Assembly (NCBI GenBank): GCA_949358305.1
Contig: OX442314.1
Location: forward strand, 23,994,001-24,058,000
Length of the DNA stretch: 64,000 nt
Direction: 5' to 3'
Source of the DNA: Strigamia acuminata
Taxonomy: Eukaryota
Part shown: positions 1-64,000 of the stretch, piece after piece
Layout of the letters: each line of letters opens with the position of its first letter
Position numbering within the stretch: position 1 is the stretch's first letter
The notes under the pieces: generated by a model
What the model was told of the DNA's origin: nothing
What the model saw: only the letters and a program-made list of their open reading frames with translations
Databases searched by the model: none
Position numbers and translations under genes: made by a program

Positions 1-605
1 TCTATACAATAAAGCAATCCGATTGAAGTTGCATGTCAGTAGTTTGAGTTTACTAAGCTTAATTTGTGTTTCTGCAGATGAAACACCGCTGCAAAGTGAA
101 TTATATACAATAACCAACGAAGTACCATCATTATACTCGTAGATTCGCTCGTCCGTTAAATTCTGACAAGACAATTACGACGCCCTTAAAAACACTACAA
201 GTATAGAAAATTGCCGTAGTTGGCTTTAAGTGCAGTAGTTTATTGTAAAACTTTAGGTTAAGATGTCGACAACAAATTGTCCTCATTGAGGTGACGGTGC
301 CATCCGTCAAATTTAGTGTACAATGTTGAATGCTCATATTGTGGCATAAATTGAAATAAATACGACCCGACACAGTCTTTAAAACTTTCGACTTAGAAAA
401 AATGTATACTTAATCGTTTTGAAACGTAAGAAGGAGAACTATTTGAATTTAAGATGCGTTAAAAACCGTTTTTTTAAGCTTCTTTTGTGGGCTGGCAACA
501 TGCGCCGCATACGAATCGATAAAACTAACATTCTTTAAACGGATTATGTTCTCGCACTCTACAATTCATGTGAATGAATGAACACGTGCCATTTCTATAT
601 CTTAC

Positions 606-753
606 CGTCTCAGTTCCCCACACTCCATCTTCCACCCGTGACAATTCGTAAGTGAATCCCAAATCGGTGGCGAATTTCTGTAAAAGATCGATGCAGAAAC
701 CAGAACAGCACTGAAAATAAGATTCGTTCCGAGATGCCATCGACTTGTTAACC
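606..753 (-). CDS. Nmdar2: NMDA receptor GluN2 coding exon 9 (ligand-binding S1 region); gene continues off the left edge
   Basis: Translates as [49 protein letters not shown], the GluN2 CCxGFCIDLL motif; AG acceptor after a T-tract, GTAAG donor; phase fits the upstream exon. Confidence 0.95.
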
Positions 754-822
754 CTGAAAAAAAAAATTGTGTTTTGGAAAATCTTTGCGAAACTTGCGAA
801 ACTATTTCTATATTAAGCCTAC

Positions 823-1040
823 TTGGCCATGTCGGCTTCCGAAGCAACACGACACGGAACGCCCCGATTGACACATTGGCCATTCACAGGATCGGGAGGT
901 GACAGATGGATGAAAGGTGGTTCCTCTAAGAACATCACTTTCAAATGAAATTTCTCGGGAACACCTGGTGGAGGCACGTGCGAGTTTCCTGGCCAAACGA
1001 TGTCTTTGATGTCCAGTCCATCTTTTGCCCAAGTGCCAAT
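823..1040 (-). CDS. Nmdar2: NMDA receptor GluN2 coding exon 8
   Basis: [43 protein letters not shown]..., matching the arthropod Nmdar2 ATD/S1 junction; TTTAG and GTAGG boundaries. Confidence 0.95.
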
Positions 1041-2396
1041 CTAAAAACAAAAAAGGAAGAAAAGACATATTTATGGTTTTGTAAAACATCACTGCGCCTT
1101 ATGTTGGTGCACTCAAATCTTTGTTCTTCGAAAATAAAATTTCAATCCACGTGGAGGTCATTTTTCCACCTTGGGTTTGTCAGTTTTACTAGACGGGAAA
1201 TAAATTTGGACAATTTAAAGGAGACAAAAGGTCGCTCTTTATGACATGCGTGATGTATGGTTGCGACAAATGTTCACATAAAGCTGAAGTGATCTAATTC
1301 AAAGAGGTTTTAATTTACGGAATAATTATTTCAAAAAGTTTCACCAAAATATTTACTAAACCAAATGGAAATTTCTAATTTGATTCGCATCTGCATAACA
1401 AACATAACGAGGTCATCTCAATTACTGACATCTGACCTTGCCTTTTGACCAATGAACGTAGGAAAATCTTACAAATTGAATCAAAAAGTTGTCTTAGGTG
1501 TTTGTGTTTTGGTTTTATCATGTTAAAAAATACAAAAACACAATCACAAACATCTAAAACACTTAAAACACGACTTTTTGAATGCGGCTGCTGTTTTCTT
1601 TGTTTTTAGCAGTCATTAAGAAGCCATTAGAAGAAAAAGTTGCCATTGAATTGGAGCTGCGCAGTGAAGCAACCCCCATACAAAAACACATAAATTACGA
1701 AGTACTATTTATCATGTTTTCCATGCAGATATCAGCACACACCTACCATAAATAGATAAAACATTGTTCTAAAAATTTTTTTTATTTGTATAGCTGAAAG
1801 AATTACTGCTTTGAAGCCTGAGTAAAACATGTACAGTCGTGTTCAAAAAACTGAACCCACACATTGAGGTCACGATGTTCGTAGCGCCTCAACGGCTACT
1901 CCGATTCCCAATCTCTTTACACGGTTGGAAAGAGCAGAAAAAACTGGACCAAACGGTATATTTTACAGATTTTTGGAGTTGGTTATTAAACTTAAATAAC
2001 CTCTTTTCTTTTCAGTGAGGATTCAGTTTTGAACGTCAACAACTAGTGCTATTTTTAGCCTTTCATCCTTCACTCTCATTTCATCCTTCACTTTCTTTCT
2101 CGGTAAAGGTCACAACTGTCCTCTTTAAGTTTCATTTCCTTGCTGTACATTCGGATATGTGAAGTCACTTGTGTCGACAACAGATTCGCAATTTGATGAA
2201 TGTCGAAATTACTTTTTGATAGTTTTCGCATTTAAAACGGAAGTAATTTCGTGGGAGAATGAATGAAATCTGTCTGATCTCGATACAAATAGCGTGGCAG
2301 TAAAACTAAATTAACCACCAAAAAATGCAAAATATTCGGGTCTACACTTTATGAAAAGAAAAGAAATAGATCACAATTAAAAACAAACAAACGTAC

Positions 2397-2523
2397 CTTT
2401 TCCCAGCGGTGATGTAAGTTAAGATTCATCACTTCCAACTCGGCGTATTTAATGGTTCCATCAACGTTGAATTCTAAATTGGGCTTGCTGCCACCGACAC
2501 TAACGCTCACATTGCGTAGGAAG
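2397..2523 (-). CDS. Nmdar2: NMDA receptor GluN2 coding exon 7
   Basis: FLRNVSVSVGGSKPNLEFNVDGTIKYAELEVMNLNLHHRWEK; CAG and GTACG boundaries, phase consistent. Confidence 0.93.
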
Positions 2524-2636
2524 CTGCAGGCATAAATAAAAGCCATTAATCGAACCACAAGTACAAAACAGAAATGTTCATTAATAACAACAGTGTCAGT
2601 GACAGAGCAATTAATTTGCACATCATTTGCGTTTAC

Positions 2637-2823
2637 TTATAAAACACTTCGCCAGATAGCCATTGTGAAGCTCCCTTTCCGCTGCAAGACAGATTGGGTT
2701 GAACGCTCACATTTTTCGTCAAATGAGGATTATTCACGTAAAGTTCCAAACCGTGGCCAAAAACTTTAACACCTTTTTCGATTTGGTTCTGCAAACCGTC
2801 TTCTCCCGTATCAAAATGAACTC
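2637..2823 (-). CDS. Nmdar2: NMDA receptor GluN2 coding exon 6
   Basis: GVHFDTGEDGLQNQIEKGVKVFGHGLELYV...LSCSGKGASQWLSGEVFY; acceptor follows a long poly-T tract; GTAAA donor. Confidence 0.92.
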
Positions 2824-2824
2824 C

Positions 2825-2863
<39 letters not shown>

Positions 2864-3311
2864 AATTTTTGAAATTGTCTTTAGATATAAAATTTTATTA
2901 TTGTTTTTACTGTTAAAAAAAATTATTTTTTAAATTTTATAATTATAGGTTTAGGTGTAAAACAATGTTTGCAACAGAAATCAATAATCTGCAATGTTCC
3001 AAATGGTGAATTCTCAAATCGAGGGTAAACTAAATGCACGAGAACTCGCCCTCGTTTATCTTGACAGTTTCTTAGAAAAGTTGACTCAAGTTTGGCTTTC
3101 CTTCTCCCTCGGTGATCCATTTGGACGTCCCCAGCGAGACTTACACCAGCACTGCTTTATCGTTGCTTAGTCCGAAGAAACGTATCGACTTTCCACATTT
3201 TCTCATGTGAAGCGTTAGAAACATCAAACCGTCCGAAGTGTAGTTTTAATATTATAATATAAACATTGGGATGCAGAACAAGGAAAATTAAGCCCTGGTT
3301 ATCGATCTTAC

Positions 3312-3562
3312 CCAGCATCCCTGATGGGAAATTAGCTGGTGGCGTTTCAGGTGTGTTTCCTATAATTGATTGCGTCGCGATCCACACGTAATCTCGTTCC
3401 ATAAGGCCAAGGCCTCTAGCCGCACTCACAATGTCGATTGCTTCATCTCTTGTGGCGTACAGCAAAATAATTCGTGTGTCGGTGTTGCGCAGCTTAGACA
3501 ACTGTGTTTGCATCGTCTCCAAATTGTTCGTATCCAGAGAAATTGTACTTAATAAGACAAAC
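3312..3562 (-). CDS. Nmdar2: NMDA receptor GluN2 coding exon 5 (amino-terminal domain)
   Basis: FVLLSTISL...RIILLYATRDEAIDIVSAARGLGLMERDYVWIATQSIIG...FPSGMLG; CAG and GTAAG boundaries. Confidence 0.95.
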
Positions 3563-3763
3563 CTGTTGGGAAGATTGAAAACAATAAATTAAGTCAAGAA
3601 CTGACATCGATAGCTCTTCAGTGGTCAGTGAGTTCAGCCAAGAAAAACAAGAAGTTGATTAATGCGGTGCAACCACGCTTTCAGCCAAAGCCCCTCTTAT
3701 AACATCATTAGTTTTCTTCATTCAATAGCAGTCAGAATGATGCAATGCAGTCCCTAAATTAAC

Positions 3764-4599
3764 GGATTGCAATTAACGACCCCCCTGAAATAACGGGTTT
3801 CCCCCGGAAAAATATTTGTTTGGCCCCCCAAATAAAACTAAGAAGGAAAATCTACTCAGTCCCCAAAAAACATTTTTGGACCCCCTAAAAACTGAAAACA
3901 GAAATAACAAAAATCACTCAATTACCCCCCAAAATAAGCATAATACGTGGCAGTTATTGCACTACAAGTGCCTTTTTAGCCTTAGACGGCCTGCCACGTT
4001 TCCTTTTTTCTCCTAGAGGAACATTTTTCGCTTCAAGCAAAACAGAGTATAGCTTCTCACCACTTGTCGATGTCATTTTCACGCAATGTCTTTTTCATAG
4101 CAGGAACAACGAAATACCGCTTAGTGTCTTCTTCTATCCTGATTTTAATTACTGGCATCGACCGCTTCCAGTTATAAGCCTCCGTGATCTGTTTTAGAGT
4201 AAGCGTAGGGTGCAGGCAAACAGTTTGGCGTTTACACAATCGGGTTTTCGCTCACTGGACCAATTGAGGACCATTTCTTTTAAAATAGGGATAAAACGGT
4301 GCATGGGCTGTCGATTACGGAATGTGTGGTGCGACTTGATGACATTGTTTGTAGCCTCTGATCCGTTATTAGTGCAGGGAGATCCTACGCAATGGCCCAC
4401 GTGCCAACCACAGAACCGGTACGTACGTGCGGCGTATCGAGGCTTAAATACCTTGTTTTGGGAGTTTAGGAAAATGGGGAGGGAATCTAGTTTAAAAGGG
4501 GGTGAAGTGGATATTTTTGGAGGGTCCCAAAAGTGGAGGGTATTTCATTTTATTTTGCGGAGGAAATCAGAGTTTTTGGGAGGCGTTTTATTATTGGCC
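3764..4599 (-). mobile_element. Internally deleted Mutator-like (MULE) DNA transposon
   Basis: 9-bp direct repeat TAAATTAAC at 3755-3763 and 4600-4608; GG...CC termini; degenerate C/A-rich versus G/T-rich ends; transposase C-terminal remnants (PCTNNGSEATNNVIKSHHTFRNRQPM, EAKNVPLGEKRKRGRPSKAKKAL). Confidence 0.75.
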
Positions 4600-5449
4600 T
4601 AAATTAACTAGTAAACTCGATGATCCTATTGCAATATATTTTTGAACCATGTGTGAATTCCCGACCATCCAATCCCAAATTTTTATGCACGTTTCATTAA
4701 ACTTTTAGCCAATACGTTAAGCATAAGCATAACATTATGGTTGAATAGATATGCATAGTTGTGTGATCAATGCATAAGAAAACATTGAAAATGCAGTTAA
4801 ATATTTACAAATGAACACCACTTTAACGATTTATAATCTTCCCATTCATTTTGGTTTTACAGGAATCACATGGTGAACTTTGTGTGACCCAAGAATGCTG
4901 AGATACAGTCGTGTGATGTCCAGGGGTCGGATGTGGTCACTGAAGGCATGTGGCAAGCGGATGATGGGAAAGAGGTCAGCGGGGACATACAAGTAGAAGA
5001 AAGAGAGATGGAGAGAGAAAGTCAGAGAAAAATAGATGGTCGATTGTAAAACTTGTGGTTGTGCGAAGACGCGAGTGAAGAGAGGCATGCACAATTGGTA
5101 TCCCAATCGGCACGCCGTAAACAGCGCTTTGCGACCAGCCAGATGATATTATTAGCCAGACGAAGTACCACATCTATTTGTCCAAGGGGATAGCGTGGAA
5201 TTGGACGGTCCAAAGACCAAACGAACCGAGTTAGAAACGTGATCACTCCTCCTGGACATAATAAAAAACAGACGTCAGGTAAAATCGCGTTATTATTCCT
5301 TCGTCATTGCATCTGGCAGCCAAAACTAAGTGAAACGACCGACTTTGCACAACATGTGACATGCTATATTGATAGAACTGAAACTTGTGTATTGATTTTT
5401 CCTCGCTATGATTTCCTTTCAGACCATAATATCAACAAGAATTTCATAC

Positions 5450-5548
5450 CGGAAATCCGGAGTTTGTAAGTTATCGCGCACAGCTTCAATAAAATTCGTA
5501 TGTCCGGCAATTTGGCTGGTAACGATGGAGAACTGATGCCAAGAATAT
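5450..5548 (-). CDS. Nmdar2: NMDA receptor GluN2 coding exon 4
   Basis: YSWHQFSIVTSQIAGHTNFIEAVRDNLQTPDF; TTCCAG and GTATG boundaries. Confidence 0.95.
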
Positions 5549-5657
5549 CTGGAAGAAGAAAACAAAAAAAACAATAGCCATAATTCGTCTTTCAAATTTT
5601 ACATCCAACTATAGAAAATCAAATAAGCATTTTACGGTTTTGTGCACCTGCCTTCAC

Positions 5658-5737
5658 CTTTTCAATATACTGAGCATTGCTTTGGACTGATGGTCTATGG
5701 ATGGAGCAAGTTGCAGCGTGAGTGATTTATAGGTTTT
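5658..5737 (-). CDS. Nmdar2: NMDA receptor GluN2 coding exon 3
   Basis: KTYKSLTLQLAPSIDHQSKAMLSILK; TTCTTAG and GTGAAG boundaries; joins the exon ending at 42522 in phase 0. Confidence 0.93.
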
Positions 5738-6521
5738 CTAAGAAAGATATATTAAAAGAAAATAGTGCATTACTACATGACTTTTTCTCGCAATGGTTTT
5801 GATTTGTAAAATAAAAAAATTTAAAGCCAAAACACGTTCCTTTTGGCTTTACAACATTTGTATCACGGTAATATCCTTGCTGGGAAATTAATTCCAAGCC
5901 AAAAGGTGAATTTCATTAAAGGGCAAGCACTTACGACTTAATCCCAAGTGTGCTTAAACTTTACCCACGTTACAATCAAAATCGATAAAGGAAAACACTT
6001 TTATCAATTTTACCTGAAAGGATGTGATGAATTAAACCACAATCGTGGCGCCTGATCTCGGCAACCAAAACAAACACTAGAATTAATAGCACGAGTGAAA
6101 TTGACATCAATTAAATTGCTGGTGAAACAAATGGAATTAAAATATTTGCTTTCCTGCAGCATCGATTTTCAAAAAACACTAAATATAGACTATTGGGAGG
6201 TTTAAAGTTTAAACCTGATTTTCATTTCGAATCTCAGTTTTCATATCGCTCACTGGTTTTTATCTTGTTTTGTATAATAAAAAAAACTTGCACTTTTAAT
6301 GCAGGCTCGGTTTGAAGAGTGTATTGATGCTAAAGTAAGTGTACATGTGGGTGGGTGTAAGTCAAGTAAAAATGAATTATGTACTAAAGTAGTGGCGCCA
6401 CTTTGGCGTTAATGCTTCTAAAAAGGAGTTTGGTATTCTGGAATTTCAAATTTTAAGTAAAAATAAAAAATATAAAAAATATATATATATATATGTACGG
6501 TATATAAAAGAAAAAAGTTCT

Positions 6522-7193
6522 TGTTACGAATCAACTTAGATGTTTAATTGATTTGATCTGAATTTACGCGCAAAGTGATGTTAGCGCAAATCAGCGGGCA
6601 AAGTTCGTAGATTTACTCTGTTTGTGCCATCGTCATATGCGGATATCGGACGGTGAATAAACCTAACTCGCTGTAACACACATTATTTATATTCGACGGG
6701 CTCAATCTCACGTTGTGGGTCTTTACGTTTAAAAAGAATGAGTATGCGCAGTGATATTCGTATGCGGGTGGGCGTAGGATGTCACAGGCATGCGAAGGGA
6801 TAAAAGGTGGGCAAAAAGAGGCGCTATTAAGTGTTAAATTAGAAGGGGCGCGTGTTAAAGCGCAAAATAAAGATTGACAAACTCAATTCAATCTAAGAGG
6901 TGTTAACTCGTTGAAAGAGATATGAGAAGTGTGTATTATAGATAAAAGTAGCGACCAGGTAAACATGAGTCATGTGACCAGGTCGATTGGAGTGGGTGAG
7001 GGGGTGGAAGGTATAAAATAAGGTTAATTGTTGGAAATAATAAGATGCGCGCAATGAAGCTGCGCATATATTTAGAGATGATTCATCGATGTTAGATGAA
7101 AAGAAAGATTGGGAAAAAATAAGAAAACTTAAGATTGGGTTAGTCTAAGTTAGAAATGAATAAAAAAGAAGGGTGGGTAACCTGCCCGTGACA
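6522..7193 (-). repeat. 3' LTR of the Gypsy element
   Basis: Direct repeat of 20345-21016 with no mismatch seen by eye; TGTTAC...GTGACA termini. Confidence 0.97.
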
Positions 7194-7206
7194 TCCCTCC
7201 CCCCTT
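7194..7206 (-). other. Polypurine tract (PPT)
   Basis: AAGGGGGGAGGGA on the minus strand directly before the 3' LTR. Confidence 0.9.
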
Positions 7207-9054
7207 AGGCTTTTATTATTCGAGATTTATCGAAGGGAATAAAAGGATAAGAGACAAGGAAAGTCATACAATAATAATGCGCTATGCGCAAAAATTATAC
7301 AAATTTTCAAAAAATAAACAAAAAATAAGTTAAATAAATTAAACAAAAATAGTGCGCGTCTGCGCAAAGACTTAACAACTCTGTCTAAAATAATGCACGT
7401 GGTGCAAAAACTTAACAACCTTGTCAAAATAATAAACTAAAGTTAAACAATACTAGATTAAATATGAAAGATTAATTAAATTATTAAAGGCAAAAAATTA
7501 ATAAATCATCATGGCTTTTGAAAAATAAATTTGAATCAATTTTCTTTTGTAAAGTCACAATGGTAAAATTTAAATCATTCTACTCGAAATCACAAAACGA
7601 AACAGGGACGACACAAGGAGGGCGAACACTAAACCTAAAGGGGCCGACGATACCTAGGACGGACGGGAGTCTATACACTTTACCCAAACAATTTATGAAA
7701 TAAAAATTTTAAACACTTTTACTTTTTTGTATAAACAAACTTCTGCTTCTTGGATAAAAATCATCGAATAAACAATTTTAAATTAAACAAAAATAAAGAG
7801 CCGACACATGAGAATTATCAGGAATCGTGATGGGATTTATTAATATCAAATTGGGTATTTATGTTATGGTAGGATGCGCGTAATTGCGCAAAACAAACAC
7901 AAAATAAAGGTAAGGTACATAATTATGCAATCTGCATAAGGTAAGTATGATTTCAGATTAATAGGAACTTTTTAAATGGATGCGCGAAACTTTGCGCAAG
8001 GATAATTAGGTTATTAATTCTATGAATGAAATGGAAAACAAAAATATAATATTAGAAACATAACAAATACCTGCGCGCACAATACAACTCGTATTGCCAC
8101 GGAATTAACCACGTTGATTTAAAATATCACAGAATTAAAGTAATCATGAAAAATTAGTTAAATATCACAATAAACTTGATTAAATACTTATGAAAAAACA
8201 TTTACATAAATTTAAACATTGAATACTAACTTGAATCATTCCAGAATAATTGCGCTAAAAATAAAATTTAACTGAAATGAAATTAAATTCCTAAACTTCG
8301 GAAGAAATTATCATAATTAAATAAAGATAATTCTGGAATGATTATGGCACAAAAAGATATCAAAATAATTAAAATAAAATAGATATATCAATAATATAAC
8401 TAGAAAAATTATCAAAAATCATAATTGCGCTTAAACAAAATATAATGGTAGCACTAAAAATCCAATTGTCCGATTCTAAAGCACTAAAAACGTAAAAATA
8501 ATTAAACAAAAATATAAATTATCAGTGAGGATTATCACAGTAGAAAACTTGCGCAAAAATAATAACACTTATGATGAAACACTAATAATAATTATTTGTT
8601 CTTCAAATCGACACATTACCGCTGCCCAAGCTCCTTCCATTAAGTCCTCCAACTCGAGAGATGTTTTACGGAGCGCCTCATCAATGGAATCGCATGGCGG
8701 AACGGAGAAAGAGTGAAGATTTAAAGATGATGAAGTTTTGTGGATACCATGTAGATATTGGAATGCAGGCCGGCCCAAACTCAACGCACAAATGCGGAGA
8801 TATTTTACTAGGGCATTTACCAGAGATCCACGATCTGGCGGTGCATTTTTGGACACAATTCGGGTTAAATGATGATGAAAACACAAAATAATGATGAATA
8901 GTAGGTTGAAGTGCGCACAAAGTCTTCGCAAATCACCAGGATCCTCGTATCAAGTCCTTCAACTCAACGCCGAAGCGGAGGAATTTTACGAAGCGCCCAT
9001 TGATGTGATCTCCCGACTTCAATTTGCAAAAAACCTGCGCACACAAAGTCACGT

Positions 9055-11829
9055 TTAGGATTGTTGTTCGAAATCCTTTTCCAAGATTTCGCGATGACGA
9101 GGAATTCGGAAATACTTAATCATATTAAGCGCAATTTCCACCACTATGCGCTGCGCATCGTGAAAGTTAACTGCACCTCGTCGGTTAATCTCGTTCCGAC
9201 AATGGTCGAGAAATAACTCTCCATATCGTCGATACAATAAATTTAATAACGGATTTGCCTCGGCCAAAGACATGCGCAAATCAGCAACGGCGAGGGAACG
9301 GAAAAGTTGTCGTTGCGCTTGTGTTGACATTCCAAATTGAAGGCACTCACCTCGACCGTTAGCGAAGTTGCAGATAATGGCCGCTGGAGACATCAAGCTA
9401 GGCAAAAGTTCCAAAGTAATTGTGGGTGGGGCATCGTCCCAACCCGAGAAACCCGGACCTGGTGGAATGGATGGCGCAAATTCGTGATGGTGAGCTGAAG
9501 TTTGAAGCATCTCTCGCAATTCGTTTAAACGAGTTTCCTCAGCGCATCGCTTTTCTTCCGCTTCCTTAGCTTCCTGGATCGCTTTCTTTTCCTCCTCAAC
9601 ACGATGGATCTCGGCAACGCGTGCTTTTTCCGCCGCATGTTTCTGCTCGTACTCCCGTTGACGTTGCTCAGTGGTCATTCGCTCGTAGTCACGACGGCGC
9701 CAAATGTGATAGATCATGCGCGAGATCTCCTCATGCATGATCCAAATTAACTGCTCCAGAACGCCATCATGATCGTAGATATCGCACTCCGACATCCGCC
9801 TCAATACTTGAGCAGCCATATCGCGAATACGAGTCTTCATCTGACCATGAATGTTGCGGAAATCCACACGAAGTATCTCAAAATCTTTGTCCATCATATG
9901 TTCTAAAAGCGCAATCCACCCTTTACGTTCCATATGAAATCGGGTCTTAGACACTTCTGGCCCCTTTACACAAATCTCGACCTCGAACTCATCTAATAAA
10001 TCGGGAATTAGTTCCAGAGAATTTACTGGTTTCGTTGTTACGCCGTATCGGTCAACTGCCAGATCGCAATGAGAGGCAATATCTCCAAGAGCCTGTGCCC
10101 CAGCAGAGGCAACAGTCGCGCTGGCTTCGGTAGGAGCCACTCGAAGGGGCGGCGTCGAAGTCTGGCTAGAGGAGACCGAAATCGTACTTGGTGTGGAAGC
10201 GGCCTTTGTAGTCGTGGAAACATTGCGCGATGGTAACTGCGCATAGGTGATGGGTCCAGGCGTCGACACTGGAATGTTCGAAATCTTCGTCGTTGAACAC
10301 GAGGGGGCCTCTGTTGCCCTAGCCGTCGTTACCGTGGTGGAAGTAGCACTCGCAGTTGTCACGAGAATATTTTTCTTTGCTAAAAGCTTCGGTCGGGCAC
10401 CTGTGTTAGAATTGAGATTATTATTATTAGAAGTTGGTTTTAAAGATGTCGCGGATAAATTCGCGTTCTGTGGCGATTGCGCAAATCGTTCCCGCATCGC
10501 TGGAGGAAGTCGTGCACTGAGTGGTGGTCCGCGGGGTTGCTGCGTGGACGGAACATTGGACAACCGTGGATCGGCCATTTTCCGCTCCAACTTTCGGACA
10601 TCTTGGACCTGCGCAGCCGGTGTTTCTGCAAAAATCTCATGGGCCACTCCACAGATGGACGGGGTTACACTGAAACTCGATTCGTTGTCCCGAACTGGTG
10701 GAGTGCTGGTACGACACTGGGCGATTTCTTCGTTATGTATACGAGTTAATTCCGCCATTTCTTGTTCAGTCACATTTCCCAACGTAGAACGGCCAGAATA
10801 ATAGCGCAAATCACAGGGCGGATCTGAGTTCTCGTTTTTTGTAACTGGAATTGAAACAATATGGGTAGACACACTTGTGAACATGGAATCATCGTCGTCC
10901 TCATCATCCCCGTTATTGTCAATGGATAAACTGGCCAGTTGCACTGTTGCTTGTGCAAGGGTTTCCTCGGATGGCTGTGGACGATATCTAGTCGTATTGG
11001 TGTCCCGAGTTTCGTCACGGCGCAAAGGCATTTTTGTGTCCTCAATCTTACCCAGCACTTTCTGCGTAAGTTTCTCCGTACGATCCTCTCGTCTGTTGAT
11101 TGAACATGGAGGACGATTTCCTGTAAAATAGGGTAATACTGACTGGTCATTAGTGTCTATGGTATCCATTGCGCCCTGAGTCTCTGCAACCAGTTCCACT
11201 TGCTCACTCATCATCGAGGCATCCCCTGGAAATGGGTGAAAATAGCGAATTGTTGCGGATTGCATCTGATCAACAAGATGTTGTTCTTTCAACATGGGAG
11301 CCAGTCCTTCCACCTCATCTTGAAGTAAATTTGGCACTTGAATATACAAAAGTTGCACCACCTCCGCCATCGGATAGATCCATTGTCGCGGTGTAATACG
11401 ATTTGTGTGCGCAACTCGTTGCGCCCGGTGCCAATACCAGAAGTGGATCGTCCGGAACCTCTGTATTGACACCGGACTACCGTTCAGTGGGCGGAATGGT
11501 GGATATGTCACACTTACGATAATCACATGGTCTTGTTCATATCTTCGCAACACCCAACCGTAGATTTGGCGCATCCAAACGATGTGTAAATTGCGCCGTA
11601 AGTCCCCTCGACCATCACACGCCCGGCACTTGCATTCGGGCCTCGGCGGGTCAATCTCTTTACCGTAACCAGAGCATACCGGACATATCTCGTAGTTAGG
11701 GAATCCAGCATCGAGTGGATCGTCGGGATGGTTGTGTGGAAACTTCGGTGGACCCGCCGCATGTAAAGGCGGTGTTCGATAGTTTTTAGGGTATTTCCTT
11801 CCCGGGAAGTCTTCATTACAACACGCCAT
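9055..11829 (-). CDS. Gypsy element ORF3: 924-aa accessory protein of unknown function (N-terminal CxxCxGxG zinc finger pair, S/T/P-rich linker, coiled coil); not env-like
   Basis: Uninterrupted 2.8-kb ORF inside the LTR boundaries, good start context CCAAC-ATG-G, motifs CPVCSGYG and CRACDGRG; no signal peptide or TM segment apparent. Confidence 0.85.
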   Translation of the reverse strand: MACCNEDFPGRKYPKNYRTPPLHAAGPPKFPHNHPDDPLDAGFPNYEICPVCSGYGKEIDPPRPECKCRACDGRGDLRRNLHIVWMRQIYGWVLRRYEQDHVIIVSVTYPPFRPLNGSPVSIQRFRTIHFWYWHRAQRVAHTNRITPRQWIYPMAEVVQLLYIQVPNLLQDEVEGLAPMLKEQHLVDQMQSATIRYFHPFPGDASMMSEQVELVAETQGAMDTIDTNDQSVLPYFTGNRPPCSINRREDRTEKLTQKVLGKIEDTKMPLRRDETRDTNTTRYRPQPSEETLAQATVQLASLSIDNNGDDEDDDDSMFTSVSTHIVSIPVTKNENSDPPCDLRYYSGRSTLGNVTEQEMAELTRIHNEEIAQCRTSTPPVRDNESSFSVTPSICGVAHEIFAETPAAQVQDVRKLERKMADPRLSNVPSTQQPRGPPLSARLPPAMRERFAQSPQNANLSATSLKPTSNNNNLNSNTGARPKLLAKKNILVTTASATSTTVTTARATEAPSCSTTKISNIPVSTPGPITYAQLPSRNVSTTTKAASTPSTISVSSSQTSTPPLRVAPTEASATVASAGAQALGDIASHCDLAVDRYGVTTKPVNSLELIPDLLDEFEVEICVKGPEVSKTRFHMERKGWIALLEHMMDKDFEILRVDFRNIHGQMKTRIRDMAAQVLRRMSECDIYDHDGVLEQLIWIMHEEISRMIYHIWRRRDYERMTTEQRQREYEQKHAAEKARVAEIHRVEEEKKAIQEAKEAEEKRCAEETRLNELREMLQTSAHHHEFAPSIPPGPGFSGWDDAPPTITLELLPSLMSPAAIICNFANGRGECLQFGMSTQAQRQLFRSLAVADLRMSLAEANPLLNLLYRRYGELFLDHCRNEINRRGAVNFHDAQRIVVEIALNMIKYFRIPRHREILEKDFEQQS

Positions 11830-12561
11830 GTTGGTTTCGATATTCGTTGAATAATATAATGCGCCTAAGTTTGGTGGAGGTAATGCTTATATAAATATAC
11901 AAAACAACTAATACGTTTGGCAAACGATACTCACAATTATCAAGCGCAACAACACGAACGCGCACAGAACGAAACAAACAACGAGGACTAAAGAATATTC
12001 CCAGGAATGTAACGAGTCGTAAAACTTTGCTTCGAGAAGCTTCGATGAACGATTGAAAACTCGCACATGTAATAAAGTCGGGTTCGAGGTTAAACACTAA
12101 CTAATTGCAATTGAAGGGCGACATTCAGTGTTGGAATTCGGAAGTTAACGAAGGTTGTCTTCGCTCAAAACTCTTGTTTTAAAGTGATTAAATAAGGATG
12201 GTGAGATAAACAAGTAATAATTCAGAACACAGAATATTAATTTAAATAAAGTGCGCATAAATTATATTAATTGAATAATTTAAATGAATTGTGGAAATAG
12301 CCACGTGCTATTGTTAGAGATTAATTGGCGTCGCGCACTCTGGTGACGGACATAGTCCCTGATTGAAATGGACTTAGTTATTTTCCAGTCGCGAGTGAAT
12401 GTAAACATGAAACACATAACACAAAACATTAAATATAAAATATGAAGGAAATATAAAATAACATAAAACATAAAAATTAAGATGAATAAATTTAGAATGA
12501 AAGGAAAAATAGTTTTTAAACAAAATAGGTAGTAAAGATAGATTTACACCGGATTACACCG

Positions 12562-12563
<2 letters not shown>

Positions 12564-12611
<48 letters not shown>
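12564..12611 (-). repeat. 48-nt poly(A) tract on the element sense strand between pol and ORF3
   Basis: T48 run on the plus strand, starting 17 nt after the pol stop. Confidence 0.9.
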
Positions 12612-12615
<4 letters not shown>

Positions 12616-12627
12616 AATCAAAGAAAA

Positions 12628-15600
12628 TTACTTAAATGAAAGAAAATAGGCAGAAAAAATATCCAAAGTGTTGACAGCAAAAACTTCAACATGTTTATCA
12701 ATAATTTCAACGTCTTTTAAAGTTAAAAAGTTGGCCTCGGCAAAAAACCAATGTCGCAATTCCACGACATTATAAGGCTGGGTTTTTTGGCCGTTTTCAT
12801 CCATTAGGATTACTGTATTGGGGCCCACCAATCTATGTATAATATATACACCTTCAGTACGCTGGCGTAAACCTGCTGCGAATTGCTTATCGGCAGATGA
12901 AGGTTGCCGATTGCGCAAAGTTACCCAGTCGCCAGGACGGAAGTCATGGGGGCGCCGTTTTAAATCGAACCATTTTTTGTGTCGAATTTGGGACTCGCGC
13001 AAGTTGTTAATCGCGCTTTCTCGCATTCTACGCATGTGTTCGTGCAAATTCTCAGCTTCCACGGGCGGTAACGGTTCTCCGTCATCCGTGTCGCTATCCA
13101 GGTCGCCCGGAAATCGAGCTTCCTGGCCTGTTACCATTTTAAAGGGTGAATACTTTAAAGAAATTTGATACGCTGAATTAATCGCGAGCACGAAATAGCC
13201 AATGTTGACATCCCATCTAGTATGGTCATCATCAATATATGCTAATATACAGTTCTTTAATGATTGGTTAAGCCTTTCCGCAATATTACCTTGCGGGTGA
13301 TATGCGGCGGTATATCTATTTATTGCGCCAAGTTGCTGAATTTGGCTACGAAACTCTGGTGAGCGAAAAGCAGGCGCATTATCGCTAATAATTATCTTGG
13401 GAAAACCCCATCTTTTGCAGAATTTCTGAATTTGTTTCACCGTAGTGGCTATATTTGAGTTTTCGGTTAGACGTACGTCTAACCATCGGCTAGCAGAGTC
13501 GACCATCACAAAGGCATAGCAATGTCCCTCTGTGGATCGAGGTTTCTTGCCGTAATAGTCGATGTAGATAGCAGAGAAAAGATGACGCGATCTGGACATT
13601 ATCATTTTTCCATATGGGAGCCTGTTAAGGGGTTTAGCTCTTTGACACGCTTCGCAAACCTGTATCCATATTCGAATATCTTCGCGCATTTTTGGCCAAA
13701 ATACGCGCGATTTAATGCGATGGAGTGTTCGTTCTTGCCCCATATGCCCAACTACGGGTGGATAGTGCATTGCGCGGAAATATCTTTCTCTAAGTTCAAA
13801 TGGGAGATATATTTGGCGCCTCTTTCTGATTTCATTAATATGGACAGGAGGGAAGCGACATAACATCTCTTTATACATGCCGAAATCTTGCGCGTCAGCC
13901 ACAATTTTCGCAGCCTCATCCGGATCAAGTGGTAACATTTGGGCAGTTAAATAAAATATCAACTCACGCGACCAGGGGTCCTGTCTTTGCGCAGCAATGA
14001 TTTCAGCAGCAGTAGGCAACAGTTCGAACGGAGGATGTTCAATTGGTGGATCGTGCTCCAATTCGGCTTGCTTCTCTGCTTCAGTCCTCAAATCTTCAAT
14101 TACTGTCCTTTCCCGTCGCGGACGCAATCTCGATGGAGTTCTTCGCGCTGATGTTGGAGGCGCATAATAACTCCTTGTCGGTGGCGACATATCACGAATG
14201 GGTCCAAAACTGTCCTCAGACGAGGTGGAATCAGAATCCGGGTCTGAAGTATATCCTTCGGGCCTTTGCTGTCCTGATGGTCCCGCCGCATCATCATACA
14301 TTACCGGCTCAGAAGGTTGACGCGGAGAAATAACAGGAAAATCAGTGATAGGAATTGAAGGAGTTGGGGAAGGAGTTGGTAAATTTGGAATTTCAGGAGA
14401 AGGTTTTGGAATAGGCCTTCGATGGCTATCAGATTGAATAATTGGTGCAGGAACTCCAGTGATTCGACGGAAATTTCGTCGTATTTTATCCACCAAAGTT
14501 CCAGGTGTTGGCAATTGTGATGGCGCCGAAGCAGTCTTTTGTCTAAAACTAGATGGATTTATTGGCGCAGGAATTCTGGTTGGAATAATTGCCGAAGGAG
14601 GAATGGAACTAGGAATAGGAGTGGATATTGGAGTTGCAGGAGGGGTAGGAATAGGTAAAGGTGGTGGAATTAAAACTGATTTAGGTTTAGGTTTCACCAC
14701 ATGGGAAGGAATAGCGGATTTACGTCGCACTGCCTTCAACCTTCCTACTTGCTGTGATTTCAATAACTTTGGAAATGTCCACTTTTTAATAGTTCCCGCA
14801 TACCTGGGTGGTAGCCATGGTGGTGTTTTAGGAATCAAAGATGGATCCTTTAATCTAGCTCGAGTTCGTGTGGCTATTGCCCGTTTAGCACGAGGAGATA
14901 AAATTGGCACAATATTAATTTTACGTGGTCTTCCTCGTTTCTTTATCAGAATTGGGATTAAAGAGCGCTGTCGACGAGTTCGCAAAGGCACTGAAACACG
15001 AACTGGTGATGAATTAGGAGTTTTTACTTGTGAGGTTGGTTGCGCAACTGGAACTGATGCATTTGGTGTTGCAGTTGGTTGCACAACTGGGGCTGGTGCA
15101 GCCGGAGGGATTGTAACCGGCGGTGCCCTCGTTGGAGGAGCAGCCACGCCAGCAGAAGATGGAATTTGCGCACCTGAAGTCGGCGCATTTCCAATCACCT
15201 TCCTTGTACCAGTTGGTCGAGGAATAAGAGATTTTTTCTTATTTTTCTTCTTAGTCGGTGAAGATGCTGCAATGAGAGGCACTTTTTTAAATTTAGATTT
15301 AAATAACTTTCGAAACTGCAAATTAATGTCTTTTGGCAATTCCTTGATGATATTAAGTGCAGGCCACTCGTTACAATCATCAAAATAGGCAAGGTAGCAC
15401 GCCTCGTCGACCTCCGGGCTGTCATCCTCATCGTCGACTTCAGGTGGGTCGACAGGAGCTCGACTCAGTGCATCCGCTACCTTATTTTTGCATCCTGAGC
15501 AGTGCAAAAACGTGAACTTATAATCACTTAACGATAATACCCAACGGGCTAAACGTCCAGTTGGTTCCCTTTGCTGAAATAACCACTTAAGAGATTGATG

Positions 15601-18273
15601 GTCGCTCTCGAGGTAGAATGGCATCATCTCGAGGTATGCGCGAAAGCGTTTGACACCCCAAACCGCGGCCAAACATTCGATTTCAGTTACTTTATAGTTC
15701 TTTTCAGCGCTGTTTAATGCGCGAGAGGCAAATGCGATTGGAATTCTCACACCTTCATCATTAAGTTGCATTAAAGCAGCACCTAATCCAGAATAACTAG
15801 CATCGGTCTGCAATATAAATGGTTTTTTCCAACTGGGAAAACGTCTTTTCAGTGTTGGTATCGCAATCTGGTCTTTCAGATATTCGAATGCTAATTGCTG
15901 CGCATCTGTCCAAATCCAACTTGCGTCCTTTTTAAGCAATGGTCGGAAAACTTCGCTAATTTTGGAAAAATTTGCAATGAATGATTGGTAATAACCTACC
16001 ATGCCTTTAAATCGTTGTAATTCGCGCAAACTGGTTGGCGCGGGATAATTTTGAATAGCCACCACTTTCTTTGGATTTGGTGTAATCTGGCCAGATTCCA
16101 CGATGTGTCCCAAAACCTCGAGTCTTTTTTGACAAAGCTCAGTTTTGTTGGCGTTCATGGTGAATCCAGCGTTGAACAATTCCTCTAAAACGAGGCGCAA
16201 ATGTTGCACGTGTTCCTCGAAAGTTCGGCTAAAAATAATCACGTCATCAATATACACAAATACAAATTTGTAAAGATATTTCGCAAGAGTCTTATTCATC
16301 GCTCGTTGGAGGGTAGCGGGTCCGTTGATAGGTCCGAAAGGCATGCGCACATATTCGAATAAACCTCGATGTGTTATAAAAGCTAAATACCGTTCGTCAC
16401 CTTTGCGCACGCCGATCTGATGGAAAGCTTCGCGTCCGTCGATTATCGAAAACCAATGCGCACCTCCCAAATATGCAAAGATGTTATCAATGTCCGGAAG
16501 GGGGTAAACGTCCGGAATTGTTTGCGCATTAATGGGGCGAAAATCCATAGCAGTTCTCCATTCGCCTGTCTTCTTGGGTACGACGACCGGAGCAACGGCG
16601 CAATCACTTTGGGATCGCCGAATAATACCTTGCTGCAGCTTTTTGTCGATATATTTATCAATTATCGCCTTTTTCGCAGGGTTTACCGGGCGCACAGGGA
16701 CATGAATTGGACGAAAATCCGGTTTCAGGTTCACCTCGTACTCGGTGTTATTACATAAACCAATTTCTTCGCGAAAGATTTGCGAAACGGGCTGCAATGT
16801 TTTAATTAATAGTTTTATCTGCGACACTGTTAATTGGTTCCACAACTGGTGGTAAATCCAATCTAAATCGGTCGGATCTCCACTAGGTTGGTACTGCAAA
16901 AAATTAATGTCATTAATGTTCTTTTTAGAGTTATTCCCACCATTGTCAGGTTGCGCAATCGAAAAGATGTTGATTTTCGACTCCTTCTTGGCATTGATGT
17001 CTTTAGCACGTTGCGCAACGAGTTGTTTGGCAATTGGACGAATAACATTGATTTTTCGTCGTAAACGTCGTAAGCGTCGAAACTGACTCAAAGTTAATTT
17101 ACGTGAAATTGTCTTTTTTAAATTGGAGGAAATTTTAGAAGTTTCTTTCCTCTTTGGGGACCAAATATTCGACCATTTGCGTTGCGCACGATGTCGAACT
17201 TGTTTAACTCGATACTGCGCATCGTCATGTGGATACTCGAATATTTCTTGTTGCAAGGGTCTATGCGCCAGGAGGAGGCAGTTAATTTCACTCACCGGAT
17301 CCGGTTTCCTTAGTATTTTCGTCGGAACGATCTCACTAATGGCCGCCGGTGGGTTGGATGGATCCTGCGTTTCTTCTGGCGCAAACGGCAAAATCAGAAT
17401 TGACTCTGACTTTTTTGCTTCTTCATAAGTCATGAATTTGCGAATCTCATTTGAGCCCACCATGCTCCACTGCTGTCTCGCATGGTCGATGTCGATTCCG
17501 GCCGCTGTGCAGAAATCACGTCCAAGGAGCATATCCATTTTGGCATCGGGTAAAACCATGCAAATGAATTTTATTATGCCGATTGGGGCGCGCAAAGCGA
17601 GCTGCATCGACTTGGTGGAATCTACTATGTCACCAGACGCGACCTGCACCCGCTCATGGAGATTCACGAAGTCTAAACCCATTTTTTCGTGTAGTTGTTG
17701 AAACACGTCTTCACTCATTACACACGTTTGTGCGCCTGAGTCCAGAAGCGCAGTACAAGCTACATTAGCCCAGGAAATCTTTACGCAAGGTGCTTTTTTG
17801 CACAAACGATCCCCGCGCGTTATCTCAATGATGGGTTCTTGAGTTTCTTTAAGTTCCTCTGGCGTTAACATTACGAAAGATACCTTCATAGGAGAGATCA
17901 CTTCCTTTGGAGCCTCAGTCGTTGTTGCACTGGAAGTAGACTTAATTATTGGTAAAGTTTTAGTAATTTTACTCACTATTGTCACTTTCGGGTTTTTCTT
18001 CGAAATTACAGGTTGCAAATCTGTTAATTTCGGCAATTCGTCCTTTACAGCTTCAGGAACGGCAGTCTGCAGATCTGACGCCTTTGTAGCTGATGTGATG
18101 ATGGAAGATGATGAAGAAATAACACTACTTACAGGTTTATACTCTGAAAGAGTAATAACAGTAGGAGATGTTGTTGAATTAACCTGTGAAGGATTGTCCT
18201 CTTTCAAGTTAATTAAAGGTGAAGCGCGTCGTTTGGATTTCAGACGTTTTGCGCGAAGGGCCGGTCGACTCAT
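12628..18273 (-). CDS. pol: Gypsy Pol polyprotein (aspartic protease, RT, RNase H, long low-complexity insert, integrase)
   Basis: ALLDSGA protease; RMPFG and YIDD RT motifs; LQTDAS...DHQSL...VADALSR RNase H; HYPPVVGH...CEAC zinc finger; SDNAP...GNIAER integrase core. Confidence 0.97.
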   Translation of the reverse strand: MSRPALRAKRLKSKRRASPLINLKEDNPSQVNSTTSPTVITLSEYKPVSSVISSSSSIITSATKASDLQTAVPEAVKDELPKLTDLQPVISKKNPKVTIVSKITKTLPIIKSTSSATTTEAPKEVISPMKVSFVMLTPEELKETQEPIIEITRGDRLCKKAPCVKISWANVACTALLDSGAQTCVMSEDVFQQLHEKMGLDFVNLHERVQVASGDIVDSTKSMQLALRAPIGIIKFICMVLPDAKMDMLLGRDFCTAAGIDIDHARQQWSMVGSNEIRKFMTYEEAKKSESILILPFAPEETQDPSNPPAAISEIVPTKILRKPDPVSEINCLLLAHRPLQQEIFEYPHDDAQYRVKQVRHRAQRKWSNIWSPKRKETSKISSNLKKTISRKLTLSQFRRLRRLRRKINVIRPIAKQLVAQRAKDINAKKESKINIFSIAQPDNGGNNSKKNINDINFLQYQPSGDPTDLDWIYHQLWNQLTVSQIKLLIKTLQPVSQIFREEIGLCNNTEYEVNLKPDFRPIHVPVRPVNPAKKAIIDKYIDKKLQQGIIRRSQSDCAVAPVVVPKKTGEWRTAMDFRPINAQTIPDVYPLPDIDNIFAYLGGAHWFSIIDGREAFHQIGVRKGDERYLAFITHRGLFEYVRMPFGPINGPATLQRAMNKTLAKYLYKFVFVYIDDVIIFSRTFEEHVQHLRLVLEELFNAGFTMNANKTELCQKRLEVLGHIVESGQITPNPKKVVAIQNYPAPTSLRELQRFKGMVGYYQSFIANFSKISEVFRPLLKKDASWIWTDAQQLAFEYLKDQIAIPTLKRRFPSWKKPFILQTDASYSGLGAALMQLNDEGVRIPIAFASRALNSAEKNYKVTEIECLAAVWGVKRFRAYLEMMPFYLESDHQSLKWLFQQREPTGRLARWVLSLSDYKFTFLHCSGCKNKVADALSRAPVDPPEVDDEDDSPEVDEACYLAYFDDCNEWPALNIIKELPKDINLQFRKLFKSKFKKVPLIAASSPTKKKNKKKSLIPRPTGTRKVIGNAPTSGAQIPSSAGVAAPPTRAPPVTIPPAAPAPVVQPTATPNASVPVAQPTSQVKTPNSSPVRVSVPLRTRRQRSLIPILIKKRGRPRKINIVPILSPRAKRAIATRTRARLKDPSLIPKTPPWLPPRYAGTIKKWTFPKLLKSQQVGRLKAVRRKSAIPSHVVKPKPKSVLIPPPLPIPTPPATPISTPIPSSIPPSAIIPTRIPAPINPSSFRQKTASAPSQLPTPGTLVDKIRRNFRRITGVPAPIIQSDSHRRPIPKPSPEIPNLPTPSPTPSIPITDFPVISPRQPSEPVMYDDAAGPSGQQRPEGYTSDPDSDSTSSEDSFGPIRDMSPPTRSYYAPPTSARRTPSRLRPRRERTVIEDLRTEAEKQAELEHDPPIEHPPFELLPTAAEIIAAQRQDPWSRELIFYLTAQMLPLDPDEAAKIVADAQDFGMYKEMLCRFPPVHINEIRKRRQIYLPFELRERYFRAMHYPPVVGHMGQERTLHRIKSRVFWPKMREDIRIWIQVCEACQRAKPLNRLPYGKMIMSRSRHLFSAIYIDYYGKKPRSTEGHCYAFVMVDSASRWLDVRLTENSNIATTVKQIQKFCKRWGFPKIIISDNAPAFRSPEFRSQIQQLGAINRYTAAYHPQGNIAERLNQSLKNCILAYIDDDHTRWDVNIGYFVLAINSAYQISLKYSPFKMVTGQEARFPGDLDSDTDDGEPLPPVEAENLHEHMRRMRESAINNLRESQIRHKKWFDLKRRPHDFRPGDWVTLRNRQPSSADKQFAAGLRQRTEGVYIIHRLVGPNTVILMDENGQKTQPYNVVELRHWFFAEANFLTLKDVEIIDKHVEVFAVNTLDIFSAYFLSFK

Positions 18274-20240
18274 TTGCGGCCTGGTTCCACCGGCTTCCCG
18301 AACTTCAGGCCTTCGGAGTTTTCCGGTCTCCTAAATGGCTGGTAACATATAGGGCACAACGGATGCCAAGTTGCTGAATCGACCAAATACCACCAATCCT
18401 TCGGTGTTTTCCTCCAGGCTGTACCTTTCTCAGGATTTTTGACAGTTAATGGTGGTTTTGGCGCTGGTGGAAATGTAACAATTGATGTAGAGCACACATG
18501 GTCCTTTGGGACGTCCGCTGGAGGCGTCAGAGTAGCTAAATTTATTTTAATTGTTGCCTTCTGAGCCGCCTCGGCGACTGTGCTCTTCTTAATTTCAGGT
18601 TCAGCATCCGTGTCACTACTGCTGCTACTCGAGTCAGGTTCCTGCGCAGATGGAGATTGTTCTGGTCTCGCCTGCACTGCAGCTAACTCGATTAAGAATT
18701 GTTTTCGATACCTCGCAAAACGCTTGACGTCCTGGGACACGAGAGATTTGACATCATCGTCTCCTTTGGACTTCTCCGCAGCCTTGAGCACTGTGGGGCG
18801 TTGCGCATCACGCAGAGAGGGCATTCGTTGATCAGCCATACCCAGATCTTTGTATTCGTCTGCTCGAATGGTGTCCAGCTGTAGACGATTGTCGATGTCG
18901 TTACCTCTTTGGATCGCCTCGTCCAGCGAGTTTACGTTCCATGCGCGTAAGAGATGAACAACCTCGGTTTGCATCATGTTCTGAGCTTTCTCCCATTGGA
19001 GCTCTGGGTCGGTATATCCTGCAACTTGAAGATAATACACAATCTCACTTAAAAATGACATTGTAGATTCTCCATTTCGTTGCTTTCGCTTGGATAGCTT
19101 CACATTGGCCGCTGCCGAATTCATGGCGAAAGCTCGTCGAAATAATATCTCAAAGTCCTCCCATGTTTTTGGTTTTGGTTTTAGTGATAACCACCATCGC
19201 TGCGCTCTTCCACGCGTTGCTTGAATGACAAATACTTTTAAATATTCATCCACCGGGGCCTGCATAGAATACATGTGCGCGTACAAATGCGCAAGAAAAA
19301 GATTAATGTAATCAAGATCGGCTTTATCTGGATCAAACAAAGGTGGTTTTCCAGGCTTGAAACAATTTTTATCTTTACTTGTATGTTGCGCTCTTACTGA
19401 CGGCAGTGACAACTTTGCCTTGGTGTCGGATCTGTCCCGAGGATATCCCATCTTGGAGTATAGCATCGAGCTCATTAAATCTCGATTTGCTCGTGTTGAA
19501 TGGTCCAAATGAGCAGATTCCTGCGATGGAGCCTGGGTGTAGATCGTTGCCATCGCCGGCATTGGCGGCGTGGTTGTTGTGTAAACAATTTGCGCAGCCC
19601 GCGCGGATGTTCTCGTCTGCTGGCCTCGATGTTCAACTTCCCGATGCTGGTGCAGACGTGCTGTGAGAAGTCCTAAATCATATGGTGCCGAGGTGCCTTT
19701 AACTCTTATGGAGCCATGCGAGGATCCACCGTCTAGAGACCGTGCGGTCCCTGTTCGTAGAGAGCGAGGGCCTTGTTGGAATATTTCGCGAATCTCATTT
19801 ACTAGACCTCGTGTTTGAGCATAGTATTGGTTGCGCAAGTCGGACATCAGCAAACCTTCCGTATTTAATGTGACGGGGTCTACTAAAGCTCTAGGCTGAG
19901 TCGAATCGAAAAAAGATGGCGCCGCCAAAAAGTCAGCGGGTGTGGACGTGGCAAAATTTACTTGAGGTTGCGCTCGTGAATTTGCAACAGCCATTGTCGT
20001 GATATGATTTGATGGGGCTGGCTGTTGTTGCGCAATACTCACAAGCGTTTCCTGTTGTTCAATACGACTTCTTCGTAATTGGTCGTGTTGCTGCCACTCT
20101 CGAAATTCCCTTTCTTCTTCCCGGCGAACACCACTCCTCCGTTCGGACTGTTGCCATTCCTGCTCCATTTCTAGCTCACTGAAATCAAATGGATCGCGCG
20201 TGACGGGACGAATTCCGTCACCTCCCAACTGTCTCGACAT
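18270..20240 (-). CDS. gag: Gypsy Gag (capsid-like) protein, 656 aa
   Basis: First ORF after the PBS; retrotransposon-gag-like GRAQRWW...TWEDFEILFRRAF...RKQRNGES; overlaps pol in the -1 frame. Confidence 0.92.
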   Translation of the reverse strand: MSRQLGGDGIRPVTRDPFDFSELEMEQEWQQSERRSGVRREEEREFREWQQHDQLRRSRIEQQETLVSIAQQQPAPSNHITTMAVANSRAQPQVNFATSTPADFLAAPSFFDSTQPRALVDPVTLNTEGLLMSDLRNQYYAQTRGLVNEIREIFQQGPRSLRTGTARSLDGGSSHGSIRVKGTSAPYDLGLLTARLHQHREVEHRGQQTRTSARAAQIVYTTTTPPMPAMATIYTQAPSQESAHLDHSTRANRDLMSSMLYSKMGYPRDRSDTKAKLSLPSVRAQHTSKDKNCFKPGKPPLFDPDKADLDYINLFLAHLYAHMYSMQAPVDEYLKVFVIQATRGRAQRWWLSLKPKPKTWEDFEILFRRAFAMNSAAANVKLSKRKQRNGESTMSFLSEIVYYLQVAGYTDPELQWEKAQNMMQTEVVHLLRAWNVNSLDEAIQRGNDIDNRLQLDTIRADEYKDLGMADQRMPSLRDAQRPTVLKAAEKSKGDDDVKSLVSQDVKRFARYRKQFLIELAAVQARPEQSPSAQEPDSSSSSSDTDAEPEIKKSTVAEAAQKATIKINLATLTPPADVPKDHVCSTSIVTFPPAPKPPLTVKNPEKGTAWRKTPKDWWYLVDSATWHPLCPICYQPFRRPENSEGLKFGKPVEPGRK

Positions 20241-20319
20241 GATGAAGAAAATGTGAAATGATTAAATAAATAACTCAAAAAACTAACCTTTTCGCGCGTT
20301 TAAGCCTTATAGGTGAGAG

Positions 20320-20340
20320 CGAATCCTGTCAGGCTCGCCA
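20320..20340 (-). other. Primer binding site, complementary to a tRNA-Arg-like 3' end
   Basis: TGGCGAGCCTGACAGGATTCG located 4 nt after the 5' LTR; its complement CGAAUCCUGUCAGGCUCGCCA resembles the T-arm and acceptor stem of metazoan tRNA-Arg(ACG). Confidence 0.8.
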
Positions 20341-20344
20341 TGTT

Positions 20345-21016
20345 TGTTACGAATCAACTTAGATGTTTAATTGATTTGATCTGAATTTACGCGCAAAGTG
20401 ATGTTAGCGCAAATCAGCGGGCAAAGTTCGTAGATTTACTCTGTTTGTGCCATCGTCATATGCGGATATCGGACGGTGAATAAACCTAACTCGCTGTAAC
20501 ACACATTATTTATATTCGACGGGCTCAATCTCACGTTGTGGGTCTTTACGTTTAAAAAGAATGAGTATGCGCAGTGATATTCGTATGCGGGTGGGCGTAG
20601 GATGTCACAGGCATGCGAAGGGATAAAAGGTGGGCAAAAAGAGGCGCTATTAAGTGTTAAATTAGAAGGGGCGCGTGTTAAAGCGCAAAATAAAGATTGA
20701 CAAACTCAATTCAATCTAAGAGGTGTTAACTCGTTGAAAGAGATATGAGAAGTGTGTATTATAGATAAAAGTAGCGACCAGGTAAACATGAGTCATGTGA
20801 CCAGGTCGATTGGAGTGGGTGAGGGGGTGGAAGGTATAAAATAAGGTTAATTGTTGGAAATAATAAGATGCGCGCAATGAAGCTGCGCATATATTTAGAG
20901 ATGATTCATCGATGTTAGATGAAAAGAAAGATTGGGAAAAAATAAGAAAACTTAAGATTGGGTTAGTCTAAGTTAGAAATGAATAAAAAAGAAGGGTGGG
21001 TAACCTGCCCGTGACA
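20345..21016 (-). repeat. 5' LTR of the Gypsy element
   Basis: Direct repeat of 6522-7193; followed on the minus strand by PBS and gag. Confidence 0.97.
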
Positions 21017-22512
21017 TTCTTTTATGAAGTTTTAATTAAAAAAATATTCTTGCACTCATTTAAAAAAATTAAAGAAGTGCGTTCAAATCGGTGAGAAAAA
21101 TACTTAAAGTTTGTTTAAATGAATAAAAATAAGTAAAATAAATTGGGCAACTTCTAATAAAATAATATTGTTACTAACACACATGATTGTTCAACTGAGA
21201 TTGCGCAAATCGCGTAGTTGTTGCTTACTGTAAGTTAGGGTAAATAAGTGACCAACGCTTTGTTTAAACTTAGGCAAAATATAAATGCAATAACTTAAAA
21301 CGTTTGCTTTAAAGCAGAATTTTGGAAAATATTGTTATTATTATAGTTATTTATGATTAGATTCCGGAATAATCAAACATGAAAGAAATAGTTCTTCCTT
21401 CTTGTAGAGAAAACGATAATATAATTTTTCTGTCTATTAATTTACCATTAACAAAGAATTTCATTCCAAATTCATTCCTGAATTTTTTATATTACCGTAT
21501 GTAATTCAATTATACACATTCATATCATGAATAAAAATTATTTTTTTCTCATTTATGTACCGCAATGTATAAACTTGTTATCTGTAGCGTGTGGCTTTTA
21601 GCTTTCCTCTATTTCGAGTCATTTCTCGTTTTAGACACATATACGTAACGTATTTATAATAGTTTAACACACGGACACATTTTCCAAGCTAAATAGCTGA
21701 AAGTTGTGATTTCGCTAAACATTTAGTTTCAAACACAAATTAATAATACTCTAAATAAATAAAAATACAAAAAAAAATGCCATTAAATGTTAGTAAAAAA
21801 CAAGATATAAATAAAATCTTGAAATGAACCAATGCATTAAGCTTATAAATGTTTTTATTTTTTAAATTGTCAAACGGCAAAACAAACAGTCAATCTCATT
21901 TAGCTTACAATTCCATAAAAATTCAGTTGTCAGTTTGAGTTTTCAATTTTATTTATTTGAGTAAAATGAAAAGAATTAAAGCATTACAAGCGTGGAAACA
22001 TCAAACACCATAATGTGACAAACTGGATGCAGAATAAAAACGCTAATGGACACAACAACAAGACAACAAAATTACAGATGTTTTTCTATGAGAGTTGTCA
22101 GCAATGATGCCCATTTGTGAAAATTTAATGAAAAATATAACACATGGTTCCCATTTTATTTGCGCCACACATGTCGATGTGTCTTTCAATATTGAAAGCG
22201 CGGACGAGAGGACAACACTGTTTATAAGAATTGTATAAGATTCTTTTCTCCTATAAACATACGGTTTATGTTTGTTTTTAACATAAAGAATCGAATGCAT
22301 TCCTTATGTCAAAGGATATGATTGGAAAGCATTATTGTGTGGGTCAAACAAATCGCTATTGAGATGAAAGTAATTACATCCAAGAAGAGAACTTGTCGTG
22401 CCCTCTACTCGGTTACAGTACATCTCCTAATGCACACAATTGTGTATTATACTCATAAAATGACAAAATGCACAATTGGATAAATGAGAAAGAATAATTT
22501 TATTCAAGCCTA

Positions 22513-22990
22513 CCGTCTTCCCCCGAATATAACACCATGGTGTTGTATTCGAGTTTTGTTCGAAATGGCAAGTTTGAAAACATTGACCGAAAATTCGAAT
22601 ATAACACCACTTCAGCTATAACACCATGGTGTTATATTCGAATACAACACCATGGTGTTATATTCGAATTTTTTATTGTTTTCAAATACAACACCATGGT
22701 GTTTTATTCGAATTTTTAAAAAACTATGAAATACGTACAGTGTACGCTTCCAAAACGCAAACAATACAGCACATGTACGTTTTTATTTAGTTTATTTTTA
22801 TTGTTTTTTGTTTTTACTTAAAACACAAAAAATAAAAACATACAAGATATTGTTTGTTTTTTTAATCATAGTCATAAACACATATTAACAATTTTCCTTT
22901 TTTTGCAAACTTACATCTTTTTTTACGAATACAACACCATGGTGTTATATTCGAATACAACACCATGGTGTTTTATTCGGGGGAAGACGG
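22513..22990. mobile_element. Pogo/Tc2-like MITE with palindromic subterminal repeats
   Basis: TA-flanked TIRs CCGTCTTCCCCCGAATA / TATTCGGGGGAAGACGG; repeated CGAATAYAACACCATGGTGTTNTATTCG palindromes. Confidence 0.85.
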
Positions 22991-25900
22991 TAGTGCTTTT
23001 AACAAAGAAGTAATGAACGAAGATTCAAGATGGCGTCGGTCATCAGTGTGGTCCCTTGTTGGGGCGTTTCTCATGGTTGATGGCATCGTCTTGAGTTGTC
23101 AACTGGTCCTTTGGGTCCGATATTTAGGTGGATGCGACGGAATGATCATTTCACTGAAACTGACTTCCTGGCTGGTTGTCTAGGGGATTGGGGAACGTCT
23201 AAACATTAGACCTGATCAGATATTACATTCGGGCACCGGCTTGCTCATAACGCAACACAATCTTAATATTTGCTAGTTAGTTTTGCAGTTAACGCTGCAG
23301 ACACGAATAACTTAGTTCTGTTGTTGTTGTCACGCCGTGCACAAACCTACTGCCGTCGTGTGACCACTCTGGCCAAGTATGGCTGGAGACACTTCACCCA
23401 CTTCTCCTTGTGGCAAATACCTGTCCTTACAGGTGGACGTCTCAGATGGGGAAGTGTGCAATGGAGTCAACACCAAAATAGTTGTAGTGACAACACTATA
23501 AATTCTAGCATTTCCATTAAAGCAAACAAATTGACAAGTAGTCAATTTCACCCTAATTTGTATCCATCTTAACAACAAAAAGTAAGAAAAAAGAAGCAAA
23601 GACAGCCTTAAGACACAAGAAAATTGGATTTGGTTTGGAAAAAAAAATGTATCAACAAAAGTGAACCTGCTTTGTCCGGTAAAAGCCTAAAGTTGATTGA
23701 AAAATTGATTGAAAAAAATCTTTAAAACACGACCCGAAGCATGAAAAAATAAGCAGGTTTGCACAATTGTTTGTTGTGCTGTCTTCGGTGCTTATTTGCA
23801 TACGTCAAAACAGATCCTCCACGAAGAAGCCTCAGACTCCATTCCGGTACTGATCAAACATAAATTTAATAAATGCATTAATTATCCACACGAGTTTGTT
23901 GTCATCTGATACCACTGACACAAACATACTTTCCTGTTATTATTTAAACTAGACTTTCCCCCGCGCAGCTTGTTCTGTATTCTTAAAAATATAAATCACT
24001 TTAAAACACATTAAGTAACATAACTCGTCCATTATCTAATCCTAATCACAATAATGATGTTACGGTATGTGATAACTGATATCTGCACCTTGCAAACATG
24101 GTGGAAACGCGTAACCAATGTTATCGAATTGTGTATAAACTCGCGTATGAATTAGATAGGCCAAACCGCAACCTAATTGTGTGGTCTTCTCAGCTGGACT
24201 TAAATGCTTACTCCATACAGAAGAGCCATATAAACTACCGTAATCGAGTTGACAGTTGTACGGAATGCTCAAATTATATTTGACAACAAATGAGCATTGC
24301 CGAATTCCCCATTTTCTTATTTTCTATTTTTTCTTTTTATTTTATAAGGGGCATTTAAAGCTAAGTGAATTGGACTGGTTATTTCGATTTTTGATTTTCT
24401 TCAACTTGAGAAAGCAGAAAATGGCATTTTACATACAAACTGAAAATCGAATTTTGGTTATGGTAATCGTATTCAGCTTCTCTTAAATTTTCGATGCCAA
24501 ATCGATGATAACTTTGTGCAATTCAATTTTGGTTCAAATAACTTCCGATTACATCAAATTTGTTAATAAAAATATTTCATATTCCACAAAATCAAGTGAA
24601 CTGTGTGGAAAATATCTTTTAAAAGTTACCCAACTGCATCCCCATCATTATCCGTTTAATTCTGCATAAATTTCATTGCAATAACGTACTCTCAACGACT
24701 ACAACACTGAAAATTTGTCTAGCAAGTGCATCTGCGCACTGCATGTAACACAACACGTATATGAAAAAGCCTAATTTATTACACCACAATTTTTCACAGT
24801 TATATCGCTCGCAGAAAAGGATATACTGCGACATAAAGCCAAAGTGGCAGGTGAAGATGCAATGGACACGCACAACACTCACTCTGGGATACGGTTTCAA
24901 GTTTCAGCTTCATTGATCTGATGCAATGATTGTAAGAAAGAAGAATACCTTTTTCGTTTTATGTACCAGGTAAAGTTTGTTTTATCTATTACATATACAG
25001 AAAATGTGGTAGTAATATTTATTACGTCTTTTCTTTTAAATCGCACGTTTCTATGCTCTTTACTTGTTTAAATTTCCTTCATAGATCCACCCAAACGACT
25101 AAGGAAATAAAAGATATGATACATAATATAGAATAATGCATTAAGTTGGTGTAATGCTTTGATTTTCATACAAAATATCCAGTTTCCAACTGTTCCATTT
25201 GGTTTTTACAGCTTTAAAGATATCTCTTACCGTAATTTCTTTTATATTAAACTGTTAGAAATAAAAGAAATCAGATGTTCAAATTGCTAAATTATCAACA
25301 AAATGATACTGCAATGTCCTTCATATTTTTTATAGTGCAACAACACTCTTTTTCAAGAGCCCATTCCAAAGCAACTAGTCTCCAACCAAAATAAAAAGTA
25401 AAACCAAGACACTGCTCAATTCAATTATTAAAGTAAAGACTACACGCAGAATAAATCTAATTAGAAATTAGTTACATCCTGTGTCGTTTGAAGTGTAAAG
25501 TTAAAGTCATGCATAGTTTAAAGACATGTTTATTTATCACTTTAGTACCTGATTATATCAAAATAAAGTAATAAATTATATCTAATGGTCCTTAAAAGAG
25601 AACTATTTCCATTCTGCAACTCCATATGCTACAATTGTGCAACTCTATTCTATACAACAATAAAACCGTAACTTAGCACTTAGCAAATTCGATATTACGG
25701 CACATCACATGCATTATCCTATGTAAAAGATAGCGTTGCACATTTAAATCTTTTACTGTTTTGTAAATCAACTTTAAAGATGTTGATAAAACCACCAAAA
25801 ATAAATCTTCTCAATTTGCCCACATCAATCTTGACCCCACTTTCATTTTCTACTATGGTGTGCGTAGTGTACATCCTCGGAGCAAAGATACGGCATTTAA

Positions 25901-28900
25901 ACCCGTGTTGTTCATTCAACACTGTGCTCATAGAAAGAAATCAAATGAACTACATTTCAGCTTGTAATCACCAATACAAAAAATGCAATCCCATTTTTCG
26001 CTGAATGGAATAAATCAAATTAAAGTCCATTGAATTTGTGCAGCATCCGACAATGGCAAGAATTCCCCAGAAACCGTCCCAGTAACCATGGAAACTCTAA
26101 ACAGTACATATGATGTTGTGTATCTCGCTTTTTAATGCATTTCTTCTCCCAGTGCAACGTGAGACGCGCACGACTTGAATAGATACATTTTTTCCTACCC
26201 ATCTATTTCCATCGAAATTGCATCATATAAACACACAATGTAAAGAAAGAAATAACAATTCTAAAGATAGAGGAGGAATCCTGCGCACCTTTCTCGCTTT
26301 GTGCAAACTTCACTGCACTGCATCCAATTCATTCAAAACTAGAAATTAGATTAAATCTTGCATACGTATAAAACCAGACGTAGATACAAGCCCTTTAATG
26401 ACTTGGACGGATAATCTGTTGCTTTCTACAAGTTAAATCCCATTAAATTAGAAATTAATCACCAAATGAGTTACTTGATTGAGAGTTGGCGTAAAACACA
26501 CAGAAAATAATGGCCTGCGATGTGTTTATTGGGATAATTGAGCAGAACCCCTAAATCCAATCAAGTATCTAATTTTAAACTCGTTAAAAACATGAAATCA
26601 CATGCTCAAGACGTGCCAACACTTCAGCTTTACTTAGTGGAAAACTGCGAGCAAATAAGAAAATAACGATGTTATTTGTCGAGTTAAAAATTGGCAATCT
26701 ATTCTCAGAAAGCGACCGCTATCTTATCAACCTCTTTGGTGAATTGAAAGTGTCGCAGTGAAGCCGCCATTCTTCCAATGATCAAAAGACGGAATTTTTT
26801 TCAATTTACAATCTATATTTACGCGTTCTGCTCATGATGCGACAATATTTTGCTAGACACGAGATGTCTGTGTTGATTTACTGCAGTTACCAGATTGAAG
26901 CTCCGATCAAAAACAACGCAGTTCTTTCTAGTTTGCTCTACCCATAAACACCTTTTCCAACCATCCATCAAACTACGTACATTAGAAAGAATGTGCTACT
27001 TCAAGGAAACTTTGAAGATTATTTATGGATTCTTACATACGGCATACACAAGATTTGTGCTGCTGATATTTTCTTAAAGAAAGTGTAGTTTTAATTAAAT
27101 ATCGGGAGAGTAAATGACGACTGTGTACGCATTGATCGATTTGTGACAACTAATTTTATTTAGAATCAAAAGACATTTTATATAGTTAAATGGTGCGGTA
27201 ATCCATTAATGAGGCTCGAAAGGATGATCCTTCATTCAACAAAACGTTGTATCTTAATGTATTTTTGTACTACGTTAGTTAAATGGATAAATTTCCGTAC
27301 AAAAAGTTTGAGATATATTGATTAGAGTGAATGAAAACATTTTTAAAAAATATTTATTGTTGCACTTGCAATCTTTGCAAGTGCATTTCCATGTAGATAC
27401 CTTTAGGTGAGTTATGAACAAAATTTCTACATTATATAAACCATCAAGTCAGGAATTTTTACTTTTAAATAGAAGAGAAAAAATAAAATTGTCGAGGAGA
27501 GTCTTTAAGAAATCGTGTAAACTTCCGAAGAAATCGTTTATTTCAAATTTCACACCTAAATAAGGAAAAAAAAATATGCAGTATACTAAGACGCCCTTCC
27601 ACTTTAACAAATCATAATTCTTCAGAGTTCTAACACGCATTAAAAATGGAATAAGATTTTAAATTTTCAATCTAATAAACCAAATTTGCAATTACGCACC
27701 ACATCAAAAGCCGGTAATTGAATTTGTTTAAACACACAAAAACGTCTGACATCTTCATCTGTCATCAATTAATTAGATTCTAAATTTGCTTCCAATTGTA
27801 ACCAAAAAAAAATAGAACACAAAAACAAACCAAACAAAACTCAAAATGTCACATTTGAAATAATGTGTCGCGCTCTCTTCCTCTCGAGGAAAATTCCTCG
27901 CTACAAAGGCCTTCTCGTCAGGTGACACACAACACCCAACGAGGAGCGAGCTGAGGCCACTCCACCTTCCCAGGGCAGATGCTCACTCACAAAGGAGCTT
28001 CGCGACCCACCGAGGAAGACAAAAAGCCCCTCACGAAGCAAAAGTGGGTCAGGATGGAGCAAGTTCTCCTCACTGACCCTCCTCATGGTCACTACAAATG
28101 TGTTTTGACATCAAATTATACACAGCAAGGCACGTTTCGCTGCGTGTTGCCAAAACATGTGTCTTACATCCATCAGAGCCAAACTATCTTCACAGTTGCA
28201 TCTCGCATTCCGAATAAAAACCACCAACCCTTGCCACAATCTTTCCAAACAGCTCCACAAATACGTGCCAACATCATATCCCCGCAGTCAATCCCCCATT
28301 TCTTTTAACCATAAATTCTCAAAGTGCATGTCAAAACACAGACAAAAGAAACATTAATTTTTTACCACCAGATGTAATTTATCATATACCATGACACTTA
28401 CACGCCTATACCTGCTCCTAGAAATCAATGAGATGCCTGATTGTGACCATGTGGACAAACCTCTTGAAATGATGTCATATTTCCAATAAATCACACCAAC
28501 TACTGCCAACAACTGAGCCCCACGATCAGTCAGGATATTCAAATCACAATTTGTACGCCATCTAATGTCTGCAGACAACATCATCACCCTTTCTGTTTGG
28601 GTTTGCCCGATGCAAAACCACTTTTGGTAAAATGCAGGAAAACCTCGCTTAACCTTAAGCTATAAATGCCAAGAGACGGAAAAATGCACTACCAATATGT
28701 TAGATTTAATTAAATGAAACCAATTTTTTTGCAGCAATATTAATTTCACAAAGTAAATATTTTTTCCTGTGAAAATAAAAAAAATAATAAAAACATTTTC
28801 TATTTCTTCCATCTTCTTATTTATCATTTCATATTTTATTCAAGCGTGTTTTGTTCGCGGTGAATAACACGAAACACAATAGAATGAAATTACAATAAAA

Positions 28901-31900
28901 TAATACTTTCTAGATTTCCCTATTCAAAAAGGAGGAAATGCTACAACAAAAGAGACGACTAATGTGGAATTCAATACCTACACGAGTGACACTACGTGCA
29001 ATAATTAATAATTATGACCTTTGTCAAGTAAAGGATAAATTATCGGTGCTCCTAATTTGGACCTTTATTGGCAGCACTCACGACCCATTAAGAATGAAGC
29101 AAAGGCAATAATCAAGAGAAGCTTTTAAGTTTATAGCAGAACCAAAAGGGGCGCTGTAGAAGTCTTTTAAACAGCGAGTGTTGGTTTATCCAACCCGAAT
29201 AGCTAACAATGACACCCAAGTGAGAAGACTTGATTGAAATTAGCTTTTTGATGTCTAGAGGAAAAAGGAAACAAAATTTTACGACATTTCAGCAAATGCT
29301 GAGTTTGAAATTAATTGGTCGTCTTGGAAAATAAAATGACATAAATAAAAAAATGGAACTTTGCATTAATTCAACTTGTGCACGAGTTGAAGACTAATCA
29401 AATCACTCGGATCTGTAGTCTACACCATTAATTTCGGTGCAAAAATCCCAAATTGCTAATTATATTTGGGGAAAAAACACTCTGCCCAACAGAGGACTAA
29501 TTCAATTTAAGTGGTATATACCCTTAATATCATGAGGTAAGTGAAACGAGTCTTCAGACTTGATGTTATTACACATCAGCAACTGAGTGGAAGTAGCAAA
29601 CCAGCTGCGTGCATTTACATTGCTATTTAATAAATAAAAAACCATTTGGAGTTTATAGATTTAGGAATAAAAAGAAAAATGTTCGTCGTGCCAAATCCAA
29701 ATGGATGTGCATTACAGTCGGTTGCTTTGTCAAACATGTAGGGAAACATTATTTTTATCCATTTCGTTGTCATTTTAATTTTTCATGAATCATTTGGATC
29801 GAAATGTAGTGCGTTATTGTGTTTTTCTGAATGATGCTGTTCTTTGTTTGTGTTGTGGTAAAACAGCCTAGTTTTTATTGTGTGATAACACACCAAATAA
29901 AAGACAATGCCCTCACTTTGATACCATCAACATCATTCCCAGAATGACACGAACACAAGAGAAAATAAAGATCTAATGGAGTGATAAGTTAATTTCATTT
30001 GTGTAAGTTTTAGCATTAAATAGTTTTCGAGGTTTAAAACCCTGGAAATTTGCAATTTTGGTATTTCTGGATTTTATTGGATGTAAAGTTCAACGAATAT
30101 GTCAGCAATTCATTGGAAAATGCGAGAAATTCATCGATAATTTTAGAAATTCTTGGTTCATCTCAGAAATTCGATATGAAAATTAATCTTTAAAAAAAAC
30201 AATAAAAATTAGTGGAACAATCTAAAATAATTCTTGAAAAGAAATTGAAAATTTAAATTAAAAAATTTCAGAAATTCATAAAAAATCAAGATTTATAATT
30301 GATTTCATGTATATTTCTACAATTTTTATTCAATGTCAAAAATATTTCGAGTAAATTCCTAAGATTTTTACGGAGTATTTGTTTTCTAATAAATTTCACT
30401 TTAAATAGCGCTGAATGAGCCGTTTTGCTTTCTGATTTGTCTGCATCCTCCATCTTAATTTTCCCTTCTTTGAAAATTCGGCGCTGACATACAAAAAGAA
30501 TGGTTTCATTTTCTTAAAATGCTTCAGATATTAAAGCTTGATTTTTTTGCCTCTTGGTATTTCCAGTTTAAAGCTAACTTAAGCTTCTCTGCAGTTCGAC
30601 AAAATCGTTCCAGCTTGTGACAATCCCCAACAGTATGTGGGCGCAGAACATCTGCAAAAACCAGTTCAATTGCAAGCTTGTTGCTCAATGGTTTGCTGCT
30701 GTATTTCACAGCTGAGCAAGATTCTAATATTTTCACTTAAAGACAATTTTTGTCCAAAAAAATATCAACACTATACTACAGTTTTAACAATAACAAATTT
30801 CTTACTTTTGTAATTGCATTATTTGCAATATCAGAAACTCTCTGAATCTGCAACACCCCAGAAAATCAAATAAGAGCATTGTTGGTGAAATTTGGTTAGC
30901 TCGACCGGTTTTTTCCAATGCAAAACCCAAACAAACAGAGAATAGAAAGTGCTCAAACTTAATAGACCAAATAGAAAAAACAAAAAAGGGAAAAACAATT
31001 ACCAACCAACCCGTGTCTTCTAACTTGGTTATAGTGCAAATGTGTGTGTGTACCTTTTTATACAAGCAACACATGTGAAACCATTGACTCAAGCCTAAAC
31101 CAGTAACAAGAACTTAAATGTTGCACTTCCTTGCAAAGTGTGTGGCCTCTATAAAAACTAACGCAACAGAAAAATTTAAAATTCTCTTTCAAATCCAAAA
31201 AAATTTCCAGTCTGTCTTGTTTAAAATAAAGTAAAAAGCCTGTTCATTTATACATAGTACCTACCTTTCTCCATTTTACTTGCAAAATATCCAACAACAT
31301 CCACTCTCTTCAATTCAATCAACAAATTTGCCTGATTAAATAACAAAGTTTGTATTTAGTCTCAACATACAGATACAAAACTCCATCTACATCTTAAAAC
31401 TGAATATATATATTACAAATTACAATGTTTGTGTAAGCTAAACACAATTAAATAACTTATCTTCAACAAACTGGTTTGCAAAATTCGATTTAAATACACA
31501 CTTTATAACGTATGCTATGTAAACTTTTCTGAATTTCGTTAAAGACTAACAAATTCGATTTAAACAAACACTTATGACTTGTTTTTAAAGAATGTGTTTG
31601 GATTGTGGTTTTAAATGAATTTTGTTAGGAACTGAGAAATTCGATTTAAACAAACATATTGTGTGGTAATCCCAAATTACGACTAATAAAGGAAATTCCT
31701 TAAATCTAATAATTTTATGTGAGTCTAATTTGAGTACCAAAAGGATTGCAAGAATCATCCAGGCACTACAGGATGTAGCCCCTATCTTGTGTGGGAAACA
31801 AGATAAGATCTAGGGACTACAGGATGTGCTACATCCTGTTAGCAGTGAGAGCAGCTGCTAAGAACTCAGTCTGAAACCAAACCTGAACCTGAAAACACCT

Positions 31901-32262
31901 CCTGAAAAACACACAACTGAAAACCACTGAAAATCATTGTTTGTTATGGGAGAAAACTTCACTTCAGATTTAGGCTCACTTCTTGAAATAACACAAGGTT
32001 ATTTCGAGATACACAATTGGTAATTCTCTTCCCAACAAGAAGAGAGGGATTACACTCTTCTCCAAGTAAGAGTCAGCTCACACTCTTTGCTGAAAAGAGT
32101 CAAGATTCTCCAGTCGCCACGGCTAGGACGCTCGCCCATCGTCGCAACAAGCGTTGGGTTGAAGGAGGGAGAATCACCACGTTGCCGAACGTAAGCAGAT
32201 CTAGTTTACGGGACTTCCCGACTAAGACAGCGGAATTCCGCTTGCGTTTGTATTCCGCTCGT

Positions 32263-32580
32263 ATGAGTGGAAATATTCCGTTGGAACCAATTCCCGAGAC
32301 GTACGAAGACATCGCGGACGAGTTACAGCCACGACCGGTGTATCTCGAGTTGAGAACAGTCCAGGACAAGCCGCAGCCCGCCACGAGGACGCAGACGAGG
32401 ACCGAGGCCAACGTCAACTTCCAATTTGACGTCCGAGCGAACGCCATCACTCACGCCGAACGATTGGATGCAATCCGCCGATTCCGGACGGAATCAATCG
32501 TGTTCATCGCCTCAGTATTTTTCCTTATTTCTCTTTTCCTCGTCATATCATATTTCGTTATTCAATCATACATTAATTAA
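32263..32580 (+). CDS. Hypothetical 105-aa protein with a C-terminal hydrophobic segment (origin unknown)
   Basis: Locally GC-richer ORF (open from 32017) ending in IVFIASVFFLISLFLVISYFVI; no recognisable family. Confidence 0.3.
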   Translation: MSGNIPLEPIPETYEDIADELQPRPVYLELRTVQDKPQPATRTQTRTEANVNFQFDVRANAITHAERLDAIRRFRTESIVFIASVFFLISLFLVISYFVIQSYIN

Positions 32581-35500
32581 CCTTTCTAATTCATATTATT
32601 CTCAAAGTCTGGAAAACCCAGCATTGTATTATTTATAAGATTTGATATTGTAAGATAATTCCGGATCGGAATTATCCCCTTTCAGAGCAAAGTATTTTTA
32701 TTAAAAGTCAGAGAGTATAATTATAAACTTAGTAATTATTTTTTAGTGTTTGTAAGTCTTTTTAAAAGCAATCCTAGCAGTCTTGAGTCTACTACATTCG
32801 AGATTGTTACAATTGTAATAAATTTTGAAATTGTTAAAACCACGTTTTACAGAGTGCAAATCAACTTTAACTATATTTTTTTACAACTCATTTGTAAATC
32901 ATCAATAAAATATTGTTTATGGGGATGGTTTGCCAAGAAAATCTGTGCCAAGATCACTAATTCTGGAAGAACATGCGCAGACTTAATTTCACAGAAAGTC
33001 AATAGGATCTCCATTTGAAGCCAACTCTTCTATTAATCAAGGATTGGGATAGATTAAAACCTCGAATCTTGAGGACTATTTTTCTATCCTTTAATGGATA
33101 AACAAGATTAACACTTGACCTTTCAAGTTGTTTTTCAACGAAACTTCTTACTGATTTCAATGTGGCAATCAATTTCAGAATCCCTGCATTCTCATTAAAC
33201 ACAACTGCTTTTCAAGATTATTCTAAATTAATTTTTTTCTCTCTCCCGCCTTATCCAAAAAGGTATTGGTTTTCTTTTCACATTGTGAATTCAGTAAGAA
33301 TTTGAATATTGGAATGAATGATTGCAATTTGCAGCGCAAGAAAAAAAACTGATCAAGAAGCAAGGAAACAATATCAGCCCCATTTGTTCCCAAGAGACCA
33401 CCTTTGAAAATAAAAATACTTTTTCACAGAAAAATTGCATATTTTTTTAGTTATTTCCAATAACATTTTTATGAAATAATGAATGACATTACCACAAACA
33501 ATCAGTCATTGAGGTTTTGCTTAAAACATTCATCAGGAATCAAAATAGTAAATTTCCATTCTTTTCTATGAAATAACACCAAAAAAGAGGCAGATAATTG
33601 TGCACAACTGCGTGTGTAATAAGATTCCAACCATCTATATGGAAATTAAGCTTAAAGACATTATTTTTTGCATAGAAACAATTCAAGCTGAACTGAATTG
33701 CTAAAAACTCGCTACGTCGTCGCATTGCGATGATAAATTCCAGTCTTAGTTAGTCATTACACATTTCCCCAACAGTAAAGATTATCGTGAAATTATTAAT
33801 CGATAAATATATGGTTTCATTTTCCAGATGAGGCGTAAAAAGAGTATTAAAGATTAATACTGAAAAGAGGTCACGTGACATTGAATAATCGAAATCCGAT
33901 AGCATCTCGAGATGCTGAGTAAGATTAAAAATTTGTTTGTCACTTGCAACTTGCAAATCCAAAGTAATATTTCTTTCCCTTGGAGGATCCAGAATTTCAA
34001 TTTCGGTTTCGGCGATCAAAGAGACCGAAATTCAAAGTGACCCTCGAATTAATCCTGAAATATGAGCAAAGTGACGATAGATTATAGCTTTTAATGGCAA
34101 AGTTTCAATTTGGAATTCCGGAAATCTGTTATTGTGACATCAGCAAATCCCCATAACGCTTCCCTGCATTGCACAACGTCACACATGGATGCCACCTTTG
34201 TTCAGTATCTAGTGATAACAATTTGAGTAGATAGAGTGAAGCGTGTGCTAACATGCCAAAAACAATTCACTCGGAGAAAATAAGATCACAATTATCCAGA
34301 TAAACTGAGCGATGATGTGCTTACCTGCCAAAAAAAATATAATTCACTTTCAGCAAATAATATCACAATTTTCTAGATAAAATGAAGAAAAAAAAAACTG
34401 CAAATCACTTGAATCTAGTCTGACTGAGCAAGCACCGGTGTGTTTTATGCCAAAACAATAAAGCTCTTCAACTCAAATGTGTTGATCATTCAGACCGTTC
34501 TTTTGGAAATTTTCTGTCAATTTTTAAAATTTTATTATCAAGAATTTGTTTTTGCACTTTAATGGGTTTGAATATAATTATTTCACGCACGTAACTTCTG
34601 TCTGATAGTCTTTTTCTGTATATTTACACCGATTGTTGGATCCTGTTAATGTTAACCAGAATATATTTTGTTGTTGTGCATGAAGCTAATGAATAATGAA
34701 AAGACGTTTCAGAAGAGGGAACAAGAAGCGATTTCGAATGGCAACAAGCAACACATGGCAGACTAAATGTAATTTAATGTCGCTTTGAAACCTTTTTCGC
34801 TGCAACAGACAACACTCATTAAATTCAGCCTCCAACTAGTGGGCGTTGCCAAGATACAAGCCGCACAATTGGAGCTGTAAACTACTATTTGAAGCGGTCT
34901 CAAATTAAGTAAAAAAAACAAACTTGATTGCTAAAATCCACGTGTCCACAAAGAAAAAAAAAAGTAAAATTATGTCAGTATACTTCGAAAAAAATAAAAA
35001 TAAAAATTTACCTATTAATTTCTGATGCAAATAAAGATAAAATAATCTCTTCGACGTTGCACATTAAAGTTATTAATTAAATCGACAAGAAATTTCAGAT
35101 TAAATTACTGAGAATTAAAGCGGTAATGAAAAAGTCACATTAGACTAATGACCCAATAAACATTTTTTAAAAAAATCTTTAAAATGATTTCCAGAAGCGA
35201 TCAAAAGTAAAACAAAACCATCAACATTTGCCACGTTTGTTTCACTAGTTCTGCCAACTTTTGCTATAAAAATAAAAAACATATTGGAAAAAAAAATCTG
35301 AAAGCCTTCTTTCCATGCATTAAAAAACAATAAAAACCGAGTCTCACCAGCAAAAAAAAATTTTCCACGTTTTTTTTTACATTTCCAAAAAAAAGAAAAG
35401 AAAAAAAAGAGTAAAAGCAAACTAAAATGTCTCTAATTCGATTTGACGTTCTTTTGAACATTGTATAACTGAATAAATTAAGTTAATTGCGATCTTACGG

Positions 35501-38338
35501 GCTCTATCTGTTGTTTACACAAACTTTAATATTAGCCACATATACTGTATATAATTTATGCTTTGTTGATTTTGGCATAAAAATACATTGTCACATTACA
35601 CATTTCGGTGAATGTTTATTGATTCAACCAATTAAAAGTACTAGTCAAAATATGCGGGCAAAATTTTAATTAGAAAGGTACAGTAGCAAAATTCCACCTC
35701 ATTCTGAATGAATGCATTAAGCAATTTCTTTTTCATTAAGTTTAAACGGTATAATATCAAGAAATCCACCAAACCATAAAATCTGGCCCACAATGAACTC
35801 AACTCAACTTTTGCTATTGCTATCGTATTTTAAAAACCAAATAGTTATTCACATTTCCAACTCTTCTGAATAAATTAAACTTTTTATGAACCCCCGAATT
35901 AACGTAAAAAAAAAATCTCGACTTGATTAAAAAAATTTAACCGTACTTCTCAAGCACTAAACCTCGCATTAACCCAATAAATGCTCAAACGAAAAGTAGG
36001 CTTTCTTCACAAACACTTTTCCACGTAAATCACGTCAAAAACCATCCATTTTCAAATAAATAATTGACGATTTTTCAAGTAGCTTTCAAGAAGAAATTAA
36101 ATATTTTAATAAACCTTTCTTATTTTTATTTTTATTTGGTTATCCTATATGATTCAGATATCAGATCAAGTCAAAAATTAATCATTCCTTAATAAGAAAC
36201 TGTAATCCCTTAAACCTAGCAGCAGGAGGGCTGATATAAATGCCGTATTTAGTGAAAGACGACAGTTCGGTAATGAGATTATGAGGAATTTAATCCAAAA
36301 AAGAATCGCCTTGTTAGAGAATTACAGAGTAGAAGAGAAGAAATCAGAACCCGAGTATCATTAACTGCAGCTCGTAGTTCGTTTCATCAAACTAATTTCC
36401 TGGAACAATGCAACATGTGAAGGAAATAGGGTGCCGTTCATTAGTCCGCTATTCAATTTTTGCAGTTGATAAAGCTAGTTTGAAAAATCATCCAATTAGA
36501 GGAGCATAAAAGCAAACCGAGCCCGAAATCAAGAAACGCAAACACAACTGTAGGATGTTGCGCGAGCTGCCTTCCCGTATGAATGTTTTTGCCCTCAGTC
36601 CACAAGATTTGTTCGATAAATCCGCTTGTTTAGATAACATCGAGCGAACACTTCTATTTACTCTTTCATAAACGCGTTAAAAATGCATTACAAGACTCAC
36701 GCCGAATGTCGGTAATCTCTTGAAATCCCATTTTCGTAAACAGAAAGCCAAACAAAACCCTTAATGACTTATGAGTCACTGCATTGCTCGCCTTTTATCC
36801 TCATATCCGCCGAAAAGAAGAAAAATGAATTGGATTGGAACGAAGACAAGTCAAGTACTTTTTCCTTACAATCTTGAGTCATTAATATTTATAAAGCCAA
36901 AGGTATAAAGTTTAGTTGGTTTGTTTAACAATGTTTAATGGCAAATCCAGTTCCACGTGCATTATTTGCTTAATTTCTATTTTTAACCGGTGAATAGAAT
37001 TTTAATAGATAAATAACCTGTTTTATGACATGCTTTCAAGAAATGTTGAGCACAAGCCGTAAAAATGAGTTGACATAAAGCGTAAAATAAATTTCAATCA
37101 TGCGTGACCGGGCTCGGTGTATCTAGTTACTGCAATGTCAGCAGGTTCAGAGTTTGCGGTGAGAAATAGATGGAGATGGAGATGCAACCCATACCTGCTG
37201 ATACATCAGGGCAGAGTTCAAAAGAGAAGTGCACTGTGGGATTGACGCAGAAAAGAACAGCAGTTGCACAATTGCAATTTGCCAATCTGAATGCCGGCAT
37301 TTTTCATTTCAAATGGTTGTAACAGTTGCTAAGTTTACACGTTGGATTTTGTAGAAAATTTCAGCAAACTATATTCATTTTTTTGTCACTCATGAAATAT
37401 TGAGCAAGACCGACTTTTTTCTGCGCTACGTGTCATTGTGACCAACAATTGGCAGCATTGCGAACTGTTAGATGATTGTAGTGTCAACTTGTGTTGCACA
37501 ACAATGATGGATTTTTATCTGCTCGTGTGACATTGGTTTCTTTTAAAAAGTGTAGAATAAAATATTTAGTTCTTGCTTTGGGTTTGAGTACAATCAACGT
37601 GTTGTTGTCTGTGCCCCTTTCTCTAGATTTGTGAACATTGCAAAAGAACAGAAGGTACTTATTAAAACTTATTAAATTATCTCTGTTTACACTTGACCCC
37701 ATTTGGTGGCAATTTAAATAAAGCGTATGAATGTTCCATGTGTATTTAATCTCATGTGCGGGTATATTTACATTGCCAAACTGCATTGCGCAAAACATTA
37801 AAAATCATCCTCGTGCAGGCAAATTTTCATTCCCTCAAAAAGAAAAATTCGGGAAAATTCTCTATTTGTATAAGCATAAAAAATTGTTGTATTTGTTTTG
37901 TATCACATTTGATCCAATGTGTAAATCCCGAATGAGGGTCTCAACCGTAAGGAGGAGTTGTTGTAATTTGGCCGACCCCAGCACAGATCGCGTACGCCGA
38001 CTTCCGGTTTTACCGTTAACGCGTGCATATGCAATAATATTCAATAATATTCAAATATATTCAACTTAACTTTCAATCGATTTCCAACAAAAATTGTGAA
38101 AGTCGTTCAAACAAAAACAATGAAAAAGTTTCGAATTGCCAATCGTGTTCGAAGCCACTCTTATCTAGAATTTTCGTTTGTATTGAATTCGATAGTGGAG
38201 CAGTTAGCAGGAAGTAAAACTCAGTTGTATCTTCGTCAGGCCGGGCAAACCAAGGTCCGGCTTAGAATTTCGCAAGCAGTCATGCAAACCATCCTGCTCG
38301 TCCTGCAAGACATAAATCCATCCAATCCAAGATTAAAA

Positions 38339-39275
38339 ATGGCGGAAGCGGATCAAAGCAAGTCCATTGATTCTTGCGAAATTAGATCTGCTCTGCACGT
38401 TCAAAAGCTTGGATTTCGTGCTTGCTACCAACCCCCAAGAAAGCATCATACCAAACAAAATCTTCGTACCGTCATGGCACAAATGAAGTCTTAAAATAGC
38501 AAAGAAAACCTCCTCTTTAAAGTCTCGTGATTTAATTGGTGCAGAATAAACCCTCGAAGACAAAAAAAATTTGTTTTAGCCATTAGAAATTTCTCAGAAG
38601 AACTAGAAGCTGACTTCTTGCCTCTTCCAGCTCCTGCACTACACCAATCTAATTGTCATCAGCACAGTTGCAGTCTGAACTTAATCCGATCAAATAGATT
38701 TCCCAACGTGCCATTTACTTCTAGATCAACATCATCTGGTGTGCTATGCAGAATGGCAATACATGGCGTATAAAATAGCAAAACCTTAATGTACATAATC
38801 AACTCTCTCTTTAATGTTTAGCTGAAGCTTTAAGTCATTGCATTGCAAGCCAGCAAGGTTGTTTTCTTTAAAAGACGCTCCCAAATAGTACTTTTGTATT
38901 CGGAGAACATGGCCTTGCAGCCTCAGAGGAAATACAATGGCAAGAAGACCCTTGCAAAAACACTTGAATGAAACCAGGCTTATACAGTCTTACCCTTGGC
39001 ATTCTACTTGACAATGATTGCTCTTCTAAGTTGGTGTTTGACATTGACTAATAAAATTGGTGCAGTTGATGTAAACAAGCTCCCAGCAGAAGACTTTACA
39101 ATTGAACAATTTGCAAATTGCTCTTTTAGTTGAGTAAATCCAACCCACCTGTTATTTTACACATAACACAGCTTGGCGTACATTAGTGATAAACTGCACA
39201 CGTAATAAACAAGGCGCATTGCAGTGAATACAGCGACATTAATAACTTGGAGATTTTGCATAATATTCAGCCATC
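38339..39275 (+). pseudogene. Possible heavily decayed DNA-transposon transposase (Sola2-like) remnant
   Basis: Scattered frame-broken motifs (HHTKQNLRTV; LGDFA*YS resembling the LGDFAENYS signature); many stops; ends not defined. Confidence 0.25.
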
Positions 39276-42200
39276 TGGTGGCAAAAGTTTGTATAAGAGG
39301 ATTTTGGACATGAAGATGTATGCATGCTGAAAGTTAATCAACTAATTCTTGTGTTGTTACATAGAGGAAAATAATCTTCAAGTTATTCTGCATAATGTTT
39401 TGACTGTAGTATCCTATATCAAAAGAAGGATTTATCGTGGCATTTATATTTATGTAAAGAAGCCAACGTTATTCAAGGTATTACATCCTTAAAGGAAACA
39501 TACAGGAAAAACCAACTTAGCATAATCTTTTACAAAAAAAAAATGTTTTTTGAGAAGATAAGAAAGTTAAGTGAATTTTTGTTTAAAAATGTCCACATTT
39601 TCGAGTTACGAAGTCAACTAAATACAATAAATTATTCCAAGCTAAAAATTCAATATATATATCTGACAAGCAACACAAACGAATTACAAAGCTATTAAAA
39701 ATTTAACTGCAACTAAATCCATTAAAAACCAAGACAGAAAAAGAAATTTTAAGCTTAACATGAATATTTTATGAACTCGGTGTACACTTTATTGTGTTTA
39801 CTTCATCATTATCATCAATCAGTTGCCTCGTTCTAACTTAACGATGGAAGCAAAGAATACTCTTCTTACAAGCTCCGTTTTCAGTAACAAGATTACAAAA
39901 TGTATAATCAAAAGAAAGTTCAAAGAAAACGAAAAAATTAGTCCCATTTTTATTTTAAAACATAAAATACTCTCATTTACTCTTTAAATTCAAAATGTTA
40001 AAATAAAACACCTTTGATTTCAATTTTCAAATAATCATTTCCATATCAATTATTCACGCAATCAAAGTAATTGAATTTGTTAATCAGAATGACAATTGTC
40101 CTTTCAAACACACACAGATAACTGTAACAGCATTAAAGGTCAAGTTGAAACAATTAACAACTGAAGCAGACAAGACAACATTCTGCACGTATCCATTTTA
40201 TAACTAAGCTTATACTGTTCTTTGGTCTGCTGTATTTTCAGCTGTCTGTAAATCATTTGAGACAATAATTGCACAAAAATTGTGTTTCAGTTTTAACTTT
40301 TAATTTACGATGCGGTATATCACAGTACTGACTTCGCCAGGGTCAAAGTTGCAGGTTATTCCTGGTCAAATGAAATGAGTTTTTGTTGTCCAGGTCAAAA
40401 ACCACTTTTCGTATTATTTCCATCAAATTTAGTTCGAAAATTATAAAATAATTCTCACAACTGTCAACTTTTAATTCGCATCAGTGCAGACGGACTTTAA
40501 CAACATTATTCAAACATCGCTTTTATCAACCAATCTATCGGTGCTTTTTATATTTATTCAATAGAAAATTCAATATTTTATCCATGGCCGGTGCAAGTCA
40601 TTTCGCAGCCTTAAACAGCCCGACTTTATGCTGAGTTTTTTGCCCTTTCTTGGCTCCTACCCAGCTTCCTATTTCCCTGCCACTCTCCAGGTCTGAGCAA
40701 AGTCAAGTGCCGTGCAGACGTCCCAAGCGGCTGCTTGTACCATTGAATTCATCATCCTAATGGTATATGCTTAATGCGTTTGCAAATATTGGACAGTACA
40801 TGGAAGTTTCTTCCTCTTCTTTGAGCTTTTGGCAATATTAGAAAACGACAAGAATTGATTTTACCAAAAAAAAGAAAAAAAAAGAAAAAAAACTACGCAA
40901 TAAAAATTGAAACATTAATATAATAGCATTGCACTAGCAAAAGCAATAATGTAGTCGTTGACCTATGAGTACGACCACGTGCCAACTAAATTACTGGACA
41001 CTCGGCTTTACTCCAATTTTTCTAGTCTAGCGGAATCAGTTGTTGAAAAAAATCGTCACAACAAAGCACTTTCATGAGCATAATAATACTCAAATAAAAG
41101 AATACGAGAAATGCGTATTATTCAATTGATGACATGACACAGTTGATGCGAATCAGTGTTTCAGTGGTTCATTAACACTTTTAGGGACCAGCAATAAATA
41201 ACCTTCTGTTGGCGTTTGTTGACTGTTAATGGAACAAAATCAGATAGTATTATGAATAGATTTGTCCCTTGATACTATATATTTATATACATTATATTAT
41301 CGTGGTCTAATTCCCATTATTGCTGATTCAATTTTCACATTTCTCTGAAATTTCTAAACTTATTTTTATTCTCTGTTTTCGCAGAGTGGCTCCGGATTTC
41401 ATACTACCCCTTTAATGCTAGGTTCACACTCGTGTCCACACCAGACGCCACGCTTAGAAACACGACGCAACACATGCTGATTGCGTCTCTGCAGCATCAA
41501 ACTGGCTGTCGTCGTTAATTTGAACTTCAACTTCAAGTTGAAGTTCGACGCAACGCAGCGAAAGCTGCTTGCACGGAAAGCTCCTTTTCGCGCAGCCGAT
41601 CAGAATCATTTCAATTCTCGTCGACTCACGTTTGCGATAGCCAGAAACAATCTAAATGTAAATGAAACTTCTTGATTGGCTAGACGCAACACGTGCAGTT
41701 TTAAGTCCCGTTTACACACACGTCCTGATGTGTGATAGTGCGAAATATGGCTGTTTTAAGTATATAAACAAATTTTAGCGAACGAGTCGCAATGACGACA
41801 ATTCGGATTGGCAGAAGAAGGGGATTACGTTATCCAGTTAACTATCCAACGGCCAAACGTAATTGACCTATAAATTTGTAATTTGCAATTAACGCATTCA
41901 ACAAAATAAGAGCTGGAAATCACCAATGCTTAATTGGATTGAATATAAATGACTCCTCCTTTCCAAAGTCTACCCTAGCAAATCTGATTGATGAAATATG
42001 TTGTTTTCGAAACGTCTGAACATAAAATTTAGCTCACTAAAAGTAAAAACCTTCGTTAAAACGTCTAAGAAAGCAGTAAAAAAGAGAAGAAAAGTTGCAA
42101 TAGTCATCGATCCATTTCATTCACCAACAAAGTTAAGTTTCGTGTATAAATTGAGTGCAATACAAGGTTTTACCCAACATGAAATATTACTTATGTTCTA

Positions 42201-42521
42201 ATATAACAAAAAAAAAATTGAACCCAAAAAATCCCTCGTTGCCAGTGAACATTTGTGAGCCGTATCTAAATCATTCGTTTTTACAACCGCTGTGTTAAAC
42301 CCGCACCTCACAACACTCATCATTGTCTATCTCCTGCTGCTAGTATTACTTTTCGTTTGTTATTGTCAACCGAGAGAACCGCGATGATTAAACGCTGCAA
42401 TAAATACCTACACAAAATGATTAATAGCTCGAAACAACACCGTTCAATGCACACTCATTTGCCATCAAATATATCGTAGAAATAAAATCAAAATCAAAAC
42501 TGTAATTATACATTTCCTTAC

Positions 42522-42700
42522 CGTTTCTAGCCCAGAGTTGTCAGCGTTCCAACATATGACTGGAATTCCCAGGTAACCAGCCAGCTGTAGAAAATACTGG
42601 GCAGATGCTGTCTTTATCCCGTACAGTTCCGTGTTAGTGATGTACAAAATGGCGCTAACATTTTTACTCAAAAAACGTTCACACAGGGCGTATAAAATAT
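42522..42700 (-). CDS. Nmdar2: NMDA receptor GluN2 coding exon 2
   Basis: [60 protein letters not shown], a hallmark arthropod Nmdar2 sequence; TTTGCAG and GTAAGG boundaries. Confidence 0.96.
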
Positions 42701-43214
42701 CTGCAAAACAAAACAAAAATAAAAATCAAATAGGTGACAAAAATCGATGCAAATGTGCCTCTATCATCACACACCTGAAAAAATAGCAAAGATAAAACCA
42801 GAGAAAAGAAAAGAATTGGATTCAGCAGAGTGAATCGAAACCCCATAGAAAAATCCCATATTTTATTGTCTAATGCTTCCCTGCGTTACACGTTTTGACG
42901 CCTTTTACAGATATAAATGCTTGGATTTGAAGCACCCCACATCCCGTGTACTCAATTATTTAAAGTATTTTCTCTCCTTTGTGTTGTCTTAATTAAACAG
43001 GTGTGAAAAAAAAAAATACCAGCAACAAAGGATTGCAAGCTGCAAGCTGTAAATGGCAAATAACTGTGTGTGGTGTGCTGCATTTCAATCTAAAACACAT
43101 GTAATTATAATCCTCAAACAAATTGTGGTTTCAGCATTCAATTTCATCATCAGAAAAGAAAAACATGTTTTTCTCACATAAAATTCATCAATATTTATGT
43201 TTTTTATCGATATA

Positions 43215-43979
43215 CAGGGTGTCCTAAAAGTCTGTACCCCTCCAAATATTTCCTGAGCAATTGCATCTAGGCCAACTTTGATGAAGCAATCGTATAGGAA
43301 GTTGGGTGAGAGCAAACCAATGACGTCATCTAATTTCACCTTGAAGGCCATTTTCAAGGTTATTCACTTGCTAACTTCTAAACCAATCAGGTTAGAGCAA
43401 AAAAGTCAATTACAAAGTTGTAGAGCACCATCAAATTAGTACTATCCAATTGATGTTAGTCATCTTAAGTGAAATGTTTTCTTTTTAAAAAGGATACAAA
43501 TCAGCTGAAATAAAGCCAGCCATTGTGACAAAACTTAAATTGCTATTAGAAAAATACTGAAATATTTAAATAAACGTATTCAAATGTGCATCATTATGCA
43601 AGTAAACAAGAAAAACCACTGCCTTTTTTTAATGCCTCAATAATTATTTTATCACAAGAATAAAAAATTTTACTTTGCGGATTTTTTTTCTGATTTGTCT
43701 CCTTTTTAAAAAGAAAACATTTAACTTAAGATGACTAACATCAATTGGATAGTACTAATTTGATGGTGCTCTACAACTTTGTAATTGACTTTTTTGCTCT
43801 AACCTGATTGGTTTAGAAGTTAGCAAGTGAATGACCTTGAAAATAACCTTCAAGGTCAAATTTGATGACGTCATTGGATTGCTCTCACCCAACTTCCTAT
43901 ACAATCGCTTCATCAAAATTGGCCTAGATGCAATTGCTCAGGAAATATTTGGAGGGGTACAGACTTTTAGGACACCCTG
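43215..43979. mobile_element. Tc1/mariner-type MITE with roughly 280-bp TIRs
   Basis: TA-flanked CAGGGTGTCCTAAAAG... / ...CTTTTAGGACACCCTG; long near-perfect inverted arms; no ORF. Confidence 0.92.
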
Positions 43980-44637
43980 TATAAATCAAATATGACCAAG
44001 ATATGTTATTAGTTGTTCAAAATAGCGTGATTGACATAATCTCCTTATAAGTATCTAATTTGATTTGCCATCCGCCCCTAGATGTTAAGATACAATGTGT
44101 GTCGATCAAAGCATGTTGAACCCAGCTCATTATATTTCAACCGTTCTCCTCTCCAATTTTCTCAATTATGTACACACACGAGTGAATTGTTGATTTATTC
44201 TGAAGATTAATGGTTTTATTGATAAATGAGCTTGTGAGACAACAGGCATTTTTTATTCGAGTCGATGCAAGTTCCTGACATGCTTGAGGACCAGCATATG
44301 TTGAAATTAGCTGTGAAATATAGTGAATGCATATTGTGCAACCACCCGTCTCCAATTTCCGCCTGGTCTTCTAACATTTTGCTATTTATCATTTTTTTCA
44401 TTTTTAGCTTTTTTTCTCTCTCACGAATTTGCTTGCAGTGATTGAAAATTAATCCTACCTCGTCACCAAATTATTATGTTCTTGTAAGTATTGAATATGA
44501 GACGGGATGGCAAGGGATTGATTGAGATGCAGCATGGATTGAGTTTAGTATTACAATAAAAGAACTGACAGAATAGAACACCGGCGCTCCATTAACAGGA
44601 GCTAAATTTAGATGTTGAATTCAATCCATCTGGTCAA

Positions 44638-44873
44638 TTTAGACATTTGTTTTAGTCGTTTAGTTCAATTTAGAAATTTATTTTAAATTTAGACATTTAT
44701 TTTAGTCGTTTAGTTCAATTTAGACAGTTATTTTAGTCGTTTAGTTCAGTTTAGACATTTATTTTAGTCGTTTAGTTCAATTCAGACATTTATTTTAGTC
44801 GTTTAGTTCAATTCAGACATTTATTTTAGTCGTTTAGTTCAATTCAGACATTTATTTTAGTCGTTTAGTTCAA
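44638..44873. repeat. 31-bp minisatellite, about 7 copies
   Basis: Unit TTYAGACATTTATTTTAGTCGTTTAGTTCAA repeated head to tail without spacers. Confidence 0.9.
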
Positions 44874-47070
44874 ATTAAATAATTATTTTATTTTATTATA
44901 CAAAGTGGCGTTACGGTATATGTTACTGTACTTGTATAAGGGGTCACACAGAAAGTTTGTTATGATTCAAGATAAATACGATTGAGTTTAATACAATGAA
45001 ATGTGTGTCCTCACAGTTACACATTGAGCAGATGAGTGGGGAACACAGGAAGTGAGCACTCCATATATGGTATGAGTGTCACCACAGGATACACAAGCAA
45101 AAAACTACACAAGCTACACTATTAATGACATCAAGTGGTGATTTTCCACATTAAACTTCCCAACAAAGTTGACTACTAATGCGATATAATAATATTTACA
45201 AAATACAAATTGGGCATCACTGCAGTATTTATTACCATTTCTTTATGGTTAGTACTTTTTGAACATGTTCCATTCAATTCAAAATGGGACTTCTTTTATT
45301 ACTTACTATTTGCTAACATCTTAGGATATTATTACAGGCCAATTTCACCATGGAATATAATCTAATGGACAGAAAGAGAGCCCAATGCTGTTGCCACTGT
45401 CCATTTATGACAATTACCCGTAATCTTCAGCAGGCTGCTCAAGAGTGTAATCAAAAACCACAAACATATCACACTGCAATAATGCAATCCTGCTTTATTC
45501 AATGTTCATTGTGTTCCTAACAAGGCCTTACCATCTGGGCATAAAATTAGTAATTGCATCTGCATTCAAAAGTTGTCTTTTGTACATGTGTGATTTTGTT
45601 TTGTCATGCCACTTCCGCCAGGTTCCATCTTTTTCTAAGCATAAAATTAGCACATTGTGTAATAACTCCGTACAAGAGATCTAGATGATCTTATACTTGT
45701 TTCTTTCACCTTCAAATTTTTTTGTTTCTCCCGGTAATGAAAACATTCTTGAATGTATCACAAGAATGTTTTCATCAGGGAACACACAATGATATCTGAT
45801 TCCTCAGGTCTGAATCCGAGTCCACCAGGTCTAATCTTATATTGGATGTGGATTCAAGCCGTTGCAAACAGAATACGCCTTTGATAAGCTATTGTAAAAC
45901 CAACCCTTTGATCATTTGTACCAATACCGAACTGGAGTTGAACTTTCGTAATCCGTTCCCTTATAAATTTCGGTTTACTGTTTTTATATATAACCGGGAC
46001 ATATAGTAAACAGTCGTATGGTTTGTCATAGAGAAAAGACAAGACAGGGAGAGCAATAGTGCATATTGGACCATCAACGCGGTTGCAGAGGTCGTATAAA
46101 GCAACTGATAGAGGTTAAACAAATAAACACGAAAGGGATAAAATAAAGCGAGGAAAAAAGGTGCAAAGGCTTTAAAGGCGTGAAATTAGAAAAGCGCTCA
46201 CTCACTCAGCTTTTAAATTAATTATTTTCGCACTCTAAAAACCAAAGCTAGAAAAATCATAAAAAGGAACAAATAGGCCTATTTAGCGCGAAGTGTGTGG
46301 ACTTTTTTTTCTCGAAGTTATGTTACAATAAAAGAACGGGTGTCTTATACAGAATCGGCACGAAATGTGGATATTTAAAAAAAGTAGGAAATCATTTTTA
46401 TTGTTTTTTTGAATTTACGAGGAACCGCAAAATGTTGATGACAAGACACAATTGTCTCGTAATATTACATCGGATAAAATTTATTTTAATATTTATAATT
46501 CAATTTTATTTCGATGGCGAAGTTGAATTTTATTTTTTGATGAAGCGCAGGAAAGCTCCAGAGAACAAAAGATAAACAAATCCTTGAACAATGTTCTCGA
46601 AAAAAATCCACATTTCCCGACTGCAATCACACAGACAAAACAAGCAGAACAATCGCCGACGTTAGGACAGAAATAAAAATACCCGCAATTAGAACCGATT
46701 AACTAAAGCTGCTTATTCTGTAAATGCCGAGCAAATGTATTTTTTAAAAAAAAAAAACATTTAAAATGTAAAATTCAACGGTTTGTGACCAAGATCATGT
46801 TTCTTTTATTATTGAGCAACTTCGTGCGTCAACTCCAGTCTCAAATTCCAGCTAAAGCCAGCTATGCAGCAGCAGCAGCATGCACGAATAAATTATGCAG
46901 AGAGGAAAACATCCACACTTGTATTGACTTTTAAGCTAAACATGCTTAAAAACGAGTTGTCAGACCCGCAAAACATCACCCACATTCAACTCACTTTCTT
47001 ATCTCCCAACCTTAAGCTTACACGACCCCAAATAAAAATAAAAATAAAAATAAAAACCGCCTGAATAATG

Positions 47071-47218
47071 AATTATATTACAGCTTAGGCAATAAATGTT
47101 GTTTAACTATAGGCTTGTCCAATTAATTAAATATTTACTAGTACTTAAAAGAAAAACCAGGTGGAGGGCTTGACCTCTACTTATGGTCTAGCCCGAGACC
47201 TGACCCCCAGTCCAATTT
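47071..47218 (+). repeat. DIRS left inverted terminal repeat
   Basis: 47087-47218 is the reverse complement of 52095-52226 (132 bp); the start of the ITR is complementary to the ICR. Confidence 0.95.
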
Positions 47219-47316
47219 TACTAGCCAAGTTCTCCTCACGTGATTTTTCGCGTTCAGAAAATTTTGGCTATTTTTTAGTTTTATATCGCTTTTTTGCACT
47301 TTGACTACCTTTTACG

Positions 47317-48903
47317 ATGAGCCCTACTAAAGTTAGAGGTAAGAAGACAGCAGATGACTCTTTAAGCTCCAAAAAAGCACGACCACCGCGTGGTCGCACC
47401 AACACCACTAAGCCTATCACCACCACCACGCGTGTTGAAACTCACCACGAGCCCATCGCGCCGCCTTCCTCGTCCCAATCGAGGATCCTATTAGATGGTT
47501 CCATCGTTCCCACACCATCAGATGAAACGATAGAACGCCTTGACGAATCTTTTGGAAACAATGATGTACGGGATCCGAGAGGGCCCGACTTTACCGCCTC
47601 GCAAGTCGCGAATAGTCAGGCGCCCGACTTGGGACTTTCTTCCCAGGCCATCGAGAAGCTCATCTTTATGGCTTTCTCGCAGAATCAGACAGGTGGGGCC
47701 CCTCTTCAGCGGGAGGGGTCTACCGAATTGCCAAAAATGTCTCGATCTCGTAGAGACGAGTGGGGCACATTTCAGTCTGAAAATCAAGTAAGTAATTCTC
47801 ATACGGAATTGTAGATAAATTCTCACTCTTGTTACTGACTGGTTGTAGTCAGATGTTTCAGAGTATGATTCCGACCGTTCGTCACGCTCTAGCTCGTCAG
47901 ACGATGAGCGAGAATTTTCCGCAAGACTGTCTCGTAAGGACCGTGAAATTATACGTCTCCGACGAGAACTCGAGAAGAGAGACAAACCGCACGCCAAATC
48001 GCGAAAATCGCCGTCTCGAAAGGACGAGGAATCCGACCGATCGTCGGACGACTCCGATGATCTCGAAGAAGATGCGCCTTTTCTCCACGAATCGTCCGCC
48101 AAGGAAATAGTTCGAATTTTGAGCAAACCAGTTTCGACGGCCAAAAATAACAGTTTTAAGGCCGATTTTCCGTGCCCGACTCGACAGGTTCCCTTTTTGA
48201 AAAAGAAGAAAATGGACGAAGATGTGGAGGCCTATGTGGGGGCACGAAACACGTCCTTTTCCATTCCGCGAGAACGTTTTTTGCGTCGCTTAAACGGCAT
48301 GATGGCGCGCGTTGGGTCGATTACGGCAAGAATCTACGATCGTTCGTCAACAAACGACCCCATGAACAAAGACGAATTGCTTTACGCCAACAAAGCCATT
48401 TTTCAACAAGTTCGAAATGCTATGAACGCAATTAGCGACGAACGACGTTTCAATGTCGTTCAAGGTTTGGGTACGAAGAAGTCCGACATGGTGAAGCATT
48501 TTCGAAATTCGGAGGGAGACACTCTTTTTCAAGGGCAATTTTTTGAGAGATTCAGTAACCCATATTTTCGATACAAAAAATTTAAGAGTCTTACAACTTA
48601 TTGTTTTTCCTTGCAGAAAAGCAAGCCGACCAATTCGCATCAGTGGACAGAGCGAGAAGTAAAAATCCCGCGAAGGGTCCTCGTCGCGATAATCGATTCC
48701 GCCGTGGTTTTAGTCGCCCCGTCGAGAGTTTTCAGCGCAGGGATTATTCCCACACACGACCGGACGACAGAGATCAGAGTAGAAGCTTTCGTAACCCGGA
48801 TTACAACAAAGGGCAGCAACAGCCCTTTCGTAAAAACCCCTTCCCCAGCAACCGGGGAAGGGGTCGTGGCGGCTTCACTAGAAACGGTAACGGCTTGGTG
48901 TAG
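47317..48903 (+). CDS. gag: DIRS Gag-like ORF1, predicted spliced: join(47317..47787,47849..48554,48617..48903), 487 aa
   Basis: Two GT-AG introns of 61 and 62 nt join three ORF pieces in frame, giving NAISDERRFNVV...LFQGQFFERFKK and an RG-rich tail typical of DIRS Gag. Confidence 0.75.
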
Positions 48904-51010
48904 CCACTTTTCCTTTCCTGACGCCTGTCTTTCATCTGGACGTTTACCCCTTTGTCACGACACTTGGTCCTTTATCACCTCAGATTCTTGGGTTCTTGAT
49001 ACGGTCAGAGGGATAAAATTGGAATTTTTAAGTCCACCTATTCAATCAGAATTTCGTACACCAGTTTTCGATCAGATTAAACATGAACTAATCAGGGAGG
49101 AGGTTAAGGCCATGATCCTTAAAGGGGCCGCTTATTCGGTTCTTCCTTGCCAAGATCAAATAATTAGTTTTCTTTTTCTAGTTTCTAAAAAAGATGGCGG
49201 TTTTCGGCCTATTATTAATCTTAAACCCCTCAATTCCTTTTTGGTTTTCAACCATTTCAAAATGGAGAATATTCACACCGCCTTGTCTCTGGTGGAGAAA
49301 GACGCTTTTATGTTTAAACTGGATCTATCTGATGCCTATTTTTCGGTGGCCATACACCCAGAATCTCGAAAATTTTTGAGATTTTTCTGGGAAGGTGTTC
49401 TGTATGAACTAGGAGTGCTTCCCTTTGGTTTAGGTCCCGCTCCCTTTTACTTTACAAAATTGTGTAGAGCTGTAGCAACTTTCCTTCGATCTCTTTACGT
49501 TCGGTTAGCAGTCTATTTAGACGATTGGTTTTTTATAAATAAATCTCACGAACTTCTTACACGACAGAGGGATTTTGTTTGCCTTCTTTTTCGCGCTCTG
49601 GGTTTTATCATTAATTTGAAAAAATCGATCCTTGAGCCCACTACTTCGATTACCTTTTTAGGCTTTCTAATTGATTCAGTTTCTATGAGCGTCTCCTTGC
49701 CACCAGACAGAGTTCAGAATATTCTTTCCTCCCTCGAAGACTTGCTTCAATCAGAAACCTGTTCTATACGAGAACTGTCTTCTATTATCGGCAAACTTAA
49801 CGCCACAACAATTGCCATTTCCTCTGCGCCCCTACATTATCGGGGACTGCAACATTTAAAAGCCCGTAATTTCACCGGAAATTATGAATCCACATGTTTT
49901 ATAACAGAAGAAGCTAGGTCAGAGCTTTTATGGTGGAAACAAAATTTGAGATTTTGCAAGGGCAGATCTCTTCTTCCTAAACCTTGTCTCTTATGCTTTG
50001 ATTCCGATGCCTCCCTAACAGGATGGGGGGCAACTTCTTCAGGCGTTAGTATAGGAGGCTCCTGGCCCTCTCCCCTTGTTAAGAAACATATCAATGTTCT
50101 TGAACTTTTAGCTGCTTTTTGGGGTCTCAAGTCTTTTGCTAAGGATTTATCCGATAGTATAGTTAAGATTAGAATGGACAATACTGCAGCGATTGCCTCC
50201 ATAAATCATCTGGGCAGCCCCAGATCCCGAGACCTTACTGCCGTAGCACAAGACCTTTGGTCTTGGGCTATGGAAAGGAATATCTCTGTTCAAGCGGAGC
50301 ACATCCCGGGTCGCCTCAATATAGAAGCGGACGCGGCCTCTAGGGGTAAGATCGTAGACTCAGGTGACTGGATGTTGAATCATAAGGTCTTTCACTCCAT
50401 TGATCAAATTTGGGGTCCCTTTTATTTAGACCTTTTCGCGGCAATGCATAATGCGCAATTAGAAAACTTCTTTAGCTGGAAGCCCGACCCTGCTGCTCAG
50501 GCCTTTGATGCCTTAGTTCAGGACTGGGGATCAGGAATTTCTTACGCTTTTCCTCCTTTTTGCCTCGTTCCAAAATGCCTTCAAAAAATCCGCAATGCTT
50601 CGACACCTACTCGAATAGTTCTGATCACCCCGATTTGGCCTAGCCAAGCTTGGTTTCCGGTAATTCCACATTCAGGAAATTTGTTCTTTTCTTTCTACTA
50701 AATCGAGATTTATTTTCAGCTTCTCTGGTCCCTATCGACGGAATCCCCGATACGGTTGCCCCAACTCCCGAATCTTTTGACGAATGCGCTGAAACAACCC
50801 CATCCGCTTCTCCTAGCGCGATCCCTGCAGCTGGCCGCATGGAAACTGTCATCGGTTCCCTCGGAAACGGAGGTCTTTCAACGAACGCTTCCAAATTGGT
50901 GGGGTGTTCCTGGCAGTCCTCGTCAAATAAGATCTACGACGGACACTGGAAGTCTTGGCTCCACTGGTCTACACGAAACAATGTTGACCCTGTTCGCCCA
51001 TCTGCCATAA
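48119..51010 (+). CDS. pol: DIRS Pol: reverse transcriptase, RNase H and Dam-like methyltransferase domain; 60-nt intron at 50660-50719; true start probably through Gag fusion
   Basis: GGFRPIINLK, DLSDAYF, LPFGL, YLDD; SDASLTGWG, HINVLEL, MDNTAA, ADAASR; DLFA...YAFPPF; after intron removal WPSQAWFP-LLWSL...HPLL...LAAWKLS. Confidence 0.9.
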
Positions 51011-51810
51011 AGTTGGCAAATTACCTTTCTTCTCTTTTTACTGATAATTTTGCGCTTAGCACAATAAATGCCCATCGTTCGGCTATTTCTCAGACCATCA
51101 GTTTAATTTCTTCAATTGATCTAGGTTCTCACCCACTTATCAGGCGCGTCATGAAAGGCATCGCCAATTCGCGTCCACAAATTCCGAAATATTCCTCCAT
51201 TTGGCATGTAGGCCCGGTTCTTCTCTTCCTTAAGTCACGGTTTCTTTTACTTCCTACCTTCTCCAAGTTAGAGATTAATCGTCATATCGCCACACTCTTG
51301 GCCCTTTCCTTAGCAGGAAGGGCTTCAGATCTCAAACTCTTATCATCCAAAGTAGTTTTTTCAGCTAACTCTTGTGTTTTTCCTCTCCTAGGAAAGAGAA
51401 AATCCTCCTCTACAGTCCCTTTCGTTCTACCCCGTTTCGAGGACAAGGAATTATGTCCGGTCGAGGCCATTAAATTTTATTTAAAACACTCAGCCGCTTT
51501 TCGCGGATCCTCTCTTCAATTCTTTTTGGCGTCCTCACGTCCTTTTGGACCGGTCACTTCTTCCACTATTGCCAGGTGGATCAAGGAAACCTTGTCCATG
51601 GCAGGAGTAAACACTGCTATTTTTTCGGCCCATTCTACCCGTGCAGCCGCCACTTCCTTTGCTTGGTCAAAAGGAGTTAATTTATCTCACATCCTTCGAG
51701 CGGCAGATTGGTCCTCTGCCTCGATATTTTTCAAATTTTATAATCATCCAGTCGAGAGAATTTCGACTGATTTTACTTCTACTGTTTTAGAGGCTACGAA
51801 GAGCCTATAG
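50839..51810 (+). CDS. DIRS tyrosine recombinase (frame open from 50644; first ATG at 50839)
   Basis: YR catalytic pattern GRASDL...HSTRAAATS...AADWSSASIFFKFY; N-terminal SAM-like YDGHWKSW region; overlaps the MT tail. Confidence 0.93.
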   Translation: METVIGSLGNGGLSTNASKLVGCSWQSSSNKIYDGHWKSWLHWSTRNNVDPVRPSAIKLANYLSSLFTDNFALSTINAHRSAISQTISLISSIDLGSHPLIRRVMKGIANSRPQIPKYSSIWHVGPVLLFLKSRFLLLPTFSKLEINRHIATLLALSLAGRASDLKLLSSKVVFSANSCVFPLLGKRKSSSTVPFVLPRFEDKELCPVEAIKFYLKHSAAFRGSSLQFFLASSRPFGPVTSSTIARWIKETLSMAGVNTAIFSAHSTRAAATSFAWSKGVNLSHILRAADWSSASIFFKFYNHPVERISTDFTSTVLEATKSL

Positions 51811-51907
51811 TTAAACAACATTTATTGCCTAAGCTGTAATATAATTGAATATTTTGCTAAGTTATGACGCAAAATATGAATTATATAAAGAGGCAATAAA
51901 TGTTGTT
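51802..51907 (+). repeat. DIRS internal complementary region (ICR)
   Basis: First part is the reverse complement of the left-ITR start; second part is the reverse complement of the right-ITR end; the two meet at AATT. Confidence 0.95.
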
Positions 51908-52094
51908 ATTTCCCACCCTCATTTTGATTTTATGTTTTTGGTTGATAGATATCTTGACCACCCTAACAACATTTGTTTATGGTTTTTTATTGTATTTTCA
52001 GATCGCCAATAAAGTCGATCCGTCACCTCTCCTTGATGTTTTCAGTAAATAAAGTTTTATTTCTGAAACTACTTGTTTTATTCCTCAGTTCCTT

Positions 52095-52274
52095 AAATTG
52101 GACTGGGGGTCAGGTCTCGGGCTAGACCATAAGTAGAGGTCAAGCCCTCCACCTGGTTTTTCTTTTAAGTACTAGTAAATATTTAATTAATTGGACAAGC
52201 CTATAGTTAAACAACATTTATTGCCTCTTTATATAATTCATATTTTGCGTCATAACTTAGCAAAATATTCAATT
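52095..52274 (+). repeat. DIRS right inverted terminal repeat with 3' extension (rE)
   Basis: Reverse complement of the left ITR plus an extension complementary to the ICR, ending AATT. Confidence 0.95.
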
Positions 52275-52498
52275 CCCCAGTTTAGTCAACTTTAAAAGTG
52301 CCTTTAATCCGAAAAGCGAACAACCAGCTATTAATACACTCATGCCCACATAAAATATTTAATTATTTGCATTTAAATCAAAATTTAAAAAAATAATATT
52401 AAAAAAAAACAATTTGAATAAAAAATAAAAACAAAAATAAAAATAAAAATCGATATTGTGCAATCATTGTAGACAAAGACAAAAAAAGATTGCCGTAC

Positions 52499-52802
52499 CA
52501 GTAGGACTGGGAGTCAACTGCATGGGAACAACTTCAGGTCTATCAATGTCAAAGACGGATGTAAAATTCAAAACCGGAAATCGATTTTTCTTCAAATCGT
52601 CGATTGTAGACGCTAGTTTGCGGTTGTAAGCACGGATCCTTATGCCAAAAGTGGTATGGGGTAAAATCACTCCTAGAGTGAGCACTTTTTTCGAGCTCTT
52701 TGTCTCGTCCCTGGACCCAATCCCCCGCACGCATCGCACACATTCGACGGAAACCAACAACAAGAAAGCCGTCACCAGCACGTCGCAAACACCTGGCCTC
52801 AT
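52499..52802 (-). CDS. Nmdar2: NMDA receptor GluN2 first coding exon (signal peptide and ATD start)
   Basis: MRPGVCDVLVTAFLLLVSVECV signal-like segment, LTLGVILPHTTFGIRIRAYNR...LTPSPT; phase-1 GT donor matches the next exon. Confidence 0.88.
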
Positions 52803-52931
52803 TTTCTGGCGCGCCACGACATTGCAACTAGACCAACTGGGCTTCTCCACCCGATTAGATTCTGCCTGATGTTCAGTTCTGCTCGCATCTGCTCACTGCA
52901 GCAACATACACCCGGGCTTCAGTGCGTGTTC

Positions 52932-53240
52932 ATTGGTTACTGCGCCACGTGACGTCATTCTCAATCGCAAACGAGGGGATGAAATGAAGAGTAGAGGGCA
53001 ATACGGGGTGAGATGCCAAAAGGGGAGAGACACTCAATTATTGATCTGCTAATGCAATTATTAGCTTTCAGTCGACACCTAGAAAAACAAACGTTTCAAT
53101 TTGATTTCATTGCTTTTTTTATTCCATTTTCGTCGCTCGAAATTGTTTTGCTCGCTGGGAATAACTTGTTATTTAATCAATTCGTCACATTTATTGCATT
53201 TTACCACAATTTCATCATTCTAGTCTCTGGATTGACGTCA
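52932..53240. promoter_or_regulatory. Putative Nmdar2 proximal promoter with CCAAT, E-box and two full CRE palindromes
   Basis: ATTGG 52932-52936; overlapping CACGTG and TGACGTCA at 52946-52957; second TGACGTCA at 53233-53240; 130-440 bp upstream of the ATG. Confidence 0.4.
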
Positions 53241-53846
53241 AATAGTGTGTGACGTGGGTCGGTGTAATCCTTTTTTAATTTACTCCGAGATGCGTAACCT
53301 TTCGAACGACGTCAGAGCTCTATTTTTAGAACTTTTCCTCAAACATTTTTAAAGGTGAAAAATAAAAATATAGTTTAGAGTTCAGAGAGTTTCAAACATT
53401 AGCATAAACTAAGAGTAAAATTCAGCTTTTTGTGTGTGTGCACTGTGCACTGTGCGCTGATGTTAAGGTGATACAGCATTGGCATGACAATTATGCTGAG
53501 ATGTGCAGGCTTTCACAGGAACACTGACAGTCATTTCCCAGGGGCACCATTGGGGAAAAATCACATTGACACACGACGTGGTGTTCTTGATGCTTGATTC
53601 GAGACATTTCAAGAGCATATAGCAAACTATGTAGTACAAAAGACGAAGAAAAGTAATTTCCATTGTTCTTTTTTATTTTCTTTTCTAGAATTTGTGGGGA
53701 TAATAAAAACTGGTCACAAAATAGCTTTTTGGTATTTACTGTCAGCGAGTGAAATTTTTTGATATTTTAATACAAAATATATGAAATACGATGCGATTTG
53801 GATAGAATTTTCTCCCAATATTATCTATTTTTATCTCGACGTTTAA

Positions 53847-54244
53847 CCTTTCTAAGACGTCGATTTTTAACTCCAGTTTTATAAAATAAATAAAAAAAAA
53901 AAATAAAAATCCAAAATTAATTTTGGCTGAAATTGGCCAGAAAGGAAACCCAAATCTCGGCTTAATGTTGTTTACATTTTTCGCCGTTAATTATGTCTCA
54001 AAATTTCTTTTTTTTGCCATTGAAGCACTGTGTATTCTGCAGCAACAAGTTCTATGTACTTAGAAGCTATTACTCAAGACATAACATTACTTTTTTGTCA
54101 CTGTTAAATTGTAATAGAACTTTGTTTACAACCTATGCCCTTTGTCAATCTCGCTTCCTTCCTTTTTATATCTTAAGATTTAAAAATTCCTGTCCATCTG
54201 TCCCCATTTCGCGAGTTCCACGCGTCTCACCCGGACGTAAAGGA
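53847..54244. mobile_element. Possible degenerate piggyBac-type MITE
   Basis: TTAA-CCTTT...AAAGGA-TTAA ends; TIR match is short. Confidence 0.3.
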
Positions 54245-57200
54245 TTAAATGCTCGATTAAATACGATCATAAAAAAGAAAGAATGGTAAAAGATGGAGCC
54301 AGGAATAAAGAAGAGAAACACGGTGGCCACGAAGTTGGCATCGCAACAAAAAAATAAAAAATAAAATAAAACAAACAAACTCGCTACAGAAACAGCTAAT
54401 TTTTTTAAATCTTTTAATCTTTAGGGAAAAACAACGTTTTTAGTGATCCGAATGCAACGACTAATCTTGAAGTGCCTTAAAAACCATTATTCTAATAATG
54501 CATCAAAATTGACGGCGCTATTGATCTATTTTCATCAGCATGTGTTCACTCTTGGTAGTTGTTTATGACACTTTAGCACTTACCATAAAAACACCCAATA
54601 TTAGATAGATTTTAATAAATATCTGAAATACTCAAAAGCGCAAAATGGAAAATTTCACGAACAATTACAGGGCGCACTTTATTTTTTAAATATAAATATC
54701 TCTAAAAACCAATTCCGTGTGGAATCTTAGAATCAAAGCTTTTTTTTTCTGTTGGTGTTGCTGAAATTAGTGTGTTTTACAATCGATGGCGTCTTAAAAT
54801 CGAACACTATACCTACAGGCCTTTGTTGACAGTGGGAAACTAAAGATAAGACTTGAGATGAAATTTGCATAGCTTGCGTTTATAGTACAAAGTTTAATTG
54901 AAAAAACAAATGACTATAAATTTACCAAAAAAATCCACGTTAGCACTGAAACTGGTGGTTGAATTTAATAAATAAAATTCACTTAGAAAAGACTGGGGGG
55001 ATTACAACCAAATGGCACCACTTTCTCTTTCAATTAAATCTTATTTTTATCCCTTATCCTTTAGGATTTAAATACCAACTAAATTCAAATTTGGCTCAAA
55101 TATTTCCCTGCGATTAAAAGTAATCCATTCATAACTCTTCATCCAAAAAAAAAATAAGATTTTTAAAGGGCGATAGAGTTACTGCGAACGATTTGCTCGC
55201 AAATCATCATTACCGCACATTTCAGTGGCAGAATGACGCAATTATTTAAAACCTCACATATACCTCGCAGCAAACAAATGATTCACGTTTCCTCACTCGT
55301 TTTTACATTAAGTCAACATTACTTTGCCTTCGATGACAACTTCTACCTATAATCATTTTTCAAATCAACTGATCCACGTTTTTCAATTCTTTTACAGTAA
55401 CATTTTCAACTTCTAATCGATTAAAACTGAGATATACGGTTAGGTTCGCGAGGGGTCAAACGAGGGTTAACCAAGTTCAACTTTTCGCTGTGCATCGAGT
55501 CTCATTGCTCGATTTCGCGCCAGGAGTCGTCAAGTCTAGTGTGAATTGTTGTGTGAACTAACCTTAAGACTTTCAGATCCACTAGTTAATTAATTACCTT
55601 GTGTGTCTGAATGCAGATAATGCTACAAATTCCTCATTTCCAGACGTCCAGAAATGAAAAAGAATGGACAAAGCAATTAAGTGATTGCTTCCGGGCACTG
55701 CCAAGAAATAGAAATATCAATAATGAGTGCATGCACCTAAATATTTTTGGACGCCAGAGGAGGAATTTACATGTTATTATGACATCAATCAACCTAAAAC
55801 TTCAATCTCAGACGCATGACCAAATATTGTCTGACATTTTTAATTAAAACTTATATTACCAAACGATAGACATGCATGATTTATGCATGGTAACCACTTT
55901 CCCATCAAAGCAATAAATATTTTTTATTCGGATATATATTTTTAACTGTGTGGCCGGTGGTTCTGCTACCATCAACAGAAATCACTACCCACCATCCAAC
56001 AGCCCCTTCCGATAAAAATCAAAAGATAAGTCGAATAAATGCCCAGATTGACAGAAAAGCTTATGCAACTGACCCGTCCTCAGCAGCTAACACGAAGACT
56101 AATGTTGTGTTGAAAAGTCCATACTCCATTGTGATAACTGGTAGCCTGGTAGGCCGGCCAGTGGCATAACTATTCTTATTTTATTTTTTATTTTAATTCC
56201 CTTACTAATTCGCGATCACAGATCACGGACCCATTTGACCACCACAAATACAAAACATAGTGCTTAAGAACCGCGACTTAGGGACGGATAATTTGTATTT
56301 ACGCCACATATTGCTTTGACCACAATATAGACATCACAAATTTGGACAATATACTAAGTTGTTGATGCGACTAAATCATGACATCCGAGGAGCACGTGAT
56401 GTGAGAACATTTCAAATCTATGACAGTTATTGAGACATTCAGTGCTAGATGTTGCTGTTGAATTCACAGATAACTTAATTGGTAATGTGCCATTCCAGCG
56501 ATCAGGCGAGAAGTGATTTGATTCCCAATCCTCAACTCGTCAAACCTAATCTACTTGATTTTCTATCACATTAGTATTCAGAGTCAATGATGTGCATGTT
56601 GAGTTCAAAAGCAATATTTAATACAAGTAAAAGAACGGATTTTTTAAAATATATTAGGTATTTATTTAAAATACCAATAAACACTAAATTCATTCAGTTT
56701 AATATATGGTCTTCTCAGCCTTTCTACTGACAGCAAAAATAATTACAAGGTTCATATGGTCAGTTTTCCAGAAAAGTGAAAATTTCAAATTTTGCTTTAC
56801 TAGAAAATAAAAAAATGGATTGTGTAAAAAAAAAACGGTTTTGCACAAACAATATTAAAAAACTTAATTCCATTTATAAAAGGTAGATTTTGGACTGGAT
56901 TTTTTCATATTTTGGATATGATTTTTAATATATTTCCCACTCCAATTTAAAAAAATTATTTTCTGGTTAATGTGTCTGTTTAAACCAGTTAATGAGACAG
57001 AATTCAGGGTCAAGTTAATAACACACTTCTTCAATTGGGTTTGTAATTTTGATGCCACTTTTAAAACATACAAAAAACTTTCATTAATTTTGAGATTTTT
57101 TTTTAAAATATGGTAGTAACAATAATAGCAATAAATAATAATAAAGTAGAGAAGTTGTTTTGGAAAGGGAAACCTCAGTGAGTCAAACCCCTCAAGCACG

Positions 57201-57547
57201 TGCCTCTCATATTACTAAAAATATTATAAATTTCACCAAACCGAACTTTTACTCAAAAAAAATATAAAAGACAATAACACTCCGTAATAATTAATTGAAA
57301 ATAAAAATAGTTAAAAACTGACCATTTCCATTCCTAAAATGAAATATTTAAGCAATGTTTATCATTTTTCTCCCAATAAAAAACTGAAGTAAAGACAGTA
57401 TTTGATATTCGTTTTATTTTTAAAAATACCGGTTTTTGATACTGGTAAATACCTGGTTGGGTCGGGCCACCGTACGGCCCGACCCATCCAGATTTCCTGA
57501 TACTGAATTTGTATCCAGTCCAGCCCTGCTCGGGATGGACTAATCGT

Positions 57548-58035
57548 CAGCCGTCAGCCCCCCATTTCCCAAAACCCCAAAAGCCTCCCAAACTCGGCTG
57601 CCGTCAGCCTTGAGTTGTCAGCAGGCCCCCCAAACTCGACAGCTTGGGAGGGCTGCCGAGTTTGAGGGGGCTGACGAATTTGAGGGGGCTGCCAAGTTTG
57701 AAGGGGGCTGCTGACAACCCAAGCCTGATGGCTGCCGAGTTTGGAAGGGCTGTCGAGTTTGGGGGGGCTGCCGAGTTTGGGGGGGCTGCCGAGTTTGGGG
57801 GGGCTGCCGAGTTTGGGCGGGCTGCCGAGTTTGGGGGGGCTGCCGAGTTTGGGGGGGCTGCCGAGTTTGGGGGGGCTGCCGAGTTTGGGGGGGGGCTGCC
57901 GAGTTTGGGGGGGCTGCCGAGTTTGGGGGGAAAGGCTGATGGCTGCCGAGTTTGGGGGCTGCTGACAACCCAAAGATGACGGCAGCCGAGTTTGGAAGGC
58001 TTTGGGAGTTTTGGGAAATGGGGGGCTGACGGCTG
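57548..58035. mobile_element. GC-rich inverted-repeat element enclosing an 18-bp minisatellite
   Basis: Roughly 57-bp imperfect TIRs (CAGCCGTCAGCCCCCCATTTCCCAAAAC... / ...GTTTTGGGAAATGGGGGGCTGACGGCTG); internal GGGGGGGCTGCCGAGTTT tandem array of about 10 copies. Confidence 0.7.
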
Positions 58036-58128
58036 CCGGTGCCGAGAGTAATTTGATGAATTTGATTAATTTTCAAATTTAACTGAGATTTAATCTCGAA
58101 ATATTACGTAAAAAACTAACGCCATGTA

Positions 58129-58285
58129 CAGTGCACTCTGTGTGGTCTAGACATAAAAAAGTTGTCCCAGAAAGTTGTCTGGGAGGGGGAATTTACCATT
58201 ACTGGGTATAGTTTGGGTCCTGCAAACCTATCTGAACCAGATAGCTATCCGGACGAGCACTGTCCGGTCTATACAGAGTACACTG
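58129..58285. mobile_element. Short TA-flanked Tigger/pogo-like MITE
   Basis: TA-CAGTGCACTCTGTG...TACAGAGTACACTG-TA. Confidence 0.6.
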
Positions 58286-58487
58286 TACACAGACGCAGTT
58301 TTCCAAAATAGCAAAATTTCATTTTCTTTTTCAAGTTGGTACCTGAAGAGGGCACGTAACTGTCCCGACAGCCACAAGCTAACATATTAGTTGAATTTTC
58401 GGGTATATTCCCAAGTTAGACAATGAATGATTAAATATCGCATCTACATAGATGCAATGTTAAATTGATCATACGTGCTACTGGAGT

Positions 58488-59443
58488 CAGGGCCGTCTTA
58501 ACACTTTTCAGCACCCTGGGCTTAAAAAAAAATCAGGCACCCCTTGCCTTTTACATTTACAATTTCACAGACCCGTTCCTAACGTATACTTGTAGTGCAC
58601 TCATATTTTTTAGGCATGCTACCATCTTCCCTCGAATATAACGTCATGAGGTTATATTCAAGTTTTTTCAAAAATCGCTGTTTTCGAAAGTTTTAGCGAT
58701 TTTTCGAATATAACGTCACTTCGAATATAACGTCATGACGTTGTATTCGAATACAACGGCATGACGTTATATTCGAGTTATATTTGAGAAGCGTTGCGGG
58801 GTGCGCTTTTTACAAGCGCGATGCCAGGAAGCATTGAATTGAAAATGAATTGAACCGAATCGGACACGAATTGGACACGAATTGAAAACGTACTGTATAT
58901 TTTGAACTTAAAATTTCAATTCAATTTTTTTTTTCAAAATTACGTTACCAATTACTGATTTTTCAGAAATTTTACAAAAAATTTCTGATTTTTCAGAAGT
59001 TTTACAACAAAATTTCTGGTTTTTTAGAAGTTTTACAACAAAATTGTGATTTTTCAGAAGTTGTACTAAAAAAACACAATACAACGTCATGACGTTATAT
59101 TCGAGAGAAGACGGTAGCGCCTCACTGCCACCCCCCTCCAAAAGAAGTACCGTACTGGTAAGCATTGATGTGAAATCACACCAAAAAATTCCTTTTCGAA
59201 CCTAAAAATGCATTTTCGAACCTAAAAATTCATTTTTAGAGAAAAAATGGCACCCAGGGTACGCCCCCTGACCTGTGGTGCCTATGTGTTTTACACATTA
59301 TCAACAATGTGTGGGACGGGGCCAACAAGTTCAGCTTATATTTGAACACTCATGAAGACTCTTTGTAGGAGGCGCCTGGCATTCGCCTCTGCCCGGCGTC
59401 CCTGCGCTGCAGCCCAGTTAGCCCAATGGTAAAGATGGGCCTG
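58488..59443. mobile_element. hAT-type MITE hosting a nested pogo-like MITE
   Basis: CAGGGCCGTCTT / AAGATGGGCCTG TIRs; 8-bp flanks ACTGGAGT and ACTGGGGT (7 of 8 match). Confidence 0.65.
58622..59114. mobile_element. Pogo/Tc2-like MITE related to 22513-22990
   Basis: TA-flanked CCATCTTCCCTCGAATATAAC / GTTATATTCGAGAGAAGACGG; repeated CGAATATAACGTCATGACGTTRTATTCG palindromes. Confidence 0.8.
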
Positions 59444-60779
59444 ACTGGGGTTGGGACATAAAAACCTTCAATTGTGTGTTCCAGGTCAGGCTCAGTCATC
59501 GCAGGAGTTGCAGAAGGGCACGGTTAAGTATTAAGTTAGATTATCGCACTTGTAGATGTCAAGCCAGCTATAGCATATTACATATGAATGTATGAGATGA
59601 TTTCATTGTGTCTGTTTATAGTAGTTTTTGGGTTTTACAAGTAAATGGCAATTAAAATCCTTTAATTGTCAATAAATCAAACTTCTCCTTAAACCCCTTT
59701 AAACCCTCGCCTGGAAACACTACAAGAATTAGAAGTTCGTTCCTGATCTAACTTTTTGGGCAGTCATTTTGAATGTGCTTGTAAAAACTAAAATCAGGCA
59801 AAACCCACTATAAAATCTACTCTATAGTTCTATTTTCTACTTTGGTAGTTTTTATGTCCATTCTATTATATAAACAGCAAATTAGAATGTTGTTGTTGCC
59901 AAGTTCTGTGTTTGTACAAATGAAAACGTAATAATAAAAAAAAATCCTTTTTCTTTCGCTCCAATTTTTAAGTTGTTAGTGACAAAATGAGTGAAATCCA
60001 CTTACAGTAACGGATCTACAGATATAATATATTGGTTTCCTTGACTGAAAAAAGACGACTGCAAACTCCAATTTGATCCCAAGTTGATACGAAAAACTCC
60101 GTGCGGAAATTGATGTGTCCCACCAGACAGCCACAATAATTCGATATCACTCAAAATAGTACCCCAGAGACACATGCCAAGCAAACTCGTACGGTTGAAA
60201 TATGTGAGAAAAGCGTCTTGACAAGAGCAACAGATGATTTAATGCCAGATAAGCAAAATTCAAGACAGCCCTTCACCAACTTCAATCATTTCTACTTGAT
60301 TACTTGATGAAAGCAATCGCATTTCATTCCACATTCGTTTTCTCTCAAATTTCACATTTCCAAAACTCAAAAATCATTCAGTTGCACTGCAATAATAATA
60401 ACATTATTTATTGTGTATTTTTATTCCTGTTCAAAATCGAAATACACGATTTTTTAAATATATTTCAAACAAAATAAAATTATCTGAAAAATATTCACAT
60501 AGCGACCTGAACACTAATACTATCAATATGAAAATTCCTTCATCATTTCCCAAATTTACAATCTCTTTTCAAGAATTTTAAATTTCCATATAAATTAAGT
60601 GTTATCGCCTCAAATGGAGTTTTTTTTTAAGTTTGTTAGTCAATCGACAGATTCAGTCAAACACTATAGAAATTAAATAACAAAAAATAACAAAATAAAG
60701 AGTTCAGGTTGTAACGACGGACGAATGGACACTGACGGTACCAAAAATGATAAAAACAAAGGAACACACAGGATTATAA

Positions 60780-61016
60780 TTAAATGTGAATGACTTCCAG
60801 CGCCTGGAGAGAGGACAGAATGATGTAAATCAACCAAAGAACCAAACAAAAGAAACCGCACAGATATTTAGGTACGGTAGGACCGCCCAATTCAGCTTTG
60901 CCGAAATAGGACAATTTTCGACGTAGTAGTAGCACAACAATGCAGAGCGTTGACGCAATAGTATAACAGCCAACACTGAAGGACAAAGAACCAGCTTCGA
61001 CACGAAACTTTTCGTT
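60780..61016 (-). CDS. Calx: Na+/Ca2+ exchanger (SLC8/NCX) last coding exon
   Basis: NEKFRVEAGSLSFSV...LLRRK...AELGGP...LWLIYIILSSLQA, the NCX C-terminus; stop at 60780. Confidence 0.93.
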   Translation of the reverse strand, partial: NEKFRVEAGSLSFSVGCYTIASTLCIVVLLLRRKLSYFGKAELGGPTVPKYLCGFFCLVLWLIYIILSSLQALEVIHI

Positions 61017-61105
61017 CTGACAGAAAAGCAAACAAATTCAAACACATTTCAATTTCACATTAGACACAAATTTGTTTTTAAAAAAAAAAAAAATTAAATT
61101 TTTAC

Positions 61106-61284
61106 CTTTGTAAACCAGTAAATACTCGAAATCACCCATGGGAGGCCCAAGCCTAAGAATACGTTTACGGAGTTACTCCCGGTTACATTCCCAATTGCGC
61201 TATCAGCATATTTCTCTTGCCGAGCTGCTGCTTTACTTGCAAATAAATCGGGTAAACTCGTACCGGCAGCTACAAATGTAATAG
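61106..61284 (-). CDS. Calx: Na+/Ca2+ exchanger exon (alpha-2 repeat)
   Basis: [18 protein letters not shown]...[25 protein letters not shown]. Confidence 0.96.
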
Positions 61285-61375
61285 CTAAAAAAAAAAATAA
61301 AGAAATGAATGAATAAATGATTGCTAAACCAATAGTCCCTTGATTTGTAGTATCAAAATTTATAGTAGTCTAGAG

Positions 61376-61704
61376 CAGCGTTTCCCAAACGGTGAGGCCC
61401 TAGAATAGTGCACTTGTCTTGTCGTCTATAAGAGTCTATTCTATCTAGACAATACAAAACTGCCAAATTCAAATCCATTTCAGTTTGTGTGCTCAATTCT
61501 ATTATGGATAAATGGCTGATAAATAAGCCTTCATGCTCAAAAAATTATATGTAAAATTGTACAAAATTGTATGCAATATTATATAAAAATTTCTTTTTTC
61601 TTTTTAGTAGTTCATTTTTGAAAAATTTAATGCACCGATAGATGAAGTGGGGCGCGTTATTGCTTAAAAATGGGGCGCGATGCTAAAAAGTTTGGGAACC
61701 CCTG
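61376..61704. mobile_element. hAT (Charlie/Buster-type) MITE in an NCX intron
   Basis: Perfect 8-bp TSD GTCTAGAG (61368-61375 and 61705-61712); CAGCGTTTCCCAAAC / GTTTGGGAACCCCTG TIRs. Confidence 0.9.
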
Positions 61705-62063
61705 GTCTAGAGTTTTGGTAGGAAATAGTAAACTACGCAATTGTAAACAGAGTTTATCGGCATGCCAGTAATACTCGCACTATACCGGCATGCGGCAATA
61801 AGCGAGGTAATACGTTATGGTCTGAACTTATTCACAGCCCAAACACCTAGACATTCCAACTCTGAAGCGCTATAGTTAACCTCAGCACCTTGCAGAGTGC
61901 AACTAGCTTTGACTACGATTGCGTATTTCCTTTGGACGCAATGGCTAATCCGTTTATCTGTACCAGTTTCTATGCAACCGCAATACTACTGAAAACATTG
62001 TTTTCATCCAAACTTTTGACGGAGAGATTTTATTTGAGTGGGTGCTTGTATTGGATGCTGTAC

Positions 62064-62214
62064 CTGTAATGCTATCTGGCAGACCAACTAATTTTCCAAA
62101 ATGACTGGCTAAGTCTCCAATAATTGCAGTTAATAAACCTATCATTCCCAATGAAAAAACGAAGCACAGCCAACCACCTAGCAATGACGGAGGAGGAACC
62201 AGAGCAAACAGCAC
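62064..62214 (-). CDS. Calx: Na+/Ca2+ exchanger exon (TM segments)
   Basis: VLFALVPPPSLLGGWLCFVFSLGMIGLLTAIIGDLASHFGKLVGLPDSIT. Confidence 0.95.
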
Positions 62215-62276
62215 CTATAAAACAAAAATAAAAACATGTCAAACATTATTTTATTTAAATCAATAACTATTTATAC

Positions 62277-62455
62277 CTTCCAGCCAAAAGTAAGCAGATG
62301 AAGGACATAGTCTGTCCAAGAAGCATTTTCCAAGTCGCCACCATTGGGTACCATTGCAGATTTAAATTGCTGGGCCCAAGTCTCGCTTTCGACTCGAATA
62401 AGGTCCATGTTTGCGTTTGTCATCATCATCATTTTGTTCATGACTGAATTAAAAG
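62277..62455 (-). CDS. Calx: Na+/Ca2+ exchanger exon
   Basis: ...ESETWAQQFKSAM...DYVLHLLTFGWK; AG and GT boundaries in phase. Confidence 0.93.
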
Positions 62456-62530
62456 CTATTTTAAGATAGAAAAAGAAAAAGATAATTTAGAAAACGAAAA
62501 GCAAAATTTCGATTTTTTTGTCTTTATTAC

Positions 62531-62675
62531 TGTCATCGTTGGTGATTGTAACAGTAATTCGATTAGTATTGCCTAACTGGGCTCCGCCTGTCGGCTCAAA
62601 TAATTCTATTTCAAAATGTTCATCTTTTTCTGGATCCATGTCATTGATGACTGGAATTTCAATATTCAGCTCCAA
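62531..62675 (-). CDS. Calx: Na+/Ca2+ exchanger exon (Calx-beta 2 C-terminus)
   Basis: LELNIEIPVINDMDPEKDEHFEIELFEPTGGAQLG...VTITNDD. Confidence 0.92.
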
Positions 62676-63194
62676 CTGATAAAAAATAATCATTTAATCA
62701 AGTATTAGACACTTATACGAGCACAAATCACTTCTTTAACGTGTAAAACAAGTCAATTTCACACACAAAACGCAAAAACGTCTAAAACTAATAAATTCGT
62801 GCCGGTTTTTAATTACTCGTTAACTATCAACTACAAAATCAGTACTGCATTCAAAAATTAAAATATTTTGTGTTTTACTTCAATTTTAAAGCAAAAATGA
62901 CATCATTTCCTATCCAACTTAAAATACTAAAATTGTATTTTTATTTTTGAATGCAGCTACTGAAAACGATTCGATGTGACACCCAAATCCATACGAATTT
63001 ACCAAGTTTTTTATCACGTTTTTATCTCAATCAATAATTTTTAAAGTACCACTTATGCTACGCTGATTATCGTGATAATTAACACTTTAACGGTTTAAAA
63101 CCCAACAGAGTCTAATAAATCAAACCCCATTCACAACACACTCAATTATCAACAACCAATGTAACACTCGTGTTAATACAATTGAATAAATCAC

Positions 63195-63388
63195 CTCTCC
63201 GTGTTTGAAAAGAAGTTCACCTTTACCGCCTTCAAAATCTTGGCCATTAATAGCAGACTTATCTATTGTCCTCCACTGAACTGACACATCACCATCAGCT
63301 CCATTTTTCCTAATCACAGGTATTAAAGCTACGCCGACACTTTCCTCAATTAGCAACCCTCTCTTCTTAAATTGTAATATTCCAGGCT
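63195..63388 (-). CDS. Calx: Na+/Ca2+ exchanger exon (Calx-beta 2 N-terminus)
   Basis: EPGILQF...EESVG...VIRKNGADGDVSVQWRTIDKSAINGQDF...LLFKHGE. Confidence 0.93.
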
Positions 63389-63446
63389 CTAAAACAAAAA
63401 TTTAAATCTTATTCATAAATAATTAATTGAAAACACTCTCAATTAC

Positions 63447-63682
63447 CATCATCATTCAATATAACAATCTCCATGATGCTCACACGACCCAAAACAACTT
63501 CCTCTTCCATTCCTGTTGGAACACTTATCCGTAGAAAAAATTCTTCATCCGGCTCCCATGCATTGTCATCAATAATTTCTACTTCAACTTCTTTTTCCAC
63601 TTCATTGGGTTCGAATGCAACAATCTGATTAATAGGTACATAATCTTCTTCAGCTACTGCGGCTCCATCGATTGTCTCCACT
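63447..63682 (-). CDS. Calx: Na+/Ca2+ exchanger exon (Calx-beta 1); gene continues off the right edge
   Basis: VETIDGAAVAEEDY...FEPNEVEKEVEVEIIDDNAWEPDEEFFLRI...IVILNDD. Confidence 0.93.
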
Positions 63683-64000
63683 CTGTAATTAAATGCAGGT
63701 TTTAATTAACGACCGATTCCATTTTCGCATGTAAACGTCCTATCGCCTTCATTTTGTACTTCATCAACAAGGCGATAAAATAAACATGTTTTATAAGTTT
63801 TTAAAACAGCAAACTTATCTACAAAAACAGTTCATGTTTTGATTCACAGCATGAGCAAATATTGCCACAGAAATGCGGTTTAAACCAATAAACAAATCAC
63901 TTTCAGCCGAAAAAAACACAATTTAGTAAGCAGAAATATCCCATACCCCTGACAGCTGTTGGGCATTTTATCTTTACCAGTATACTTGAAATTGCTTAAT

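Follow-up and report, generated by a model that had tools for sequence, protein, structure and literature searches.

Introduction

Accessory genes are a route by which retroelements escape host control, and few of them have been worked out in animals. Functional examples from animals include CERV and sORF2, and an example of sequence-specific anti-silencing, VANC, comes from plant DNA transposons. An initial annotation of the locus described here held that extra non-env ORFs are poorly described in animal Gypsy elements, which was partly overstated, as CERV of Cer1, the bdelloid ORF3s, the Burro accessory ORFs and sORF1/2 of MDG1 have all been published. The third open reading frame (ORF3) of the present element, which lies in a 64,000-nucleotide stretch of Strigamia acuminata DNA (the window), can be set beside several of these systems. 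The ORF3s of bdelloid Vesta and Juno (PMC5408684) and the sense additional ORFs of plant elements (PMC7264820) are, in the available parts of those papers, like it in position, orientation, family-specific occurrence and in being separate ORFs. They are recognisable enzymes (GDSL, DEDDy), membrane proteins or coiled-coil proteins, whereas the ORF3 described here belongs to no family that could be recognised and shows a zinc site of CxxCxGxG type together with what is probably an internal duplication. CERV, from the C. elegans Ty3/Gypsy element Cer1, is also an orphan, with a predicted zinc finger of C4 type and several folded domains connected by flexible linkers, but, unlike ORF3, it arises by splicing of exons in the gag frame, has a length of 517 aa and has been shown to act in RNA export, the two being compared by description from the available text of PMC10309623.

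Three further systems bear on how such a protein might act. The VANC proteins of Arabidopsis VANDAL elements combine, like the element here, an accessory protein with a short motif accumulated along the element. VANDALs are plant DNA transposons, and VANC proteins have DUF1985/DUF287 domains and 8-9-base targets in non-coding tandem repeats (available text of PMC5735166), whereas the motif here is a 5-6-base CpG palindrome that runs through coding DNA and its binding is only predicted. BZLF1/Zta of EBV offers a template for a factor that an element encodes and that uses CpG motifs to switch on the element's own methylated genome (PMC3435241, in the part available); BZLF1 is a herpesvirus AP-1-related factor, and no family of this kind was matched by ORF3. 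CopiaMBD, known from Strigamia and spiders, is likewise an LTR retrotransposon of arthropods that carries an extra module linked, in the present element only as a proposal, to host DNA methylation, but it is a Copia element with a recognisable MBD and a role in insertion-site choice, as far as the accessible text of PMC6673714 describes it, and a search of ORF3 gave no MBD match.

The element and its third open reading frame

The element is a Ty3/Gypsy (Metaviridae) LTR retrotransposon of 14,495 bp on the minus strand, and the pol domain order, LTRs with TG...CA ends, primer-binding site, polypurine tract and target-site duplication of this class are all present. It is inserted between exons of an arthropod NMDA-receptor gene, and one host exon shows 90% identity with a protein of Strigamia (the single such match among 59 candidates). 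It had been called giant; it is large, but lies under the 20-kb line for giant elements given in the available part of PMC6431247. Its 5' LTR (20345-21016) and 3' LTR (6522-7193), which had been noted as looking identical, are so at 672 of 672 bases and are bordered by a 4-bp target-site duplication (left copy 6518-6521, plus strand; right copy 21017-21020). The element is thus a recent insertion. No Rfam match was found over the whole element.

From the 5' LTR onward, all on the minus strand, a primer-binding site of tRNA-Arg type (20320-20340) begins 4 nt past the LTR; in this site the last 9 of 12 bases match an Arg-ACG tRNA end given in supplement 2 of PMC13524379. The leader holds a splice-donor-like site found by pattern scan (20282-20287), 47 nt upstream of the gag ATG, which is a candidate donor for an ORF3 message. 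The gag gene (18270-20240, 656 aa), which matches Pfam Retrotrans_gag with E=2e-4, under the family cut-off, ends in a stop that overlaps the start of pol (ATGA). The pol gene (12628-18273, 1881 aa) has the order protease, reverse transcriptase (RT), RNase H, integrase according to Pfam (matches at aa 166-254, 565-725, 816-918 and 1491-1660), and a long Pro-rich linker separates its RNase H from its integrase. An AT-rich spacer of 798 nt (11830-12627) extends from pol to ORF3 and includes a 48-nt poly(A) tract (12564-12611) directly past the pol stop; by pattern only, it shows acceptor-like (AG) and donor-like sites, at 11886 and 11934 respectively, and it holds no ATG from 12068 up to the start of ORF3. 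Past ORF3 there is an AT-rich 3' untranslated region (7207-9054), in which the first 500 nt contain a degenerate duplication and two stop-free stretches lacking an ATG, followed by the polypurine tract (7194-7206).

The initial annotation had reported an intact sense ORF with a strong start context in the position of env, and this was borne out. ORF3 (9055-11829, found by ORF scan) has 924 codons on the minus strand, shares its sense with gag and pol, and sits after pol; its ATG has A at -3 and G at +4. The probability of 924 stop-free codons at the local base composition is about 4e-21, and the remaining five frames across the same region carry 29-54 stops each. These observations, together with the searches described below, support ORF3 as an intact, orphan, non-env third ORF that moved along with the element.

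As ORF3 occupies the env position, an envelope protein or cell-cell fusogen that has diverged strongly has to be considered, and it appears extremely unlikely. The Kyte-Doolittle hydropathy maximum of ORF3 is 1.42 (19-residue window) and its N-terminus is neither hydrophobic nor signal-like, in agreement with the earlier remark that signal peptide, membrane anchor and fusion-peptide patterns are missing; by hydropathy ORF3 therefore has neither the signal peptide nor the C-terminal membrane anchor of errantivirus type, and no R-x-K/R-R furin site is found. Proteins of the sORF2/FAST type are, in the available text of bioRxiv 10.1101/2025.03.14.642691, 60-210 aa long and have a single membrane segment plus an N-myristoylation motif, while ORF3 is 924 aa with no membrane segment and does not begin with MG. 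Fusion proteins of the F and gB types gave no Pfam or sequence match, and the fold searches, made with low-confidence models, were blank. Since it has no hydrophobic membrane segment, ORF3 is considered to be neither env nor fusogen.

Domains and predicted structure of ORF3

The N-terminal part of ORF3 carries two CxxCxGxG motifs (11605-11685, minus strand; aa 49-56 and 68-75), an arrangement that none of 20,000 shuffles of the protein reproduced. A full DnaJ cysteine-rich domain has four such motifs, and the two in ORF3 are predicted to form one C4 zinc site equivalent to half of that domain, which implies nothing specific about chaperone activity. The same motifs occur in the DnaJ cysteine-rich domain (PF00684) and in anti-TRAP (PF15777/RtpA), both of which ORF3 matches weakly and with scores far under the cut-offs (14.5-16.3 bits against 32.7 for PF00684), and no J-domain was matched at E up to 1 with the whole protein or up to 5 with the parts scanned. 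Of the DnaJ-type zinc finger proposed initially, the motifs therefore stand and the full domain does not. Literature searches pairing CxxCxGxG with retrotransposons returned plant DnaJ/ORANGE proteins only, and those pairing a DnaJ-type zinc finger with a retrotransposon ORF returned nothing.

A zinc site of this kind need not bind DNA, as the weak match to anti-TRAP illustrates, and ORF3 might instead bind the unspliced genomic RNA and export or chaperone it in the manner of CERV or Rev, with the DNA motif described below being unrelated or serving a host factor. CERV is itself an orphan among the accessory proteins of Gypsy elements, has a predicted C4 zinc finger and is made from a spliced mRNA (in the available text of PMC10309623), and in the present element, by pattern only, gag is preceded by a donor-like site and ORF3 by an acceptor-like one. 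In contrast, CERV has 517 aa and exons in common with gag while ORF3 is a separate 924-aa ORF past pol, and an RNA role of this kind is regarded as unlikely.

The middle of the protein was described earlier as about 380 aa of S/T/P-rich disorder, which applies best to aa 450-600, where this richness peaks; aa 200-400 are more mixed and acidic. It is followed by a folded-looking domain M (aa 601-715; 9685-10029, minus strand), predicted by low-confidence models to be a beta-hairpin and then helices. A long charged helix (aa 715-775; 9505-9687, minus strand; pLDDT 76-95) comes next, in which 51% of residues are E, K or R and the i,i+4 pairs include 11 of opposite charge and none of like charge. 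Its heptad pattern is not clear, and what had been taken for a coiled coil looks more like a charged single alpha-helix between domain M and the C-terminal domain C (aa 802-924; 9058-9426, minus strand). Domains M and C are probably an internal duplication: their gap-free diagonal 601/802 was matched by 3/300 shuffles over 50 aa, 2/300 over 60 aa and 17/300 over 40 aa, and strands and helices are predicted in the same order in both. The repeat is absent from the N-terminal domain of ORF3.

Two single-sequence models of ORF3 were available, with mean pLDDT of 38.6 and 53.5. With these low-confidence models Foldseek gave no match in PDB or BFVD at E up to 0.001. VIA-align returned generic helices only (best Z 7.6, rmsd 2.2, 69 aligned), barely covered the hairpins and domain C, and listed no EF-hand protein. 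A reading of the hairpin-helix units as PC4-like or Bro-N-like, suggested by resemblance, gained no support. A sequence scan for a basic nuclear-localisation pattern and profile searches for DNA-binding families were both negative for ORF3.

The long disordered region and rigid helix would also suit a cytoplasmic scaffold or adaptor involved in particle assembly, trafficking or contact with host-defence proteins, in which the C-terminal domains may be decayed EF-hand pairs that were captured from a penta-EF-hand protein of calpain type. When M and C are combined in a two-sequence profile, the top hits among solved structures are calpain penta-EF-hand chains, aligned in register over the first EF-hand; E is 0.034-0.12 where the chain has a single domain and 2e-4 to 5.5e-4 where it is a two-domain chimera. 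Neither domain M alone nor domain C alone matches calpain, however, up to E=10 no EF-hand family was hit, and domain C by itself reaches E=0.002 with a designed repeat protein, which means that this score level includes noise. The scaffold reading is accordingly judged fairly improbable.

Homologues and relatives

Homologues of ORF3 were found neither among 7,992 scored candidates of 508-1617 aa, nor among 1.84 billion cluster representatives at E up to 0.001, nor among 597 pattern matches in metagenome contigs; feature searches of the ESM Atlas with the whole protein and with aa 596-924 yielded none, and an exact look-up was blank. The tBLASTn comparison suggested by the initial annotation, run with parts of ORF3 against 80 Gypsy loci at E up to 0.5, found no similar ORF downstream, and a direct comparison with the 796-aa extra ORF of Gypsy locus L052 gave a best E of 1.4. 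The collections searched are poor in animal transposon proteins, so these blanks do not prove a family confined to one species. They do support the view that ORF3 has no recognisable origin as a captured host gene among the collections searched.

Close relatives of pol are likewise missing from the viral and metagenome contigs searched. The best RT-RNase H relatives of pol are ~43% identical; neither of two pattern matches in viral contigs was a close relative, and the best in metagenome contigs reached 42%. In an RT phylogeny of 120 sequences the element forms a long branch in a group of 19 leaves (support 0.99) in which the only named member is from the tick Ornithodoros, the tree holding no named-clade reference sequences. 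Among the matches listed in literature searches, neither those for Gypsy ORF3s of myriapods or centipedes nor those for TGCGCA within retrotransposons describe the element.

Family copies and selection

The element belongs to a high-copy family, being covered by hundreds to thousands of contigs in three runs of one organism from two studies. The summed contig depth over ORF3 is 0.42-0.48 of that over gag-pol in the three runs; depth is no copy number, and this ratio is therefore not evidence that half of the copies lack ORF3. The best-supported 12 of 56 indels all lie outside gag, pol and ORF3, and all eight listed pieces over ORF3 are gap-free at up to 11-16% divergence (6 records, overlapping and non-independent). 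No RNA record carrying the element or ORF3 was among the matches listed.

It might be argued that ORF3 is a passenger, that is, a captured and fast-diverged host or viral gene that is open only through the recent expansion of a subfamily. An excess of synonymous change is not seen (3 of the 8 listed ORF3 differences against an expected fraction of 0.29, p=0.42; all five non-synonymous ones fall within the disordered part), and among the RT-RNase H relatives for which downstream DNA was at hand, none of 80 loci, all at most 42% identical in RT, has a similar ORF. Against this, diverged family contigs are gap-free over ORF3, a donor gene is absent among the 1.84 billion representatives, and the motif excess in ORF3 at the synonymous level, reached by none of 2000 shuffles, takes long residence, making a passenger highly unlikely. 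The motif signature common to ORF3 and these gap-free diverged contigs point to ORF3 as a resident gene of a high-copy family.

A dispersed CpG motif

Independent of the protein, the element carries a dispersed motif, GCGCA/TGCGC with the core palindrome TGCGCA, at 92 sites on both strands over one LTR and the internal region (6522-21016), with a median spacing of 124 bp. Among all 5-mers of the element it shows the strongest enrichment (127 against 42.5 expected under an order-2 Markov model, P ~1e-25). Its density is 11-25 sites per 2 kb inside the element and 0-4 outside, stopping at the element borders, and the enrichment is absent from the host flanks and from the DIRS-like element of the window. 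None of the tandem arrays in the element holds the motif, and the sites are evenly spread, ORFs included. The strands carry 67 and 69 occurrences, a symmetry that fits a double-stranded DNA signal and, with respect to an RNA role of ORF3, argues that the motif, at least, is no RNA signal.

With protein and codon usage held fixed, the motif is the top 5-mer both in pol (47 against 14.4, z 9.2) and in ORF3 (26 against 10.7, z 5.7), whereas under synonymous shuffling the top z was at most 4.7 in 29 of 30 control Gypsy ORFs. Because the motif is still the top 5-mer of ORF3 after such shuffling, ORF3 is probably a long-term resident of the element. Among the ten NCGN classes GCGC alone stands out (3.27, the others 0.55-1.35), and a graded methylation-context effect was rejected as the source of the motif for this reason.

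The motif resembles the sites of C/EBP (TTGCGCAA) and NRF1/Ewg (TGCGCATGCGCA). The 8-mer palindrome is enriched in the element (10 against 0.73). Identity with a C/EBP site was rejected, the variants tested being at most weakly raised (3 against 0.96, 1 against 0.7 and 1 against 1.0), and so was identity with an NRF1 site, the NRF1 12-mer being absent from the element. Four of 47 Gypsy loci tested (L012, L015, L026 and L052) have dispersed element-wide motifs of their own, with no clear association with an extra ORF, and the motif may therefore serve a host factor or reflect a mutational process. In the available text of two sources, TGCGCA ranks top for methylation maintenance in vertebrate cells (bioRxiv 10.64898/2026.04.09.717557) and transposons are methylated in Strigamia (PMC6673714).

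Discussion

We tentatively propose that ORF3 is a soluble trans-acting regulator that keeps copies of the element expressed, perhaps by reading the dispersed CpG motif, a reading that is quite possible but short of probable. The initial suggestion of an uncharacterised trans-acting factor holds as far as an orphan, non-env, intact and mobile ORF is concerned; no function is established by it. In such a mechanism ORF3 would be made from a spliced or internally initiated RNA. Either its N-terminal zinc-site domain or the duplicated pair of domains at its C-terminus would contact the palindromic CpG motif, and its disordered middle would recruit host factors. Located at ~90 sites per copy, the protein would counter methylation-based silencing along the whole element, by a logic like that of the plant VANC proteins, or of EBV BZLF1 if the sites are methylated.

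The solubility of ORF3 by hydropathy and its intactness in a copy with identical LTRs count in favour of a regulator, as do the gap-free diverged contigs of a high-copy family, the strand-symmetric motif that ORF3 has in common with the rest of the element, the methylation of transposons in Strigamia and the precedents of VANC and BZLF1. Several points count against it. The protein and the motif are not linked by any match, ORF3 having no DNA-binding family and no nuclear-localisation pattern, and VANC targets lie in non-coding tandem repeats while the motif here runs evenly through coding sequence. Purifying selection on the protein is not apparent from the eight listed differences, of which three are synonymous. 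A stronger version, in which an animal LTR retrotransposon has its own sequence-specific counter-silencing, with a CpG palindrome at ~90 places in LTRs, spacers and codons and a reader protein of new fold, perhaps methyl-reading, activating all copies, is decidedly unlikely on present sequence evidence; under it, Gypsy families whose dispersed motifs differ would each form a lock-and-key pair of their own.

The element thus has both a large orphan protein and, as an independent feature, a motif that spans the whole element and is sharply bounded. If the two do not pair, CpG motifs across Gypsy coding sequence are an unexplained signature of several unrelated elements. If ORF3 and the motif do pair, the element would be an animal counterpart of VANC.

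Structure and setting of the element

ORF3 follows pol in a Ty3/Gypsy LTR retrotransposon of 14,495 bp (6522-21016, minus strand), which is bounded by identical LTRs of 672 bp each with a 4-bp duplication at the flanks and has a polypurine tract before the 3′ LTR and, after the 5′ LTR, a primer-binding site of the tRNA-Arg type (as judged against the tRNA ends that supplement 2 of PMC13524379 lists). The overlap between gag (656 aa) and pol (1881 aa) is four bases long, and pol encodes protease, reverse transcriptase (RT), RNase H, then integrase, in the Gypsy order. We give no clade name, because the nearest relatives found for its RT-RNase H region are just ~43% identical and because, in a tree of 120 sequences, it stands on a long branch in a group with a single named member, which comes from a tick. 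Between RNase H and integrase, pol carries an in-frame Pro/Ser/Arg-rich stretch of more than 400 aa (13999-15438, minus strand) that has no Pfam match and by a rough pattern measure exceeds nearly all of 75 relatives in length. Directly after the pol stop, the sense strand carries 48 nt of poly(A) (12564-12611), and then a 10-bp tandem pair.

The element probably sits in an intron or the upstream region of an NMDA-receptor-like gene, since it lies upstream of, and on the same strand as, NMDA-receptor-like exons at 525-3588, one of which shares 90% identity with a Strigamia maritima (centipede) protein (the sole match among 59 candidates), pointing to an arthropod host, possibly a myriapod. Nothing recognisable was found upstream of the element. 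Also present in the window are a DIRS-like element (47087-52226), which has perfect inverted termini of 132 bp, a tyrosine recombinase ORF and an RT joined to a Dam-like adenine methyltransferase domain, and which served as a control in the motif analysis; exons of a sodium/calcium exchanger gene (61094-63705, minus strand; Na_Ca_ex and Calx-beta matches); and MITE-like inverted-repeat elements at 22510-22993 and 58618-59118, which are mutually related, at 43211-43983, and at 57545-58038, the last enclosing an 18-bp tandem array.

Frame and architecture of the ORF3 protein

The initial annotation described an intact ORF with a strong start context, and its 924 codons are indeed open (9055-11829, minus strand), which cannot be due to chance (~4e-21). 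The two CxxCxGxG motifs are likewise present (aa 49-75), none of 20,000 shuffles yielding two, and would together hold one zinc ion. Their assignment to a DnaJ-type zinc finger is weak: the DnaJ central domain match is far below the cut-off, as is one of the same region to anti-TRAP, and Pfam gave no J-domain match. Consistent with the annotation, hydropathy reveals no signal-like or membrane segment and, with no furin-type site present in the protein, env and sORF2/FAST-type fusogens are unlikely; we regard the reading of ORF3 as an env or fusogen as highly improbable.

A helix is confidently predicted at aa 715-775, where an E/K/R coiled coil had been proposed, but its charge pattern is that of a single alpha-helix. 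It is flanked by two predicted domains, M (aa 601-715) and C (aa 802-924), which in low-confidence structure models share the same order of a beta-hairpin followed by helices. In an all-diagonal scan their alignment is gap-free over 50-60 residues, with a score reached by 3 (50 residues) and 2 (60 residues) of 300 shuffles, and by 17 of 300 at 40 residues. This rarely matched similarity and the common element order make an old internal duplication probable but not certain. With a profile of M plus C, calpain penta-EF-hand chains rank first in the PDB (E=0.034-0.12 per single-domain chain); because neither domain reproduces this match singly and an unrelated designed protein scores on par, EF-hand kinship is a lead from profile comparison. 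That ORF3 is a scaffold in the cytoplasm, with what may be decayed EF-hands, is rather doubtful.

Searches for homologues and fold relatives (protein representatives, metagenome contigs, Gypsy loci and PDB, the fold searches with low-confidence models) were all blank or generic. Non-env third ORFs had been thought poorly described in animal Gypsy elements; they are in fact a known kind in animals as in plants, according to PMC5408684, PMC6431247 and PMC7264820. ORF3 is real and a further example of this class, its function unproven. Neither its architecture (a single predicted CxxCxGxG zinc site, long disorder and a probably duplicated domain around a charged helix) nor the element-wide motif that accompanies it was found described in the literature searched on retrotransposon CxxCxGxG proteins, myriapod Gypsy ORFs or TGCGCA. 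Long orphan non-membrane frames downstream of pol also occur in unrelated Gypsy loci (L024:6503-7978, L014:5633-7342 and L044:11456-13132, none with a Pfam match), and locus L052 has two orphan frames after pol (355 and 796 codons).

Conservation of ORF3 within the family

The family was compared using three public runs from two studies of an organism labelled A, one of which may be the source of the window itself; each run covers all 30 bins of the compared stretch (790 to 4,730 contigs). The 12 best-supported of 56 indels in these contigs all lie outside ORFs, although non-coding DNA makes up just a quarter of the stretch. Of the 7,086 contig pieces, 26 were listed; eight of these map to the 3′ half of ORF3 and, though some are 11-16% diverged, have no gaps, compared with gaps in 4 of 16 gag-pol pieces. 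Among the data sets listed as containing the element, none is of RNA. Among 40 listed substitutions of 810, the eight in ORF3 (three synonymous, five non-synonymous) resemble neutral change (p=0.42), while 11 of 21 in pol are synonymous (p=0.02); the five ORF3 replacements fall in the disordered part (aa 325-562), and the two differences in folded parts are synonymous. Conservation of the frame is indicated by the indel positions and the gap-free diverged pieces, whereas purifying selection on the protein is unproven given the neutral-like substitutions. That ORF3 is a passenger is quite unlikely.

Behind the ORF3 stop there is a degenerate duplication (~8870-9060 against 8570-8740, minus strand; score 113, with 200 shuffles reaching at most 93), and two stretches there, 8933-9115 and 8569-8949 (minus strand), are free of stops but have no ATG. 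Family differences at 9005, 9014 and 9035 each hit a third position and are synonymous in the frame of the former, and other copies show single-base indels in the region (8570-9115), which may represent a relic or an additional short coding segment.

A dispersed motif common to ORF3 and the rest of the element

A recurrent word was first spotted in non-coding parts of the element, and all words were tested afterwards. GCGCA/TGCGC is its most enriched 5-mer (127 observed, whereas an order-2 Markov model predicts 42.5), and the top 6-mers are GCGCAA (61 against 14.2) and TGCGCA (35 against 6.6). Density is 11-25 per 2 kb within the element and 0-4 in every outside bin, the strands carry 67 and 69, and the 92 sites are distributed evenly, with a median gap of 124 bp, none of the element's tandem arrays containing the motif. 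The excess persists against synonymous-codon shuffling in pol (47 against 14.6) and ORF3 (26 against 10.6; 0/2000 shuffles each) and in gag (17 against 8.2; 5/2000), and so resides in the DNA and is not forced by the proteins. Among 30 of the 80 control Gypsy loci, those with an ORF of at least 3 kb, the best 5-mer z is at most 4.7 in 29, compared with 9.2 in the element's pol and 5.7 in ORF3; the exception, L012, reaches 13.5 with a different word. This common signature is the best evidence that ORF3 has long evolved with the element.

Signatures of this type are not unique, as four of 47 control loci of at least 4 kb (L012, L015, L026 and L052) have evenly spread words of their own. The over-represented words are CCGGCAA-type on both strands in L012, TCGCA in L026 and L052, and GAGCA in L015. 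The element shows no CpG depletion (observed/expected 1.0-1.8), and of the CpG contexts GCGC alone is raised.

Proposed function

Strigamia methylates its own transposons, according to PMC6673714, and TGCGCA is the hexamer with the best-maintained methylation in vertebrate cells, as stated in bioRxiv 10.64898/2026.04.09.717557. Passive decay should therefore deplete rather than enrich TGCGCA, on vertebrate data that may not hold in arthropods, and gain of the motif against this trend suggests a reader. A host reader or mutational bias alone could account for the motif apart from ORF3; no result ties the protein to the motif, and neither a recognised DNA-binding domain nor a basic localisation signal was found in it. 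Models for ORF3 acting through the motif are VANC proteins, which lift silencing by binding motifs that have built up in the transposons encoding them (PMC5735166), and BZLF1, which activates a methylated viral genome via methylated CpG motifs (PMC3435241). By analogy with these, that ORF3 regulates its own family at the DNA level, with the motif as candidate target, is plausible yet short of probable, while the full lock-and-key version, in which ORF3 would read the motif as the element's own code, is unlikely. That ORF3 is an RNA export factor like CERV (PMC10309623) is likewise rather doubtful. Being soluble and orphan, retained across a high-copy family, and encoded in the Gypsy accessory-gene slot, the ORF3 product would most likely serve the element in trans.

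Follow-up and report, generated by a model that had tools for sequence, protein, structure and literature searches.

The 64,000-nucleotide stretch of DNA analysed here (the window) contains a complete, young DIRS1-like retrotransposon from a multi-copy family, whose gag and pol coding regions are interrupted by three short segments with GT-AG ends. The feature is real and well supported from the DNA: the segments (I1, I2 and I3) are likely true spliceosomal introns, and from their sequence we infer that they are spliced. We consider it probable that splicing serves protein production while unspliced RNA is what is copied into new elements. Retrotransposons should shed introns whenever they are copied. 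If an animal DIRS family retains three of them in coding sequence, this class of element can sort unspliced RNA for copying, and the family makes a compact, testable example of how a retroelement gains introns.

The ends of the element were set by their complementarity to an internal region. The features of the element as a DNA unit, and of the host gene around it, are as follows:

47071..52274, + strand, whole DIRS1-like element
47071..47218, + strand, left terminus; 47087-47218 is the left arm and 47071-47115 pairs with the left part of the internal complementary region (ICR)
51802..51907, + strand, ICR, whose halves overlap at 51843-51846 (circular junction)
52095..52274, + strand, right terminus; 52095-52226 is the right arm and 52210-52274 pairs with the right part of the ICR
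42701..52498, - strand, intron 1 of the host NMDA receptor 2 gene, 9,798 nt, containing the element in opposite orientation

The two arms are 132 nt long and 100% complementary, which bears out the perfect inverted repeat reported in a preliminary description of this DNA. The ICR matches the left end of the element over 45 nt and the right end over 65 nt, with AATT as the overlap. AATT also forms both ends of the element, and one of these two copies is likely the target. The sequences flanking the element differ beyond AATT, and no empty site was present among the contigs of two sequencing runs. The termini are inverted rather than organised as the split direct repeats that define Ngaro and PAT elements; the sole long direct repeat inside the element is 29 nt and is shared by the internal region and the right end. 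Exons of the surrounding NMDA receptor 2 gene show 90-100% protein identity to Strigamia maritima T1JBL9, which makes a centipede the likely host. A second DIRS copy at 59-63 kb, suggested by tblastx, had no tblastn support and was dropped.

The coding region is arranged as follows:

47317..47787, + strand, exon 1, ATG and 157 codons of Gag
47788..47848, + strand, putative intron I1, 61 nt, phase 0; 62 nt in the main form of sequencing runs X1 and X2
47849..48554, + strand, exon 2, Gag body; first in-frame ATG at 48212, within the conserved domain
48555..48616, + strand, putative intron I2, 62 nt, phase 1; weak donor, strong acceptor
48617..48903, + strand, Gag tail, Arg/Gly-rich, with its stop at 48903; overlapped by the open Pol frame
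48617..50659, + strand, Pol frame: linker, reverse transcriptase (RT), RNase H and most of the methyltransferase-like domain
50660..50719, + strand, putative intron I3, 60 nt, with an in-frame TAA; phase 0 in Pol; 61 nt in the main form
50720..51010, + strand, last Pol exon, tail of the methyltransferase-like domain
50839..51810, + strand, tyrosine recombinase, 323 aa from its first ATG; frame open from 50644

Pfam searches identified RVT_1 (1.7e-15) and Dam (2.8e-09) in the open reading frame (ORF) 47849-50701 and Phage_integrase (1.2e-06) in ORF 50644-51810, which overlaps the end of pol. No DDE integrase or protease family was matched in the five element ORFs scanned. RNase H, without a Pfam match, was recognised by its motifs both in an alignment and by script. 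The catalytic motifs of the element's proteins are present, including those that we take to be the RT, RNase H and recombinase motifs. Pol is conserved from about 48932, with its first ATG not before 49112, and its closest named relative is Strigamia T1J8R7 (59% identical). Gag is likewise without a Pfam match and scores 29-31 bits against a profile of the first ORFs of 28 relatives; searches with Gag returned one remote match (P0121) and none among the longer proteins, and its matches among Atlas clusters were either unnamed or weak. The Pfam domains, motifs, inverted termini and ICR together fit the definition of DIRS1-like elements given in the portion of Piednoel et al. 2011 (PMC3266345) consulted. 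The elements treated there share with the present one Gag, RT-RNase H-methyltransferase and tyrosine recombinase, inverted termini, an ICR with a junction, ATT-type ends and a size of about 5.2 kb; the three coding introns set the latter apart. Domains, termini, Gag profile and open spliced frames thus all agree with the initial view of an intact DIRS element.

All three segments have the GT-AG ends, coordinates and lengths of 61, 62 and 60 nt first ascribed to them. Their likeness in size to the shortest host introns was also upheld: introns of host genes within the window include ones of 58, 62, 69, 87, 89, 109 and 113 nt, the first three of which the segments match. Each segment is a local dip in G+C content, at 0.28-0.33 against 0.44-0.58 in the flanks. 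Splice sites were scored with a generic matrix of textbook frequencies, by which four of the six sites are within the range of 13 host introns. The exceptions are the I2 donor, at -3.6 against -1.5 to 5.7 for host donors, and the I1 acceptor, at -0.9 against -0.3 to 10.1 for host acceptors, each weaker than any of the 13 host sites of its type. The I1 donor has the second-best score in the element. No two of the segments are alike (their pairwise scores do not exceed those of shuffled sequences, p 0.32-0.72), and the window holds no second copy of I1, I2 or I3; being dissimilar and unrepeated, they lack the marks of introner-type mobile introns.

Being short, splice signals occur often in A+T-rich DNA, and the element contains 231 GT pairs. 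One could therefore imagine a decayed copy in which the three segments are chance insertions of intron-like appearance, or frameshifts. This is highly improbable: the coding span has just three breaks, every one of them with GT-AG ends, the size of the smallest host introns and a low G+C content, and the main form of the family, described below, contradicts decay by carrying all three segments.

Removal of I1 and I2 yields a stop-free Gag of 487 aa from ATG 47317 with an Arg/Gly-rich tail, and removal of I3 eliminates the in-frame TAA and leaves the frame open to 51010, as the preliminary description had it. For I2 we considered 3,040 deletions that link the Gag body to its tail without a stop, and scored them, blind to splice signals, against the Gag profile of 28 relatives, which are themselves intronless. 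The best length was 62 nt; the GT-AG candidate ranked 10th with 31.6 bits, and nine further GT-AG candidates scored at most 17.4 bits. On the same profile, Gag scores 31.4 bits when spliced, 13.2 with I2 kept and 14.7 for the body alone. Among 2,130 candidates for I3, likewise scored blind to splice signals, the best length was 60 nt, and the GT-AG removal ranked third (183.4 bits, against 183.6 for the best and 137.5 unspliced). A proline is conserved 10 residues past the motif that precedes I3 in 89 of 105 homologous proteins, and the element matches this spacing once I3 is removed. The alignment of T1J8R7 to the element shows a 20-residue gap precisely over I3; T1J8R7 is a gene model, and the gap could itself reflect a spliced intron. 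The claim that I3 removal restores the methyltransferase tail therefore holds, in that the tail is then colinear with T1J8R7 and has the proline spacing of the homologues, and the alignment of spliced Gag and methyltransferase to profiles of relatives, proposed earlier as a check, shows higher scores upon removal of I2 and I3.

I1 lies in unconserved sequence, where 91 GT-AG joins are formally possible. Exon 1 read into I1 meets a stop at codon 166. The conserved domain in exon 2 matches the profile from position 23-40, but no ATG of exon 2 occurs until about position 65-85, within that domain, so removal of I1 would be needed to give Gag its start codon. The assignment of I1 as an intron draws on this need and on the donor score, and not on homology.

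Retained I2 adds no stop to the Gag-body frame, which continues into Pol as the unbroken ORF 47849-50701. This, together with the weak I2 donor and I1 acceptor and the fusion of gag and pol in 4 of 25 relatives, would suit a scheme in which I3 alone is an intron, or else a recent insertion, and Gag-Pol is made by reading through I2 with ribosomal frameshifting. We regard that scheme as quite improbable, because a plain 2-nt frameshift join of Gag body and tail reaches 17.4 bits against 31.6 for the 62-nt removal, exon 1 stops inside I1, the first ATG of exon 2 comes only within the conserved domain, and 10 extra letters in a diverged sister contig shift read-through out of the Pol frame.

Sister copies were found in two sequencing runs, X1 and X2, which belong to a single study; the window itself may derive from one of them. 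Their contigs look like DNA, as one of them passes from a host exon into an intron and the records reach 29-37 kb. Contigs of the element have a depth of ~2,500 in X1 and ~1,000 in X2, compared with 332 and 90 for the flanking host contig; depth is read here as a sign of a repeated family and gives no copy number. High-depth contigs from the runs span I1 and I2 and cover I3 entirely, the one over I3 with only 30 letters to the left of the donor. In the main form of both runs I1 has 62 nt and I3 has 61 nt, with the stops still present. The one-base differences from the window sit in homopolymers and could be errors in the assembly of the window. Sibling copies that read the segments as ordinary coding sequence were named at the outset as what would speak against introns; the main form instead keeps all three. 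None of the eight contig joints listed corresponds to intron removal; two joints in X2 pass through diverged sequence that partly overlaps I1, and they do not match the ends of I1. Contigs lose rare variants, and a rare intronless copy would escape detection in them.

In the diverged contig mentioned above, three insertions are listed within I2, and the interval 48374-48876 is 10 letters longer than in the window, 4 of these letters having no assigned position; another contig aligns solely from 48604 onward. Among the 12 indels listed of 24, five are intronic, seven are in the non-coding ends and none is exonic, for targets of 183 intron bases and 4,311 exon bases. Exons hold 111 of the 141 runs of at least four equal bases, yet no exon indel is listed. 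The 40 substitutions listed of 371 include 21 silent and 8 replacing changes in single-frame coding sequence, with 12 silent and 6 replacing in Pol-only sequence and 6 silent and 1 replacing in recombinase-only sequence. Where the Gag tail and Pol frames overlap (48617-48903), each of the three frame-informative changes listed leaves the protein of the Gag-tail frame unaltered but changes that of the Pol frame.

Real introns could persist without any escape from splicing if the family spread as DNA, either through circles made by the recombinase or by duplication. The element does encode a tyrosine recombinase and has a circle-capable junction, and Cryptons move as DNA with such an enzyme (PMC3212892, in excerpt). 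This explanation is nevertheless improbable: the RT and RNase H motifs are intact and the listed Pol changes lean towards silent ones, while the drop of read depth outside the element and the loose ends at its termini, which show other flanks, oppose segmental duplication.

The three introns are likely gains within this lineage, as judged from their absence in relatives. Among the best 80 of 443 confirmed metagenome loci, none has an intact intron-sized insert in pol. All 56 non-redundant related loci have a frame open for 30 codons beyond the site equivalent to I3, and no Gag intron was evident in 42 non-redundant loci (41 with a profile match). A 57-nt insert in one locus (L079) was not counted as an intron, as the surrounding sequence is riddled with stops. 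No locus came from scanning metagenome contigs with a single protein, nor from scanning viral contigs twice.

How might such an element be expressed and copied? Gag would come from mRNA with I1 and I2 removed, and reverse transcription would use a pool of unspliced full-length RNA, which would pass the introns on to new copies. All proteins except the recombinase appear to need splicing and the copies keep their introns, which together point to a separate pool of unspliced RNA. The preliminary description held that the element must replicate unspliced RNA; we put this less firmly, as it faces the rival explanations considered here.

An observation beyond that description is that Pol has no start codon to itself, and that skipping exon 2 places it in frame with exon 1. 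The stretch from the I2 acceptor to the conserved start of Pol comprises 105 open codons without an ATG, whereas 16 of 21 unfused relatives have an ATG in the corresponding stretch. ATG 47317 alone can reach every gene by the same sites. Joining exon 1 to the I2 acceptor with I3 removed would give a Pol of 934 aa, keeping I2 a Gag-Pol of 1,190 aa, and joins to the I3 acceptor a Gag-recombinase of 755 or 845 aa. All of these routes are in frame, which is weak evidence, as each has a one-in-three chance of being so. The sites on either side of exon 2 are the two weakest, and its skipping joins two strong ones; the changes in I2 length in the diverged copy break the retention frame and leave skipping unaffected. 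The weak sites of exon 2 and this indifference to I2 length favour exon skipping, modestly. When codons were shuffled, the Pol frame across the Gag tail stayed open 35% of the time, and shuffled I2 was free of stops 16% of the time. Expression of Pol from the exon 1 donor to the I2 acceptor, with exon 2 skipped and I3 removed, is the leading candidate, held with less than even confidence; some other route is nearly as probable, and retention of I2 to give Gag-Pol is somewhat less so. The recombinase could be made from its own ATG or by the long splice to the I3 acceptor.

In a literature search confined to the text of papers, we found no published native DIRS intron. Goodwin and Poulter (2004) and Poulter and Butler (2015) are said to have described spliceosomal introns in the coding regions of DIRS-order elements of fungi. 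Those tyrosine-recombinase retrotransposons are fungal, whereas the present element is from an animal; given them, the gap in print on introns in the DIRS order may be smaller than our search suggests. The words "intron" and "splic" are absent from PMC3266345 (main text), PMC3783388 and PMC9210276; "intron" is absent from PMC6681497 and PMC4157794, both of which use "splic" only in other contexts. The sections of PMC5718144, PMC13465315, PMC5890265, PMC3212892, PMC12477816 and PMC9341512 that were covered have nothing on DIRS introns, and expression of the overlapping DIRS pol and recombinase genes is not addressed in the literature examined, as far as the covered text goes.

A close comparison is DIRS-1 of Dictyostelium (Malicki et al. 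2020, PMC7192593). In the available part of that paper it has the architecture of our element and, unlike it, no native coding intron is described. A marker intron engineered into DIRS-1 was normally lost in selected new copies, and unspliced cDNA was seen when the marker intron was near the 5' end (PMC7192593, same part). These results bear on another explanation for intron retention, in which the introns are real, the sense RNA is fully spliced and the template is antisense RNA started in the right inverted repeat. Because the ends are inverted copies, a promoter in either of them could also drive inward transcription from its counterpart, and the element is antisense within its host intron. 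We judge this very improbable, since loss of a marker intron readable in the sense direction makes sense RNA the template in DIRS-1, according to the same text.

Copying from unspliced sense RNA, the reading that we prefer, has counterparts among other retroelements. According to the excerpt available of Craig et al. 2021 (PMC8557442), Penelope-like elements keep introns after retrotransposition, which is called "highly unusual" among retroelements; they differ from the present element in having an unrelated RT and a GIY-YIG nuclease, and the introns detailed there are in the 5' leader. BARE has separate RNA pools for translation and reverse transcription (PMC3735527), and in BARE and Arabidopsis Ty1/Copia elements spliced RNA is used for Gag and full-length RNA for packaging, a division that the present element would share (PMC3735527, PMC5580714, both in part). 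In the same portions of these papers, one regulated splice shortens a single ORF. The present element differs in that Gag and Pol both seem to need splicing and in that its introns are small and host-like.

Sites at the corresponding place in relatives suggest that splicing may be wider in the group. As a second observation beyond the preliminary description, gag ends close to a strong donor, as scored on the same generic matrix, in 17 of 42 relatives that lack these introns; the donor is no more than 130 nt upstream of the conserved pol start. Each of eight other windows gave a count of 0 or 1, and the opposite strand gave 2; a ninth control window, which overlapped the test window, gave 13. 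The gag stop is defined in 26 relatives, and in 15 of them the highest-scoring donor within 300 nt is located at -15 to +45 relative to it; no acceptor partner was found. Acceptor scores peak near the methyltransferase tail, in 20 of 56 loci at -120 and 14 of 56 at +60, and the former peak also occurs on the opposite strand (11 of 56); both may stem from pyrimidine-rich codons. A conserved in-frame Gag-recombinase splice in relatives was not supported, as the top acceptors are not consistently in phase.

The gag-end donor hints that DIRS elements splice routinely. In that case the tolerance of this lineage for introns would reflect a donor that already balances spliced against unspliced RNA. 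More speculatively, the DIRS group as a whole could run a retrovirus-like splicing programme, with the gag-end donor widespread, in which this lineage gained three introns, selects Gag, Pol or recombinase by exon skipping from one ATG and packages unspliced RNA only; we offer this broader scheme tentatively. The element and the donor in the 17 of 42 relatives supply exact junctions to seek in the RNA data of many animals. The element itself has one further candidate site of this kind:

48887..48892, + strand, putative extra donor near the end of Gag, phase 1, weak (1.1)

It is the best donor between 48617 and 49300, and its position matches that of the strong donor in the relatives.

Among the 42 non-redundant relatives that lack the introns of the DIRS element, donor scoring with a matrix of textbook frequencies placed a strong splice donor directly past the gag stop in 17 (among others L002, L017, L024, L028, L031, L037, L042, L053, L054 and L080, from the best 80 of 443 confirmed metagenome loci with related elements), 0-130 nt upstream of the conserved pol start. 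In L001, L003, L004, L006 and L035, Gag and recombinase share a single open frame of 1,313-1,367 codons which overlaps all of pol.

In the Strigamia element itself, the highest donor score of the whole element falls at window position 47339, 22 nt past the Gag ATG and in phase 1. This donor is in phase with the acceptor of I3, the third likely intron, reading the recombinase frame; as the element contains 231 GT pairs, the match may be due to chance.

The protein P0121, a remote relative of the element's Gag (31% identical), ends within a hydrophobic run, 15 residues past the conserved motif near the site of I2, the second likely intron. Read from the protein, its gene possibly carries an intron at a site near that of I2.

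Controls for the intron comparison included the 58-, 62-, 87- and 89-nt introns of a host gene which, by its motifs, we take to be a sodium-calcium exchanger. This gene and the other elements and repeats of the window are as follows:

60780-64000, minus strand: final exons of the host gene
9055-20261, minus strand: large LTR-retrotransposon-like element inside the NMDA receptor gene, in its intron 2
44602-44930: 31-nt tandem array, sharing an NMDA receptor 2 gene intron with the DIRS element
57545-58038: 18-nt tandem array between 85-nt inverted arms (91%)
58618-59118: second inverted-repeat element

The LTR-retrotransposon-like element, presumably Ty3/gypsy-like from its motifs, has ORFs of 663, 1,900 and 943 codons; its pol contains a long proline-rich insert, and an additional ORF lies downstream. 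The repeat at 57545-58038 looks like a small foldback element.
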